Positions 1 through 64,000 of a DNA stretch of 64,000 nt are shown here, piece by piece. The stretch is from Neoechinorhynchus agilis. Its lineage: Eukaryota > Animalia > Acanthocephala. Made by a program: the position numbers and the translations under genes. The notes beneath the pieces were generated by a model, which saw only the letters and a list, made by a program, of their open reading frames with translations, was not told the origin of the DNA and ran no database searches. Position 1 is the stretch's first letter; every line of letters starts with the position of its first letter. The stretch spans positions 4,091,489 through 4,155,488 of the forward strand of contig CM121342.1 of NCBI GenBank assembly GCA_051530055.1, written 5' to 3'.

Positions 1-2239
1 TCTAAAGAAATGTTTTTTTTTGATTTGGTTGTTCAAAAAAGAATTAAACGGAAAAACTGGTCATAGTTGAACGCTTACAAGAGGGAAAATATTTTCTAAA
101 ATCATTTTGAGGTTCAAAGAAATCGTTTAAGAAAAAGAACATCGCATCGGTTTTAAAGGATTCCGGAATCAAATTTAAATTTCTCTTAGAACGATTCAAT
201 GGTTTCAAAATAAAAGCAATAGCGAGGATATTTTCTTAAGAAATGTTTTTTTTGATTTGGTTGTTCAAAAAAGAATTAAACGGCAAAACTGGTCATAGTT
301 GAACGCTTACAAGAGGGAAAATATTTTCTAAAATCATTTTGAGGTTCAAAAAAATCGTTTAAGAAAAAGAACATCGCAACGGTTTTAAAGGATTCCGGAA
401 TCAAATTTGAATTTCTCTTAGGACGATTCAATGGTTTCAAAATAAAGCAAAAGCGAGGATATTTTCTTAAGAAATGTTTTTTTATTTGGTTGTTCAAAAA
501 AGAATTAAACGGCGAAACTGGTCATAGTTGAACGCTTACAAGAGGGAAATATTTTCTAAAATCATTTTGAGGTTCAAAGAAATCGTTTAAGAAAAAGAAC
601 ATCGCAACGGTTTTAAAGGATTCCGGAATCAAATTTAAATTTCTCTTAGGACGATTCAATGGTTTCAAAATAAAAGCAATAGCGAGGATATTTTCTTAAG
701 AAATGTTTTTTTTATTTGGTTGTTCAAAAAAGAATTAAACGGCGAAACTGGTCATAGTTGAACGCTTACAAGAGGGAAAATATTTTCTAAAATATTTTGA
801 GGTTCGAAATGTTTAAGAAAAAGAACATCGCAACGGTTTTAAAGATTGGAATCAATTTGAATTTCTAGACGATTCAATGGTTTCAAAATAAAAGCAATAG
901 CGAGGATATTTTCTTAAGAAATGTTTTTTTTGATTTGGTTGTTCAAAAAAGAATTAAACGGCGAAACTGGTCATAGTTGAACGCTTACAAGAGGGAAAAT
1001 ATTTTCTAAAATCATTTTGAGGTTCAAAGAAATCGTTTAAGAAAAAGAACATCGCAACGGTTTTAAAGGATTCCGGAATCAAATTTGAATTTCTCTTAGG
1101 ACGATTCAATGGTTTCAAAATAAAAGCAATAGCGAGGATATTTTCTTAAGAAATGTTTTTTTTATTTGGTTGTTCAAAAAAGAATTAAACGGCAAAACTG
1201 GTCATAGTTGAACGCTTACAAGAGGGAAAATATTTTCTAAAATCATTTTGAGGTTCAAAGAAATCGTTTAAGAAAAAGAACATCGCAACGGTTTTAAAGG
1301 ATTCCGGAATCAAATTTAAATTTCTCTTAGGACGATTCAATGGTTTCAAAATAAAAGCAAAAGCGAGGATATTTTCTTAAGAAATGTTTTTTTTGATTTG
1401 GTTGTTCAAAAAAGAATTAAACGGCGAAACTGGTCATAGTTGAACGCTTACAAGAGGGAAAATATTTTCTAAAATCATTTTGAGGTTCAAAAAAATCGTT
1501 TAAGAAAAAGAACATCGCAACGGTTTTAAAGGATTCCGGAATCAAATTTGAATTTCTCTTAGGACGATTCATGGTTTCAAATAAAAGCAATAGCGAGGAT
1601 ATTTTCTTAAGAAATGTTTTTTTTTGATTTGGTTGTTCAAAAAAGAATTAAACGGCGAAACTGGTCATAGTTGAACGCTTACAAGAGGGAAAATATTTTC
1701 TAAAATCATTTTGAGGTTCAAAAAAATCGTTTAAGAAAAAGAACATCGCAACGGTTTTAAAGGATTCCGGAATCAAATTTAAATTTCTCTTAGGACGATT
1801 CAATGGTTTCAAAATAAAAGCAATAGCGAGGATATTTTCTTAAGAAATGTTTTTTTTTGATTTGGTTGTTCAAAAAAGAATTAAACGGCGAAACTGGTCA
1901 TAGTTGAACGCTTACAAGAGGGAAAATATTTTCTAAAATCATTTTGAGGTTCAAAGAAATCGTTTAAGAAAAAGAACATCGCAACGGTTTTAAAGGATTC
2001 CGGAATCAAATTTAAATTTCTCTTAGGACGATTCAATGGTTTCAAAATAAAAGCAAAAGCGAGGATATTTTCTTAAGAAATGTTTTTTTTTGATTTGGTT
2101 GTTCAAAAAAGAATTAAACGGCAAAACTGGTCATAGTTGAACGCTTACAAGAGGGAAAATATTTTCTAAAATCATTTTGAGGTTCAAAGAAATCGTTTAA
2201 GAAAAAGAACATCGCAACGGTTTTAAAGGATTCCGGAAT
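1..2239. repeat. Tandem satellite, ~232-bp unit, ~9.7 copies (open at window start)
   Basis: Motif aagaaatgttt recurs at 5, 238, 469, 698, 916, 1148, 1379, 1609, 1842 and 2075. Units are nearly identical. ORFs 276-497 and 2114-2431 read through the repeat. Confidence 0.97.
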
Positions 2240-2290
2240 TAGGCTATTTAGTTTGTAGAACAAAAATGGCACTTGAAAGATCCTTCGAGT

Positions 2291-2451
2291 CGTCGATCGT
2301 CCGCATCGACGCGTGCATGTGCGCGTACGTGACGGAAATTTGCTGAAAAACCCTAATTTCGTTTGACGCGCAAAAAACACAAATGAACATGATTGGCTGA
2401 ATTTAAAAAAAGAAGATAGCCTTGTAGCCAATAATGTTTTTTATAGCCAAT
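2291..2451. promoter_or_regulatory. Promoter-like CpG-rich patch with three CCAAT boxes
   Basis: CpG-dense 2291-2335. gattggctg at 2391 and agccaat at 2426 and 2445 match the NF-Y motif. No downstream gene confidently identified. Confidence 0.3.
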
Positions 2452-2797
2452 ATTTGAATCGTTTTTGTGAATTGATGCATTTAATTAAATGATCTCTGAT
2501 GATAAAGTTTTCTTTGACGCTAAATGAATCGAGAGATGAATTGAATCATTTTATTTTTTATAAAAACACATCGACTGATTATTGTTAAATTTTGATTGAT
2601 TATTTTCTGTCCTCTAATGATTATTTTCAATCGGTTTGCTAAGACACTGTTTTGCGCTTCAAATTTGTTAATTTTCCCATAATGAAATTGATTGTAGCCA
2701 ATAAAGATTTATGGACGCTCAAAGAAATACTTTTTCAAATTGAAAACTATTTTATTTTGCTCTTCCACTTTTGCTTTGAAATCAATTTATACAAGCA

Positions 2798-4885
2798 TTC
2801 CGACTCCGTCATCCACCTCTCCGACCCTGGCATCAACTCTAAACTCCGGATCCGTCATCCACTTCTTCGGATCCGTCATCCACTCCAATTCCGGATCCGT
2901 CATCCACCCCTCCGACCCTGGCATCAACTCTAAACTCCGGATCCGTCATCCATTGTATTCCTCCATTCCGACTCCGTCATCCACTCTCCCGAATTTGTCA
3001 TCCACTCCAATTCCGGATCCGTCATCCACCTCTTCGGATCCGTTATCCACCTCTCCAACGTATAGCTCGGATCGTTCCACTCGAATTCCGACTCCGTCAT
3101 CCCTTCAAACACCGGATCCGTCATCCACTCCAGCAAGACGCGTCCTCCATCCACCCCTCCGGATCCGTCCTCCATCCACCCCTCCGACTCCGTCATCCAC
3201 CTCTTCGGATCCGTCATCCACTCCAATTCCGGATCCGTCATCCACCTCTTCGGATCCGTCATCCACTCCGAATTCCGACTCCGTCATCCACCCCTCCGGA
3301 TCCGTCATCCACCTCTCCGAATCCGTCATCCACTCCAATTCCGGATCCGTCATCCACCTCTCCGACTCCGTCATCCACTCCTCCGGATCCGTCATCCACC
3401 TCTCCGACTCTGTCATCAACTCCAAATCCGGATCCGTCATCCACCTCTTCGGATCCGTCATCCACCCCTCCGGATCCGTCCTCATCCACCCCTCCGGTCC
3501 GTCATCCACCTCTCCAACCCCGTCATCCACTCTACGGATCCGTCATCCACTTCTTCGGATCCGTCATCCACTCCGAATTCCGACTCCGTCATCCACCTCT
3601 CCGACCCTGGCATCAACTCTAAACTCCGGATCCGTCATCCACCTCTTCGGATCCGTCATCCACTCCAATTCCGGATCCGTCATCCACCTCTCCGACCCTG
3701 GCATCAACTCTAAACTCCGGATCCGTCATCCACCTCTTCGGATCCGTCATCCACTTCTTCGGATTTGTCATTCACTCCGAATTCCGACTCCGTCATCCAC
3801 CTCTTCGGATCCGTCATCCACTCTAATTCCGGATCCGTCATCCACCTCTTCGGATCCGTCCCCTCCAATTGGTCCGTCATCCTCTGGCATCAACTCTAAA
3901 CTCCGGATCCGTCATCCACCTCTTCGGATCCGTCATCCACTTCTTCGGATTTGTCATTCACTCCGAATTCCGACTCCGTCATCCACTTCAAACTCCGGAT
4001 TTGTCATCCACTCCAATTCCGGATCCGTCATCCACCTCTCCGACCCTGTCATCCACTCTAAACTCCGGATCCGTCATCCACTTCTCCGGATCCGTCATCC
4101 ACTCCAAATTACAGAGACCCGTCCTCCATCCACCCCTCCGGATCCGTCATCCACCTCTCCGACTCTGGCATCCACTCCAATTCCGGATCCGTCATCCACC
4201 TCTCCGACCCTGGCATCAACTCTAAACTCCGGATCCGTCATCCACCTCTTCGGATTTGTCATCCACTCCAATTCGCCGTCTCCATCCATCGGATCCGTCA
4301 TCCATCTCCGACCTGGCATCACTCAATTCCGGATCCTCATCCACCTCTTCGGATCCGTCATCCACTTCTTCGGATTTGTCATTCACTCCGAATTCCGACT
4401 CCGTCATCCACTTCAAACTCCGAATTTGTCATCCACTCCAATTCCGGATCCGTCATCCACCTCTTCGGATCCGTTATCCACCTCTCCAACCCCGTCATCC
4501 ACTCCAGACTCCGGATCCGTCATCCACTCCAATTCCGACTTCGTCATCCACCTCTTCGCTCCGTCATCCACTTCAAACACCGGATCCGTCATCCACTCCA
4601 CATTGCAGAGACGCGTCCTCCATCCACCCCTCCGGATCCGTCCTCCATCCACCCCTCCGACTCCGTCATCCACCTCTCCGGATCCGTCCTCCATCCACCT
4701 CTTCGGATCCGTCATCCACTCCGAATTCCGACTCCGTCATCCACCCCTCCGGATCCGTCGTCCACCTCTCCGACTCCGTCATCCACTCCAATTCCGGATC
4801 CGCCATCCACCTCTCCGACTCCGTCATCCACCCCTCCGGATCCGTCATCCACCTCTCCGACTCCGTCATCCGCTCTAAACCCCGG
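2798..4885. repeat. GC-rich variant-repeat minisatellite (21/24/25-nt units, core ccgtcatccac)
   Basis: Interspersed units such as ggatccgtcatccacctcttc (21 nt), ggatccgtcatccactccaattcc (24 nt) and gaccctggcatcaactctaaactcc (25 nt). The + strand is strongly C-rich. It generates low-complexity ORFs on both strands. Confidence 0.95.
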
Positions 4886-6990
4886 TAATAGTACAAAGAT
4901 TTCGTATCAACACATTTTAATTTGAACGATTTTCAACAAAGGACCATCTTTCAGAGCTTTTTAGATAATTGACTGAAGAATTCCAGCGTGATTGGACCAA
5001 ATATTTCAATAAAAGTCATCTTGGATATATTTTTCCCACGTGTTATTATCATTAAGCATTCGTTATTTACGGAAAATTCTACTTCTAAAAGTCGCTATTT
5101 CGAAACCGCAATTTTGTAAATGAGTGTCTACTTACTAAATGAGCACTTCCACAGCAATGAATTAGTTTAACAGAGAGTAGGCAAGTGCACTTAGAGTTTA
5201 TGAATTTTTGGCATAGCTGATAAATGTTTATAAAAAGACAAGATGACACTAATTGCGAGGTGATTTCGACTTGATGCTTTATAAATTGATAAGGACTTGA
5301 ACGATTGCTCAAGTTATTCATTTTTTGTTTCTAAAAAAACACAGAGTACCTGTGCTTGCGTCTTGGAAGCAATCACAGACGTCTCAAATATGACAATTGC
5401 CATAGCAGATCACTTCAAAAAAAAGAGATAAGATATTTGCCGCAAATCAGTCTTTGCGATTGTCAAAGACGTTCTTGCATTCTAAGCTCTTTTCATCGCC
5501 TAGGAGAATCTTGGCGAACAGTGTATGTTTTCTTAATAATGAAGCACCAGAAAAAAATGTCAATTTGTGTTGTGGCATTTCTGTTATATTCATAGAATGT
5601 CTTTATCAGCTTCGCATCGCTTATAACTCCATACGATGTCTGATCATGTAAGTCAACAAAATTAAAGTTCAACAATAATCTTAATTTTTCGTGTTGTGGC
5701 GATAAAAATTTATTAAATCGATATTTAGGCTCAATATAAAGGTGTCGCCACTACATAACAATCATTAGCAGTTTCATTTTTCAACAATCTTAATCATAAA
5801 TCTAATGCGTCCGATTTCTTACAATCAATACGATTTTATTTTTTTAGCTAATAATTTTTTGACTCATCCGAATGGAAAATGAGTACTTGGGTATTATATC
5901 GACCACATCGAATTTTCTTTTTTACACCAATCTTCCCAGTTCGTCTCGGTGATGGACGGAAGCAAAAAATGTCAGCTGATTTTCTCGACCGAAAGTTTCT
6001 TTTTTTTCTATGAATTATTTTCCGTATTTAAGTCTAAGATTAAATTCACTAAACAATCCATAATAACTTTTCAAAATTGTGAGCCGTTTAAAAAAGTGCT
6101 CAGTTCTAAACCTAATAAACGAAAAAATTTGGAAGTTCACATTAAAAATTTAGCGAATATTCCATAAATCTCTGTGGTAAAATGTAATACGTAATAAGGA
6201 TCTTTACGATAATCGGGAAAAGCCATAGCAATCGTATTCCTTAGTGGATTCCAAAGTTATTTGGAAAAATATCGCCAGTTTAGCCCGACTTTTTATTGTA
6301 TATTTGTATAACAAAAGAGACTCGATCAAGATAATTAAAAGGTCACAATACATTGTAACATTAACCAAATGCAAATTGTCCTTTTCCGGGATTCCCATTC
6401 TTTTATGGTTAAAGATCTCGGATGCATTATTCCACAATACTGCGTTCGTTTTTATCTCTCTCCGTTTTTAGTTACATCCGATTCTTGGAATTGGAACACA
6501 CTGAGATTTCTCCTAACGAAGATTCTAAGTCGTATCCTACACACAAAAAACCCTACTTAAAGTGTAATTCTTTTTTTTATTAGACGAATTTTTCGCAACC
6601 ATATTCGTAAACTTGTAAAAAAACCACGAGCATCGAAAGTTGCGATAAAGAAAAAATGTTCTTTTCGCGATTAATTTGTCCATTATTAAGGTTTTATTTT
6701 TTCGTTTAAGAGCAAACTAATCGGTAAGGATGGTTTTCTTCGATCTAAGAAAAAGACAAACATTAAAGCCAATGTAATACCTCGCCATATTTCATATGCG
6801 ACAAAGTATATAAAAATTTATGGCCATTTCCCGTCTATATTTCTCTATAAAGAAGATATATCGACCATATTATGATGGTTTTAATATCACATTAGAATAA
6901 CGCGACAAACCGATCCACTAGGGCATTGCCATTTGTTATCATTGTGAAGCTTTATTTTCTTTTTTTTTGTGAGTAGGTACCATATTTCAG

Positions 6991-7627
6991 AGAAAATATC
7001 TCTGTCGCTTATAAGAGAAATGTGTAACACACTAAATTATTATTGGCTGCTTTTCTCCTTCCCCAGGGAAAGTAAATGTTTTGCGAAGGTGTAGCCTAGA
7101 ACCACAAATAGCTAAATGCGAATAACAATCCAGTATTTCTTAACGAGCTAAGTTCGCCGCCGGAAGCAAGGGGTCTTGTTACACAATCTCATAAGTTGCT
7201 GACAAAAAAGGATCTTTTTTTGAACAATCATCGAAATCTTCTCTCTTTTTGAATTTCATAAAGAAAACTTGACTGCTAGACGGTTTAAAGCCATTGAACA
7301 TGTGCACTTACGCACAATATCGGTCGTCTCACGAGCAGCAGCAGCAGTGGAACGATCTAATAATGGGTACAAAGTGTTTTATTTGTTCCGCGCTCAGAAT
7401 GGTAAGTGTCGCTTAATTTATGGGCCGTTTGTGTCTCTCAAATATCCATTTATAATTTTTGAATTAGTCATCTTAATTTTTAACGCTTAGTTGCAATGAT
7501 TAAGATGGTCGAAGGAAGTGAAAGCGAAACACGAGCACATTTAAGTCAACTTGGGATTCAAAACACCATCGTAGGGTTTCTTTTACACAGAAAAAAGGTT
7601 AAATTTCAGCTCTTGAGCTGCCTCTAA
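6991..7627 (+). CDS. Putative multi-exon orphan gene, partial (exons 6991-7021, 7067-7088, 7112-7194, 7280-7401, 7491-7570, then either 7610-7627 stop or splicing to 17862)
   Basis: Four consecutive GT-AG junctions keep one open frame: KISLSLIREMESKCFAK/LNANNNPVFLNELSSPPEARGLVTQSHK/RFKAIEHVHLRT...RAQN/VAMIKMVEGSESETRAHLSQLGIQNTI. Strong gtaagt donor at 7402. No family recognised and 5' end unresolved. Confidence 0.5.
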
Positions 7628-7690
7628 ACATGGCACACAATGAAAAGATGTGAAAAGGACTCACTATCCGTCCCCTTTTCTGAGTAGCAC

Positions 7691-10600
7691 AACGGAAAAG
7701 GTCCATTAACTTCTCTTTTCTGATTAGCGAGGTATTCCTAAGATTTTTTCAAAAAAAACGAAGGTAGGGTTTCTTTTACACCGGAAAGGTCCATTTACTT
7801 CTCTTTGCTAATTAAAAAGGTTTTCCTTTTTTTCAAAAAACGAAGGTAGGGTTTCTTTTAAACGGAAAACGTCCATCAACTTTACTTCTCTTTTCTGATT
7901 AGCGAGGTATTTTTCGGATTTTTTTCAAAAAACGAAGGAAAGGTTTCTTTTAAACGGAAAAGGTCTTATTTACTTCTCTTTTCTGATTAGCGAGGTATTT
8001 TTCGGATTTTTTTCAAAAAAAGGAAGGAAGGTTTCTTTTAAACGGAAAACGTCCATTAACTTCTCTTTGCTAATTAAAAAGGTTTTCCTTTTTTTCAAAA
8101 AACGAAGGTAGGGTTTCTTTTAAACGGAAAACGTCCATTAACTTTACTTCTCTTTTCTGATTAGCGAGGTATTTTTCGGATTTTTTTCAAAAAAAGGAAG
8201 GAAGGTTTCTTTTAAACGGAAAACGTCCATTAACTTTACTTCTCTTTTCTGATTAGCGAGGTATTTTTCGGATTTTTTTCAAAAAACGAAGGAAAGGTTT
8301 CTTTTAAACGGAAAACGTCCATTAACTTTACTTCTCTTTTCTGATTAGCGAGGTATTTTCGGATTTTTTCAAAAAACGAAGGAAGGTTTCTTTTAAACGG
8401 AAAACGTCCATAACTTTACTTCTCTTTTCTGATTGATTTTTCGGATTTTTTTCAAAAAACGAAGGAAGGTTTCTTTTAAACGGAAAAGGTCTATAAACTT
8501 TACTTCTCTTTTCTGATTAGCGAGGTATTTTTCGGATTTTTTTCAAAAAAAGGAAGGAAGGTTTTCTTTTAAACGGAAAACGTCCATTAACTTTACTTCT
8601 CTTTTCTGATTAGCGAGGTATTTTTCGGATTTTTTTCAAAAAACGAAGGAAGGTTTTCGGAAAAGTCCATACTTTACTTCTCTTTTCTGATTAGCGAGGT
8701 ATTTTTCGGATTTTTCAAAAAACGAAGGAAGGTTTCTTTTAAACGGAAAACGTCCATAACTTTACTTCTCTTTTCTGATTAGCGAGGTATTTTTCGGATT
8801 TTCCAAGGAAGGTTCTTTTAAACGGAAAACGTCCATTAACTTTACTTCTCTTTTCTGATTAGCGAGGTATTTTTCGGATTTTTTTCAAAAAACGAAGGAA
8901 GGTTTCTTTTAAACGGAAAAGGTCTATAAACTTTACTTCTCTTTTCTGATTAGCGAGGTATTTTTCGGATTTTTTTCAAAAAACGAAGGAAGGTTTCTTT
9001 TAAACGGAAAACGTCCATTAACTTTACTTCTCTTTTCTGATTAGCGAGGTATTTTTCGGATTTTTTAAAAAAAAGGAAAGGTTTCTTTTAAACGGAAAAC
9101 GTCCATTAACTTTACTTCTCTTTTCTGATTAGCGAGGTATTTTTCGGATTTTTTTCAAAAAACGAAGGAAAGGTTTCTTTTAAACGGAAAAGGTCTATAA
9201 ACTTTACTTCTCTTTTCTGATTAGCGAGGTATTTTTCGGATTTTTTTCAAAAAACGAAGGAAGGTTTCTTTTAAACGGAAAACGTCCATAAACTTTACTT
9301 CTCTTTTCTGATTAGCGAGGTATTTTTCGGATTTTTTTCAAAAAACGAAGGAAAGGTTTCTTTTAAACGGAAAAGGTCTATAAACTTTACTTCTCTTTTC
9401 TGATTAGCGAGGTATTTTTCGGATTTTTTTCAAAAAACGGAAGGAAGGTTTCTTTTAAACGGAAAACGTCCATCAACTTTACTTCTCTTTTCTGATTAGC
9501 GAGGTATTTTTCGGATTTTTTTCAAAAAACGAAGGAAAGGTTTCTTTTAAACGGAAAAGGTCCATAAACTTTACTTCTCTTTTCTGATTAGCGAGGTATT
9601 TTTCGGATTTTTTTCAAAAACGAAGGAAAGGTTTCTTTTAAACGGAAAAGGTCTATAAACTTTACTTCTCTTTTCTGATTAGCGAGGTATTTTTCGGATT
9701 TTTTTCAAAAAACGAAGGAAAGGTTTCTTTTAAACGGAAAACGTCCATAAACTTTACTTCTCTTTTCTGATTAGCGAGGTATTTTTCGGATTTTTTTCAA
9801 AAAACGAAGGAAAGGTTTCTTTTAAACGGAAAAGGTCTATAAACTTTACTTCTCTTTTCTGATTAGCGAGGTATTTTTCGGATTTTTTTCAAAAAACGAA
9901 GGAAAGGTTTCTTTTAAACGGAAAACGTCCATAAACTTTACTTCTCTTTTCTGATTAGCGAGGTATTTTTCGGATTTTTTTCAAAAAACGAAGGAAAGGT
10001 TTCTTTTAAACGGAAAAGGTCTATAAACTTTACTTCTCTTTTCTGATTAGCGAGGTAAAAAACGAAGGAAAGGTTTTTCGGATTTTTTCAAAAAACGAAG
10101 GAAAGGTTTCGTTTAAACGGAAAACGTCTATAAACTTTACTTCTCTTTTCTGATTAGCGAGGTATTTTTCGGATTTTTTTCAAAAAACGAAGGAAAGGTT
10201 TCTTTTAAACGGAAAAGGTCTATAAACTTTACTTCTCTTTTCTGATTAGCGAGGTATTTTTCGGATTTTTTTCAAAAAACGAAGGAAAGGTTTCTTTTAA
10301 ACGGAAAAGGTCTATAAACTTTACTTCTCTTTTCTGATTAGCGAGGTATTTTTCGGATTTTTTTCAAAAAACGAAGGAAAGGTTTCTTTTAAACGGAAAA
10401 CGTCCATCAACTTTACTTCTCTTTTCTGATTAGCGAGGTATTTTTCGGATTTTTTTCAAAAAACGAAGGAAAGGTTTCTTTTAAACGGAAAAGGTCTATA
10501 AACTTTACTTCTCTTTTCTGATTAGCGAGGTATTTTTCGGATTTTTTTCAAAAAACGAAGGAAAGGTTTCTTTTAAACGGAAAACGTCCATCAACTTTAC

Positions 10601-13600
10601 TTCTCTTTTCTGATTAGCGAGGTATTTTTCGGATTTTTTTCAAAAAACGAAGGAAAGGTTTCTTTTAAACGGAAAAGGTCTATCTTTATAAATTTTTTTC
10701 AAAAAACGAAGGAAAGGTTTACTTCTCTTTCTTTGATTAGCGAGGTATTTTTCGGATTTTTTTCAAAAAACGAAGGAAAGGTTTCTTTTAAACGGAAAAC
10801 GTCCATAACTTTACTTCTCTTTTCTGATTAGCGAGGTATTTTTCGGATTTTTTCAAAAAACGAAGGAAAGGTTTCTTTTAAACGGAAAAGGTCTATAAAC
10901 TTTACTTCTCTTTTCTGATTAGCGAGGTATTTTTCGGATTTTTTTCAAAAAACGAAGGAAAGGTTTCTTTTAAACGGAAAAGTCTATAAACTTTACTTCT
11001 CTTTTCTGATTAGCGAGGTATTTTTCGGATTTTTTTCAAAAAACGAAGGAAAGGTTTCTTTTAAACGGAAAAGGTCTATAAACTTTACTTCTCTTTTCTG
11101 ATTAGCGAGGTATTTTTCGGATTTTTTTCAAAAAACGAAGGAAAGGTTTCTTTTAAACGGAAAACGTCCATCAACTTTACTTCTCTTTTCTGATTAGCGA
11201 GGTATTTTTCGGATTTTTTTCAAAAAACGAAGGAAAGGTTTCTTTTAAACGGAAAAGGTCTATAAACTTTACTTCTCTTTTCTGATTAGCGAGGTATTTT
11301 TCGGATTTTTTTCCAAAAAACGGATTTTTTTAAACAAAAAAACTTTACTTCTCTTTTCTGATTAGGAAAGGTTTCTTTTAAACGGAAAACGTCCATCAAC
11401 TTTACTTCTCTTTTCTGATTAGCGAGGTATTTTTCGGATTTTTTTCAAAAAACGAAGGAAAGGTTTCTTTTAAACGGAAAAGGTCTATAAACTTTACTTC
11501 TCTTTTCTGATTAGCGAGGTATTTTTCGGATTTTTTTCAAAAAACGAAGGAAAGGTTTCTTTTAAACGGAAAACGGTCTATAAACTTTACTTCTCTTTTC
11601 TGATTAGCGAGGTATTTTTCGGATTTTTTTCAAAAAACGAAGGAAGGTTTCTTTTAAACGGAAAACGTCCATAAACTTTACTTCTCTTTTCTGATTAGCG
11701 AGGTAGGATTTTTTTCAAAAAACGAAGGAAAGGTTTTTTTCGGAAAAACTTTACTTCTCTTTTCTGATTAGGATTTTTCGGATTTTTTTCAAAAAACGAA
11801 GGAAGTTTCTTTTAAACGGAAAACGTCCATAAACTTTACTTCTCTTTTCTGATTAGCGAAACGGAAAAGGTCTATAAACTTTACTTCTCTTTTCTGGATT
11901 TTTTTCAAAAAAAGGAAGGAAGGTTTCTTTTAAACGGAAAACGTCCATCATTAACTTTTCTGATTAGCGAAGGTATTTTTCTTTTTCTCAATTTCTTTTA
12001 AACGGAAAAGGTCTATTTTTTTTCTGATTAGAGGTATTTTTTTTTTTCAAAAAACGAAGGAAAGGTTTCTTTTAAACGGAAAACGTCCATTAACTTTACT
12101 TCTCTTTTCTGATTAGCGAGGTATTTTTCGGATTTTTTTTTCAAAAAACGAAGGAAAGGTTTCTTTTAAACGGAAAAGGTCTATAAACTTTACTTCTCTT
12201 TTCTGATTAGCGAGGTATTTTTCGGATTTTTTTTTTTTCAAAAACGAAGGAAAGGTTTCTTTTAAACGGAAAACGTCCATTAACTTTACTTTCTGATTAG
12301 CGAGGTATTTTTCGGATTTTTTTCAAAAAACGAAGGAAAGGTTTCGTTTAAACGGAAAACGTCCATCAACTTTACTTCTCTTTTCTGATTAGCGAGGTAT
12401 TTTTCGGATTTTTTTAAAGCAAAACAATAAAGCTTTACTTCTCTTTTCTGAAGCGAAATGGTTTTTTAAAAAAAGGAAAAGGTCTATTAAACTTTTTACT
12501 TCTCTTTTCTGATTAGCGAGGTATTTTTCGGATTTTTTTCAAAAAACTAATGGAAGGAAAGGTTTCTTTTAAACGGAAAACGTCCATCAACTTTACTTCT
12601 CTTTTCTGATTAGCGAGGTATTTTTCGGATTTTTTCAAAAAACGAAGGAAAGGCTTTTTTAAACGGAAAACGTCCATTAACTTTACTTCTCTTTTCTGAT
12701 TAGCGAGGTATTTTTCGGATTTTTTTCAAAAAACGAAGGAAAGGTTTCTTTTAAACGGAAAAGGTCCATTAAACTTTACTTCTTTTCTGATTAGCGAGGT
12801 ATTTTTCGGATTTTTTTCAAAAAACGAAGGAGAGGTTTCTTTTAAACGGAAAAGGTCTCAAACTTTAAATTAGCGAGGTATTTTTCTTTTTTTCAAAAAA
12901 CTTTTCTTTTTCCATTAACTTTACTTTCTTTTCTGATTAGCGAGGTATTTTTCGGATTTTTTTTTCAAAAAACGAAGCATTTTTCGGATTTTTTTCAAAA
13001 AAAGGAAGGAAGGTTTTCTTTTAAACGGAAAACGTCCATTAACTTTACTTCTCTTTTCTGATTAGATGAGGTATTTTTCGGATTTTTTTCAAAAAACGAA
13101 GGAAAGGTTTCTATTTTAAACGGAAAAAAACGGTTCATAAACTTACTTCTCTTTTCTGATTAGCGAGGTATTTTTCGGATTTTTTTCAAAAAAACGAAGG
13201 AAAGGTTTCTTTTTAAACGGAAAAGGTCTGATAAACTTTACTTCTCTTTTCTGATTAGCGAGGTATTTTTCGGATTTTTTCAAAAACGACGGAAAGGTTT
13301 CTTTTAAACGAAAACGTCCGTCTAAACACTTCTCATTTTCTGATTGGGCGAGGTATTTTTCGGATTTTTTCAAAAACGAAGGAAAGGTTTCTTTTAAACG
13401 GAAAAGGTCTAAACTTTTAAGCTTTTTCTGATTAGCGAGGTATTTTTCGGATTTTTTTCAAAAAACGAAGGAAAGGTTGGGCTTTTTAAATCGGAAAACG
13501 TCTGATTAACTTTACTTCTCTTTTCTGATTAGCGAGGTATTTTTCGGATTTTTTTTCAAAAACGATGGAAAGGTTTTTAAACCGAAAAGGTCTATCAACT

Positions 13601-16600
13601 TTACTTTCTCTTTTCTGATTAGCGAGGTATTTTTCGGATTTTTTTCAAAAAACGAAGGAAAGGTTTCTTTTAAACGGAAAACGTCCATCAACTTTACTTC
13701 TCTTTTCTGATTAGCGAGGTATTTTTCGGATTTTTTTCAAAAAACGAAGGAAAGGTTTTTTTTAAACGGAAAACGTCCATAAACTTTTACCTCCTCCTGA
13801 TTAGCGAGGTATTTTTCGATTTTTTTCAAAAAATTCGAAGCGAAAGCGTTTCTTTAAACGCATTTTGAAGAGGTATTTTTCGGATTTTTTTCAAAAAACG
13901 AAGGAAAGGTTTCTTTTAAACGGAAAAGGTCTATAAACTTTACTTCTCTTTCTGATTAGCGAGGTATTTTTCGGATTTTTTTAAAAAAAAGGAAGGAAGG
14001 TTTCTTTTAAACGGAAAACGTCCATCAACTTTACTTTTCTGATTAGGTTTTTTCGGATTTTTTTTCCAAAAAAAACGAAGGAAAGGTTTCTTTTAAACGG
14101 AAAACGTCCATCAACTTTACTTCTCTTTTCTGATTAGCGAGGTATTTTTCGGATTTTTTTTAAAAAACGAAGGAAAGGTTTCTTTTAAACGGAAAACGTC
14201 CATAAACTTTACTTCTCTTTTCTGATTAGCGAGGTATTTTTTTTTCAATTTTAAAAAACGATTTTTTTTCAAAAAAACTTTACTTCTCCTTTCAGATGAG
14301 TATTTTTCGGATTTTTTTAAAAAAAGGAAGGAAGGTTTCTTTTTTAAACGGAAAACGTCCATCAAACTTCTACTTTTCTGATTAGCGAGGTATTTTTCGA
14401 TTTTTTTCAAAAACGAAGGAAAGGTTTCTTTTAAACGGAAAACGTCCATTAACTTTACTTTTCTCTTTCACGATTAGCGAGGTATTTTTCGATTTTTTTC
14501 AAAAAACGAAGGAAAGGTTTCTTTTTTCCAAATCGGAAAAAGGTCTATAAACTTTACTTCTTCTGATTAGCGAGGTATTTTTCGGATTTTTTTCAAAAAA
14601 AGAAGGAAAGGTTTCTTTTAAACGGAAAACGTCCATCAACTTTACTTCTCTTTTCTGATTAGCGAGGTATTTTTTCGGATTTTTTTCAAAAAAGGAAGGA
14701 AATTTCGTTTCGCTTTTAAAACGGAAAACGTCCATTAACTTTACTCTCTTTTCTGATTAGAGGTATTTTTCGGATTTTTTTCAAAAAAAGAAGGAAAGGT
14801 TTCTTTTAAACGGAAAACGTCCATCAACTTTACTTCTCTTTTCTGATTAGCGAGGTATTTTTCGGATTTTTTCAAAAAACGAAGGAAAGGTTTCTTTTAA
14901 ACGGAAAAGGTCCATAACTTTACTTCTCTTTTCTGATTAGCGAGGTATTTTTCGGATTTTTTTCAAAAAACGAAGGAAAGGTTTCTTTTAAACGGAAAAC
15001 GTCCATAAACTTTACTTCTCTTTTCTGATTAGCGAGGTATTTTTCGGATTTTTTTTTCAAAAAACGAAGGAAGGTTTCTTTTAAACGGAAAACGTCCATC
15101 AACTTTACTTCTCGATCCATTAACTTTACTTCTCTTCTCTTTTCTGATTAGCGAGGTATTTTTCGGATTTTTTTCAAAAAACGGAAGGAAGGTTTCTTTT
15201 AAACGGAAAACGTCCATTAACTTTACTTCTCTTTTCTGATTAGCGAGGTATTTTTCGATTTTTTTCAAAAAACGAAGGATTTTTTTTTTAAACGGAAAAA
15301 TAAACTTTACTTCTCTTTTCTGATTAGCGAGGTATTTTTCGGATTTTTTTCCAAAAAAGGAATCGGAAAAGGTCTATAAACTTTTAAACGGAAAAATTAA
15401 CTTCTCTTTGGGAAAGGTTTCTTTTAAACGGAAAACGTCCATTAACTTTACTTTCTTTTCTGATTAGCGAGGCATTTTTTGGATTTTTTTTCAAAAAACG
15501 AAGGAAAGGTTTCTTTTAAACGGAAAACGTCCATTAACTTTACTTCTCTTTTCTGATTAGCGAGGTATTTTTCGGATTTTTTTCAAAAAACGAAGGAAAG
15601 GTTTCTTTTAAACGGAAAACGTCTATAAACTTTACTTCTCTTTTCTGATTAGCGAGGTATTTTTCGGATTTTTTTCCTTTTAAAAAAAGGAAGGAAAGGT
15701 TTCTTTTAAACGGAAAACGTCCATCAACTTTACTTCTCTTTTCTGATTAGCGAGGTATTTTTCGGATTTTTTTCAAAAAACGAAGGAAAGGTTTCTTTTA
15801 AACGGAAAACGTCCATAAACTTTACTTCTCTTTTCTGATTAGCGAGGTATTTTTCGGATTTTTTTCAAAAAAAAAAGGAAGGTTTCTTTTAAACGGAAAA
15901 CGTCCATCAACTTTACTTCTCTTTTCTGATTAGCGAGGTATTTTTCGGATTTTTTTTTCAAAAAACGAAGGAAAGGTTTCTTTTAAACGGAAAACGTCCA
16001 TTAACTTTACTTCTCTTTTCTGATTAGCGAGGTATTTTTCGGATTTTTTTCAAAAAACGAAGGAAAGGTTTCTTTTAAACGGAAAACGTCCATCAACTTT
16101 ACTTCTCTTTTCTGATTAGCGAGGTATTTTTCGGATTTTTTTCAAAAAACGAAGGAAAGGTTTCTTTTAAACGGAAAACGTCCATTAACTTTACTTCTCT
16201 TTTCTGATTAGCGAGGTATTTTTCGGATTTTTTTCAAAAAAACGAAGGAAGGGTTTCTTTTAAACGGAAAACGTCCATTAACTTTACTTCTCTTTTCTGA
16301 TTAGCGAGGTATTTTTCGGATTTTTTTAAACAAAAAAACGAAGGAGAGGTTTCTTTTAAACGGAAAACGTCCATAAACTTTACTTCTCTTTTCTGATTAG
16401 CGAGGTATTTTTCGGATTTTTTTCAAAAAAAGGAAGGAAACGGTTTCTTTTAAACGGAAAACGTCCATCAACTTTACTTCTCTTTTCTGATTAGCGAGGT
16501 ATTTTTCGGATTTTTTTCAAAAAACGAAGGAAAGGTTTCTTTTAAACGGAAAACGTCCATTAACTTTACTTCTCTTTTCTGATTAGCGAGGTATTTTTCG

Positions 16601-17570
16601 GATTTTTTTCCAAAAAACGAAACTTTACTTTTTCTGAAAGGTTTCTTTTAAACGGAAAACGTCCATTAACTTTACTTCTCTTTTCTGATTAGCGAGGTAT
16701 TTTTCGGATTTTTTTCAAAAAACGAAGGAGAGGTTTCTTTTAAACGGAAAAGGTCTATAAACTTTACTTCTCTTTTCTGATTAGCGAGGTATTTTTCGGA
16801 TTTTTTTCCAAAAAAAGGAAGGAAGGTCCATTAACTTTACTTCTTTTTCTGAAAGGTATTTTTCGGAAAAAAACGAAGGAAAGGTTTCTTTTAAACGGAA
16901 AACGTTTTAACTTTACTTCTTTCTGATTAGCGAGGTATTTTTCGGATTTTTTTCAAAAAACGAAGGAGAGGTTTCTTTTAAACGGAAAAGGTCTATAAAC
17001 TTTACTTCTCTTTTCTGATTAGCGAGGTATTTTTCGGATTTTTTTCCAAAAAAGGAAGGAAGGTTTTCTTTTAAACGGAAAACGTCCATTAACTTTACTT
17101 CTCTTTTCTGATTAGCGAGGTATTTTTCGGATTTTTTTCAAAAAACGAAGGAAAGGTTTCTTTTAAACGGAAAACGTCCATTAACTTTACTTCTCTTTTC
17201 TGATTAGCGAGGTATTTTTCGGATTTTTTTCAAAAAACGGATTTTTTTAAACGGAAAAGGTCTATAAACGTTCAAAAAAGCGAAGGATTTTTTTCAAAAA
17301 ACGGTTTCTTTTAAACGGAAAACGTCCATTAACTTTACTTCTCTTTTCTGATTAGCGAGGTATTTTTCGGATTTTTTTCAAAAAAGGAAGGAAAGGTTTC
17401 TTTTAAACGGAAAACGTCCATTAACTTTACTTCTCTTTTCTCTGATTAGCGAGGTATTTTTCGGATTTTTTTCAAAAAACGAAGGAAAGGTTTCTTTTAA
17501 ACGGAAAAGGTCCATAAACTTTACTTCTCTTCGCAAATTAGCAAGGTATTTCTCAATTTTTTTCAAAATC
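7691..17570. repeat. Tandem satellite, ~92-bp unit, ~107 copies
   Basis: Unit aactttacttctcttttctgattagcgaggtatttttcggatttttttcaaaaaacgaaggaaaggtttcttttaaacggaaaacgtccatt. Period 92 (e.g. ttttctga at 9121 and 9213). Two variants (aacgtccat / aaggtctat) often alternate. Confidence 0.98.
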
Positions 17571-17861
17571 GAAATTTACCAACCAGTGTCTTGTCAATTT
17601 ATCTTTGCGACCATTCCAAAAACTTTATTCCTTTCACTTATTAGAAACTATGGCGATTCTTTTAAAGCATAATATTGGGTGTAATTGATCTTAAAATGCT
17701 CTGTGTTTTTGAATTTTAATTTATTTTATCGTTTAAAGAAAAGAATTCATTGATGGATTTTTAAATTTTAAACCAGTGTAGGAGGAACACGGTACAAAAT
17801 GAATTCGTCGCTTATGTTTTTACTAATTTAAAATTTTTCAAAGAACATCGTGGGCTTTTAG

Positions 17862-18333
17862 GAAAGCGACAGTCAATACGACGAAGAGGAAAACAACCTC
17901 AGCAATATCGATCAACGTGAGTAGCAATTAAGACAATCTCTATCATATGACTATTATTCAAAGCGGTTGAAGAAGATCATGTGTACAAAACAATTAAAGA
18001 AGCAACCAGAGTTGGAAAATTGGATCTCAAATATCATCGAGCTGCGGTGAGACAGGCGAGATTTGGAGGTTTGAACAATATCCACCATTCGCCCATTTAT
18101 ATTTTTGTTTTGTGATTGAGAAAATAGAGATTAGTTTTAGGATTATTGTTTAATAATTTTTTACGATTGAAGACGTTTTGGGATGAACCCCCACGAAGTT
18201 CATAGAACGTATTTAATCGAAAAAATTAGACAATAATCCTAATCAAATTGAGATTAATTTCTGTTAATTCGGACTTTTTCAGGTTGTAAAGGTTCTCAAT
18301 CCGTACTTGAACAATTTTTTACAACCCAAAGAG
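17862..18333 (+). CDS. Putative coding exons of an orphan gene (17862-17916, 17964-18046, 18283-~18333; further exons likely to ~18750)
   Basis: tttag/gtgagt, caaag/gtgaga and tttcag junctions join in phase: ESDSQYDEEENNLSNIDQ/PVEEDHVYKTIKEATRVGKLDLKYHRAA/VVKVLNPYLNNFLQPKE. The downstream fragment DSEDFPQYKGESPRILSIQK could not be joined in phase. Confidence 0.5.
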
Positions 18334-19385
18334 GTCCTACGAAACGGACGAAATATAGAATTAACACAAATTAATTTCTATTTTCTCAATGACAAAACAA
18401 AATATCCATCGACAACTTCTTTACAACATTCGCCTTTCTGTGCAACAAAAACTGTCTAGAAATCAATAAATCCACAGACAGTGAAGATTTTCCGCAATAC
18501 AAGGGAGAAAGTCCTAGGATTTTAAGCATTCAAAAGGTTATCACAAATTTGATTGAGTTGAAGAGGGAGGCCATGGGCATGCAAAGTGACTGAGTGTAGA
18601 AGACATACAGTCCTCTTCACGTTCGAGCGTTTCTTAAATTGGGAAATATGTTGAACTCCGTTCCGATGAATACCTCTGATTGGCAGGTTTTGATTGTGGA
18701 TTCCAGTACAGAGCTTGCAAAGGGACAATCAAGGTCGTAAAATTGGTTTGAGTTCTCACGAAAAATGGACAATGACGAAAACATTGTGAAATTGAGTATT
18801 GTACTTGCTGAACAGATTTAAGCAGTAAAATGCTTTTAAAGACATTATTCCAATAATACGTAAATTCATTAAATAGAGTTTTCGAGATTAACTTCTTGTC
18901 GAAAATGGCCTAACGTTGTCTAAATATTCTTTAGCATTTGAATATTCCGTCGATTCAAATTTCCACAGGTTCATTGAGGAAAGCTTTATACTGTATTAAA
19001 AAAATTGAAACATCTTTTGCGAATTATGATTGCCAGAATGCTTTATTATGAGCTTAGAAAAGTCAGCAGAATATACTCAAAATTTTTGCTAAATTGCTGG
19101 ATAAGCAACTAATGCGAAAACATAGCTCAGGGTGGAACTGTTAATATTGATTGGTCCTATATTGATTGCATCGATCGGAATATTAGCTATAATTGTTGTT
19201 CAGTTTCAAATACGAGTTTGGAATTTATATCGGATTTGAAGCTTCAGCACTTCGTCATTATTTCAAGTAAAATCAATCCAGTTTTCCACTATGACAACGA
19301 TAGATTTTACGTTATATCAAAATGTCGATATGTGAGGAGGTTTAAATGATTAGAATTATTGTTTAGAAGTCTTCACTTAGTAGAT

Positions 19386-20122
19386 AAACGGCAGAGGATA
19401 CGAAGGAGGCCGATTTGTGCTATTTACATTCTATTTAACCGTTTTCATTTGGTTAATAAACGAGTTTTTAAACGGGGTCATAGCAAAAATCTTCTATTAA
19501 ATTCGAGGTTTTCTTTATTAATTAGACATTTTAACACTTGATCGATGCTCGGATTAAAAACCTACTCTGCAATGCCGTGATTTCTTTATGTTAAAATATC
19601 GGTTTATCTAGAGGTTGAAACGGGTTCTACCATTTTAAAGCTTAAAATTACGGACCCAGAAGTGGCCTGAAAGATTATCAATATATTAATATTTCTTTAC
19701 AGTAAAATTATGGGCGAAAATTGTTGAAGAAACGTTAAAGAATGACAAATTCGCTACGGTGAGTTTGATGGTTGTTCTAAAGAACCCGAAGAGCCAAATG
19801 AAGCTCAAAAGTCGAGTTTAGAGAATGGTGACACTATCACGTTCTCGGTTGATAGCAGATGGATCGAGGAAATTCAGTGGAAATTAAAGATGATTTTATT
19901 TTGTCCGTAAAGAATATAAAAACGGCAGAGGATACGAAGGAGGCCGATTTGTGCTATTTACATTCTATTTAACCGTTTTCATTTGGTTAATAAACGAGTT
20001 TTTAAATGGGGTCATAGCAAAAATCTTCTATTAAATTCGAGGTTTTCTTTATTAATTAGACATTTTAACACTTGATCGATGCTCGGATTAAAAACCTACT
20101 CTGCAATGCGGTGATTTCTTTA
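19386..20122. repeat. Pair of 203-bp direct repeats (19386-19588 and 19920-20122) around a 331-bp spacer
   Basis: aaacggcagagg...gtgatttcttta occurs twice with 2 mismatches. Confidence 0.95.
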
Positions 20123-20325
20123 GAATTATTGTTTAGAAGTCTTCATCTGATAATTACTTTTATCAGAACGATTGGAACCTCGTACTTGTAAACAATAATT
20201 CCTTTTTTAAATAATTAAATGGTTTTGTAATTTGCAACAAACGATTAGACGTTCAATTTTTACAGATTTAGATGGTATTTATTTTTGCGTAGTGTATTGT
20301 TTCGTTTTCTTTAATTTTTGGCATG

Positions 20326-22973
20326 TTACAATATGATGGACGATGGAGCACCGTAATGGTTGTTTCTGTATTGATTGATTGCGATTTTAGGACGTGATGA
20401 TTGATCAACTGCATCCAATCTTTGAATATTGCTCGTTCCACGAGAAGAGCTCCCACTCGATGACCTTTCACTACCATTGTTCATTGTGAGTAATTTGATT
20501 TTTCGACTAAAATGTCTAGTGAGACAACTGGTCGCGGATATGATTGCAATGAGTACAAAAAGTGTTAACGACAATAAAGGTACGAAAGCTCTTCCTATTC
20601 TATCAGAATGTTCAAGGTCAATATCTGTTTCTGATCCACAAAGACTTTGTTTCTCAACTGAACAAACAGATGCTCTGATTTCTTTTATTTTTCCCATGTC
20701 AAGTGTCCGTAAGGAGACGTAATGACCGTTTCTTATTGGGAAACATCGATGAGCTTTTTGGAATTGATCACGGTTTTCGTAGGAAAGATAAACACTGAGG
20801 CACATTTGACCGATGGATATAAGGTCGCGCCGAAAAGGAGTGAAATCAAATTGAAGTAGTTTCTCGTTGCTTTTATATTGCCAATTGATCACTTGTGGCA
20901 TATCGCGGAACTTGACGGGATACTCATTAGTCGTTACAAGTAATCGGTTTGACCATTGACTCTTTCCTACTACGTTTACAGCTGATACTCTTAATCGATA
21001 CTGGAATGATTCGGATAATCCAGTAATGTTTATGCAGGTGTCAGTCGTCCGGACTTGCCAATAAGGAGGTCCAATATCCACAATGAAACTATCAGCGTCA
21101 TCACCATCTCCAGAATCCCAGCAAATGTGTATCCAGGAGTATGTTACTTTTGTGGCTGTTAGATTCAAAGGCTTTCCTGGCACTGTCTTTGGTGTTACTT
21201 CTTGAATTGATTTTGTGATGCCTAATGAATTTTTACCCACACAAGTATAATTGCCATAATCAATTGGTTTTATTGATCCAATTCGAAGTTGGCATCGAAC
21301 AACATTCTTTGTTAGAGGTACACAAGACGTGCTTCTATGAGTGATTAATCCTTTTAGCCACGAAATCGATGGCAATGGAAATCCTTTCATTGTACAATTA
21401 AGAACTGTCGATGATCCCAGTGCAGCTGATACTAAATTGACTTGTTCCGTAATGCTATGTGAAGGTGGTACTTGAACGATAATCTCAACGCTGTCGCTCC
21501 CGACTAAACTCCCATTTTCAACATCATTCGTAGCTTGACAAATATATTGTCCGGCGTCCAATTCACCGATTGGGTACAATGAAAGGTGGTAACATGCTTC
21601 TATGTTTGAAATTTGAGAAATGCTTACATTAGACAAGGGAACATTATCAAGCAACCATATTAGTCGCGAAGCATTTGGATTTGATTTAATGCAACAGTTC
21701 AAGACTAGATTGTCCGATTGGTTAACTACTATTGGAATTCCTCGTTGTTCGATTATCCGCACCCTGGGTGCGTATAATACGTTCAAATTGAACGAAATGT
21801 TAGCCATACAATTCGAACTTGAAGCCAAGCATCTATATTCACCGGCATCATTATCGGAAACCTGTTGAATCGCAAAATTTCTACTTTTTGATATTATTTC
21901 ACCTCCTTTCGTCCAAAAATATTCCCGGATTTGAGGATTCCCATGACCGACACATGATACAGCCAATGTGTCACCAAACATAACCTTTTGAACCTTTGTG
22001 GTAACTGATGAACCGTTTGCAAAAATACTGAGAATTGGACAATACTCTACATTTAGCGTAAAATCCGCCGAATACAAATCCTTGTTTATTGCTTCGTTAA
22101 GTAAACTGCATTTTATCCTGCATGAATTGTGATTTGCAGTTACTGCAAGTTTAACTGCAGATCCTTCCGCAAATTTGTTCCATTTATCGGCTGTTGATAG
22201 TCGATACCATGAAACCAGAGCTGGAGGATTACCCATCTCCATGCTTGTGCAATTCAATTGAATTTGGTCACCTGATTTGACGACTTTTTTGTTTGAAATC
22301 ACCAGTGGGACCGAAGGTGGCACTAATAAAGAGAAACGTCGTTATTTAAATCGAGTTTTGCGAAAAATCATCCTTTTGCGCAAAAAAAAGCAATCCAAAC
22401 AATAAAATTGATTTAGTAATAAGATTATCGACACAAAGCTGTTTTCTCATTTATTGCGAAAAAAAATAATTAGCGAATAAGGTGGTAGGCAATAAATCTA
22501 TCAATTTTATTGCTACAAATTAAAGTGAGATTTTTGCATTTACAGATGAGTGAAAAAACAAATTAGTCAAAAAACTTACCAAGTACAGTAACATTGAACT
22601 TGCCGATTACATGAGATCCAAATTTTTCGCACGTGTAAATACCATTATGTCGTTTTTGAGCTCGAATAATGGTTAAAATTGGCAATTGCGTTCGATTATC
22701 GGAGCTGATCAAATAGTCCCGCTTGACATCCTTATTTAGAACATTATTTACGCTGATCATTGCGCCGTTTAGATTAAATGTGACAATATCAGGTTCAAAA
22801 GTCTGGTTTGTTTCGCATTTGAGAGTATAATTGTGATTTTGTTTCACTTTTACAACAACAACAGCAACGTTGACGCTTGTAACTAAATTTGAATAGAGAT
22901 AGTTCAAATTAGCAACAAAAAAAACAATACCTGTTGGAATGTTTAATAAAATAAAAATTGAAAGAAGCATCAT
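20326..22973 (-). CDS. Ig-superfamily single-pass receptor, 5 Ig + 1 FN3 + TM (Sidestep/nephrin/echinoid-like architecture), ~796 aa; exons 22973-22580 and 22322-20326
   Basis: Hydrophobic N-terminus. Ig Cys pairs LKC..GIYTC, LNC(GNPPALVSW)..IKC, VSC..GEYRC, LNC..GQYIC and LNC..GNYTC. FN3 motif PGKPLNL...YRLRVSAVNVVG. TM AFVPLLSLTLFVLIAIISA. The gtaagt...ttag intron of 257 nt joins the two ORFs in frame (G|TG). Confidence 0.88.
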
Positions 22974-24510
22974 GTAAAAGTGTTCAATTATTCGTAAATC
23001 TTTAAGTAGACTATATAAGATTGGTTTCCAAAAAATATTCTAGAACAATAAAATACGAAGAGGGTATAAAGTGCAAGCTCGATTCTGATTGGCTGCAGGT
23101 ACGTTAATTATAGGTGATATCTTTTAAGGATCTACATTGGTGGTATCAGATTTTTGAGCCACTTAACCGTGGGATACGTGACTGTTAATGTCACTATAGC
23201 GGTAAAATCTCAAATAACCGTTACTCTTCATAAAAATTAAGAGATTTGCGTCCTGGGTCGTTTTCTAATTACATTGGCCGGCGTTACTTTGATGTAAAAT
23301 TCAAAATTGTATTGTGAGAAGATCACGCATGGAAAGTTCAATAAATCCAAATAATTAGGCATCAATTAAGCAACACAATCGATGATTTGCACCACACAAT
23401 GTCAACGAAGTGTTGAGACTAAACGGACGGGACTAGGTTTTGGGTCACAGATATCTCAATTGTTTGCCTTCCCCCCCGCTCCATTTCCACCGACACCAAA
23501 TCGAGGTCTCAATGTTAGCATGCGTCAAAGACAATCCTCATGGTATCCCAGATGACCAATGATATATGATCGATTGTCCTTACAACCGATTCAAATGTAG
23601 GGCGCATTACCCACAAGCAACACGCAAAGGTCGACTTGATAATCTCACCTCCACGCCAAATGGACCGATTAAAGCTCCAATGTTAGCTCGAGAGTGCCGT
23701 GGTGGTGGTGGTCAGCTGTGTATGCACCACTTCCATTATTTCGGCTCGGAACCAGGACAGCTTACAGATTAGCAACTGTATTTAGACGCACCGCCGCAAT
23801 GCTCTAATGGCACCTGTCGCATAAAAGCGTGCTTTTTGAGCTAATGGACCAGTGGAAATTATGGCTCTTAAAACAACATTCATGAGTCCGTTGTTTACTT
23901 TCAAACATCGTAAAGCCTTCTATCGATGAGAAAAGAGCCATAAAACACTATGAGAAATTGCTAAGACAATTGCAATTCACACCCAAAGTCAAAGAAATAA
24001 CGCTTTTAACTTTGCAACATCTTACAGCTTATGAATCACACACACACAAAAACGACCTTTCCTGTGGAGAATCTACTCGTTCTTATCCGCTTCTAATGAC
24101 CGAACAATCAAACTTTATTTTTTCAAGAATAGCTGTGGAAAAAGGCCGCACATTGATATCTTTATTCTCCATTTCCTCGGGGATCCTCTCTGAATTGTTT
24201 ACTCTCTGATACAATTTTTTTGATCAACCATTTTTCCAATTGAAAATTATGAACTGCTCGGTCTTAAATTTTAATCAAATTCTCAATAGAAAAACGGAAA
24301 TTAATCTTTGATCTTAAACACAAATTTCGCTCCGGCTGTCACCCTCCATTCATCATTTTAATTACCGATTTGCACGCAATTAAATGAGTTCTTTTGATCT
24401 AATTTCGGAATTTTGGGCGTAAACGACAACGAATTTTGATGGAAGTTTTAATTAATCATGACCCAAACATCAAAAGTACTCTTTGAAATTTATCAAATTG
24501 AAATATAAGC

Positions 24511-24664
24511 CGATAGGAGAAAATAAATGAAATTAAGAATTTATTGGATATTTCCATCCACTATCTCGGATCTTCTTCAGCGATTGTTTGTTAGTAATGG
24601 CGGATCCGAGATAGTGGATTGAAATATCCAATAAATTCTTAATTTCATTTATTTTCTCCTATCG
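24511..24664. repeat. Near-perfect inverted repeat: 62-bp arms, 1 mismatch, 30-nt loop
   Basis: 24511-24572 is the reverse complement of 24603-24664 apart from one base. Confidence 0.95.
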
Positions 24665-26485
24665 AGAAAATAACAATGAATAATCTTTTCAACATGAAAT
24701 ATAAGCAATTTTAATTAGATTTGCTTAATTTCTTTGTGCTTTTATGCATTGCACGTAATTAATTAAAGAAATTTAATATTGATCATGCACGAGATTTGAG
24801 TATTCCGATTTTAGTAAATCTTAACGCGCTGATTCCAAATCTGTGTTCGGATTTGCGATAGCTATCATGGTTCTTGAGTTATTCTCTGTTACATTTTGAG
24901 ACAAACTACCTTGAAGTATCTTTCCTAAATCGAATGAATAAAAGTACCTCTTCTTAATTTTCCCATCAACTTGTAAAACTGTCAAAACAGCTAAGTGGCA
25001 CTAAAATTTAAAGCTCGCCTAACCTCCAAGCATCCTAAATTGACAGTGAATCTCTTATGAGTTGCGCTGAGTATGTGAGAATATTACACCAATTTTAAAA
25101 TCAAGATTTCATGGGATCCGTTTCCAACATTTATGCCAACTGAAGAGTTTCCACGTGCTCTTTGTTTGATTTTTTGTTTCCAGACAGCGTTTTCTTTTCC
25201 AAACCAAGGTCACGGCTGTTAAATGCTGTCCAGTTTCCAGTACTAATCTTAGCATTCTTGCCGGATTGCAACTTTATCCAAGAAATACCGGAAATTGTTC
25301 AAGAACACTAAGAATTTCTCCTTAAAATCATTACTTGTAATAAAATTCGGTCACAAACAGTTAATCTGGACGATAAATGCTTTGAAGGCACTTTTATTAA
25401 ATTTATCATTGAGACCAATGACTAAAGTTTAAAATGAAAATTTTGCGAAAAAACATTTAAACAATGACTTAAGAGATGAGATTACCTCCTTCGTAATATT
25501 TCAAATAACCAAAATTATAACCTGATTATTCCGAAGGATTATCTTTGCCGATGATTAAGAAGGAGTTGATCTTGCTCAAACTTGATGTTACATAATCAAA
25601 AATCAATGTTGGTTTCCTTCTGATGAAGACGTTTCCCAGAATCATTTCTGTAATCATAAATTTGTGCTTTCTCCGAATAATGAAATTCTTGAAGGTTTCG
25701 CTAAGAAATAATGAAAAGAACTCGGGTGATTTCCTTGATGGTTCCTTTCGCTATGAACAAATTCATGACTGCCTTCATAAGATTGTTATCAATCTTTCTA
25801 TAATATGAAGAATGACGATAAGCGATCGAGTGGTTAAACCATATCGACGAGGACGATGAAATTAGAACATTGGATTGTCGCTAAGACAGTATTTATAATG
25901 AGGCAGGTCAAAATTTTACGAAACCTTTTTTAAAATCAAGATAATATCCAGCCTTTCAAAATCGGTTTTTTTGCACAATAAGGAGTGTAAATCATTTTCA
26001 TTCTTTTTTAATCGAGATATTCAAAAAATTTCGAGCTTTGTTCGTACCATTTCATTAATCTCAACGACTAAACTGTTCACAATGAATGCTGATCTAAAAA
26101 TTACTCGCTTTAAAGTGAAATGGAACAAAGAAGTCGAGAAGATCATTTTATTTAGTTAAAGATAAAATCCATAAGTATGTGGAAGTGGGCAAAAATTGCA
26201 TATCCAAGAATTTTAGCGTGATTGGACGAAATATTTCAATTAAAATGATTCTTTTTACATAATCTAGAAATTTTCGAATAAAATAGAAGACTCTTATCGA
26301 CAAAGTCAAGATATGTTGAAATGGTTCATTACACAAAAAATAACCAGTTTTATTTTTTACAAAATAAAGAGAAAATTTGGTTTATTGAGTAAAGAAATCA
26401 CAAATTCCTTAAAACTTGAGGATAATTTTTCTCCACTATGTCGATTTTTGTCGATTATCACTCTTGTCATTCTCATTTTTTGTAG

Positions 26486-27277
26486 ACAGATAGTTATTTG
26501 AGTCTTTGCGGATGTCTCGCACAATCCAAAATATATCTTCGTGTTTCTGATGATAGCGACGGTCGAGGAAGGAGAGAAGCTGGAATTTGGCCGGAGGTGG
26601 TGAGTGTGCTTCAAACAGATTGTTTGAATTGTTTTAAATATATTATGTTGGTAAAAAATTGAGTGCTGAATCTTATAAATAATATCGAAAGGAACCTTGA
26701 TTTTCTGTAATACCTTATGGAAAAATGATCGTTCTAAGGCATCGAATACTTTAATCAAATTTACTGTTTGAATTGTTAAAAATCTATTATGTTTTAAAAA
26801 AAAATATTACAAAGAAAACGATATGTAACGGTCAAAATGGTTCTTTTTGTATTCTAAAAACTCGCTTCAAAACTTCGGTAAGACCTCGAGCAAACTAATG
26901 AAATTTAAACTGAAGTAGATTCGAAATTAAGCTCCTTTTACATCAATTTTTTAGCAGCACCAAAAGGAATAGTGAAGCTGATGAAAGAGACATCGTCAGT
27001 AGTAAAACTATGTGCTTATAGCACCCGCATAGTTGGTTGTCTCAAGCACGCCATTTCGCATAAAGCCGTTGCAGAGTTGGTTTGGGTAAGAAAAGCTCTA
27101 ATGCATTCCTAGCGAAATTCAAAGCATTTTACTTACCGCTTTTGTGTGCCTGAAAGGTTTCGATTCTTAGATTTTTTGTTTAATAATCACTGTATACTTT
27201 TAGTCGTCTCGGTAATTTCTTGTAAGTTTTTTCAACTTGGCCGGGATTATTTTCGCTAAAGGATTCTCTATCGGTGA
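26486..27277 (+). CDS. Putative orphan coding exons (26486-26599, 26955-27085, 27113-27156, possibly ending at TGA 27277)
   Basis: Stop-free stretches bounded by tgtag/gtgagt and ttag/gtaaga: TDSYLSLCGCLAQSKIYLRVSDDSDGRGRREAGIWPEV; APKGIVKLMKETSSVVKLCAYSTRIVGCLKHAISHKAVAELVW; RNSKHFTYRFCVPE. Phase between the first two exons was not reconciled. Confidence 0.35.
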
Positions 27278-27317
27278 CATAAATTTATGGTGGGATTATA
27301 TTCCCCGATTAAAAAAT

Positions 27318-30300
27318 ATTTTATTGAAATATTTCTAAACAGAAGGAAGCCTCATCCGGCCAATAAAATATCTTTTATTCGGCTAATTTAAATCACACCA
27401 AAACCTACAAATGTTTTATTGAAATATTTCAAAAGAAGAAGCTTCATCCTGGTCACCTAAAAGGGTTTTAGTTTTTCTATCTAATAAAATATCTTTTATT
27501 CGGCTAATTTAAATCACACCAAAACCTACAAATGTTTTATTGAAATATTTCAAAAGAAGAAGCTTCATCCTGGTCACCTAAAAGGGTTTTAGTTTTTCTA
27601 TCTAATAAAATATCTTTTATTCGGCTAATTTAAATCACACCAAAACCTACAAATGTTTTATTGAAATATTTCAAAAGAAGAAGCTTCGTCCTGGTCACCT
27701 AAAAGGGTTTTAGTTTTTCTATCTAATAAAATATCTTTTATTCGGCTAATTTAAATCACACCAAAACCTACAAATGTTTTATTGAAATATTTCAAAAGAA
27801 GAAGCTTCGTCCTGGTCACCTAAAAGGGTTTTAGTTTTTCTATCTAATAAAATATCTTTTATTCGGCTAATTTAAATCACACCAAAACCTACAAATGTTT
27901 TATTGAAATATTCAAAAGAAGAAGCTTCGTCCTGGTCACCTAAAAGGGTTTTAGTTTTTCTATCTAATAAAATATCTTTTATTCGGCTAATTTAAATCAC
28001 ACCAAAACCTACAAATGTTTTATTGAAATATTTCAAAAGAAGAAGCTTCGTCCTGGTCACCTAAAAGGGTTTTAGTTTTTCTATCTAATAAAATATCTTT
28101 TATTCGGCTAATTTAAATCACACCAAAACCTACAAATGTTTTATTGAAATATTTCAAAAGAAGAAGCTTCATCCTGGTCACCTAAAAGGGTTTTAGTTTT
28201 TCTATCTAATAAAATATCTTTTATTCGGCTAATTTAAATCACACCAAAACCTACAAATGTTTTATTGAAATATTTCAAAAGAAGAAGCTTCATGCTGGTC
28301 ACCTAAAAGGGTTTTAGTTTTTCTATCTAATAAAATATCTTTTATTCGGCTAATTTAAATCACACCAAAACCTACAAATGTTTTATTGAAATATTTCAAA
28401 AGAAGAAGCTTCGTCCTGGTCACCTAAAAGGGTTTTAGTTTTTCTATCTAATAAAATATCTTTTATTCGGCTAATTTAAATCACACCAAAACCTACAAAT
28501 GTTTTATTGAAATATTTCAAAAGAAGAAGCTTCTCCTGGTCACCTAAAAAAAATCACACCAAAACCTAAAATGTTTTATTGAAATATTTCAAAAGAAGAA
28601 GCTTCATCCTGGTCACCTAAAAGGGTTTTAGTTTTTCTATCTAATAAAATATCTTTTATTCGGCTAATTTAAATCACACCAAAACCTACAAATGTTTTAT
28701 TGAAATATTTCAAAAGAAGAAGCTTCATCCTGGTCACCTAAAAGGGTTTTAGTTTTTCTATCTAATAAAATATCTTTTATTCGGCTAATTTAAATCACAC
28801 CAAAACCTACAAATGTTTTATTGAAATATTTCAAAAGAAGAAGCTTCATCCTGGTCACCTAAAAGGGTTTTAGTTTTTCTATCTAATAAAATATCTTTTA
28901 TTCGGCTAATTTAAATCACACCAAAACCTACAAATGTTTTATTGAAATATTTCAAAAGAAGAAGCTTCGTCCTGGTCACCTAAAAGGGTTTTAGTTTTTC
29001 TATCTAATAAAATATCTTTTATTCGGCTAATTTAAATCACACCAAAACCTACAAATGTTTTATTGAAATATTTCAAAAGAAGAAGCTTCGTCCTGGTCAC
29101 CTAAAAGGGTTTTAGTTTTTCTATCTAATAAAATATCTTTTATTCGGCTAATTTAAATCACACCAAACCTACAAATGTTTTATTGAAATATTTCAAAAGA
29201 AGAAGCTTCGTCCTGGTCACCTAAAAGGGTTTTAGTTTTTCTATCTAATAAAATATCTTTTATTCGGCTAATTTAAATCACACCAAAACCTACAAATGTT
29301 TTATTGAAATATTTCAAAAGAAGAAGCTTCGTCCTGGTCACCTAAAAGGGTTTTAGTTTTTCTATCTAATAAAATATCTTTTATTCGGCTAATTTAAATC
29401 ACACCAAAACCTACAAATGTTTTATTGAAATATTTCAAAAGAAGAAGCTTCGTCCTGGTCACCTAAAAGGGTTTTAGTTTTTCTATCTAATAAAATATCT
29501 TTTATTCGGCTAATTTAAATCACACCAAAACCTACAAATGTTTTATTGAAATATTTCAAAAGAAGAAGCTTCATCCTGGTCACCTAAAAGGGTTTTAGTT
29601 TTTCTATCTAATAAAATATCTTTTATTCGGCTAATTTAAATCACACCAAAACCTACAAATGTTTTATTGAAATATTTCAAAAGAAGAAGCTTCATCCTGG
29701 TCACCTAAAAGGGTTTTAGTTTTTCTATCTAATAAAATATCTTTTATTCGGCTAATTTAAATCACACCAAAACCTACAAATGTTTTATTGAAATATTTCA
29801 AAAGAAGAAGCTTCCATGCCTGGTCACCTAAAAGGGTTTTAGTTTTTCTATCTAATAAAATATCTTTTATTCGGCTAATTTAAATCACACCAAAACCTAC
29901 AAATGTTTTATTGAAATATTTCAAAAGAAGAAGCTTCGTCCTGGTCACCTAAAAGGGTTTTAGTTTTTCTATCTAATAAAATATCTTTTATTCGGCTAAT
30001 TTAAATCACACCAAAACCTACAAATGTTTTATTGAAATATTTCAAAAGAAGAAGCTTCGTCCTGGTCACCTAAAAGGGTTTTAGTTTTTCTATCTAATAA
30101 AATATCTTTTATTCGGCTAATTTAAATCACACCAAAACCTACAAATGTTTTATTGAAATATTTCAAAAGAAGAAGCTTCGTCCTGGTCACCTAAAAGGGT
30201 TTTAGTTTTTCTATCTAATAAAATATCTTTTATTCGGCTAATTTAAATCACACCAAAACCTACAAATGTTTTATTGAAATATTTCAAAAGAAGAAGCTTC

Positions 30301-30958
30301 GTCCTGGTCACCTAAAAGGGTTTTAGTTTTTCTATCTAATAAAATATCTTTTATTCGGCTAATTTAAATCACACCAAAACCTACAAATGTTTTATTGAAA
30401 TATTTCAAAAGAAGAAGCTTCGTCCTGGTCACCTAAAAGGGTTTTAGTTTTTCTATCTAATAAAATATCTTTTATTCGGCTAATTTAAATCACACCAAAA
30501 CCTACAAATGTTTTATTGAAATATTTCAAAAGAAGAAGCTTCGTCCTGGTCACCTAAAAGGGTTTTAGTTTTTCTATCTAATAAAATATCTTTTATTCGG
30601 CTAATTTAAATCACACCAAAACCTACAAATGTTTTATTGAAATATTTCAAAAGAAGAAGCTTCGTCCTGGTCACCTAAAAGGGTTTTAGTTTTTCTATCT
30701 AATAAAATATCTTTTATTCGGCTAATTTAAATCACACCAAAACCTACAAATGTTTTATTGAAATATTTCAAAAGAAGAAGCTTCGTCCTGGTCACCTAAA
30801 AGGGTTTTAGTTTTTCTATCTAATAAAATATCTTTTATTCGGCTAATTTAAATCACACCAAAACCTACAAATGTTTTATTGAAATATTTCAAAAGAAGAA
30901 GCTTCGTCCTGGTCACCTAAAAGGGTTTTAGTTTTTCTATCTAATAAAATATCTTTTA
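27318..30958. repeat. Tandem satellite, 121-bp unit, ~30 copies, very homogeneous
   Basis: ggtcacc recurs at 27451, 27572 and 27693. The main variant is aagcttcAtcct vs aagcttcGtcct. Confidence 0.98.
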
Positions 30959-31040
30959 TCCGGAGGATTATGATAACATCACAACTGCAACTCTATCATC
31001 CTGAAGGATTTTCTCTTGACGATTATACATCCATTCGTAG

Positions 31041-31325
31041 ATGTCTCAATTTTTCAACATGTTTTCACAAGGCGGAATGCAAAGTGCCATGATGATGCAG
31101 GCGGTATTTTCCTATTTAGACAAAGATGGGGATGGGTTTTTGGATTTTGAGGAAGTTATGATGGCTCTTCAACAAATTGGTCTCGGGTTTCTTGGTCAGA
31201 CTGTTGTCCTTCCGGCGTTCCAGATGGTTGACACGGACGGCAACGAATTAATAGATTTCGATGAGTTCAATTCTCTTGTTGAAATGCTACAAAATGTGAG
31301 AAGCCAGTTTAGTCCGGCGCAATAA
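31041..31325 (+). CDS. Small two-EF-hand calcium-binding protein (94 aa, intronless)
   Basis: Two EF loops, DKDGDGFLDFEE and DTDGNELIDFDE, with helix spacing typical of a paired EF-hand lobe. ATG to TAA. Confidence 0.88.
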   Translation: MSQFFNMFSQGGMQSAMMMQAVFSYLDKDGDGFLDFEEVMMALQQIGLGFLGQTVVLPAFQMVDTDGNELIDFDEFNSLVEMLQNVRSQFSPAQ

Positions 31326-32824
31326 AACTAAATTTTTTGCTCGTAAAACAAAAACTTTTGTAAAAAAATAAGATTTTCATAATTATCTGAAAATATTTAG
31401 GTGTTGTTACAATAACTTATGAAGTTCAGACATCGATATTTATCACTGTATGGAAAGTGGCAGTTGTAAACAAGTTGCTTTTCAAAGTACAGCAACCTAA
31501 ATCAGTATCAATGCCCTTTTTTTTAAAGTCTTGATTGTTGTATTGATTCGCTAACCGAAACATTGCCTTCTTGAGTAAATATACGAGCACGGAAAAAAAG
31601 TCAGGCTTATTTGCGAGTTGTAAGAAGATCACAAATCATTTAAAAATAGATTTATTGCTTCTGATGAACGAAATGTGTTCAAATATGGTAGTAGTCTATT
31701 TTTTTTGAAAAGGTTAAACTGTCCTTAAACGCTCTAAGATTGACATTTACAACAATAAGAAAAGGTCATTTCAACAAAATGCATTTTTGTGAAAAAAAAT
31801 ACAAACTACAAAAATTTAAAAGGGAAATTCGAGGATATTTTCCGGAATCCTCAGCACTCGCACAATGTCGAAAAGTACATTTTTCTTGAGGCAGTCTACG
31901 CCTCTAACAATTTAATTATATTCCTCGAAAAAACTGGCCAACATAATGACATTAACAGTATCGCATTTGGCTTTAATGTGTGCCACAACAAACCTTTTTC
32001 TGCTTATGTCGCTCGTAAATCATTTTCTTTAATATAAATTTGTTTACATATTGTTTTTTTATTCAATCAATACGAGAATCACAATAAACTCGTATAATGT
32101 TGACCGTTTTTTTTAATGTAAAATGCCCTATCGTGTGCCAAAAGACGAAAACAAAATAGATGCGGAGGAACTCATGGTAGTTTTCCTTCCTCTGTCATGA
32201 GTTATTTTTGTCTTTTCCTTCTAACGTTCCCATTTTAGACATGCAAATCCGTTAATGCTGACGAATGTTGACTGCAAACGCAATAGCTCAACCGTTCATG
32301 CTGGAAAAAGTGCGGACATTTGCTTTCTTTTTAAACATCGCAGGCTAAACTCTACATTGTTCTTTTATCAATACAATCTTAGATGTTTCTACAAATTTTT
32401 TATATATTTTAGAAAAATTTTGTGTTGAGAATTTGAGAATATTTATATAGAATTCACCCCAATCGAAGATTTGAAGTTTTAATACAACCATAATGTCTTT
32501 GATTTATCTATAACGGATGAAAAATGCGTTCCAGTTAAATAGTTTTATGTTTGGCATTTGCATTCGGTCGCTTAGATTAATTATCGAATCTCGAGAGTTT
32601 ATAAACTAAGTTAAAGTTTCATCTTTTTTTGTAGAGGGGTCTTAATGATGTCGATATTTTATTCTTATTCCAAAAATCGGCATTGTTCCCCTTAACTTTT
32701 TTGAAAACTTTTCTGCCTTTCTATTTATCTTGCGCTCATAGTTTTTAAATCAAAACAACTCGAGTAACATTTTCGTATGCAATGTCTATACAAAACTTTT
32801 AAATTGTAAAGAAATTATTCATTA

Positions 32825-33011
32825 TAGTTTCAATTAGCAATGTTTGATTTAGAAAATTAGATTTATCTTGAAAATTTAAGGCCTTGTCGTTGGCCTGCGT
32901 GAGACGCATTTAAAAAGTTTCTAACAATTGACTGAAGAAGGCCAACGAAAAGACCGAAATTTTTTGAAGAAAAATCGTTTTTTCTAAATCAAACATCGCT
33001 AATTGAAACTA
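32825..33011. mobile_element. MITE-like foldback element with ~70-bp imperfect TIRs, flanked by TA
   Basis: gtttcaattagcaatgtttgatttagaaaa...cgttggcc pairs with ggccaacg...ttttctaaatcaaacatcgctaattgaaac. TA at 32825-32826 and 33010-33011. Confidence 0.6.
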
Positions 33012-33889
33012 AAACTTTTAAAGCTTTACGATTCTACTTGGACACCTAATTGTTTCGTTGGGATATATCTACAATTCTTAGTTAATATTCTAATTTAATC
33101 ACTAAAATATTGAACCGAAATTGAGTACTCGTTCGATTGGACGCTAAATATCAGTTTAGTTCTATTTTAGTGAGCCAAGCAATCATTTACGTCTTTTTTC
33201 CAGTGAGCGTTCAATCGATATTTCGACCTCATGACGGTTTGCAATACTCTCGTCTACCTAAAAGTACAATTTCGGCATCTAAGTCACATTTTCAAATGAT
33301 CGAATAAAGATTTTACAAATACTTCATTGACACTTTTTAAAAGATTTGGTAGACCATGCTTCAGAACTTTGAGCTAAAAATGAAACTAACGGTGCATTTT
33401 CTTGTAAATATCTTTTTTACTTTGGTGAAGAAGTAATATAAAGACACCAATTTCATATTCTCTGAATCGTAATCTATACACTTAAACAAAACTTTTAATT
33501 TTGTTGCTAGATTTTGTAAAATCAAACGTCTTATTCTGCGAAATTACTGATGTCAAACTAAATTGAGAGATTTGCATTATTACTCTATAATTGGAATCCG
33601 AATATGCCTTAGGGTCTCTTCTTAAAGAGAATTTGATAGAACCGTATTCTAGTTTTTCTCCAAAAATGTTGTCTTCTGTCAATCTTGGCTACAAAGCACC
33701 GATCAATATAATCCAAGCTTTATATTTATGCAAATACGGCCGAAAATAAAAAGTTCGTTTCGTTTTTTTTGATGATGGTAGAATTAACGATATTTGAAAT
33801 ATTAGCATCAAAAGGAGAAAATATTGCGGGCATTAAAACACTTTTTGCGATCTCAAATGTCGAAGAATCTGATCCAGAATAGATTTTTG

Positions 33890-36800
33890 TTGCCACTTAA
33901 ATTAGTAGTAAAATTAAAGGTGTTTGTATCGTTAAACATTTTTTGAACAAAACTTTGTGTTTCATTTGTCGAATTCGGCGAAATGAGAGTCGAGCTTTGC
34001 AGTACAAAAACAAAATTACCGTTTTTCAAAAAAAATTCGACGCTTAATCGGTTCTAATTGGTTTTTTCCTAAAGATTTGCCATTTAAATTAGTGGTAAAA
34101 TTAAAGGTGTTGGTATCATTAACCATTTTTTTGAACAAAACTTTGTGTTTCATTTGTCGAATTCGGCGAAATGAGAGTCGAGTCTTGCAGTACAAAAACA
34201 AAATTTCCCTTTTTAGAGAAAATTCGACACTTAATCGGTTCTAATTGGTTTTTCTTAAAGATTTGCCACTTAAATTAGTGGTAAAATTAAAGTTGTTGGT
34301 ATCGTTAAGCATTTTTTTGAACAAAACTTTGTGTTTCATTTGTCGAATTCGGCGAAATGAGGGTCGAGCCTTGCAGTACAAAAACAAAAGATTTGCCATT
34401 TAAATTAGTGGTAAAATTAAAGGTGTTGGTATCGTTAACCATTTTTTTGAACAAAACTTTGTGTTTCATTTGTCGAATTCGGCGAAATGAGAGTCGAGCC
34501 TTGCAGTACAAAAACAAAATTACCCTTTTTAGAAAAAATTCGACACTTAATCGGTTCTAATTGGTTTTTCTTAAAGATTTGCCACTTAAATTAGTGGTAA
34601 AATTAAAGTTGTTGGTATCGTTAACCATTTTTTTGAACAAAACTTTGTGTTTCGTTTGTCGAATTCGGCGAAATGAGAGTCGAGCTTTGCGGTACAAAAA
34701 CAAAATTACCCTTTTTAGAAAAAATTCGACGCTTAATCGGTTCTAATTGGTTTTTCTTAAAGATTTGCCACTTAAATTAGTGGTAAAATTAAAGTTGTTG
34801 GTATCGTTAAGCATTTTTTTGAACAAAACTTTGTGTTTCGTTTGTCGAATTCGGCGAAATGAGGGTCGAGCCTTGCAGTACAAAAACAAAAGATTTGCCA
34901 TTTAAATTAGTGGTAAAATTAAAGTTGTTGGTATCGTTAACCATTTTTTTGAACAAAACTTTGTGTTTCGTTTGTCGAATTCGGCGAAATGAGAGTCGAG
35001 CTTTGCAGTACAAAAACAAAATTACCCTTTTTTAGAAAAAATTCGACGCTTAATCGGTTCTAATTGGGTTTTCATAAATATTTGCCATTTAAATTAGTGG
35101 TAAAATTAAAGTTGTTGGTATCGTTAAGCATTTTTTTGAACAAAACTTTGTGTTTCGTTTGTCGAATTCGGCGAAATGAGGGTCGAGCCTTGCAGTACAA
35201 AAACAAAATTACCCTTTTTTAGAGAAAATTCGACACTTAATCGGTTCTTATTGGTTTTTCTTAAAGATTTGCCATTTAAATTAGTAGTAAAATTAAAGGT
35301 GTTGGTATCGTTAACCATTTTTTTGAACAAAACTTTTTGTTTCATTTGTCGAATTCGGCGAAATGAGGGTCGAGCCTTGCAGTACAAAAACAAAATTACC
35401 CTTTTTTAGAGAAAATTCGACGCTTAATCGGTTCTTATTGGTTTTTCTTAAAGATTTGCCATTTAAATTAGTAGTAAAATTAAAGGTGTTGGTATCGTTA
35501 ACCATTTTTTTGAACAAAACTTTGTGTTTCATTTGTCGAATTCGGCGAAATGAGGGTCGAGCCTTGCAGTACAAAAACAAAATTACCCTTTTTTAGAGAA
35601 AATTCGACACTTAATCGGTTCTTATTGGTTTTTCTTAAAGATTTGCCATTTAAATTAGTAGTAAAATTAAAGGTGTTGGTATCGTTAAACATTTTTTTGA
35701 ACAAAACTTTGTGTTTCATTTGTCGAATTCGGCGAAATGAGAGTCGAGCCTTGCAGTACAAAAACAAAATTACCCTTTTTTAGAGAAAATTCGACACTTA
35801 ATCGGTTCTAATTGGTTTTTCATAAAGATTTGCCATTTAAATTAGTAGTAAAATTAAAGGTGTTGATATCGTTAACCATTTTTTTGAACAAAACTTTGTG
35901 TTTCATTTGTCGAATTCGGCGAAATGAGAGTCGAGCCTTGCAGTACAAAAACAAAATTACCCTTTTTTAGAGAAAATTCGACACTTAATCGGTTCTAATT
36001 GGTTTTTCATAAAGATTTGCCATTTAAATTAGTGGTAAAATTAAAGTTGTTGGTATCGTTAACCATTTTTTTGAACAAAACTTTGTGTTTCATTTGTCGA
36101 ATTCGGCGAAATGAGAGTCGAGCCTTGCAGTACAAAAACAAAATTACCCTTTTTTAGAGAAAATTCGACGCTTAATCGGTTCTTATTGGTTTTTCTTAAA
36201 GATTTGCCATTTAAATTAGTGGTAAAATTAAAGTTGTTGGTATCGTTAAACATTTTCTTGAACAAAACTTTGTGTTTCATTTGTCGAATTCGGCGAAATG
36301 AGAGTCGAGCCTTGCAGTACAAAAACAAAATTACCCTTTTTTAGAGAAAATTCGACACTTAATCGGTTCTAATTGGTTTTTCTTAAAGATTTGCCATTTA
36401 AATTAGTAGTAAAATTAAAGGTGTTGATATCGTTAACCATTTTTTTGAACAAAACTTTGTGTTTCATTTGTCGAATTCGGCGAAATGAGAGTCGAGCCTT
36501 GCGGTACAAAAACAAAATTACCCTTTTTTAGAAAAAATTCGACGCTTAATCGGTTCTAATTGGTTTTTCTTAAAGATTTGCCATTTAAATTAGTGGTAAA
36601 ATTAAAGGTGTTGGTATCGTTAACCATTTTCTTGAACAAAACTTTATGTTTCATTTGTCGAATTCGGCGAAATGAGAGTCGAGCCTTGCAGTACAAAAAC
36701 AAAATTACCCTTTTTTAGAAAAAATTCGACACTTAATCGGTTCTAATTGGTTTTTCTTAAAGATTTGCCATTTAAATTAGTAGTAAAATTAAAGGTGTTG

Positions 36801-36951
36801 ATATCGTTAACCATTTTTTTGAACAAAACTTTGTGTTTCATTTGTCGAATTCGGTGAAATGAGAGTCGAGCCTTGCCGTACAAAAACAAAATTACCCTTT
36901 TTTAGAAAAAATTCGACGCTTAATCGGTTCTACTAAGTTTTTCTTAAAGAT
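33890..36951. repeat. Tandem satellite, ~187-bp unit, ~17 copies including two ~64-bp-deleted units
   Basis: Repeated ORFs offset by 187 bp (35124, 35311, 35498). An EcoRI site gaattc is present in each unit. Confidence 0.97.
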
Positions 36952-37470
36952 GTTTAAAGTTAAAATATCGGGATCTTTTTTCTGTGTACTGTAGACTAAA
37001 AACCACGACCGAAGATGATCGCCTAAAGGCTCGTTTTTATCACAGCATCTGACAGAGTTTCCTTCCAAGCGACTGCCATCATACCAAAACATCTTGTAGA
37101 GCAAGTGCATTTTCGAGACGACGGCAGCACGAGGTTTCCCTGCTCACACTGTGATTTTCGCAACAACAATTCAACTCCGCAGCCACCGTCGTAGACTTCA
37201 TTGCCTTCTTGGGAGACTCTATCCGGTATTTATGCGTCGTGTGGAGCGCTTTAGAGAATCAGCTTCTAATTCTGACAGACTGGCTCCGTCCTCTTTTTTT
37301 TGATATGCTACAGTTTTGTATGAGATGAATTTTAATAGTATACTATTTCTGTATGTGTCTTTAATGGAATTTGGACGCTCTGATTCACTTGTCAAAAGTG
37401 AACGTGGTCTTCTAGTCGGTGATGATGATTAAAAGTCTCTTTCATTAATTCGACTTCAGATTTTATCGAG

Positions 37471-40400
37471 TTGTTCAAACACATATCGAGTACATCAATA
37501 CGAAGGCCCAGAGGAAAATCAATCATTTATCGTGAAAGTTGTCAAACAATTAGCTGGTTGACAACGTATCCTTCAGTTCCTTATTTTTTATTTGAACCTT
37601 CTTTGACTGCCAACGTCGCCGAGGCTGCTGCTATCATCAGATCAACAGTTTGGCCCGCTCCTCAGGATAAATCTGAACTAAAAACGACTGAATTATTGGA
37701 TGACCTATCGGCTGATGGGTTCAACCTCAATGATAGACATCAAGCCAATGACATGGTGAGTTTTTCTCTCAATTGCACTTAAACTCTCACTTCTTTTTTC
37801 TTGTAGTTAAACACTGAATGGACCGAAATAGAAGAAATACAATTGGTGGGCGATAGTTCTGACTCTTACGGGATTACGATATCAGGCGGACGTAGCACCG
37901 GGGTTGTCGTGAAATCAATGCTTATTGGAGGAATCGCTGATCTTGTTAGTTAAATCTGCGAGCATTTCTGATTCTTAATTTAAAAATAGGACAACCGGTT
38001 GAGAGTTGGCGACACTATTCTTGTCGTCGGCGGTTCATCGACCAGGGGAATGAACAGTAATCAAGTCGCCAAAATGATACGAGGATCGTCTAGTTCGGTA
38101 TCGATAATAGTCGGACGACCCATTAGGGAATCGGCTAACCGGGAATCTAAGAAAATGATCATCAGAACACTTTCACTTAACGATCCAAACGTTAAAATTG
38201 AGATTATTCTGAATAAAGCAATGCAACGGGTGAGCAATTTCCCTCACACTCGATGTATTAATCAACTCGAAACCACCCATTTCAGAAGCTCAATATTCAA
38301 TTTTTGCAACTTGTGGTAACTCTCGAAAGAGGTTTTAATGGAATCGGTATAACAGCGACTAATCTAATTGATGAAAGAGGAGGTCAGTGATCGCTCCAAA
38401 GTTCACACAAAAAGAGATTATGTCTTCTATAAGTCTAATTTAAAGAAATGAGCTGTCTGTAGTGCCGGAATCACCTCTCACGGGTGCCTCATTACCACTC
38501 AATTATCTCCCTCCACACAAAAGATGGTCCCGCAGCACGGCATTTAGAGGTTGGCTTGCAAATTTGATGATTTTACAATCTGGTTCCATGTTTCGCTCTG
38601 GCGCGTCTCTAGTTTCGAATAGCATCTCAGAAATACCCCCAATCTTTCCCACCACACCCTCACTCCTCGTCCTGCTCACGATGTAATTGGATCAAGCGAA
38701 AAACAGAGCATACGAATATCAGCACACTCAATGGAAAACGTCTCGCTTGTTGCACTTGTTTTAAAACAACGCTACTAAATCACCCGGATGATCTTTGTCT
38801 CATGGGATATCCGGGTTTAAAATGCTCCATCGCACTCATATTTCTTATTGATTTCATTAGACGGCATCTCGGGAATATTCATCACAAACATCGATCCAGA
38901 AGGCTCCGCTGCTCTTGACGGCCGGGTTAAAGTATTTGACCAGATAGAAGCCATCAACGGTGTTACCGTAAGCGACGCCTCCTTCGATCAAGCAGTTGAA
39001 CTTATCAGATTGGGGCCTGATACCGTTACATTGAGACTTAAACGTTACAGCGGCAAATTCCTAAGTGATCTTAGTAGAGTTCTTGAAGGTCAGTCGATGG
39101 TTTAACCTAACCTAACTTGATCATTAAAAAAAAGGCGAATGTTGGCTTCAAATGAACTCTCTAGGAGAAGATAAGATGATTAAAAGTACGACGGACTTTA
39201 CTTCGTCGGTCCATCCAAGTCCAGTCGGTGAGGCTTTTCCTCCTCAAAACTCCCTAACACGTTAACCTCAAAGACTCTGCTCGGAGAATGAATGTATGGA
39301 AAAGGATATTCGGTTCAAATTATGACGTTCTGGTATCCGTATTCCTAATCAAATTTCAAATCACCACGGTATTTTGTGCAGATTTTAGACGTTAAAAAGT
39401 CAGATCAAGATAATCTGGGCCTAAGATTAGAAGGTACCGTTGCTTCTGATAAAGTGACTGCTCGGCATTACATAAACGACCTCCAAATTGGGAGTGTGGC
39501 GGCTACTGATGGGAAATTTAAAGTCAAAGACGAAATATTACAGGTGAGAGAATTATCTTTTCATTTTGTGGCCATGTCGTCAGTACGATCCTGCTAGTGG
39601 TTCAGGTAAATGATAAAGTGGTCATGGGCCAACCTCATTCGAATGTTATCAACATTCTTAAATCGTTACCGATTGGAAATTCGACGTTTTACGTTGCACG
39701 AAAACGGATAAAATCAAGTGCAGGACGAAGTAAGGCTTTTTGAAATGCAATTTCAAAAAAAAAGATCGCTCCTGTCATTAGGTCTTTTGAGAAAGATGTC
39801 TCCTGTAATGAAAAGGAGTGATCGAAAAAATCGATCGGTTGAATTTCGCCATAGATGTTTTGAATTATGGCGAAAAGAAAAGTTCAGTGTTGTATTAAAG
39901 ATGAGTGAGCGTGGATTGGGATTATCCTTTCTAGAATACCAAGTAAGTATCTTTGTTTTAATGATCGAAAATATACGAGTAATAAAAAATCTATAAAAAT
40001 CAAAGGACTCTCCTCTTTTCTCCAAAAGCAATTTCATCATTGTGCGACAAGTGATCAAAGGGGGAGTTGCTCATCGCAGCGGTCAAATATTGCCGGGTGA
40101 TCGACTCGTATCAGTGAATCGAATCGATACCGAAGGATTCGAACTCTCGCGTATTCTAAGCATAGTTCGATCGACTAAAGTTGGATGTGATGTGAGACTT
40201 ACGTTCAATCGAGCTTTATCCAACGTGAGATTTGCAGTGAGTACAATGGAGCATAATTGATTTTTCAATTATGCCGCTTTCTTAGACTTTTTGTTTGATT
40301 CTCATCTCAAGCGTACTTAAAATGATGTGCTTAATTGTCACTTTGGCAAAGAGCATTGTTGAATTGCCTTCAAGAAGTGGCAGTCTTTGAAAATTCCTTT

Positions 40401-43400
40401 ACCGTCGCAATTGTGCTTAATGTGCGACTTCGCAATTACTTTATAATTGTAAAAGAAATTCGATGAGCATTGTCTACTCACCTTTGTCGTGTGTACGGAT
40501 AAAAAAAGAAGGAAATACCTTCGGATTATGTTGTTTTTCGGCGATAATACATCAAACTAATAGATTATTTCTGGATAGGAAAAAGAGAGAGTAAATGTCC
40601 ATCCACAATGGCCCCGACCAAATCAAAGCCATTAAGTAAATTCATTAGTCACTGTAGAGGACTATTAGGTCTAGTGCGTTTTAGTTCTCAAGATAACCAA
40701 AAGGTTTGTTTTTTTTTAAACAATTTTATCAAAGAATATTTGCTATTCAAAAATCATTGTCTTTGTACTCACCGATCATCATCATTATGTAGGCTGATAA
40801 AGACGATGAAGACAGTGATGGTAGAATAGTATCTTCGCTGGTATCTTCGACCGGTGTTGCAGTCAGTAATCCAACGCTGCGATTTATTGAAAAATCCGAG
40901 GCTCTAAACTACTCTAAGGACAGTAGTAGATCTTCATTGACTGAAGCCGTCGCTGAAACGACAACTGCGGCTTCAGCGAAGGAGGAAGAGCGGAATGTTG
41001 TTTTGGATGCCATTACAACTGAAGCTGGTGAATGCGAGATTCTCGAGGATGTTTCGCCTGAGAGCGCAATGCAAGAAATTGTGGATGTCAGGGAAGACGG
41101 CATCAGTCACGGAAATGAAGATACTGGATCATCATTGCAAGCGACGAATGCCATCATTAGTAGAAGCAGTCAGAATATATTAGAAACTGACGAAACAGCA
41201 GCAGCAGCAGCAATAGTGGTGGAATTTGTGGATGATATTGTTAGACGAGCGATTGAACAGAGCGTCAGAGTGCCTCAAAATGCTGAGACTCGTAGAGAAT
41301 CGGCCGTTACGACTCACGTTGCGGTGACTGTGGTAAAGCTTGTTGGTATCGAGAAGGGTCTGCTGCCTGAATATGTTGACTTTGATGCCAGTCTTTATCA
41401 TAGCCCCGATACGTATAGTCTCAAAAAAATATTTCGGATTGGAATGAGTGGCTACTTGCATAAAGCAAAGATTCTCTTGTTTGGGAGAATGACAGAGTCT
41501 TTGCTGTAGAGAATCGCGACTATTTGGTGCTTCATTTCAGCGACCGAGATCAACTTTGACCAGGAATATTAGTAGACCGATAGGTGGTGAAACCATTAAT
41601 AAGAAAGTAAGCATACAATTCACATGGAAATCCCTTCTAAAGGTTTGTATTAGAGTGCAATAGTCGAAACCACTACAAAAGATGGTGGTGAGGAATCTTC
41701 TGAGCATCGCCGTCGAATTGGCCTAATCGACTATCTGGACGAAAGACGGACTGAGGACATCACTCGGTGTATAACAAGAGCATTTTTGAACAAAGATGTT
41801 GTGTTTTTCCCCATCCAATTGGAGAGAATGATTAAAATAAAAAAGAAGTTCGAGTATATGGGAGTCCAACTCGATCCTTACGTCCACGAAGGAGTCAATG
41901 GATGTCAGATCATTGACATTAAACCAGACAGTACCGTTGCAAAGGATGGTCGACTATGTTTATACGATTATATTGTCGGTCTAAACAATGAGAGTATGCG
42001 AAAAATAAGTGCAGCTCAAGCAAAAAACATTCTAAGAAGAGCTTCATTAATCTTCGGCGAAGTAAGGTAAGTTTGTAAAAAAATATGTTGAAAATAATCT
42101 CCAAGATTTGGAGCAGGGTTGTTTATATATCCAACCGAGATACTGCTGTTTACGAACGGAATTTCCACAATGGTGCATTTAGCTTACAAGCCACTCAGAG
42201 GTATGATGAGAACGGTATTTGTAACGATCGAAACAACATTTAATCGAAAAATAGTTGCACGTCGTTAAATAAAGTCAAATACTCCGTGCCCATAAAGATT
42301 ACGCGGATCGATGATAGACCTTACAGTCGATTGGTTAAAAGTCAAGATGATCTTCAAGAAATGAGAGTCGATATAAAAGGGCAGGATATATGGGGTGATC
42401 CATATACCGTTATGATCGATCGGAATGAAGATGGAGCACTGGGAGTCAGTGTTGTGGGTTCGTTTTTCTTAATTTCCGAGCTAAAATGTTCAATGTGTTT
42501 TTTTGTAGGTCGGAAAAGAAAAACGATTAATGGGAAACCCGGCGTTTCCGTTATCGTGAAAAGAATATTTCCGGGCTCTCCGGCAGCGAAATTAGCTTCA
42601 CTTCGAGTTGGAGATCGTATCGTTGAGGTTTGTTGTATATGGGCGTTTAAATTGAAAATTTTTTTTTGAAGATAAACGGAGTTAATATTGAGAACATGGA
42701 ATTAGATGAAGTCGTCGCCATGTTACGGATTGCCTCATCGCCCGTTCAGCTCTCTATTCAACGATTTAAGACTGGTAAGGACGATGACCAATTGCCGAAA
42801 CAAGAAGAGAAGTTGCATGAAGAAAAGGTTGAATTGGAAGCGCCATTGCTTGAACAGAAAGTGTCTGATCGGCATATAAAGCGGAGTTTAGACATTCCTA
42901 GTGAAAAAACGAAACCAAGGGCTCGTGTTAAAAGTGCAATTGAATCTTTTCGTCCGACTCCGGTCGTTCAGCGTACTAATCGTTACGAAGATCTAGATGG
43001 AGACATAATAGAGATTATATTGGACAGAAGAGTAGATGAGACAAGGCTTGGGCTCTCATTGGTTGGAAATGTGCAGCCTAATTTGCCGGGGATCTTTATT
43101 TGTGATATAAATCCAAATTCGCCGGCTGGATTAAGTGGGAAATTTCATTTAGGGGATGAGCTTCTGGAGGTTTGTTTCTCATTTTAAGACGATGTTTCCA
43201 TAAATTGCCTATTAGGTAAATCGCAATGTGCTTTATGGTAAATGCCATGCAAATGCCACTCCAATTATAAAAGCAATGAAGGGTGAGCGGATTCGTTTTC
43301 TTATTCACAGGTAATGCTCTAAATTTTCTGAAACCCAATCTCACACATGAGTTTAGACATCCACTTGGAGTTGAGAGGATGGCTGCTAAAGTTCCAGCAC

Positions 43401-44852
43401 AGAAGGTTTGTGGAGAATGTCTTTTAAATTGTTTCTCGGGTGCTCACATTGTTGCAAGTGCGAAAATACAAAAGTGCTGAGCGCTACTCATATTATTGAG
43501 TCGCTTGTGTGGAGCAGAAGGCGTGAGTTGTCAGGCGCTGCTGGTGGTTAAAATTGACATTCGTTTTGAGCCGGTTTCAATAGGAAGTTAATAAGGGAAT
43601 AGGCGAGACAAATAGCATTTATACCCTTTCTCGGTTTCGAACGGGATGAAGTGCTCCTTGGTGATGTTTAAGCGAATTCGCAAGTTGTTTAAGGTTAATT
43701 TAGACACTCAAAAATTATAAAAATCTCATTGAAAGACCACGATTTTATTGTTGTTGTTGTTTAGGGGCCAGCTAGTCACACCGATGAGAAGTCTGATCAA
43801 AAACTCTCTGATAATGAGTCAGAACTACGTGGTGGTGGTGGTGGTGGTGGATGGGTGAGTTTTAACTCCTCAACCGCCGTTAGCGTACGTTGTTTTGTTT
43901 GCAGGGTCTAGGATTTGTCGAGTCGGGAGATTTAAAGACTGTTCAGATTCCAAATGATATTACAGGTATTTGATTCTAATTTCGTTGTGGTCAAAACTGC
44001 TTATTAATAGAATTGGAATCAGAGGATCCGAACGATCCACGAGTGAGGCCTATCGTTATTGGATCACCAAGTGTTATATTGATTGAAAATGAAAACGACG
44101 ATATGTATTTAGGGATCAGTCTCGTAGGTGGCGTTGGGACTCCAATGGGTGCAATATTGATCCATGATATCTTCGAAAACGGATCTGCACATAAAGACGG
44201 ACGACTGATGGTTGGTGACCAGATTTTAGAAGTTAACGGAGTTGATGTAACAAAGTGCTCGAGTGAAGAATGCATGGAGCTAATTAGAGAAAGCATCAGC
44301 ACAATAGAGCTTAAAGTAATTCGCGGCCCAAATGAAGTAAGTTCATTGGAAAACGAAGACAAACTGGAAAAGATCAGCGTTGAATTGATGAAAAAACAAA
44401 ATCGAGGACTTGGTCTTAGCATAACGAAGCTCCAAAGTGGAAGAGGCGCTTATATTTCAGGAATTATTGAAGGTGGATGTGCTGAGAAGGACGGTCGTCT
44501 TATACCGGGCGATGTACTTCTCGAAGTTAATGGACGGAAAATATCGAAACTTGCATATGATGACATTGTATATTTGTTGAAGACACTCCCTTATGGGAAA
44601 GTAAATTTGAACATTGGCCGATTAAAACCAAGCCTCAATTGCAATGAAAACGTGACCACGACCGGAGCATCCAACATTACGACCACCGACTCAAGTTCAT
44701 TTCATCCTGTAAATATGCTAAGAGCAGCAGCCAGCAGTATGAAACAGCGCCATTTACGGTCTCGCTCAGCTCCTAGCCAATTCACTAGACATTTGTCTAG
44801 TCGGCTACGAAGAAGGAAAACCACTAATGTGACTCTTTTACAAGATACATAA
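37471..44852 (+). CDS. MPDZ: Multiple PDZ domain protein (MPDZ/MUPP1-PATJ family), at least 9 PDZ domains, many short introns; 5' end unresolved
   Basis: Family-diagnostic motifs: LNTEWTEIEEIQL..GGRSTGVVVK (PDZ2); WKRIFGSNYDVL..GLRLEGTV..HY (PDZ4); GLGLSFLEYQD..PGDRL (PDZ5); AQAKNILRRASLI (PDZ6); LGLSLVGN..LYGKCHANA (PDZ8); GGVGTPMGAILIHDIFENG (PDZ10); KKQNRGLGLSI (PDZ11). GT-AG introns include 37756-37806, 37945-37989, 38230-38285 and 38383-38860. First unambiguous exon starts at 37807. Confidence 0.9.
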
Positions 44853-47027
44853 ACCTTCCATCGTTTTGTATTATCATTACTATAAATAAAACCAGGATGA
44901 AGTTTTAATCAATTGATTTTAGACATTAGGAATCGAAGGAAATTTATTAGAATTTTAGGTTTTTGAATCTAGTCGGCTACGAAGAAGGAAAACCATTAAT
45001 GTGACTCTTTTACTGGATATGTAAACCTTCCATCGTTTTGTATTATCATTACAATAAATAAAACCAGGATGAAGTTTTAATCAATTGATTTTAGACATTA
45101 GAATCGAAGGAACTTTATTAGAATTTAAGGTTTTTGAATCTAGTCGGCTACGAAGAAGGAAAACCATTAATGTGACTCTTTTACTGGATATTGTAAACCT
45201 TCCATCGTTTTGTATTTTCATTACTATAAATAAAACCAGGATGAAGTTTTAATCAATTGATTTTAGACACTAGGAATCGAAGGAACTTTATTAGAATTTA
45301 AGGTTTTTCAATCTAGTCGGCTACGAAGAAGGAAAACCATTAATGTGACTCTTTTACTGGATAATGTAAACCTTCCATCGTTTTGTACATTACTATAAAT
45401 AAAACCAGGATGAAGTTTTAATCAATTGATTTTAGACACTAAGAATCGAAGGAACTTTATTAGAATTTAAGGTTTTTGAATCTAGTCGGCTACGAAGAAG
45501 GAAAACCATTAATGTGACTCTTTTACTGGATAATGTAAACCTTCCATCGTTTTGTATTTTCATTACTATAAATAAAACCAGGATGAAGTTTTAATCAATT
45601 GATTTTAGACACTAAGAATCGAAGGAACTTTATTAGAATTTAAGGTTTTTGAATCTAGTCGGCTACGAAGAAGGAAAACCATTAATGTGACTCTTTTACT
45701 GGATATTGTAAACCTTCCATCGTTTTGTATTTTCATTACTATAAATAAAACCAGGATGAAGTTTTAATCAATTGATTTTAGACACTACGAATCGAAGGAA
45801 CTTTATTAGAATTTAAGGTTTTTGAATCTAGTCGGCTACGAAGAAGGAAAACCATTAATGTGACTCTTTTACTGGATATTGTAAACCTTCCATCGTTTTG
45901 TATTATCATTACTATAAATAAAACCAGGATGAAGTTTTAATCAATTGATTTTGGACACTAGGAATCGAAGGAACTTTATTAGAATTTAAGGTTTTTGAAT
46001 CTAGTCGGCTACGAAGAAGGAAAACCATTAATGTGACTCTTTTACTGGATATTGTAAACCTTCCATCGTTTTTATTTTCATTACTATAAATAAAACCAGG
46101 TAAAGTTTTAATCAATTGATTTTAGACACTAGAATCGAAGGAACTTTATTAGAATTTAAGGTTTTTGAATCTAGTCGGCTACGAAGAAGGAAAACCATTA
46201 ATGTGACTCTTTTACTGGATATTGTAAACCTTCCATCGTTTTGTATTATCATTACTATAAATAAAACCAGGATAAAGTTTTAATCAATTGATTTTAGACA
46301 CTAAGAATCGAAGGAACTTTATTAGAATTTAAGGTTTTTGAATCTAGTCGGCTACGAAGAAGGAAAACCATTAATGTGACTCTTTTACTGGATATTGTAA
46401 ACCTTCCATCGTTTTGTATTATCATTACTATAAATAAAACCAGGATGAAGTTTTAATCAATTGATTTTAGACACTAAGAATCGAAGGAACTTTATTAGAA
46501 TTTAAGGTTTTTGAATCTAGTCGGCTACGAAGAAGGAAAACCATTAATGTGACTCTTTTACTGGATATTGTAAACCTTCCATCGTTTTGTATTTTCATTA
46601 CTATAAATAAAACCAGGATAAAGTTTTAATCAATTGATTTTAGACACTAAGAATCGAAGGAACTTTATTAGAATTTAAGGTTTTTGAATCTAGTCGGCTA
46701 CGAAGAAGGAAAACCATTAATGTGACTCTTTTACTGGATATTGTAAACCTTCCATCGTTTTGTATTATTTAATAAAATAAAACCAGGATGAAGTTTTAAT
46801 CAATTGATTTTGGACACTAAGAATCGAAGGAACTTTATTAGAATTTAAGGTTTTTGAATCTAGTCGGCTACGAAGAAGGAAAACCATTAATGTGACTCTT
46901 TTACTGGATATTGTAAACCTTCCATCGTTTTGTATTTTCATTACTATAAATAAAACCAGGATAAAGTTTTAATCAATTGATTTTAGACATTAGGAATCGA
47001 AGGAACTTTATTAGAATTTAAGGTTTT
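44796..47027. repeat. Tandem array, ~172-bp unit, 13 copies; first copy overlaps the MPDZ stop codon
   Basis: tctagtcggctacgaagaagg at 44796, 44968, 45139, 45312, 45481, 45654, 45827, 46000, 46170, 46343, 46516, 46689 and 46859. Confidence 0.97.
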
Positions 47028-47436
47028 TAGTCTCCTCTTAGCAATGTGATCGAAATCCACTTTAATTATTAATCTTATTATTCAAAATGGGAATGAAACG
47101 ATAAAGACGTTTCATCGTTGTGTGAAAAGGCACTAATTGAAATTTTCAATTTTCGCCGTTCTCGATTTCTAGGATCAAAATGTAATCTCTGACGGCCGAG
47201 TTTTCATTGTCCATTTTAGTAAACAAATTTCGTGTGCTGTTGAGTAAACGTAGATTTTAAAGGAAGCAAAGAAATTTAGATTCTTACATTTTCATCTGTT
47301 ACATAAACGATTTTCCAAGCAGTTTAGAATTTAATTATCTGAGATATTTTACAGTGTTTCCGTGGCGGTATTTCGATCCACCAGCAAAACTTTTTTACAA
47401 ACACTCAATAAACTTATCTGTTTTTTGATGGTCACG

Positions 47437-47775
47437 ATATTTCGGTTTATTTTCAATTTCTTTGTAATATTCAATTCTACATTGAAGAACTTGAATAAGA
47501 GGTAGTTTTTTAAATTAAAAATATTTCTCATTATCAGAATATTTCGGTTTATTTTCAATTTCTTTGTAATATTCAATTCTACGTTGAAGAACTTGAATAA
47601 GAGGTATTTTTTAAATTAAAAATATTTCTCATTATCAGAATATTTCGGTTTATTTTCAATTTCTTTGTAATATTCAATTCTTCATTGAAGAACTTGAATA
47701 AGAGGTAGTTTTTTAAATTAAAAATATTTCTCATTATCAGAATATTTGGGTTTATTTTCATCTTCGTAATATTTA
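47437..47775. repeat. Short tandem array, ~102-bp unit, ~3.3 copies
   Basis: atatttcggtttattttc at 47437, 47539 and 47640, with a degenerate copy at 47742. Confidence 0.9.
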
Positions 47776-47920
47776 ATTGAAAAATTTGGTCTACACGTCT
47801 GAGTTGTTTTATTTATGGAGTTTGGTAAACAAGTTCGTGTTTTGTATGTCAAACGAAGGAAGCCAAGAAATTTGAATTTTAGGTTTTCTTTTTAATAAAG
47901 AATCACGATAAGGTGGTTTG

Positions 47921-49654
47921 ATGTTTTCGTCGCAACAATTTCCGTTTTACTCAGTTTCAGACGTTCTCTTCATTGCATTTATCCTTTCCGTTACAATGAA
48001 ACGAATCCTACTTTTGATTTTATTGTTATTAGTTTTCCACTTTGGAATTTCTTATTTCTATCGCTCAAACCGAACTATTAATAAATCCGTTTTTAAGCGT
48101 ATTGATAAAATACGTCTTTTTGAAGCGAAGACTTACTTGAAGAATGCTTCATTGAGTCCTAAAAAGGAATACAATTCACCTGAGGGACGCTACGTTGTTA
48201 TTATTGTATCGAGTAGGCGACAGAAAGTTCAATACCAATATCTAACTCAAACCATAGCATCGGCTCATAAATGCCTTTCAATGCTTCAAAAAATTAACTT
48301 TGAGATCTGGGTGGTCTTAGATGGTTCCGATGGCAATGAAGTACTCCAGGGACTGCCATCTCTACCATACAATGTAAATGAATGATCTCAAACGTCGCAG
48401 AATATAATCTCTTGGACCTCTAACGAATTGCGTTACTTTATTTTTAAAAAAATAATAATTTCTTTTTCGATTTAATATGTCCAGTTTAGAGCGTCTCTTT
48501 TTTAGAATCAGCAAACTAAGATTCGAAATGTTTTTAATAAAATTTTATTTACTAGGTGAATAATGACGGAAAAATTATAAGATTTTTTTTTGTTAAATCC
48601 GATATTGCGAAATTAATAATGATTATTGTTGAATTAGCGGACTTGATAAATTGTAAAGAAAGTGCTCTTGGTGATGAGAAGTTATAAGCAACCTAAGAAG
48701 GTTCTACAATTAATTTCTATTTCCCATAAAAGTCTTTTTTAAGCGCTGTCTCGAATGCTTTCAGTATATTCCATATCCATCAATTATTAAAATGGTTTCG
48801 AACTAAATAGGAAACGTTCAAACTGCATAATTATTTAAATCTTAAACACCGGATACCCGAAATTGAAATTTTTTTAGGAAGTTCTACAATTTGGTTTTTT
48901 TAAGGAGGATAAAATATAATTGCGGCCTTATGAGACCACTCATAAAAATTATGTTTCATTAAATATCTCGTCTGGATCCTTTTCATTACACAAAAAGGAA
49001 CTTCTTCTTTACATTGCGACTCTCCGTTTTGCTGCTTCAAAGATCGATAAACGCAAAACTGAAGCATTGTTGATATTGGAAGATGATGTTATATCGACTT
49101 TTTCAAATTGGATACACGTGAACCACCTCGTAATGAGAAGAAGGATCTTTGAAGAAAATCCAAATCTTATAATGGTACGATTATTTTATCCGGAAAAGTA
49201 TTGCAACTACTCAATGGAACTTCATTGCATACTTGAATTAATGGCTACTATAGTCCTTGTCGCTATGGTTCTATTCAAATACTTTGGAAAATATTTTTCA
49301 ACATTCATTGTGTTAATGATGGTTGATTTGTTTATTTTAACTGGTAGACCGAGGATGGAAAAACTAAGATATATTCATTCCGCTTTGTTGAGATTGAGAT
49401 TATCTCCAGGATGTTGCACACCAGCGATTCTAATGAGACCCGACTCAGGACTCATGTTGAAGTTAGCACATTTCATGAAGGATTCTATAAACTTAAGCAT
49501 TCCTAAGGATTTGGTAATCGACAAGTTTACTCAGCCTTGTTCAGGATCTTTAACCGTTGAACCAAATCTTTTCTACCACATTGGATATGTATCCACTCTT
49601 GGAACGATACGATCTTTGACTGAGTTTTTAAATAATCCGGCTCATATTTTTTAA
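47921..49654 (+). CDS. PGAP4: GPI-N-acetylgalactosamine transferase PGAP4/TMEM246 homolog; exons ~47921(or 47996)-48373 and ~48935-49654
   Basis: Ordered motifs match the PGAP4 family: TM-HFGISYFY, YVVIIVSSRRQ..YLTQ, LILEDD, RLFYPEK, GR..LR..PGCCTPAILM, KD, VEPNLFYHIGYVSTL. Donor gtaaat at 48374. Phase-0 acceptor at 48934 is tentative. Confidence 0.88.
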
Positions 49655-51691
49655 TAAAAAAATTGCAGTTGCGATTTAAACTCATTTCTAAACGGAACGA
49701 TACGATCTTTGACTGAGTTTTTTAATAATCCAGCTCATATTTTTTAATAAAAAAATTGCAGTTGTGATTTAAACTCATTTCTAAACGGAACGATACGATC
49801 TTTGACTGAGTTTTTAAATAATCCGGCTCATATTTTTTAATAAAAAAATTGCAGTTGCGATTTAAACTCATTTCTAAACGGAACGATCTTTGACTGAGTT
49901 TTTAAATAATCCGGCTCATATTTTTTAATAAAAAAATTGCAGTTGCGATTTAAACTCATTTCTAAACGGAACGATACGATCTTTGACTGAGTTTTTAAAT
50001 AATCCGGCTCATATTTTTTAATAAAAAAATTGCAGTTGCGATTTAAACTCATTTCTAAACGAACGATACGATCTTTGACTGATTTTTTAAATAATCCGGC
50101 TCATATTTTTTAATAAAAAAATTGCAGTTGCGATTTAAACTCATTTCTAAACGGAACGATCTTTGACTGAGTTTTTAAATAATCCGGCTCATATTTTTTA
50201 ATAAAAAAATTGCAGTTGCGATTTAAACTCATTTCTAAACGGAACGATCTTTGACTGAGTTTTTAAATAATCCGGCTCATATTTTTTAATAAAAAAATTG
50301 CAGTTGCGATTTAAACTCATTTCTAAACGGAACGATACGATCTTTGACTGAGTTTTTAAATAATCCGGCTCATATTTTTTAATAAAAAAATTGCAGTTGC
50401 GATTTAAACTCATTTCTAAACGGAACGATCTTTGACTGAGTTTTTAAATAATCCGGCTCATATTTTTTAATAAAAAAATTGCAGTTGCGATTTAAACTCA
50501 TTTCTAAACGGAACGATACGATCTTTGACTGAGTTTTTAAATAATCCGGCTCATATTTTTTAATAAAAAAATTGCAGTTGCGATTTAAACTCATTTCTAA
50601 ACGGAACGATCTTTGACTGAGTTTTTAAATAATCCGGCTCATATTTTTTAATAAAAAAATTGCAGTTGCGATTTAAACTCATTTCTAAACGGAACGATAC
50701 GATCTTTGACTGAGTTTTTAAATAATCCGGCTCATATTTTTTAATAAAAAAATTGCAGTTGCGATTTAAACTCATTTCTAAACGAACGATCTTTGACTGA
50801 GTTTTTAAATAATCCGGCTCATATTTTTTAATAAAAAAATTGCAGTTGCGATTTAAACTCATTTCTAAACGGAACGATACGATCTTTGACTGAGTTTTTA
50901 AATAATCCGGCTCATATTTTTTAATAAAAAATTGCAGTTGCGATTTAAACTCATTTCTAAACGGAACGATCTTTGACTGAGTTTTTAAATAATCCGGCTC
51001 ATATTTTTTAATAAAAAAATTGCAGTTGCGATTTAAACTCATTTCTAAACGGAACGATACGATCTTTGACTGAGTTTTTAAATAATCCGGCTCATATTTT
51101 TTAATAAAAAAATTGCAGTTGCGATTTAAACTCATTTCTAAACGAACGATACGATCTTTGACTGAGTTTTTAAATAATCCGGCTCATATTTTTTAATAAA
51201 AAAATTGCAGTTGCGATTTAAACTCATTTCTAAACGGAACGATCTTTGACTGAGTTTTTAAATAATCCGGCTCATATTTTTTAATAAAAAAATTGCAGTT
51301 GCGATTTAAACTCATTTCTAAACGGAACGATACGATCTTTGACTGAGTTTTTAAATAATCCGGCTCATATTTTTTAATAAAAAAATTGCAGTTGCGATTT
51401 AAACTCATTTCTAAACGACGAACGATCTTTGACTGAGTTTTTAAATAATCCGGCTCATATTTTTTAATAAAAAAATTGCAGTTGCGATTTAAACTCATTT
51501 CTAAACGGAACGATACGATCTTTGACTGAGTTTTTAAATAATCCGGCTCATATTTTTTAATAAAAAAATTGCAGTTGCGATTTAAACTCATTTCTAAACG
51601 GAACGATACGATCTTTGACTGAGTTTTTAAATAATCCGGCTCATATTTTTTAATAAAAAAATTGCAGTTGTGATTTAAACTCATTTCTAAA
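49601..51691. repeat. Tandem array of 93/88-bp units (~23 copies, 181-bp dimer); first copy overlaps the PGAP4 stop codon
   Basis: ggaacgat at 49601, 49694, 49787, 49880 and 49968. Identical spurious ORFs at 50198, 50379 and 50560 are offset by 181 bp. Confidence 0.97.
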
Positions 51692-52600
51692 CATAGATTT
51701 TTTTTGTCTAGATTGTTTGAATGGTTAATTTCTGACTTTTTATACTTTTAATTCTTAAGCCATAAACAAGGACTTGAAATATTAGTCAATTCGAGGGAAA
51801 ATCTCTATCGGAATGGTAAATTTTGACTTGTAATGAAAACAAGAGAAGGCGAGGTTTCCTCTCTTTCCAAATATTTCGCTAACAATAAAACGATTTTCAC
51901 CACAAGTTAAAACTTCTCAGTTACATATCTCGAATAATAAAAAAAGAACATCAAAATTAGATATTCATATCCTTAAGAACTACGAGTCTGAAAATCACAT
52001 TTCTTGAGTTTTCATTAAAAAGTAAAACTTGACAGTTAAACGCTTTCCGAGAACGACAGTTTGTTTCTTTACACAATGAAGCCGAACTCCAAAACGAATT
52101 AAAGTAGCGATAATCTTTCAAATTCAAGTCAAAAAAAGGGAACCTAATGAACGAACAGAAATTAATCTGATTTGTTTTCTAATATGAAATTGGAACGTCT
52201 TTAATCTTAAAGATTGTTCATGTTCAAAAAGTTAAGAAAGTCTTGCCGATATCCTCTATTTCACGAAAATTGATTAAATTATAAATGATTGATTTTTTGT
52301 AAATCGAAAGGTCGATGATTTAATGGAAATATGCATTCTCGGTCACATTCCTGATCGGAATTTCGGTTTGTTCAAATTAAAGGGCAAGTAAATTATCAGT
52401 TTGATGATTCTTAATAGCAACGCTTAAATCGATCAATGGAGCTTTTTAAACTTCCCTTAAAAGTTCAGCCATTTGCGATGATGACGGTTCGATGAAAAAG
52501 AAACTCAGCTGAATTGTAGAATTCTACTCATTTTCATTGTTCATTCTTGGTGGATGCCTTAAAGCGGAAATTCGTTCACTTATCCTTTAAGGGTTTTTTT

Positions 52601-55600
52601 CGTCTTCTACTCGCTCGGGGACTTCATCGCAATGGTTAAAGTATTGAAAAACAGTCTAAAGAAAGTTTTATAACTTTTTCCAAAATAAAAATTCGCTAAA
52701 ATTAAATTATTTCGCCTTTATCAAAACAAAGAATAAAAATAATTCAATTTTAATATTTCGTCTTCTACTCGCGCGGGGACTTCATCGGAATGGTTAAAAT
52801 ATTAAAAAACAATCCAAAGAAAGTTTTATAACTTTTTTTCGCAATAAAAATTCGCTAAAATTAAATTATTTCGCCTTTATCAAAACAAAGAATAAAAATA
52901 ATTCAATTTTAATATTTCGTCTTCTACTCGCGCGAGGACTTCATCGGAATGATTAAAATATTAAAAAACAGTCTAAAGAAAGTTTTATAACTTTTTTCGC
53001 AATAAAAATTCGTTAAAATTAAATTATTTCGCCTTTATCAAAACAAAGAATAAAAATAATTCAATTTTAATATTTCGTCTTCTACTCGCGCGAGGACTTC
53101 ATCGGAATGGTTAAAATATTAAAAAACAGTCTAAAGAAAGTTTTATAACTTTTTCAAAAAATTCGCACTTTTTTTCGCAATAAAAATTCGCTAAAATTAA
53201 ATTATTTCACCTTTATCAAAACGAAGAATAAAAATAATTCAATTTTAGTATTTCGTCTTCTACTCGCGCGAGGACTTCATCGGAATGGTTAAAATATTAA
53301 AAAACAGTCTAAAGAAAGTTTTATAACTTTTTTCGCAATAAAAATTCGCTAAAATTAAATTATTTCGCCTTTATCAAAACAAAGAATAAAAATAATTCAA
53401 TTTTAATATTTCGTCTTCTACTCGCGCGAGGACTTCATCGGAATGATTAAAATATTAAAAAACAGTCTAAAGAAAGTTTTATAACTTTTTTTCGCAATAA
53501 AAATTCGCTAAAATTAAATTATTTCGCCTTTATCAAAACAAAGAATAAAAATAATTCAATTTTAATATTTCGTCTTCTACTCGCGCGAGGACTTCATCGG
53601 AATGGTTAAAATATTAAAAAACAGTCTAAAGAAAGTTTTATAACTACTTTTTTTCGCAATAAAAATTCGCTAATATTAAATTATTTCACCTTTATCAAAA
53701 CGAAGAATAAAAATAATTCAATTTTAGTATTTCGTCTTCTACTCGCGCGAGGACTTCATCGGAATGGTTAAAATATTAAAAAACAGTCTAAAGAAAGTTT
53801 TATAACTTTTTTTCGCAATAAAAATTCGTTAAAATTAAATTATTTCGCCTTTATCAAAACAAAGAATAAAAATAATTCAATTTTAGTATTTCGTCTTCTA
53901 CTCGCGCGAGGACTTCATCGGAATGATTAAAATATTAAAAAACAGTCTAAAGAAAGTTTTATAACTTTTTTTCGCAATAAAAATTCGCTAAAATTAAATT
54001 ATTTCGCCTTTATCAAAACAAAGAATAAAAATAATTCAATTTTAATATTTCGTCTTCTACTCGCGCGAGGACTTCATCGGAATGATTAAAATATTAAAAA
54101 ACAGTCTAAAGAAAGTTTTATAACTTTTTTTCGCAATAAAAATTCGCTAAAATTAAATTATTTCGCCTTTATCAAAGCAAAGAATAAAAATAATTCAATT
54201 TTAATATTTCGTCTTCTACTCGCGCGAGGACTTCATCGGAATGGTTAAAATATTAAAAAACAGTCTAAAGAAAGTTTTATAACTTTTTCCAAAATAAAAA
54301 TTCGCACTTTTTTTCGCAATAAAAATTCGCTAATATTAAATTATTTTATTTCACCTTTATCAAAACGAAGAATAAAAATAATTCAATTTTAGTATTTCGT
54401 CTTCTACTCGCGCGAGGACTTCATCGGAATGGTTAAAATATTAAAAAACAGTCTAAAGAAAGTTTTATAACTTTTTTCGCAATAAAAATTCGCTAAAATT
54501 AAATTATTTCGCCTTTATCAAAACAAAGAATAAAAATAATTCAATTTTAGTATTCGTCTTCTACTCGCGCGAGACTTCATCGGAATGGTTAAAATATTAA
54601 AAAACAGTCTAAAGAAAGTTTTATAACTTTTTTTCGCAATAAAAATTCGCTAAAATTAAATTATTTCACCTTTATCAAAACAAAGAATAAAAATAATTCA
54701 ATTTTAATATTTCGTCTTCTACTCGCGCGAGGACTTCATCGGAATGGTTAAAATATTAAAAAACAGTCTAAAGAAAGTTTTATAACTTTTTTTCGCAATA
54801 AAAATTCGCTAAAATTAAATTATTTCGCCTTTATCAAAACAAAGAATAAATTATTTTTTCACTTATCAAAACGAAGAATAAAAATAATTCAATTTTAGTA
54901 TTTCGTCTTCTACTCGCGCGAGGACTTCATCGGAATGGTTAAAATATTAAAAAACAGTCTAAAGAAAGTTTTATAACTTTTTTTCGCAATAAAAATTCGC
55001 TAAAATTAAATTATTTCGCCTTTATCAAAACAAAGAATAAAAATAATTCAATTTTAATATTTCGTCTTCTACTCGCGCGGGGACTTCATCGGAATGATTA
55101 AAATATTAAAAAACAGTCTAAAGAAAGTTTTATAACTTTTTTTCGCAATAAAAATTTGTTAAAATTAAATTATTTCGCCTTTATCAAAGCAAAGAATAAA
55201 AATAATTCAATTTTAATATTTCGTCTTCTACTTGCGCGAGGACTTCATCGGAATGGTTAAAATATTAAAAAACAGTCTAAAGAAAGTTTTATAACTTTTT
55301 CCAAAATAAAAATTCGCACTTTTTTTCGCAATAAAAATTCGCTAATATTAAATTATTTTATTTCACCTTTATCAAAACGAAGAATAAAAATAATTCAATT
55401 TTAGTATTTCGTCTTCTACTCGCGCGAGGACTTCATCGGAATGGTTAAAATATTAAAAAACAGTCTAAAGAAAGTTTTATAACTTTTTTCGCAATAAAAA
55501 TTCGCTAAAATTAAATTATTTCGCCTTTATCAAAACAAAGAATAAAAATAATTCAATTTTAGTATTTCGTCTTCTACTCGCGCGAGGACTTCATCGGAAT

Positions 55601-55908
55601 GATTAAAATATTAAAAAACAGTCTAAAGAAAGTTTTATAACTTTTTTTCGCAATAAAAATTCGCTAAAATTAAATTATTTCGCCTTTATCAAAACAAAGA
55701 ATAAAAATAATTCAATTTTAATATTTCGTCTTCTACTCGCGCGAGGACTTCATCGGAATGATTAAAATATTAAAAAACAGTCTAAAGAAAGTTTTATAAC
55801 TTTTTTTCGCAATAAAAATTGGTTAAAATTAAATTATTTCGCCTTTATCAAAACAAAGAATAAAAATACTTCAATTTTAATATTTCGTCTTCTACTCGCG
55901 CGAGGACT
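52601..55908. repeat. Tandem satellite, ~159-bp unit (some ~178-bp variants), ~20 copies
   Basis: cgtcttctactcgc at 52601, 52759, 52918, 53076 and 53254. Confidence 0.97.
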
Positions 55909-56070
55909 TACGGCTAAAATGTTTCGTTTCATTGACTATGGAAATCGAATTGTTGTAAAGATTTTGTTTGGTGTTGTAAAAGAAAAGTTTTTTCTATTAA
56001 CCTTCGCCGGTTTCGTGTGATTTTAAAAGTATCAACCTAAACCATCGGTTTTCTAAATACCATTACAGAT

Positions 56071-56731
56071 ATGGTACGTCCACATTGTGGATCATTGAGC
56101 GGATATCCTGATTAGTTTCGAATAGATTAATTTTGTATTGTTGTTCAGTCGCCAGGGCAAGCTTCGTCTTCAGAAATGGTACAATACTTCAACAGTTGGT
56201 TCCAATAGGAAGAAGGTTATCAGAGAAGTCATTTCTCTTGTACTGAGTCGAAAACCTAAGATGTGTAACTTTATTAACTGGAAAGATTTAAAGATCGTTT
56301 ATAAGAGGTTAGTTTTTATACGAGGATATTTTGCTAACTTTTAAATCTAGGTATGCAAGTTTATTTTTTTGTTGTGCCGTAGACCAAGACGACAATGAGA
56401 TTTTGGTTTTGGAGATTATTCACAGATATGTCGAACTGCTAGATAAGTATTTCGGCAGTGTGAGTTTTTAAAAGTCACATTTCTTTACTTACCAAAAAAA
56501 TAGGTATGCGAGTTGGATATTATTTTTAATTATGAGAAGGCGTACTTCGTTTGGGATGAGTACATTCTCGGTGGAGAATTGCAGGAAATTAGTCGGAAAT
56601 TGGTTTTAAAGGCAGTGACCGATCAGGACATTATTCAGGATGTAAGTGAACTTTTAAGAAAAATCTCTTTTAAGGTCAGGTTTTAGGAAGAAACTCCTCA
56701 AGGATTCTTTGATGATCACGGTCTAGGTTGA
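56071..56731 (+). CDS. AP1S: AP-1 adaptor complex sigma subunit, 158 aa; exons 56071-56073, 56126-56307, 56351-56459, 56504-56641, 56687-56731
   Basis: [20 protein letters not shown]...[23 protein letters not shown]...[28 protein letters not shown]. Four GT-AG introns (52, 43, 44, 45 nt) give 477 nt in frame. Confidence 0.97.
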
Positions 56732-57041
56732 CAAGACACATCGACAAATAAACGATTATCAGCGTATCGATATATATATTGATTTTGTCGCTTTTAAGTG
56801 ACAGTGTTCTATTTTTAGAGGAAAATCCCGATTTTAACACACACATTTTTAACAGTTTCGATTCTGAGGATCCTTTCTGAATCGTTGATTCTAATTCGAC
56901 GGTATCAAGCGACTGATCGAAACGTAATTTTTGTAAATAATTTCACTTGCAGACTTTGAAGGAATCACATGGTTGAAAATTTTCAAAAAAATTGTGTTTA
57001 TCATCTAAAAGATGATTGAACTTGTTTTATGGCGTAGAAAA

Positions 57042-57217
57042 AAAATTAAAATGAACTTAATCTCAAAAATCCGACTGATTTCGGCATGGCACAATTTTGT
57101 AAGGCTTTTTTTGATCAAGGTTGTTAAAGTGTTTTATTGGATCTTGACCAAAAAGTGTACAAGATTGTGCCTTGCCGAAATCAGTCGGATTTTTGAAATT
57201 AAAATCATTTTAATTTT
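57042..57217. repeat. Foldback/MITE-like inverted repeat, ~76-bp arms, 23-nt loop
   Basis: 57042-57119 pairs with 57143-57217 (core tcaaaaatccgactgatttcggca / tgccgaaatcagtcggatttttga) with a few mismatches. Confidence 0.8.
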
Positions 57218-57454
57218 ATTATCTGCCGCTCATTTGTCGCCTATCGACTAAATGACCTTAATCATCTTTATCAAACAATCCATCGTACAAAATGTACCGA
57301 AAAAACTCATAGAGAAAATAAAAGCTCTTTCAGAAGCAAAATTACATTGTTTTTATTTTGGACGTGCCAAACGCCATTTGTCGTAGTCTCTAATTTTTAA
57401 TATCGATATTTTTTGGAGCAAAAAATGCGCTTTTTTTCAATTTATATTGCTTTT

Positions 57455-59342
57455 GCTTCGGGGCTAAGGCCTCAGCACCTAAAGGACTTTACAACTGGTG
57501 AAGCAGCTTTCTCCTTAGAAAGGTCGCTTTCTCGGTTAGTCGACCGCCTGACTGGAGAGGATTTGAATCTCGTCGTAAAAAAACCTATTTTTCGAAGAAT
57601 CATTACATGCCCTCACAAAAAAAGAAGGTGGGATTCGTCCAATCGCCGTATCACGCCGACTTGCAGGAAAAATTCTGAAAACCGGACAGCAGCTTCGTCC
57701 AGTCCAACTGGGTTGCTGCGGGGCGGAAGCTATTGTCCACTCGCTCCGAAACTTCACTGCAAGGAGCTCAGAGTCGTGCTTGATTCTTAAGTGTGATTTT
57801 TCAGAATGCCTTTAACTCTCTCAATAGAGAAACCATGTTCTGCGCAATTAGGGATCACGCACCAGAAGCCTTCCAGTATTTTCTCAATGCCTTCGCGACG
57901 GCGACTCCTTTGCTTTTCGAAGACCACCTCATTTGGTCCGAAAGAGGAGTGCAGCAAGGAGATCCCCTCGGTCCAATCGCATTCTCCCTAACAGTAAATC
58001 CAATAGCGCATTCTCTCGATTCCTGCTTCAACGCTTGGTACTTGGATGACGCTACGCTCGGAGGTGATCCCTCCGTTGTACTGCGCGATTTGGAGACGCT
58101 GATTAGGGAGACCTCGAAGATGGGCATTGAGCTCAATGCTGGAAAATGTGAGCTCCTTGTATTGAATATTGGAGACGCCGCCAAAGTCAAAGAACTAATG
58201 GCTGGGTTCGAGGCCGTAGCTCCAGGCCTGAAACTCGTGACTCGGGAACAACTCAGCCTCCTGGGCAGTTGCGTCTTCGATTCAAATGTGGAAGATGAGA
58301 TCGGCCATATCATACCGAAACTTTCGTTGCTGTGCGATAGGGTGAGCGCTCTCTGGACTCATGAAGCGTTATTTCTGATAAAGAACGCGCTCTTCATCCC
58401 CAAATTATTGTACAAGGTTCGCACAGCAACATTTTTCAAACATAAGGAAGGATTGGCAAAGCTCGACGACAAGGTGAGGGCTTGTCTCGAGCGTATTTTA
58501 AATGTCCAGCTCCCAGATGAGGCGTGGCGACAAGCTACTTTGCCAGTATCATCTGGGGGATTGGGAATTCGTTTGAGGGGAGCCTATCAGTCTCGAAGAA
58601 CATTTTGAAGGAAAAGTTGTGTCTTGACCGGGATTTCGTGGTGGCGGTTGAAGAATGGTGCCAGCAGACCGGCGCTAACCATGTTTCCGTGAATGGCCTC
58701 AGACAGTCGATCTGGGACGGAAATCTTGTCGCGAGAGCTCACAGCTCTCTACTTTCCGGTTTTCGCGATGGGGTCGTCCGAGCTAGATTGTTCACGAGAA
58801 TCTGGGGCGTGGTTGGAGGCTATTCCTCTGGCATCTGTGGGAACTCTTCTCACTGATGAGGTAACGAGGATCGCAGTATCCTTAAGACTTGGTCTCCCGA
58901 TATGCACGCCCCATCGCTGTCGATGTGGGTCTTTGGTTGATGCTTTCGGGCGACACGGTCTCGTCTGCCGAAAGTCAGGAGGAAGGTTTTCACGCCATTC
59001 TGAAATCAATAACGCAATTTCTCGGGCGTTGAGAACATCGAACTTCCCCAACATCCTGGAACCCGCCCACCTTTGTCGACTAGACGGCCGTAGGCCCGAT
59101 GGAATTTCGGTCTTCCCGTGGCGGGAGGGCAAATGCCTTCTCTGGGACGCCACGTCCCTCGCAGCCAGCAACATCCGCTACTCCCTCGAAATCGCTGGTG
59201 GTGCCGCCAGTGCAGCGGAAGGGAGGAAAATACGGAAATATCTTCACTTATCGAGGGCTCACTATTTTGTCCCCTTCGGAGTAGTGGAGCGTTTGGCAGC
59301 TCGGCACTCGCGACAAAATATCTCGCCGGCAGTACAACGAGG
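57455..59342 (+). mobile_element. Decayed, 5'-truncated non-LTR retrotransposon with RT and C-terminal CCHC + restriction-like endonuclease (CRE-clade-like)
   Basis: GLRPQHLKD; ALTKKEGGIRPIAV..RRL; LKCDFQNAFNS (frameshifted); QQGDPLGP; WYLDD; GGLGIR; CRCG..D..G.H..C...RH; DGRRPDG..PW..GKCLLWDAT; terminal ISPAVQRG. At least three frameshifts and apparent small in-frame deletions. Confidence 0.88.
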
Positions 59343-59344
59343 CC

Positions 59345-60555
59345 CTAGGAAGGATAGAAGCTAAGATTTTGGGGACGGTGGTGACAAAAATCTTTTATTA
59401 ATTCTTTTTTTTCGATTAAATGCAAATTTACAATTGGTTGAAGTGACGCAGCGGAAATTCATTCTTTTAAATATTTTTTTTTCGAAAACAGCCACATTCT
59501 AATAGAACTTACGTAAATTTATTGAGACTATCGTCATCATCGACTAATTCGCAAGTCACACTTCCTACATTAGCACATTTGTGACCATCGTCATTTCCCA
59601 TTTTCCCATTTAACTTATTAATCTTTTCTGCCAATAACAATATAGTTGAACAAAAGTCTGGATCATTTAGTTTTTCTTTAACAACGTCTTTACATTGATC
59701 GCTTTTGCTGCACGAATCGATACTTGCCATAAAGTCATTAGTCAATCGTGGTGCTGCTGCTCGGTAATGATGATATCGTTCATTTCTCTGACTTCCAGAA
59801 TGTATCGAATCGAACTGATAATGATGAATATCGCTATTTTGTCTCTTGACTTTACTTTGATCGTCGTAAATTCGTTCAATGTATCCTGAATTTACTCTTG
59901 ATTTACTCATTGCAGTTTGCACTGCTTTAGTCGTATAATTCTTATATTGAACTTTAGAGAGTTGTGTTCGTGGGGATGCAATGGAACAAAGACTACTATT
60001 ATCTTCGATTGAATGGTCGGAATTATCGGGAATATCGGTATAAAACCGATCTTTCGTTTCATTTCCTTTAAATCTAGGATGCCTTCGTCGTCTTTGGACA
60101 GGAACGTAGACTTCAGTGGCACCGTTTCGCTGTAAAACCCTAGGTTGTGCATCTCGTGGATCGTTTGAATCAAGTTCAAAATAATGAACGCTATGAACGA
60201 TTTTGCCTCCACATGGCTTCTCATTTCTTCTCAACTCACTTAATTTCCCAATATTTAAACCAAACATGGGATTCATTATTGTGTTTTCGTTTGCTGGAAT
60301 CCGGTGTCCAACATTGAACCGTTGCGGCTGCTGAGGCAAGGGTTCAATGTGTTGGTAGATGGTTTTATGTTGGGACGAGAACATCGCAAGATGAGTTTCG
60401 TGGAGTTGCTTGCTTTTAAGCTACTCGCTTTTTTCTAACGTGAGGTCACATGACTTTTCCTTTAGTAGTCTTCGGAGGTTAATCGTCGTTTGACAATGCG
60501 AATTTGCCCTCGTGTCTTTAATCGAGGTGTTCATTTCTAGTCCCAGCTTCTCGAG
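59345..60555 (-). CDS. Orphan multi-exon gene (exons 60555-60455, 60412-59513, 59463-59432, 59391-59345); 5' end unresolved
   Basis: The 291-codon ORF 60384-59509 ends exactly at a gtaagt donor. Introns of 42, 49 and 40 nt keep the frame to a TAG at 59347-59345. No domain recognised. Confidence 0.65.
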
Positions 60556-60760
60556 CTGAAAAGAGCAGATCAAATGTCAACTCAATTAATGGGATCCTTT
60601 TTTTCTTCTTAAAAAAACTGATTCCGTCATTTTTTATAGACCTCGAAACGAAGAACACAAAAATTGAACGTTTTTAAGCGTGACGTCATCGACACGGAAG
60701 AAATTAGAATTATTGACCAACGTCACAGATTTACCCGGTTTGGTATAGGTCGATTCGAGA

Positions 60761-63700
60761 TTTTACGTCTTTTTTGAAAACGTCCAAGAATTTCCATTTT
60801 TTATTCGAACTGAAATCGTTCCATTACAAGGAGGGTAAAAATTTGTTTTAAAATCTCCAGCGTCAAAGGAGATTTTTCCACGGTTTTCCTTGTTATTTTA
60901 CGTCTTTTTTGAAAACGTCCAAGAATTTCCATTTTTTATTCAAATAAAAATCGTTCCATTACAAGGAGGGTAAAAATTTGTTTTAAAATCTTCGGCGTCA
61001 AAGGAGATTTTTCCACGGTTTTCTTCGTTATTTTACGTCTTTTGAAAACGTCCAAGAATTTCCATTTTTTATTCAAATAAAAATCGTTCCATTACAAGGG
61101 GGTAAAAATTTGTTTTAAAATCTCCGGCGTCAAAGGAGATTTTTCCCGGTTTTCACTTTTTTGAAAACGTCCAGGAATTTCCATTTTTTATTCAAATAAA
61201 AATCGTTCATTACAAAAAATTTGTTTAAAATCTCCAGCGTCAAAATTTTTCCCTTTCTTGTTATTTTACGTCTTTTTTGAAAACGTCCAGAATTTCCATT
61301 TTTTATTCAAATAAAAATCGTTCTATTACAAGGGGGTAAAAATTTGTTTTAAAATCTCCGGCGTCAAAGGAGATTTTTCCCCGGTTTTCCTTCTTATTTT
61401 ACGTCTTTTTTGAAAACGTCCAAGAATTTCCATTTTTTATTCAAATAAAAATCGTTCCATTACAAGGGGGGTAAAAATTTGTTTTAAAATCTTCGGCGTC
61501 AAAGGAGATTTTCCACGGTTTTCTTCGTTATTTTACGTCTTTTTTGAAAACGTCCAAGAATTTCCATTTTTTATTCAAATAAAAATCGTTCCATTACAAG
61601 GGGGGTAAAAATTTGTTTTAAAATCTCCGGCGTCAAAGGAGATTTTTCCCGGTTCTCAACAGGGGGTAAAAATTTGTTTTAAAATCTCGCGTCAAACTCA
61701 TTTTCCCCGGTTTTCTTTGTTATAATTCGATTCGAGCTCACGATTTTACGCCTCATTTTTTGAAAACGTCCAGGAATTTCCATTTTTTATTCAAATAAAA
61801 ATCGTTCCATTACAAGGGGGGGAAAAATTTGATTTAAAATCTCCAGCGTCAAACTCTATTTTTCCCCGGTTTTCTTCGTTATTTTACGTCTTTTTTGAAA
61901 ACGTCCAAGAATTTCCATTTTTTATTCAAATAAAAATCGTTCCATTACAAGGAGGGTAAAAATTTGTTTTAAAATCTTCGGCGTCAAAGGAGATTTTTCC
62001 ACGGTTTTCTTCGTTATTTTACGTCTTTTTTGAAAACGTCCAAGAATTTCCATTTTTTATTCAAATAAAAATCGTTCCATTACAAGGGGGGTAAAAATTT
62101 GTTTTAAAATCTTCGGCGTCAAAGGAGATTTTTCCCCGGTTTTCTTTGTTATAATTCGATTCGTGGTCGTGATTTTACGTCTTTTTTGAAAACGTCCAGG
62201 AATTTCCATTTTTTATTCAAATAAAAATCGTTCTATTACAAGGGGGGGAAAAATTTGATTTAAAATCTCCAGCGTCAAACTCTATTTTTCCCCGGTTTTC
62301 TTCGTTATTTTACGTCTTTTTTGAAAACGTCCAGGAATTTCCATTTTTTATTCAAACTAAAATCGTTCCATTACAAGGGGGTAAAAATTTGTTTTAAAAT
62401 CTTCGGCGTCAAAGGAGATTTTTCCACGGTTTTCTTCGTTATTTTACGTCTTTTTTGAAAACGTCCAGGAATTTCCATTTTTTATTAAAATAAAAATCGT
62501 TCTATTACAAGGGGGTAAAAATTTGTTTTAAAATCTCCGGCGTCAAAGAAGATTTTTCCCCGGTTTTCCTTGTTATTTTACGTCTTTTTTGAAAACTCCA
62601 AGAATTTCCATTTTTATTCAAATAAAATCGTTCTATTACAAGGGGGGTAAAAATTTGTTTTAAAATCTTCGGCGTCAAACTCTATTTTCCCCGGTTTTCT
62701 TTGTTATAATTCGATTCGAGCTCACGATTTTACGCCTCATTTTTTGAAAACGTCCAGGAATTTCCATTTTTTATTCAAATAAAAATCGTTCTATTACAAG
62801 GGGGGTAAAAATTTGTTTTAAAATCTCCAGCGTCAAACTCCATTTTTCCCCGGTTTTCCTTGTTATTTTACGTCTTTTTTGAAAACGTCCAAGAATTTCC
62901 ATTTTTTATTCAAATAAAAATCGTTCTATTACAAGGGGGTAAAAATTTGTTTTAAAATCTCCGGCGTCAAACTCTATTTTTCCCCGGTTTTCTTCGTTAT
63001 TTTACGTCTTTTTTGAAAACGTCCAGGAATTTCCATTTTTTATTCAAATAAAAATCGTTCTATTACAAGGGGGTAAAAATTTGTTTTAAAATCTCCGGCG
63101 TCAAAGGAGATTTTTCCCCGGTTTTCCTTCTTATTTTACGTCTTTTTTGAAAACGTCCAAGAATTTCCATTTTTTATTCAAATAAAAATCGTTCCATTAC
63201 AAGGGGGGTAAAAATTTGTTTTAAAATCTTCGGCGTCAAAAATTTTCCCGGTTCATACCAAAACCAAACCAAAAAAAAAATCGTTCATTACAAGGGGGTA
63301 AAAATTTGTTTTAAAATCTTCGGCGTCAAACTCTATTTTCCCCGGTTTTCTTTGTTATAATTCGATTCGAGCTCACGATTTTACGCCTCATTTTTTGAAA
63401 ACGTCCAGGAATTTCCATTTTTTATTCAAATAAAAATCGTTCCATTACAAGGGGGGAAAAATTTGATTTAAAATCTCCAGCGTCAAACTCTATTTTTCCC
63501 CGGTTTTCTTCGTTATTTTACGTCTTTTTTGAAAACGTCCAAGAATTTCCATTTTTATTCAAATAAAAATCGTTCATTACAAGGGGGTAAAAATTTGTTT
63601 TAAAACCCCAAAACCCCTTTTATTTTACGTCTTTTGAAAACGTCCAAGAATTTCCATTTTTTATTCAAATAAAAATCGTTCCATTACAAGGGGGTAAAAA

Positions 63701-64000
63701 TTTGTTTTAAAATCTTCGGCGTCAAACCATTTTTCCCCGGTTTTCTTTGTTATTTTACGTCTTTTTGAAAACGTCCAAGAATTTCCATTTTTTATTCAAA
63801 TAAAAATCGTTCCATTACAAGGGGGGTAAAAATTTGTTTTAAAATCTCCGGCGTCAAAGGAGATTTTTCCACGGTTTTCTTCGTTATTTTACGTCTTTTT
63901 TGAAAACGTCCAAGAATTTCCATTTTTTATTCAAATAAAAATCGTTCCATTACAAGGGGGGTAAAAATTTGTTTTAAAATCTCCGGCGTCAAAGGAGATT
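60761..64000. repeat. Tandem satellite, ~135-bp unit, ~24 copies (open at window end)
   Basis: ttttacgtcttttttgaaaacgtcca at 60761, 60896 and 61031. Some units carry an insertion taattcgattcgagctcacga. Confidence 0.97.

Follow-up and report, generated by a model that had tools for sequence, protein, structure and literature searches.

A tandem array that begins within the last codons of a multi-PDZ gene in Neoechinorhynchus agilis

The multi-PDZ gene and its terminal exon

The stretch of 64,000 nucleotides analysed here (hereafter, the window, whose coordinates are used throughout) is identical to part of chromosome CM121342.1 in assembly GCA_051530055.1 of the acanthocephalan N. agilis (Acanthocephala), the genome of which amounts to 46.2 Mb with 13,655 genes. 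The following features define the gene of interest and its end:

37325 to 44852, + strand: multi-PDZ (MPDZ/PATJ-like) gene (gene calls, PDZ domains, collinear tblastn matches)
44011 to 44852, + strand: terminal coding exon, with two PDZ domains and then a Ser/Thr- and Arg-rich tail of 76 residues (ORF, Pfam, acceptor)
44850 to 44852, + strand: TAA stop of the gene, within copy 1 of the array (ORF, end of the NCBI model)
44885 to 44890, + strand: AATAAA, candidate poly(A) signal 33 nt past the stop (motif only)

The NCBI annotation splits this gene into two adjacent models, one of 640 amino acids at 37325 to 40260 and one of 1,090 amino acids at 40608 to 44852 (ACOME3_005516), with hypothetical protein as the only product name. 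PDZ stretches number five in the 1,090-residue model, with three or more in that upstream of it; the top named relatives are inaD-like and multiple PDZ domain proteins. In tblastn, a single Adineta steineri protein of 1,662 amino acids is collinear across both models, as the gene is also with a homologue of 2,230 amino acids. These comparisons place the gene product among the multi-PDZ proteins related to MPDZ/PATJ(INADL), and the name MPDZ used in the earlier note holds at the level of the family and not as anything more specific. No L27 domain was matched in the ORF pieces tried, the first exons lying outside the reconstructed sequence.

The terminal exon is preceded by the acceptor ...ttaatag, followed by AATTGG, and protein P0056 reads ...DITELESEDP; the exon matches the Pfam PDZ domain (E = 1e-30), and its ORF (44013 to 44852, + strand) finishes with ...SSRLRRRKTTNVTLLQDT*. 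The same stop at 44852 terminates ACOME3_005516, which is an RNA-seq-guided BRAKER model according to the annotation method (PMC12690905). The final C-terminal PDZ domain that follows the penultimate pair in canonical MPDZ/PATJ is absent from the gene. The rotifer homologue likewise ends right after the same PDZ domain; it follows that the loss is old and a trait of the lineage, and not a result of the array. Five MPDZ/INADL homologues, some of which have the canonical last PDZ, gave no tblastn match to PDZ-coding sequence beyond 44663 on either strand, and an extra downstream coding exon was rejected because the matches stop there.

Structure and privacy of the 173-bp array

The last codons of the gene form the beginning of a tandem array, which is composed as follows:

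44796 to 47028, + strand: tandem array, 13 units of 173 bp (Tandem Repeats Finder, unit alignment, sharp edges)
44796 to 44967, + strand: copy 1, the functional gene end, with 18 codons, the stop, AATAAA and 78 nt past AATAAA (unit alignment)
44968 to 45138, + strand: copy 2, an intermediate unit with an in-frame TAA at the place of that of copy 1, which would read ...LLLDM* (unit alignment)
45139 to 47028, + strand: copies 3 to 13, with a common 1-nt insertion that shifts the stop out of frame, which would read ...LLLDIVNLPSFCIFITINKTRMKF* (ORF, unit alignment)

Tandem Repeats Finder reported a single array at 44796 to 47028, with a period of 173, 13.0 copies, 96% matches and a score of 4151. 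The 13 copies counted in the earlier note are thereby borne out, whereas the end given there (47027) falls one base short. There are 13 sites with the anchor TCTAGTCGGCTACG, namely, 44796, 44968, 45139, 45312, 45481, 45654, 45827, 46000, 46170, 46343, 46516, 46689 and 46859, the units being 169 to 173 bp long, and a 33-mer taken from the unit has 13 matches versus 0 expected by chance. With TCTAGTC... as its first letters and ...AAGGTTTTT as its last, the array is complete except for the 3-nt joint GAA, missing from the final unit. Both edges are sharp and lie at the same unit phase, and the number of units is whole; homology between the flanks and the unit is limited to TTTG or T-run microhomology.

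As first noticed from the sequence, and as the ORF and the repeat call agree, the array starts 57 nt before the end of the stop; copy 1 thus supplies the last 18 codons. It also contains the AATAAA at 44885, correctly located by the earlier note. All units but copy 12, which has AAATAAAA at that site, contain this hexamer (12 of 13). The other genes of the window carry AATAAA or ATTAAA 11 to 43 nt after their stops, and the density of AATAAA in this AT-rich window is 2.8 per kb.

The unit alignment upholds the differences previously noted between the coding copy and the others. Copy 1 is the most divergent unit, with 9 to 15 differences from the others, whereas interior units are mostly 1 to 7 of 173 columns apart. 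In particular, copy 1 has ACCACT versus ACCATT in the other units, and CAAGATACATAA versus CTGGATATGTAA in copy 2 and CTGGATA(T/A)TGTAA in copies 3 to 13. The in-frame stop is common to copies 1 and 2, and an interior-type unit (ACCATT...CTGGATATTGTAA) would give a longer C terminus than copy 1; the alternative endings proposed earlier, ...TINVTLLLDM* for copy 2 and that given above for interior units, are both reproduced. Some columns separate edge from interior: at GACATT, the T is present in edge copies 1, 2 and 13, with C in interior units, while a G three bases past this T is found in copies 1 and 13 and also in interior copies 3 and 7. Eight columns are private to copy 1, six of them at 44824 to 44849 (its private bases include C at 44824, AA at 44842 to 44843 and CA at 44848 to 44849), and its differences are concentrated in the last nine codons (p about 0.02 by column; about 0.2 with adjacent changes taken as single events). 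This clustering, which is suggestive only, could reflect selection on the C terminus rather than pure neutrality.

The monomer was found nowhere else in the window (the other 62 kb), so its privacy is judged within 64 kb; a scan of JGI metagenome contigs did not find it either, and independent assemblies or transcripts yielded no exact match to the terminal-exon ORF or to either of two ORFs within the array. For the arrays of the window, a dispersed family or any shared sequence was rejected, since neither an all-versus-all blastn of the monomers nor a search of the window with each of them gave a match outside the respective array. Long arrays and high genomic abundance, mostly with several loci or a heterochromatic location, define a satellite in the strict sense, and what lies here is one array of 2.2 kb with an expressed-type gene on either side; the word satellite, used at first, is too strong for an array at one place in the window. 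We assign it to the locus-private minisatellite/VNTR kind, as far as privacy within the window can tell.

No structured RNA was matched by Rfam at E <= 0.1 between 44000 and 52000. As triggers of slippage, a hairpin or palindrome was discarded, given that the 173-bp unit folds no better than its shuffles (z = 0.68), and so were inverted repeats, the longest of which in all nine monomers are not longer than those in the non-array DNA of the window.

Neighbouring arrays and the Pomphorhynchus laevis locus

Downstream of the array lie the following features:

47437 to 47778, no strand assigned: another array, with 3.4 copies of a 102-bp unit, 218 bp before the ATG of the next gene (Tandem Repeats Finder)
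47996 to 49654, + strand: next gene, ACOME3_005517, hypothetical protein of 344 amino acids (gene model)
49601 to 51692, + strand: 93-bp array of exactly 23 units (Tandem Repeats Finder, unit alignment)

The 102-bp array shares the intergenic space of the 173-bp array and is unrelated to its unit. The first unit of the 93-bp array comprises the last 54 nt of ACOME3_005517 (17 codons and the stop) with an overlapping AATAAA, and the edges of this array are also sharp and in phase. ACOME3_005517 has no Pfam domain and no homologue but itself in the protein collection, so that its C terminus offers no second test of polarity. Altogether, ten tandem arrays with mutually unrelated monomers make up 50.1% of the window, the largest having a 92-bp unit and extending over about 10 kb, and two further arrays lie just past the window's end. 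The arrays seem to fill intergenic space, and the 173-bp array exemplifies a habit, regional and perhaps genome-wide, of filling it with private arrays. Because it is one of ten such arrays, and because the neighbouring gene shows the same arrangement, any implied specialness of the 173-bp array is undercut. The two genome papers (PMC12690905, PMC12256650) do not mention any tandem arrays of N. agilis.

The comparison of the C terminus with that of a relative, proposed in the earlier note, was made with the P. laevis orthologue KAI0984495.1, which aligns along the tail (RSRSAPSQFTRHLSSRLRRRKTT versus KSCSAPQRFNQSIAKRATVDKST). From the SAP motif onwards to the C terminus, the two proteins are significantly similar in a shuffle test (p = 0.0002), and this motif is followed by 27 codons in P. 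laevis versus 25 in N. agilis, so that the two homologous tails end within two residues of each other. In the 22-kb P. laevis locus, tandem repeats with periods over 32 are absent, as is any array comparable to that of N. agilis. The 18 array-encoded residues themselves have no significant similarity to the P. laevis C terminus (p = 0.70), and a resemblance of ...IVNL in interior copies to ...MVNL* of P. laevis was discarded as insignificant (p = 0.45). Since their own similarity is insignificant, the antiquity of these residues rests on the motif conserved immediately before them and on the matching length of the tail, for which the chance expectation is about 9%. We favour the reading that the gene end is older than the array.

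Origin of the array and comparable systems

We consider it probable that the array is a young, locus-private one of the minisatellite/VNTR type, which originated at this very site within the N. agilis lineage. In the earlier note, two origins had been proposed, namely, amplification of the gene's own 3' end and a pre-existing satellite that supplied this end; the former is the better supported, by the phase of the edges, the privacy of the monomer in the window and the P. laevis tail. Edges at the same phase are as expected when a single segment is amplified. The process would have started with the head-to-tail duplication of a single-copy segment of about 170 bp, in which the final 57 nt of coding sequence, stop included, were followed by a short 3' UTR with AATAAA and about 80 nt of downstream DNA. 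This initial step may have relied on the short T-run/TTTG microhomology present at both breakpoints and have left a joint of 2 to 3 nt, and replication slippage together with unequal sister-chromatid exchange would then have expanded the array to 13 units. Interior units would have been homogenised among themselves, with edge units 1, 2 and 13 retaining older states. The duplication would have been harmless because the first unit is still joined to the unique coding sequence, with a complete stop and terminator, copies 2 to 13 being presumably inert extra units downstream. Most likely, the array has no effect on the gene, and back-up termination would be the most that its 12 extra AATAAA motifs could provide.

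The reverse order of events, in which the PDZ frame lost its original end and ran into a pre-existing array, so that the 18 codons are satellite derived, appears very unlikely to us. It would agree with the lack of significant similarity of these residues to P. laevis, with the chance of about 0.25 that a frame runs 18 codons into random DNA of this composition and with the missing canonical final PDZ. However, the loss of that domain is old, being common to the rotifer homologue, and homology with the P. laevis tail, which belongs to an array-free gene, reaches as far as the array boundary, the two tails having nearly the same end point. Besides, gene capture does not predict same-phase edges and whole units, since only 7 of 173 phases, or about 4%, would give a match if a gene had truncated the array, and the monomer has no other location in the window. 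Even less probable is that the array, or most of its copies, is an error of hybrid long-read assembly. The assembly was made with MaSuRCA from hybrid data, mainly Nanopore R9.4 reads of about 50 pooled worms (PMC12690905), and the copy number and some unit-specific indels may be inexact. Such reads are noisy, very little HiFi was included (PMC12690905) and polishing within repeats is unreliable; yet the reads kept for assembly were at least 5 kb long (PMC12690905), more than the 2.2 kb of the array, its units have distinct substitutions and indels with a structured edge-versus-interior pattern, and the ten unrelated arrays of the window behave alike.

A different question is whether the repeated stop and AATAAA are used or selected as fail-safe or alternative poly(A) sites, which, in this very compact genome, would keep read-through from reaching the next co-oriented gene, 3.1 kb further downstream. 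We regard such a role as unlikely; as a claim on function it fits the in-place origin, also in the variant in which a process linked to termination preferentially duplicates gene 3' ends. It would account for the amplification of stop and AATAAA 13 and 23 times at two neighbouring co-oriented genes, for an array that begins 138 bp past the stop of a third gene just beyond the window and for the small size of the genome (46.2 Mb, 13,655 genes). Nonetheless, arrays lie equally close to 5' ends (78 to 376 bp at six start codons), AATAAA is commonplace in this AT-rich DNA, and, with units of 90 to 230 bp, any array spanning a terminator necessarily starts near the stop. A general enrichment of AATAAA in arrays, taken as evidence for stacked terminators, turned out to be inconsistent, as the largest array and the 187-bp array have none. 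That this amplification of stop and poly(A) signal is recurrent in N. agilis, and mechanistically driven or selected, is likewise doubtful. If true, it would be triggered at termination sites or kept as insulating stacks between close co-oriented genes, the PDZ gene and its neighbour would be two examples of a genome-wide class, and unequal exchange would offer polymorphic C termini (...LLQDT* versus ...LLLDIVNLPSFCIFITINKTRMKF*).

The array that we consider to have arisen in place has counterparts among known systems. Human SLC6A3/DAT1, with a 40-bp VNTR in its 3' UTR, offers an example of a minisatellite at a gene's 3' end. Minisatellites and VNTRs of this sort share with the N. agilis array a locus-private, head-to-tail arrangement of short units, slippage or unequal exchange and a copy number expected to vary; different from them, the 173-bp unit is longer and holds terminal codons, stop and candidate poly(A) signal together, so that each unit is a potential complete gene end. 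D4Z4/DUX4, a macrosatellite with parts of genes in it, has 3.3-kb units, each with an entire ORF, and a poly(A) signal that is situated outside the array, next to the distal edge. In N. agilis, too, the position of the unit relative to the unique flank would decide if a complete polyadenylated mRNA is possible, but the N. agilis units measure 173 bp and not kilobases, encode only the last 18 codons and not a complete ORF, have an AATAAA each (with the exception given above), and only the proximal one is joined to the gene. Macrosatellites have been surveyed elsewhere (PMC3018141). With partial tandem duplications over a 3' boundary, the array shares breakpoints inside the gene and past the terminator, an intact upstream copy and presumable neutrality, although these are usually single and span kilobases, whereas a very short segment was amplified 13-fold in N. 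agilis. The Acanthocephalus satellitome (PMC11758010) likewise consists of tandem AT-rich units of nucleosome-scale length; in contrast, the present array covers 2.2 kb at one euchromatic genic locus, and its neighbouring arrays have different monomers.

These findings leave knowledge of MPDZ/PATJ function unchanged. They suggest that a tandem duplication across the 3' boundary of a gene would cost nothing, so that arrays can creep into the coding sequence from the downstream side. For annotation, they carry the warning that repeat masking before gene prediction can clip genuine terminal codons, and that copies of a gene end can draw mis-mapped RNA-seq reads, giving false calls of 3' UTRs or alternative poly(A) sites. 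Half of the 64-kb stretch consists of unrelated private arrays versus none in the P. laevis locus, which may merit a genome-wide look, and this difference between an array-rich and an array-free locus bears on the gain and loss of intergenic DNA in a compact parasite genome.

The array and the end of the multi-PDZ gene

A single tandem array was detected by Tandem Repeats Finder at 44796-47028, with 13.0 copies, a period of 173 and 96% matches, and cutting it at the anchor TCTAGTCGGCTACG yielded 13 units, each of 169 to 173 bp. Furthermore, a 33-mer taken from the unit gave 13 matches, against 0 in shuffled sequence. The array overlaps the end of the second of two adjoining gene models:

37325-40260, + strand: PDZ model of 640 aa, directly upstream of ACOME3_005516
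40608-44852, + strand: ACOME3_005516, 1090 aa, "hypothetical protein" (NCBI), C terminus ...TTNVTLLQDT

The open reading frame at 44013-44852 (+) ends in ...SSRLRRRKTTNVTLLQDT, with the TAA stop at 44850-44852; therefore, unit 1, which starts at 44796, covers the final 57 nt of the frame, stop included, and begins in codon phase. It supplies the last 18 codons of the gene and the TAA, together with an AATAAA at 44885 (33 nt 3' of the stop). An earlier note had described 13 copies, the first carrying the end of an MPDZ-type gene and this AATAAA, and the repeat detection, the unit split and the reading frame confirmed it; the differences between copy 1 and the rest, as well as the alternative C-terminal readings named there, were all found in the unit alignment and reading frames. 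Thus, the array is a real feature, correctly described, and the sole correction concerns its span, given as 44796-47027, where the start holds and the true end is 47028.

ACOME3_005516 contains five PDZ domains, and the best named relatives of the gene in a protein homology search are inaD-like and multiple PDZ domain proteins. Since one 1662-aa protein of the rotifer Adineta steineri aligns collinearly across both models, these probably represent one MPDZ/PATJ-like gene, split by annotation. The last 279 codons form one exon. The annotated N. agilis locus matches window 37996-59654 with 100% identity, and the first window position corresponds to 4091489 of chromosome CM121342.1 (GCA_051530055.1). 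MaSuRCA was used to assemble Illumina and Nanopore R9.4 reads from a pool of about 50 worms, with small amounts of HiFi and Hi-C data, and BRAKER with mRNA-seq to annotate the genome (PMC12690905). The RNA-seq-guided model proposes no splice to an exon downstream of 44852, no PDZ-coding sequence was found downstream of 44663 on either strand of the window, and annotation places the start of the following gene at 47996. In canonical MPDZ/PATJ proteins a further PDZ domain follows at the C terminus, absent here; because the rotifer homologue likewise stops right after the PDZ domain that closes the N. agilis protein, the shorter end is old in the lineage and was not caused by the array.

Origin of the array

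The earlier note had left two origins side by side, namely, that the 3' end of the gene was amplified in place or that a pre-existing satellite supplied the gene end. Homology to the unit in the 60 nt before 44796 and in the sequence beyond 47028 is limited to TTTG or a T-run, and the array amounts to 13 whole units minus only the 3-nt joint GAA. It follows that both edges lie at the same unit phase, which is the product expected when one single-copy segment is duplicated repeatedly; an older array cut by a gene would present such edges by chance in only about 4% of cases. Moreover, no further copy of the unit was found in the window, whose nine other arrays bear no relation to it. The in-frame TAA is common to units 1 and 2 and a 1-nt insertion to units 3 to 13, and a T lost from the interior units persists in all three edge units (1, 2, and 13), which is the usual picture of a homogenised interior with older edge units.

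An exhaustive protein search identified KAI0984495.1 of Pomphorhynchus laevis as the orthologue, with 43% identity to the N. agilis terminal exon and an alignment that extends across the tail as far as residue 271 of 279. In a shuffle test, the segment between the SAP motif and the C terminus scored much higher than randomised sequence (p = 0.0002). The protein ends 27 codons past SAP in P. laevis and 25 in N. agilis, a length match expected by chance in about 9% of cases. The 18 array-encoded residues by themselves show no significant similarity to the P. laevis end (shuffle test, p = 0.70), so that their age rests on the length match and the conserved motif just upstream. The 3' end is single copy in P. 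laevis, with no tandem repeat of period >32 in the 22-kb locus; comparison of the MPDZ C terminus with this relative thus gave a homologous tail of similar length without such an array. On the edges, the privacy within the window, the orthologue and the unit pattern, amplification of the gene end in place is well supported and supply by a pre-existing satellite is unlikely. Overall, the array is quite probably a neutral, in-place amplification of the 3' end of the gene and falls within the known class of minisatellite-like arrays; as an individual case it is new, and the next gene repeats the pattern.

An intron of P. laevis just before the tail motif SCSAPQRF (12195-12250 of its locus, L004) has no counterpart in N. 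agilis. The interior units (45180-45200 and equivalents in units 3 to 13) would read ...LLLDIVNL..., and P. laevis ends in ...TFMVNL* (L004 12320-12347); the similarity is not significant by shuffling (p = 0.45) and is probably due to chance.

The next gene and the density of arrays

The gene downstream, which encodes a hypothetical protein, is accompanied by an array of its own:

47996-49654, + strand: ACOME3_005517
49601-51692: 93-bp array of exactly 23 units, unit 1 supplying the last 17 codons, the stop and the overlapping AATAAA of ACOME3_005517

The edges of this array are sharp and in phase, and its copy 1 is identical to the consensus, so that it is probably of more recent date or homogenised throughout. 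Altogether, 50.1% of the window is occupied by ten tandem arrays, each with a private monomer (21 to 231 bp) unrelated to those of the others, and a 328-bp and a 202-bp array follow closely on its right end (446-2035 and 2757-3586 of the adjoining stretch L002); the 173-bp array is therefore not unusual for the region. Six start codons have arrays within 78 to 376 bp. On the simplest reading, any unconstrained DNA can give rise to arrays, which come to occupy the intergenic space: 5' of genes they would halt before promoters, and 3' of genes they may run into the coding end, an overlap that would be tolerated because the first unit leaves the gene whole. With units of 90 to 230 bp, an array spanning the terminator must start near the stop, hence the closeness of the two offsets, 57 and 54 nt. 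Array abundance is not mentioned in the N. agilis genome papers, and such a density of private arrays, surprising in the very small genome (46.2 Mb, 13,655 predicted genes) of this acanthocephalan (PMC12690905), is a more interesting lead than the single array.

Possible function and other features of the window

The sequence gave no sign of a function for the array: the 173-bp unit has no Rfam match and no unusual fold, the array monomers share no palindromes, and AATAAA content varies inconsistently among arrays. The extra AATAAA motifs could act as back-up terminators between the co-oriented genes, and a protein with an interior-type C terminus could result from unequal exchange within the unit's first 53 nt. 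The private differences of copy 1 cluster in its last 9 codons and are all amino acid changing. The clustering might reflect selection against homogenisation, although with weak statistical support: by our own arithmetic on the unit alignment, p is about 0.02 if columns are counted and about 0.2 if events are counted.

At 2740-4878 (+), a degenerate array with a period of 21 bp (also 45, 66, and 91 bp) is open as a 712-codon frame, which is Pro/Ser/Thr rich (...PSSTSPDPSST...) and has no Pfam match. The stretch at 57413-59364 (+), where no gene is annotated, is higher in G+C and has broken reading frames, one of them with a reverse transcriptase domain (RVT_1, E = 8e-10), and looks like a decayed retrotransposon copy.

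What the first reader, a model, noticed from the sequence alone, without database searches (positions are those of the whole stretch)
49601..51691. Second independent case: array built from the last 17 codons, stop and AATAAA of PGAP4
Seen: the monomer starts right after the conserved HIGYVSTL motif. It reads GTIRSLTEFLNNPAHIF*, with AATAAA (49653-49658) overlapping the TAA, plus ~39 nt of flank. About 23 near-identical copies follow, and the coding copy matches the consensus. The start point (54 nt before the end of the stop) parallels the MPDZ array (57 nt) although the sequences are unrelated. Inference: either a recent amplification, or concerted evolution that homogenises a coding C-terminus.
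Basis: partly seen in the sequence, partly recalled or inferred. Interest (0 to 1): 0.7.

Follow-up and report, generated by a model that had tools for sequence, protein, structure and literature searches.

The report
Young tandem array copied from gene end
In the thorny-headed worm Neoechinorhynchus agilis, the last 93 bases of a PGAP4-like gene (17 codons, the stop, the poly(A) signal and 39 bases beyond) have been copied head to tail 23 times; the gene stays intact, and this is an ordinary kind of repeat in an unusually clear, young state.

Summary
TRF finds 23.0 head-to-tail copies at 49601-51692. A 36-mer from the unit occurs 23 times against 0 expected.

Unit 1 is the true 3' end of a two-exon PGAP4/TMEM246-like gene of Neoechinorhynchus agilis (scaffold CM121342.1). 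It is identical to the 93-nt consensus.

The array is gene-derived, not a captured satellite. All 130 relatives that carry the HIGxxSxL motif continue past it (median 12 residues). In 67 of them an [E/D]F motif sits at tail position 8-10, and the query has EF at 8.

The array is very young or freshly homogenised. There are 5 substitutions in 2092 nt. It has 14 long (93 nt) and 9 short (88 nt) units, mostly as 181-nt long-short pairs, which fits repeated unequal exchange or slippage. A short unit in first place would frameshift the protein.

Half the window is tandem arrays of about ten unrelated monomers. The PDZ-gene array (173 nt) has the same layout but is older, and its coding copy has diverged. 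The 54/57-nt parallel is probably coincidence, since the distances to AATAAA are 52 and 89 nt.

The most likely reading is a neutral local amplification, tolerated because the first copy keeps the reading frame and the poly(A) signal.

The parts
47996..48373 (+). Exon 1 of the PGAP4/TMEM246-like gene (126 codons; N-terminal transmembrane helix)
   Evidence: The ORF and a GTAAAT donor are visible in the sequence. The exon matches NCBI protein P0001, ACOME3_005517.
48998..49654 (+). Last exon (218 codons plus stop). It carries the EDD motif, the tandem hydrophobic helices, the GCC.PA motif and the HIGYVSTL motif.
   Evidence: and alignment A1. An alternative acceptor at 48934 would add 21 codons; this was not resolved.
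49577..49600 (+). Codons for HIGYVSTL, the last family-wide motif, immediately left of the array
   Evidence: H320, G322 and S325 are invariant in A1, and I321, S326 and L327 nearly so. The motif is found in 131 of 163 family proteins collected.
49601..49693 (+). Unit 1. This is the functional copy: 17 codons (GTIRSLTEFLNNPAHIF), TAA at 49652-49654, AATAAA at 49653-49658, and 39 nt that probably hold the cleavage site.
   Evidence: It is identical to the 93-nt consensus. The EF motif is conserved at this tail position in relatives. The position of the cleavage site is inferred, not shown.
49694..51692 (+). 22 further copies, which are non-coding because they lie beyond the stop and the poly(A) signal. 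Together with unit 1 the array has 14 long and 9 short units, mostly as 181-nt long-short pairs. Each copy carries its own TAA and AATAAA.
51693..51760 (+). Unique right flank. The junction is sharp, with no decayed copies, no microhomology and no terminal repeats.
44796..47028 (+). Sister case: a 173-nt array of 13 copies that starts 57 nt before the end of the stop of the upstream PDZ-domain gene. It is older, and its coding copy differs from the consensus at 11 positions.

Best explanation
A 93-bp stretch spanning the end of the gene was duplicated in tandem at its own locus and then expanded to 23 copies. The stretch holds the last 51 coding bases, the stop, the overlapping AATAAA and 39 bases downstream.

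A tandem duplication leaves the first copy joined to the gene body, so the reading frame, the stop and the poly(A) signal are untouched. The mRNA most likely ends inside unit 1 (inferred). The other 22 copies are then untranscribed or barely transcribed spacer.

After the first duplications, one unit lost one ACGAT of the ACGATACGAT direct repeat by slippage, which produced the 88-nt short form. Long-short pairs, and at least one block of about five units, were then multiplied by unequal sister-chromatid or homologue exchange, or by replication slippage (inferred from the unit order).

The array is young, and I read it as a selectively neutral by-product. This genome seems generally prone to building locus-specific tandem arrays between genes. 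The array also carries a small hazard: an exchange that puts a short unit in first place would frameshift the tail to ...GTIFD*.
For: Shown:
- The array and its coordinates.
- Unit 1 is in frame with a 227-codon open frame and equals the consensus.
- The gene's tail is ancestral. 130 of 130 motif-bearing relatives have tails (median 12 aa). 72 of 130 carry [E/D]F, 67 of them at tail position 8-10, and the query has it at 8. Shuffled tails give a mean of 19.7 and a maximum of 32. The long form is therefore the original, and the coding part of the monomer comes from the gene.
- Youth: 5 substitutions in 2092 nt, none shared by more than two units, with sharp edges and no decayed copies.
- Turnover by multi-unit steps: the 181-nt period scores better than the 93-nt one (97% vs 95%). 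Units 9-16 are four perfect long-short pairs. The order L S L L' S recurs at units 3-7 and 15-19.
- The monomer occurs nowhere else in the window. The nine to ten arrays in the window are unrelated to each other and cover 50.1% of it.
- The older 173-nt array at the PDZ gene has the same layout, with a diverged coding copy and edge units that share variants. This is what unequal exchange in the interior predicts.
- Other genes in the window also have AATAAA or ATTAAA within 10-32 nt of the stop, so very short 3' UTRs are normal here.
Against: - Only one assembly, made from a pool of about 50 worms, is available (PMC12690905). Copy number, unit order and single-base indels are not independently verified.
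- No RNA data were available, so the poly(A) site and the silence of units 2-23 are inferred.
- Units 2 and 23 share a C-to-T change at a CpG. This could mean the edges keep an older state and that the 3' part of unit 1 was overwritten by an interior variant, which would be some homogenisation of unit 1. It could equally be two independent CpG transitions.
- Neutrality is assumed, not tested.
Confidence: 0.75

Rival explanations
1. The array is old and is kept uniform by concerted evolution that includes the coding copy. Under this reading the C-terminus of the protein co-evolves with 22 non-coding copies, and selection on unit 1 filters what can spread.
For: Unit 1 is identical to the consensus while unit 2 is the most diverged. 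The edge units 2 and 23 share a variant. The long-short pair structure proves repeated exchange.
Against: No substitution has spread through the array; only one 5-nt slippage variant has, and it has not entered unit 1. In the neighbouring older PDZ array the coding copy is not homogenised and differs from the consensus at 11 positions. There are no decayed edge copies.
Confidence: 0.12
2. Read-through capture: an older satellite lay downstream, and the gene lost its original stop and now ends inside the first satellite unit.
For: Nothing positive. It is raised only because the coding copy equals the consensus.
Against: The tail is homologous to the tails of distant relatives: it has the same length class and EF at the family's usual position. 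The monomer is absent from the rest of the window. No protein in the 5.8-billion-protein collection resembles the array's longest ORF.
Confidence: 0.02
3. The array is useful, or is made by a process tied to gene 3' ends. Examples would be breaks at transcription-termination or R-loop sites that seed arrays, which then act as stacked poly(A)/terminator or spacer modules in a compact genome.
For: Two unrelated arrays in one window start 54 and 57 nt before the end of a stop codon. Each of the 23 units carries AATAAA. Arrays fill most of the intergenic space but stop 80-380 nt short of the start codons they border.
Against: Other arrays in the window lie between divergent promoters or far from gene ends. 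Relative to AATAAA the two starts differ, at 52 vs 89 nt. The next gene on the same strand is 6.6 kb away, so there is no obvious need for a fail-safe terminator. With n = 2 the coincidence is about 4% post hoc. The unit shows no significant fold and no known RNA family.
Confidence: 0.08
4. Assembly artefact: the array or its size was created by the hybrid long-read assembler or the gap closer.
For: The assembly is ONT-based, built from pooled worms, and was gap-closed with raw long reads (PMC12690905). Several differences between units are single-base G or A run-length changes, typical of nanopore error.
Against: At 2.1 kb the array fits well inside single reads of at least 5 kb. The ordered long-short structure and the unit-specific substitutions are not what collapse or mis-joining produces. 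There are no N runs. Nine other arrays with clean structure lie in the same window.
Confidence: 0.03

Closest known systems
Locus-specific minisatellite or young satellite array with higher-order repeats, formed by tandem duplication and expanded by unequal crossing-over or replication slippage
   Same: It has head-to-tail copies of a unit of about 90 bp. A two-unit higher-order period is present. The interior is homogenised and the edge units are slightly diverged. It arose from local unique sequence.
   Different: The founding segment straddles a gene's end: coding bases, the stop and the poly(A) signal. The first unit is therefore a working part of a gene. Copy-number polymorphism, a defining trait of minisatellites, could not be tested.
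Euchromatic satellite arrays near genes in Tribolium castaneum (PMC3411249; bioRxiv 10.1101/2023.04.24.538079)
   Same: Both are short tandem arrays embedded in gene-rich DNA, close to or overlapping gene ends, that arose in bursts.
   Different: The Tribolium families are dispersed at many loci and related to the major satellites. Here each array in the window has its own monomer, and this one is copied from the adjacent gene.
Partial tandem gene duplication of the 3' end
   Same: The duplication breakpoint lies inside the last exon, and the upstream copy stays intact and functional.
   Different: The unit is only 93 bp and has been amplified 23-fold. No copy other than the first has a promoter or the rest of a reading frame.
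D4Z4/DUX4 macrosatellite (PMC12376486)
   Same: The relationship between a tandem array and a poly(A) signal decides which unit can give a stable mRNA.
   Different: The layout is inverted. In D4Z4 every unit carries the ORF and only the distal flank supplies the poly(A) signal. Here every unit carries a poly(A) signal and only the proximal unit is joined to the gene. The unit sizes differ about 35-fold.

Membership tests
PGAP4 / TMEM246 (GPI GalNAc transferase, GT-A fold split by tandem transmembrane helices) | Significant sequence similarity to proteins named PGAP4/TMEM246 | tested here: met
   phmmer found 197 relatives at E<=1e-3, the best at 1.6e-16. A sponge relative, P0002, hits the query at 1.3e-11, and its own family includes 'transmembrane protein 246-like' of Amphimedon, P0009. 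TMEM246 = PGAP4 according to PMC5785973. The similarity is distant (about 25-37% identity), and the query itself has no Pfam hit.
PGAP4 / TMEM246 (GPI GalNAc transferase, GT-A fold split by tandem transmembrane helices) | EDD (DXD-like) donor-binding motif | tested here: met
   The query has ILEDDV. D155 and D156 are invariant in the 17-sequence alignment A1. The motif is described as E211-D212-D213 in the human enzyme (PMC5785973).
PGAP4 / TMEM246 (GPI GalNAc transferase, GT-A fold split by tandem transmembrane helices) | Three transmembrane helices, two of them in tandem inside the catalytic domain | tested here: inconclusive
   Hydrophobic stretches lie at residues about 3-20 and about 200-240. 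The AF2 model predicts helices 2-17, 201-222 and 224-241. However, the model is of low confidence (mean pLDDT 54), and no topology predictor was run.
PGAP4 / TMEM246 (GPI GalNAc transferase, GT-A fold split by tandem transmembrane helices) | GalNAc transfer to GPI anchors | not testable with these tools
   This needs a biochemical or knockout assay.
Minisatellite / young satellite DNA array | Head-to-tail copies of one unit, far beyond chance | tested here: met
   TRF reports 23.0 copies with score 3820. There are 23 matches of the 36-mer against 0 in shuffles.
Minisatellite / young satellite DNA array | Higher-order repeat structure and interior homogenisation from unequal exchange | tested here: met
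   The 181-nt period gives 97% matches against 95% for the 93-nt period. Long-short pairs are present, a five-unit order recurs, and the only substitutions are in units 2, 6 and 23.
Minisatellite / young satellite DNA array | Copy-number variation between individuals (minisatellite) or many loci and high genomic abundance (satellite) | not testable with these tools
   Only this window of the genome could be read. Within it the monomer is confined to this one array.
Gene end captured from a pre-existing satellite (read-through capture) | Relatives of the protein end at or near the last conserved motif, so the tail is novel | tested here: not met
   130 of 130 relatives with the HIGxxSxL motif have tails of 3-39 aa (median 12). 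The EF motif is conserved at the query's position.
Gene end captured from a pre-existing satellite (read-through capture) | The monomer exists elsewhere as an older repeat | tested here: inconclusive
   It is absent from the other 62 kb of the window, from JGI metagenome contigs and from the protein collection. The rest of the N. agilis genome could not be searched.

The most novel reading that the evidence does not exclude
N. agilis may have a recurrent process tied to gene 3' ends, for example breaks where transcription terminates, that seeds tandem arrays a few dozen bases upstream of stop codons. This would turn gene ends into stacks of poly(A)/terminator units. It could explain why much of the intergenic DNA of this very small (46 Mb) genome is made of young, locus-specific arrays. 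A further possibility is that the coding tail of such genes is then dragged along by array homogenisation.
Probability: 0.08. Interest if true: 0.7.

Novelty: new member of a known kind. Interest (0 to 1): 0.33.

Why it matters
This is a clean snapshot of how a tandem repeat is born from unique, functional sequence. The founding segment, both breakpoints, the ancestral unit (still under selection as a protein tail), the first length variant and the first higher-order period can all be read directly.

With the older PDZ-gene array 5 kb away, it gives two time points of the same process.

It also flags two practical points for this genome:
- Half of this window of a 46-Mb parasite genome is locus-specific tandem arrays, which the genome paper does not discuss.
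- Arrays that overlap gene ends can mislead 3'-end annotation and read mapping. They also create a standing risk of frameshifted C-termini through unequal exchange.

It changes no general principle.

Tried and rejected
- Pfam scan of the gene product: no family at E<=0.1. The identity therefore rests on phmmer relatives.
- Names of ten representative relatives: none carried a name.
- AlphaFold2 on the 17-sequence alignment, run to see whether the tail packs into the fold: mean pLDDT 54, tail below 50. It was uninformative, and no fold search was run.
- Protein search with the longest minus-strand ORF of the array (191 aa), run to find other loci, species or transcripts: no hit. Those minus-strand ORFs are by-products of the repeat, and the 88-nt units break the frame.
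- Exact scan of JGI metagenome contigs for the 36-mer: 0 matches. This is a weak negative because the host genome is not in that collection.
- Rfam over the whole window: 0 families. tRNA scan: 0. The unit is therefore not a SINE or RNA-gene derivative.
- Folding of one unit (RNA) and of one long-short pair (DNA): z = -1.2 and -1.5, not different from shuffles. A hairpin-driven model was dropped.
- Search for terminal inverted repeats, target-site duplications or microhomology at the two junctions: none. A transposon-borne array was dropped.
- All-against-all comparison of the window's array monomers, looking for a shared motif: only 10-17-nt AT-rich chance matches.
- The bacterial promoter/terminator scan is irrelevant to this eukaryote.
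- A MAFFT-based divergence count mis-aligned the 5-nt indel. It was replaced by pairwise alignment.
Full report
WHAT IS THERE

The window is AT-rich eukaryotic DNA. The gene next to the array matches, over its full length, one NCBI protein: hypothetical protein ACOME3_005517 of Neoechinorhynchus agilis, a thorny-headed worm (Acanthocephala). It differs from my first gene model only by 21 extra residues from an alternative acceptor. The exact protein maps to scaffold CM121342.1 of GCA_051530055.1, and window position 37996 equals record position 4129484. The assembly is a 46.2-Mb hybrid ONT/Illumina draft made from a pool of about 50 worms. Its paper does not discuss tandem repeats (PMC12690905).

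THE OBSERVATION

TRF reports an array at 49601-51692 with period 93, 23.0 copies and 95% matches. The same array read with period 181 gives 97% matches. A 36-nt core occurs 23 times on the + strand and never in 100 shuffles.

The frame reads ...HIGYVSTL | GTIRSLTEFLNNPAHIF*. The array starts at the G codon (49601). TAA lies at 49652-49654 and AATAAA at 49653-49658. The unit is therefore 54 nt of gene end plus 39 nt of downstream flank.

Cutting the array into units and aligning each to unit 1 gives these results:
- Unit 1 equals the consensus.
- 14 units are long (92-93 nt).
- 9 units are short (87-90 nt), having one ACGAT instead of ACGATACGAT.
- Only 5 substitutions occur in 2092 nt: three in unit 2, one in unit 6 and one in unit 23.

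Corrections to the finding are minor. There are 22 copies after the coding one, not 23. The array ends at 51692. The copies come in two lengths.

THE GENE

The annotated model has two exons, 47996-48373 and 48998-49654, giving 344 aa.

Pfam gives nothing for the query. An exhaustive phmmer search finds 197 relatives. All are distant, and the next best after the protein itself has E = 1.6e-16 and 35% identity.

A sponge relative leads to a family that includes 'transmembrane protein 246-like' of Amphimedon, and some members hit PF04666. TMEM246 is PGAP4, a Golgi GPI-GalNAc transferase with three transmembrane helices and an EDD motif (PMC5785973).

The query keeps several family features:
- EDD, with D155 and D156 invariant.
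- The motifs YPEK, GCC.PA and HIG..S.L.
- Hydrophobic helices at the expected places (low confidence).

'PGAP4-like' is therefore a fair name, resting on distant homology.

GENE-DERIVED OR CAPTURED?

Of the family proteins collected, 131 (the query and 130 relatives) carry the H[ILVMF]G..S[STA][ILVMF] motif. In those 130 relatives:
- All continue past the motif, by 3-39 residues (median 12).
- 72 have [E/D]F in the tail.
- 67 have it at tail position 8-10.

The query has EF at position 8. Shuffled tails give a mean of 19.7 and at most 32 such cases. In the 17-sequence alignment E335, F336 and L337 are invariant.

The tail is therefore an ancestral part of the protein. The coding half of the monomer came from the gene, and the long unit is the original form. 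A short unit in first place would read GGA ACG ATC TTT GAC TGA, which is GTIFD*, and would lose the EF motif.

The monomer has no other copy in the window, diverged or not. Read-through capture is rejected.

AGE AND DYNAMICS

Divergence from the consensus is 0.24% by substitutions, and no substitution is shared by more than two units. The edges are sharp, with no decayed copies outside, no microhomology and no terminal repeats.

The only variant that has spread is the 5-nt slippage deletion. It now alternates with the long form: units 9-16 are four perfect long-short pairs. The order L S L L' S occurs twice, at units 3-7 and 15-19. This is the signature of repeated multi-unit unequal exchange or slippage. 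A rolling-circle burst from a 181-nt dimer cannot be excluded.

Units 2 and 23 share a C-to-T change at a CpG. This is either two independent CpG transitions or an older state kept at the edges. In the second case the non-coding 3' part of unit 1 has been overwritten from the interior.

The 173-nt array at the PDZ gene offers a comparison. Its coding unit differs from the consensus at 11 positions. Edge units 1, 2 and 13 share variants, and the interior is uniform. That array is older, and its coding copy has not been homogenised.

Together these points favour recent amplification for the PGAP4 array, with ongoing exchange in the interior. Long-term concerted evolution that includes the coding copy is possible but unsupported.

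CONTEXT

Tandem arrays cover 50.1% of the window. There are about ten arrays, with periods of 231, 91/21, 92, 121, 187, 173, 102, 93, 159 and 135 nt. Their monomers are unrelated to each other.

They sit in every kind of intergenic setting. One lies between the 5' ends of two divergent genes: the 121-nt array ends 78 nt before the ATG at 31041. The arrays stop about 80-380 nt short of the start codons they border.

Only the 173-nt and 93-nt arrays have a long open frame running into their left edge, of 272 and 227 codons.

The simplest reading is that this genome readily makes local arrays, and selection removes those that damage promoters or reading frames. An array whose left breakpoint falls in the last exon survives because the first copy is complete.

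THE 54/57-NT PARALLEL

Measured from the poly(A) hexamers, the two starts are 52 and 89 nt away. A uniform-breakpoint model gives about 4% for so close a match, judged after the fact on two cases. No known DNA-level process measures distance from a stop codon. I treat the parallel as coincidence until a genome-wide survey says otherwise.

FUNCTION

Other genes in the window have AATAAA or ATTAAA 10-32 nt after the stop, so very short 3' UTRs are usual here. The PGAP4-like mRNA most likely ends inside unit 1 (inferred).

Nothing suggests a role for units 2-23:
- No RNA family or tRNA was found.
- Folding is no better than for shuffled sequence.
- The minus-strand ORFs are broken by the short units and have no relatives.
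- The next gene on the same strand is 6.6 kb away.

A stack of 23 poly(A) signals could act as a fail-safe terminator, but that is speculation.

VERDICT

The finding is real and correctly read. It is a young, gene-derived, locus-specific tandem array. It belongs to a known kind (a minisatellite or nascent satellite formed by tandem duplication and unequal exchange), in an unusually legible state and in a little-studied phylum. It is of moderate interest on its own. The array-rich architecture of this small genome is the more notable lead.

Limits: one assembly, no reads, no RNA data, and no access to the rest of the genome or to congeners.

Noticed in passing
window 1-64000: About half the window (50.1%) consists of some ten tandem arrays with mutually unrelated monomers, with periods of 231, 91/21, 92, 121, 187, 173, 102, 93, 159 and 135 nt. 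The genome is only 46.2 Mb, and its paper does not mention tandem repeats.
   Followed up: partly
window 44796-47028: A 173-nt array of 13 copies starts 57 nt before the end of the stop of the PDZ-domain gene. The coding copy differs from the consensus at 11 positions, and in the consensus the stop codon is lost. Edge units 1, 2 and 13 share variants. Whether that gene's tail is ancestral was not tested.
   Followed up: partly
window 7709-17568: A 92-nt array of nearly 10 kb, with several sub-blocks of differing identity (71-97%) and higher-order periods of 182-467 nt. It is the largest array in the window.
   Followed up: no
window 27362-30963: A 121-nt array (99% identity, about 30 copies, with a 363-nt super-period) fills the space between the 5' ends of a minus-strand Ig/FN3 gene and a plus-strand EF-hand ORF. 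It ends 78 nt before the ATG at 31041. Read on the minus strand, the unit contains a short frame ending in TAA overlapped by AATAAA, but no gene runs into it. I judged this to be chance.
   Followed up: partly
window 2740-4878: A GC-richer region of 21/45/91-nt repeats is open for 712 codons on the + strand. It is Ser/Pro/Thr-rich and looks mucin-like, and long ORFs are present on the minus strand too. It may be a repetitive coding gene.
   Followed up: no
window 57413-59364: A GC-rich block (46%) holds ORFs that look like a fragment of a non-LTR retrotransposon reverse transcriptase. It lies between the clathrin-adaptor small-chain gene and a minus-strand 291-aa gene.
   Followed up: no
window 48374-48997: The annotated intron of the PGAP4-like gene could end 63 nt earlier, at an AG at 48933-48934. 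That would add 21 in-frame codons (TTHKNYVSLNISSGSFSLHKK) in a region where the annotated protein is shorter than its relatives.
   Followed up: partly
window 49527-51684, minus strand: ORFs of up to 191 aa run through the array on the minus strand (MSLNRNCNFFIKKYEPDYLKTQSKIV...). They are produced by the 93-nt (31-codon) period, are interrupted by the 88-nt units, and have no relatives in the protein collection.
   Followed up: yes
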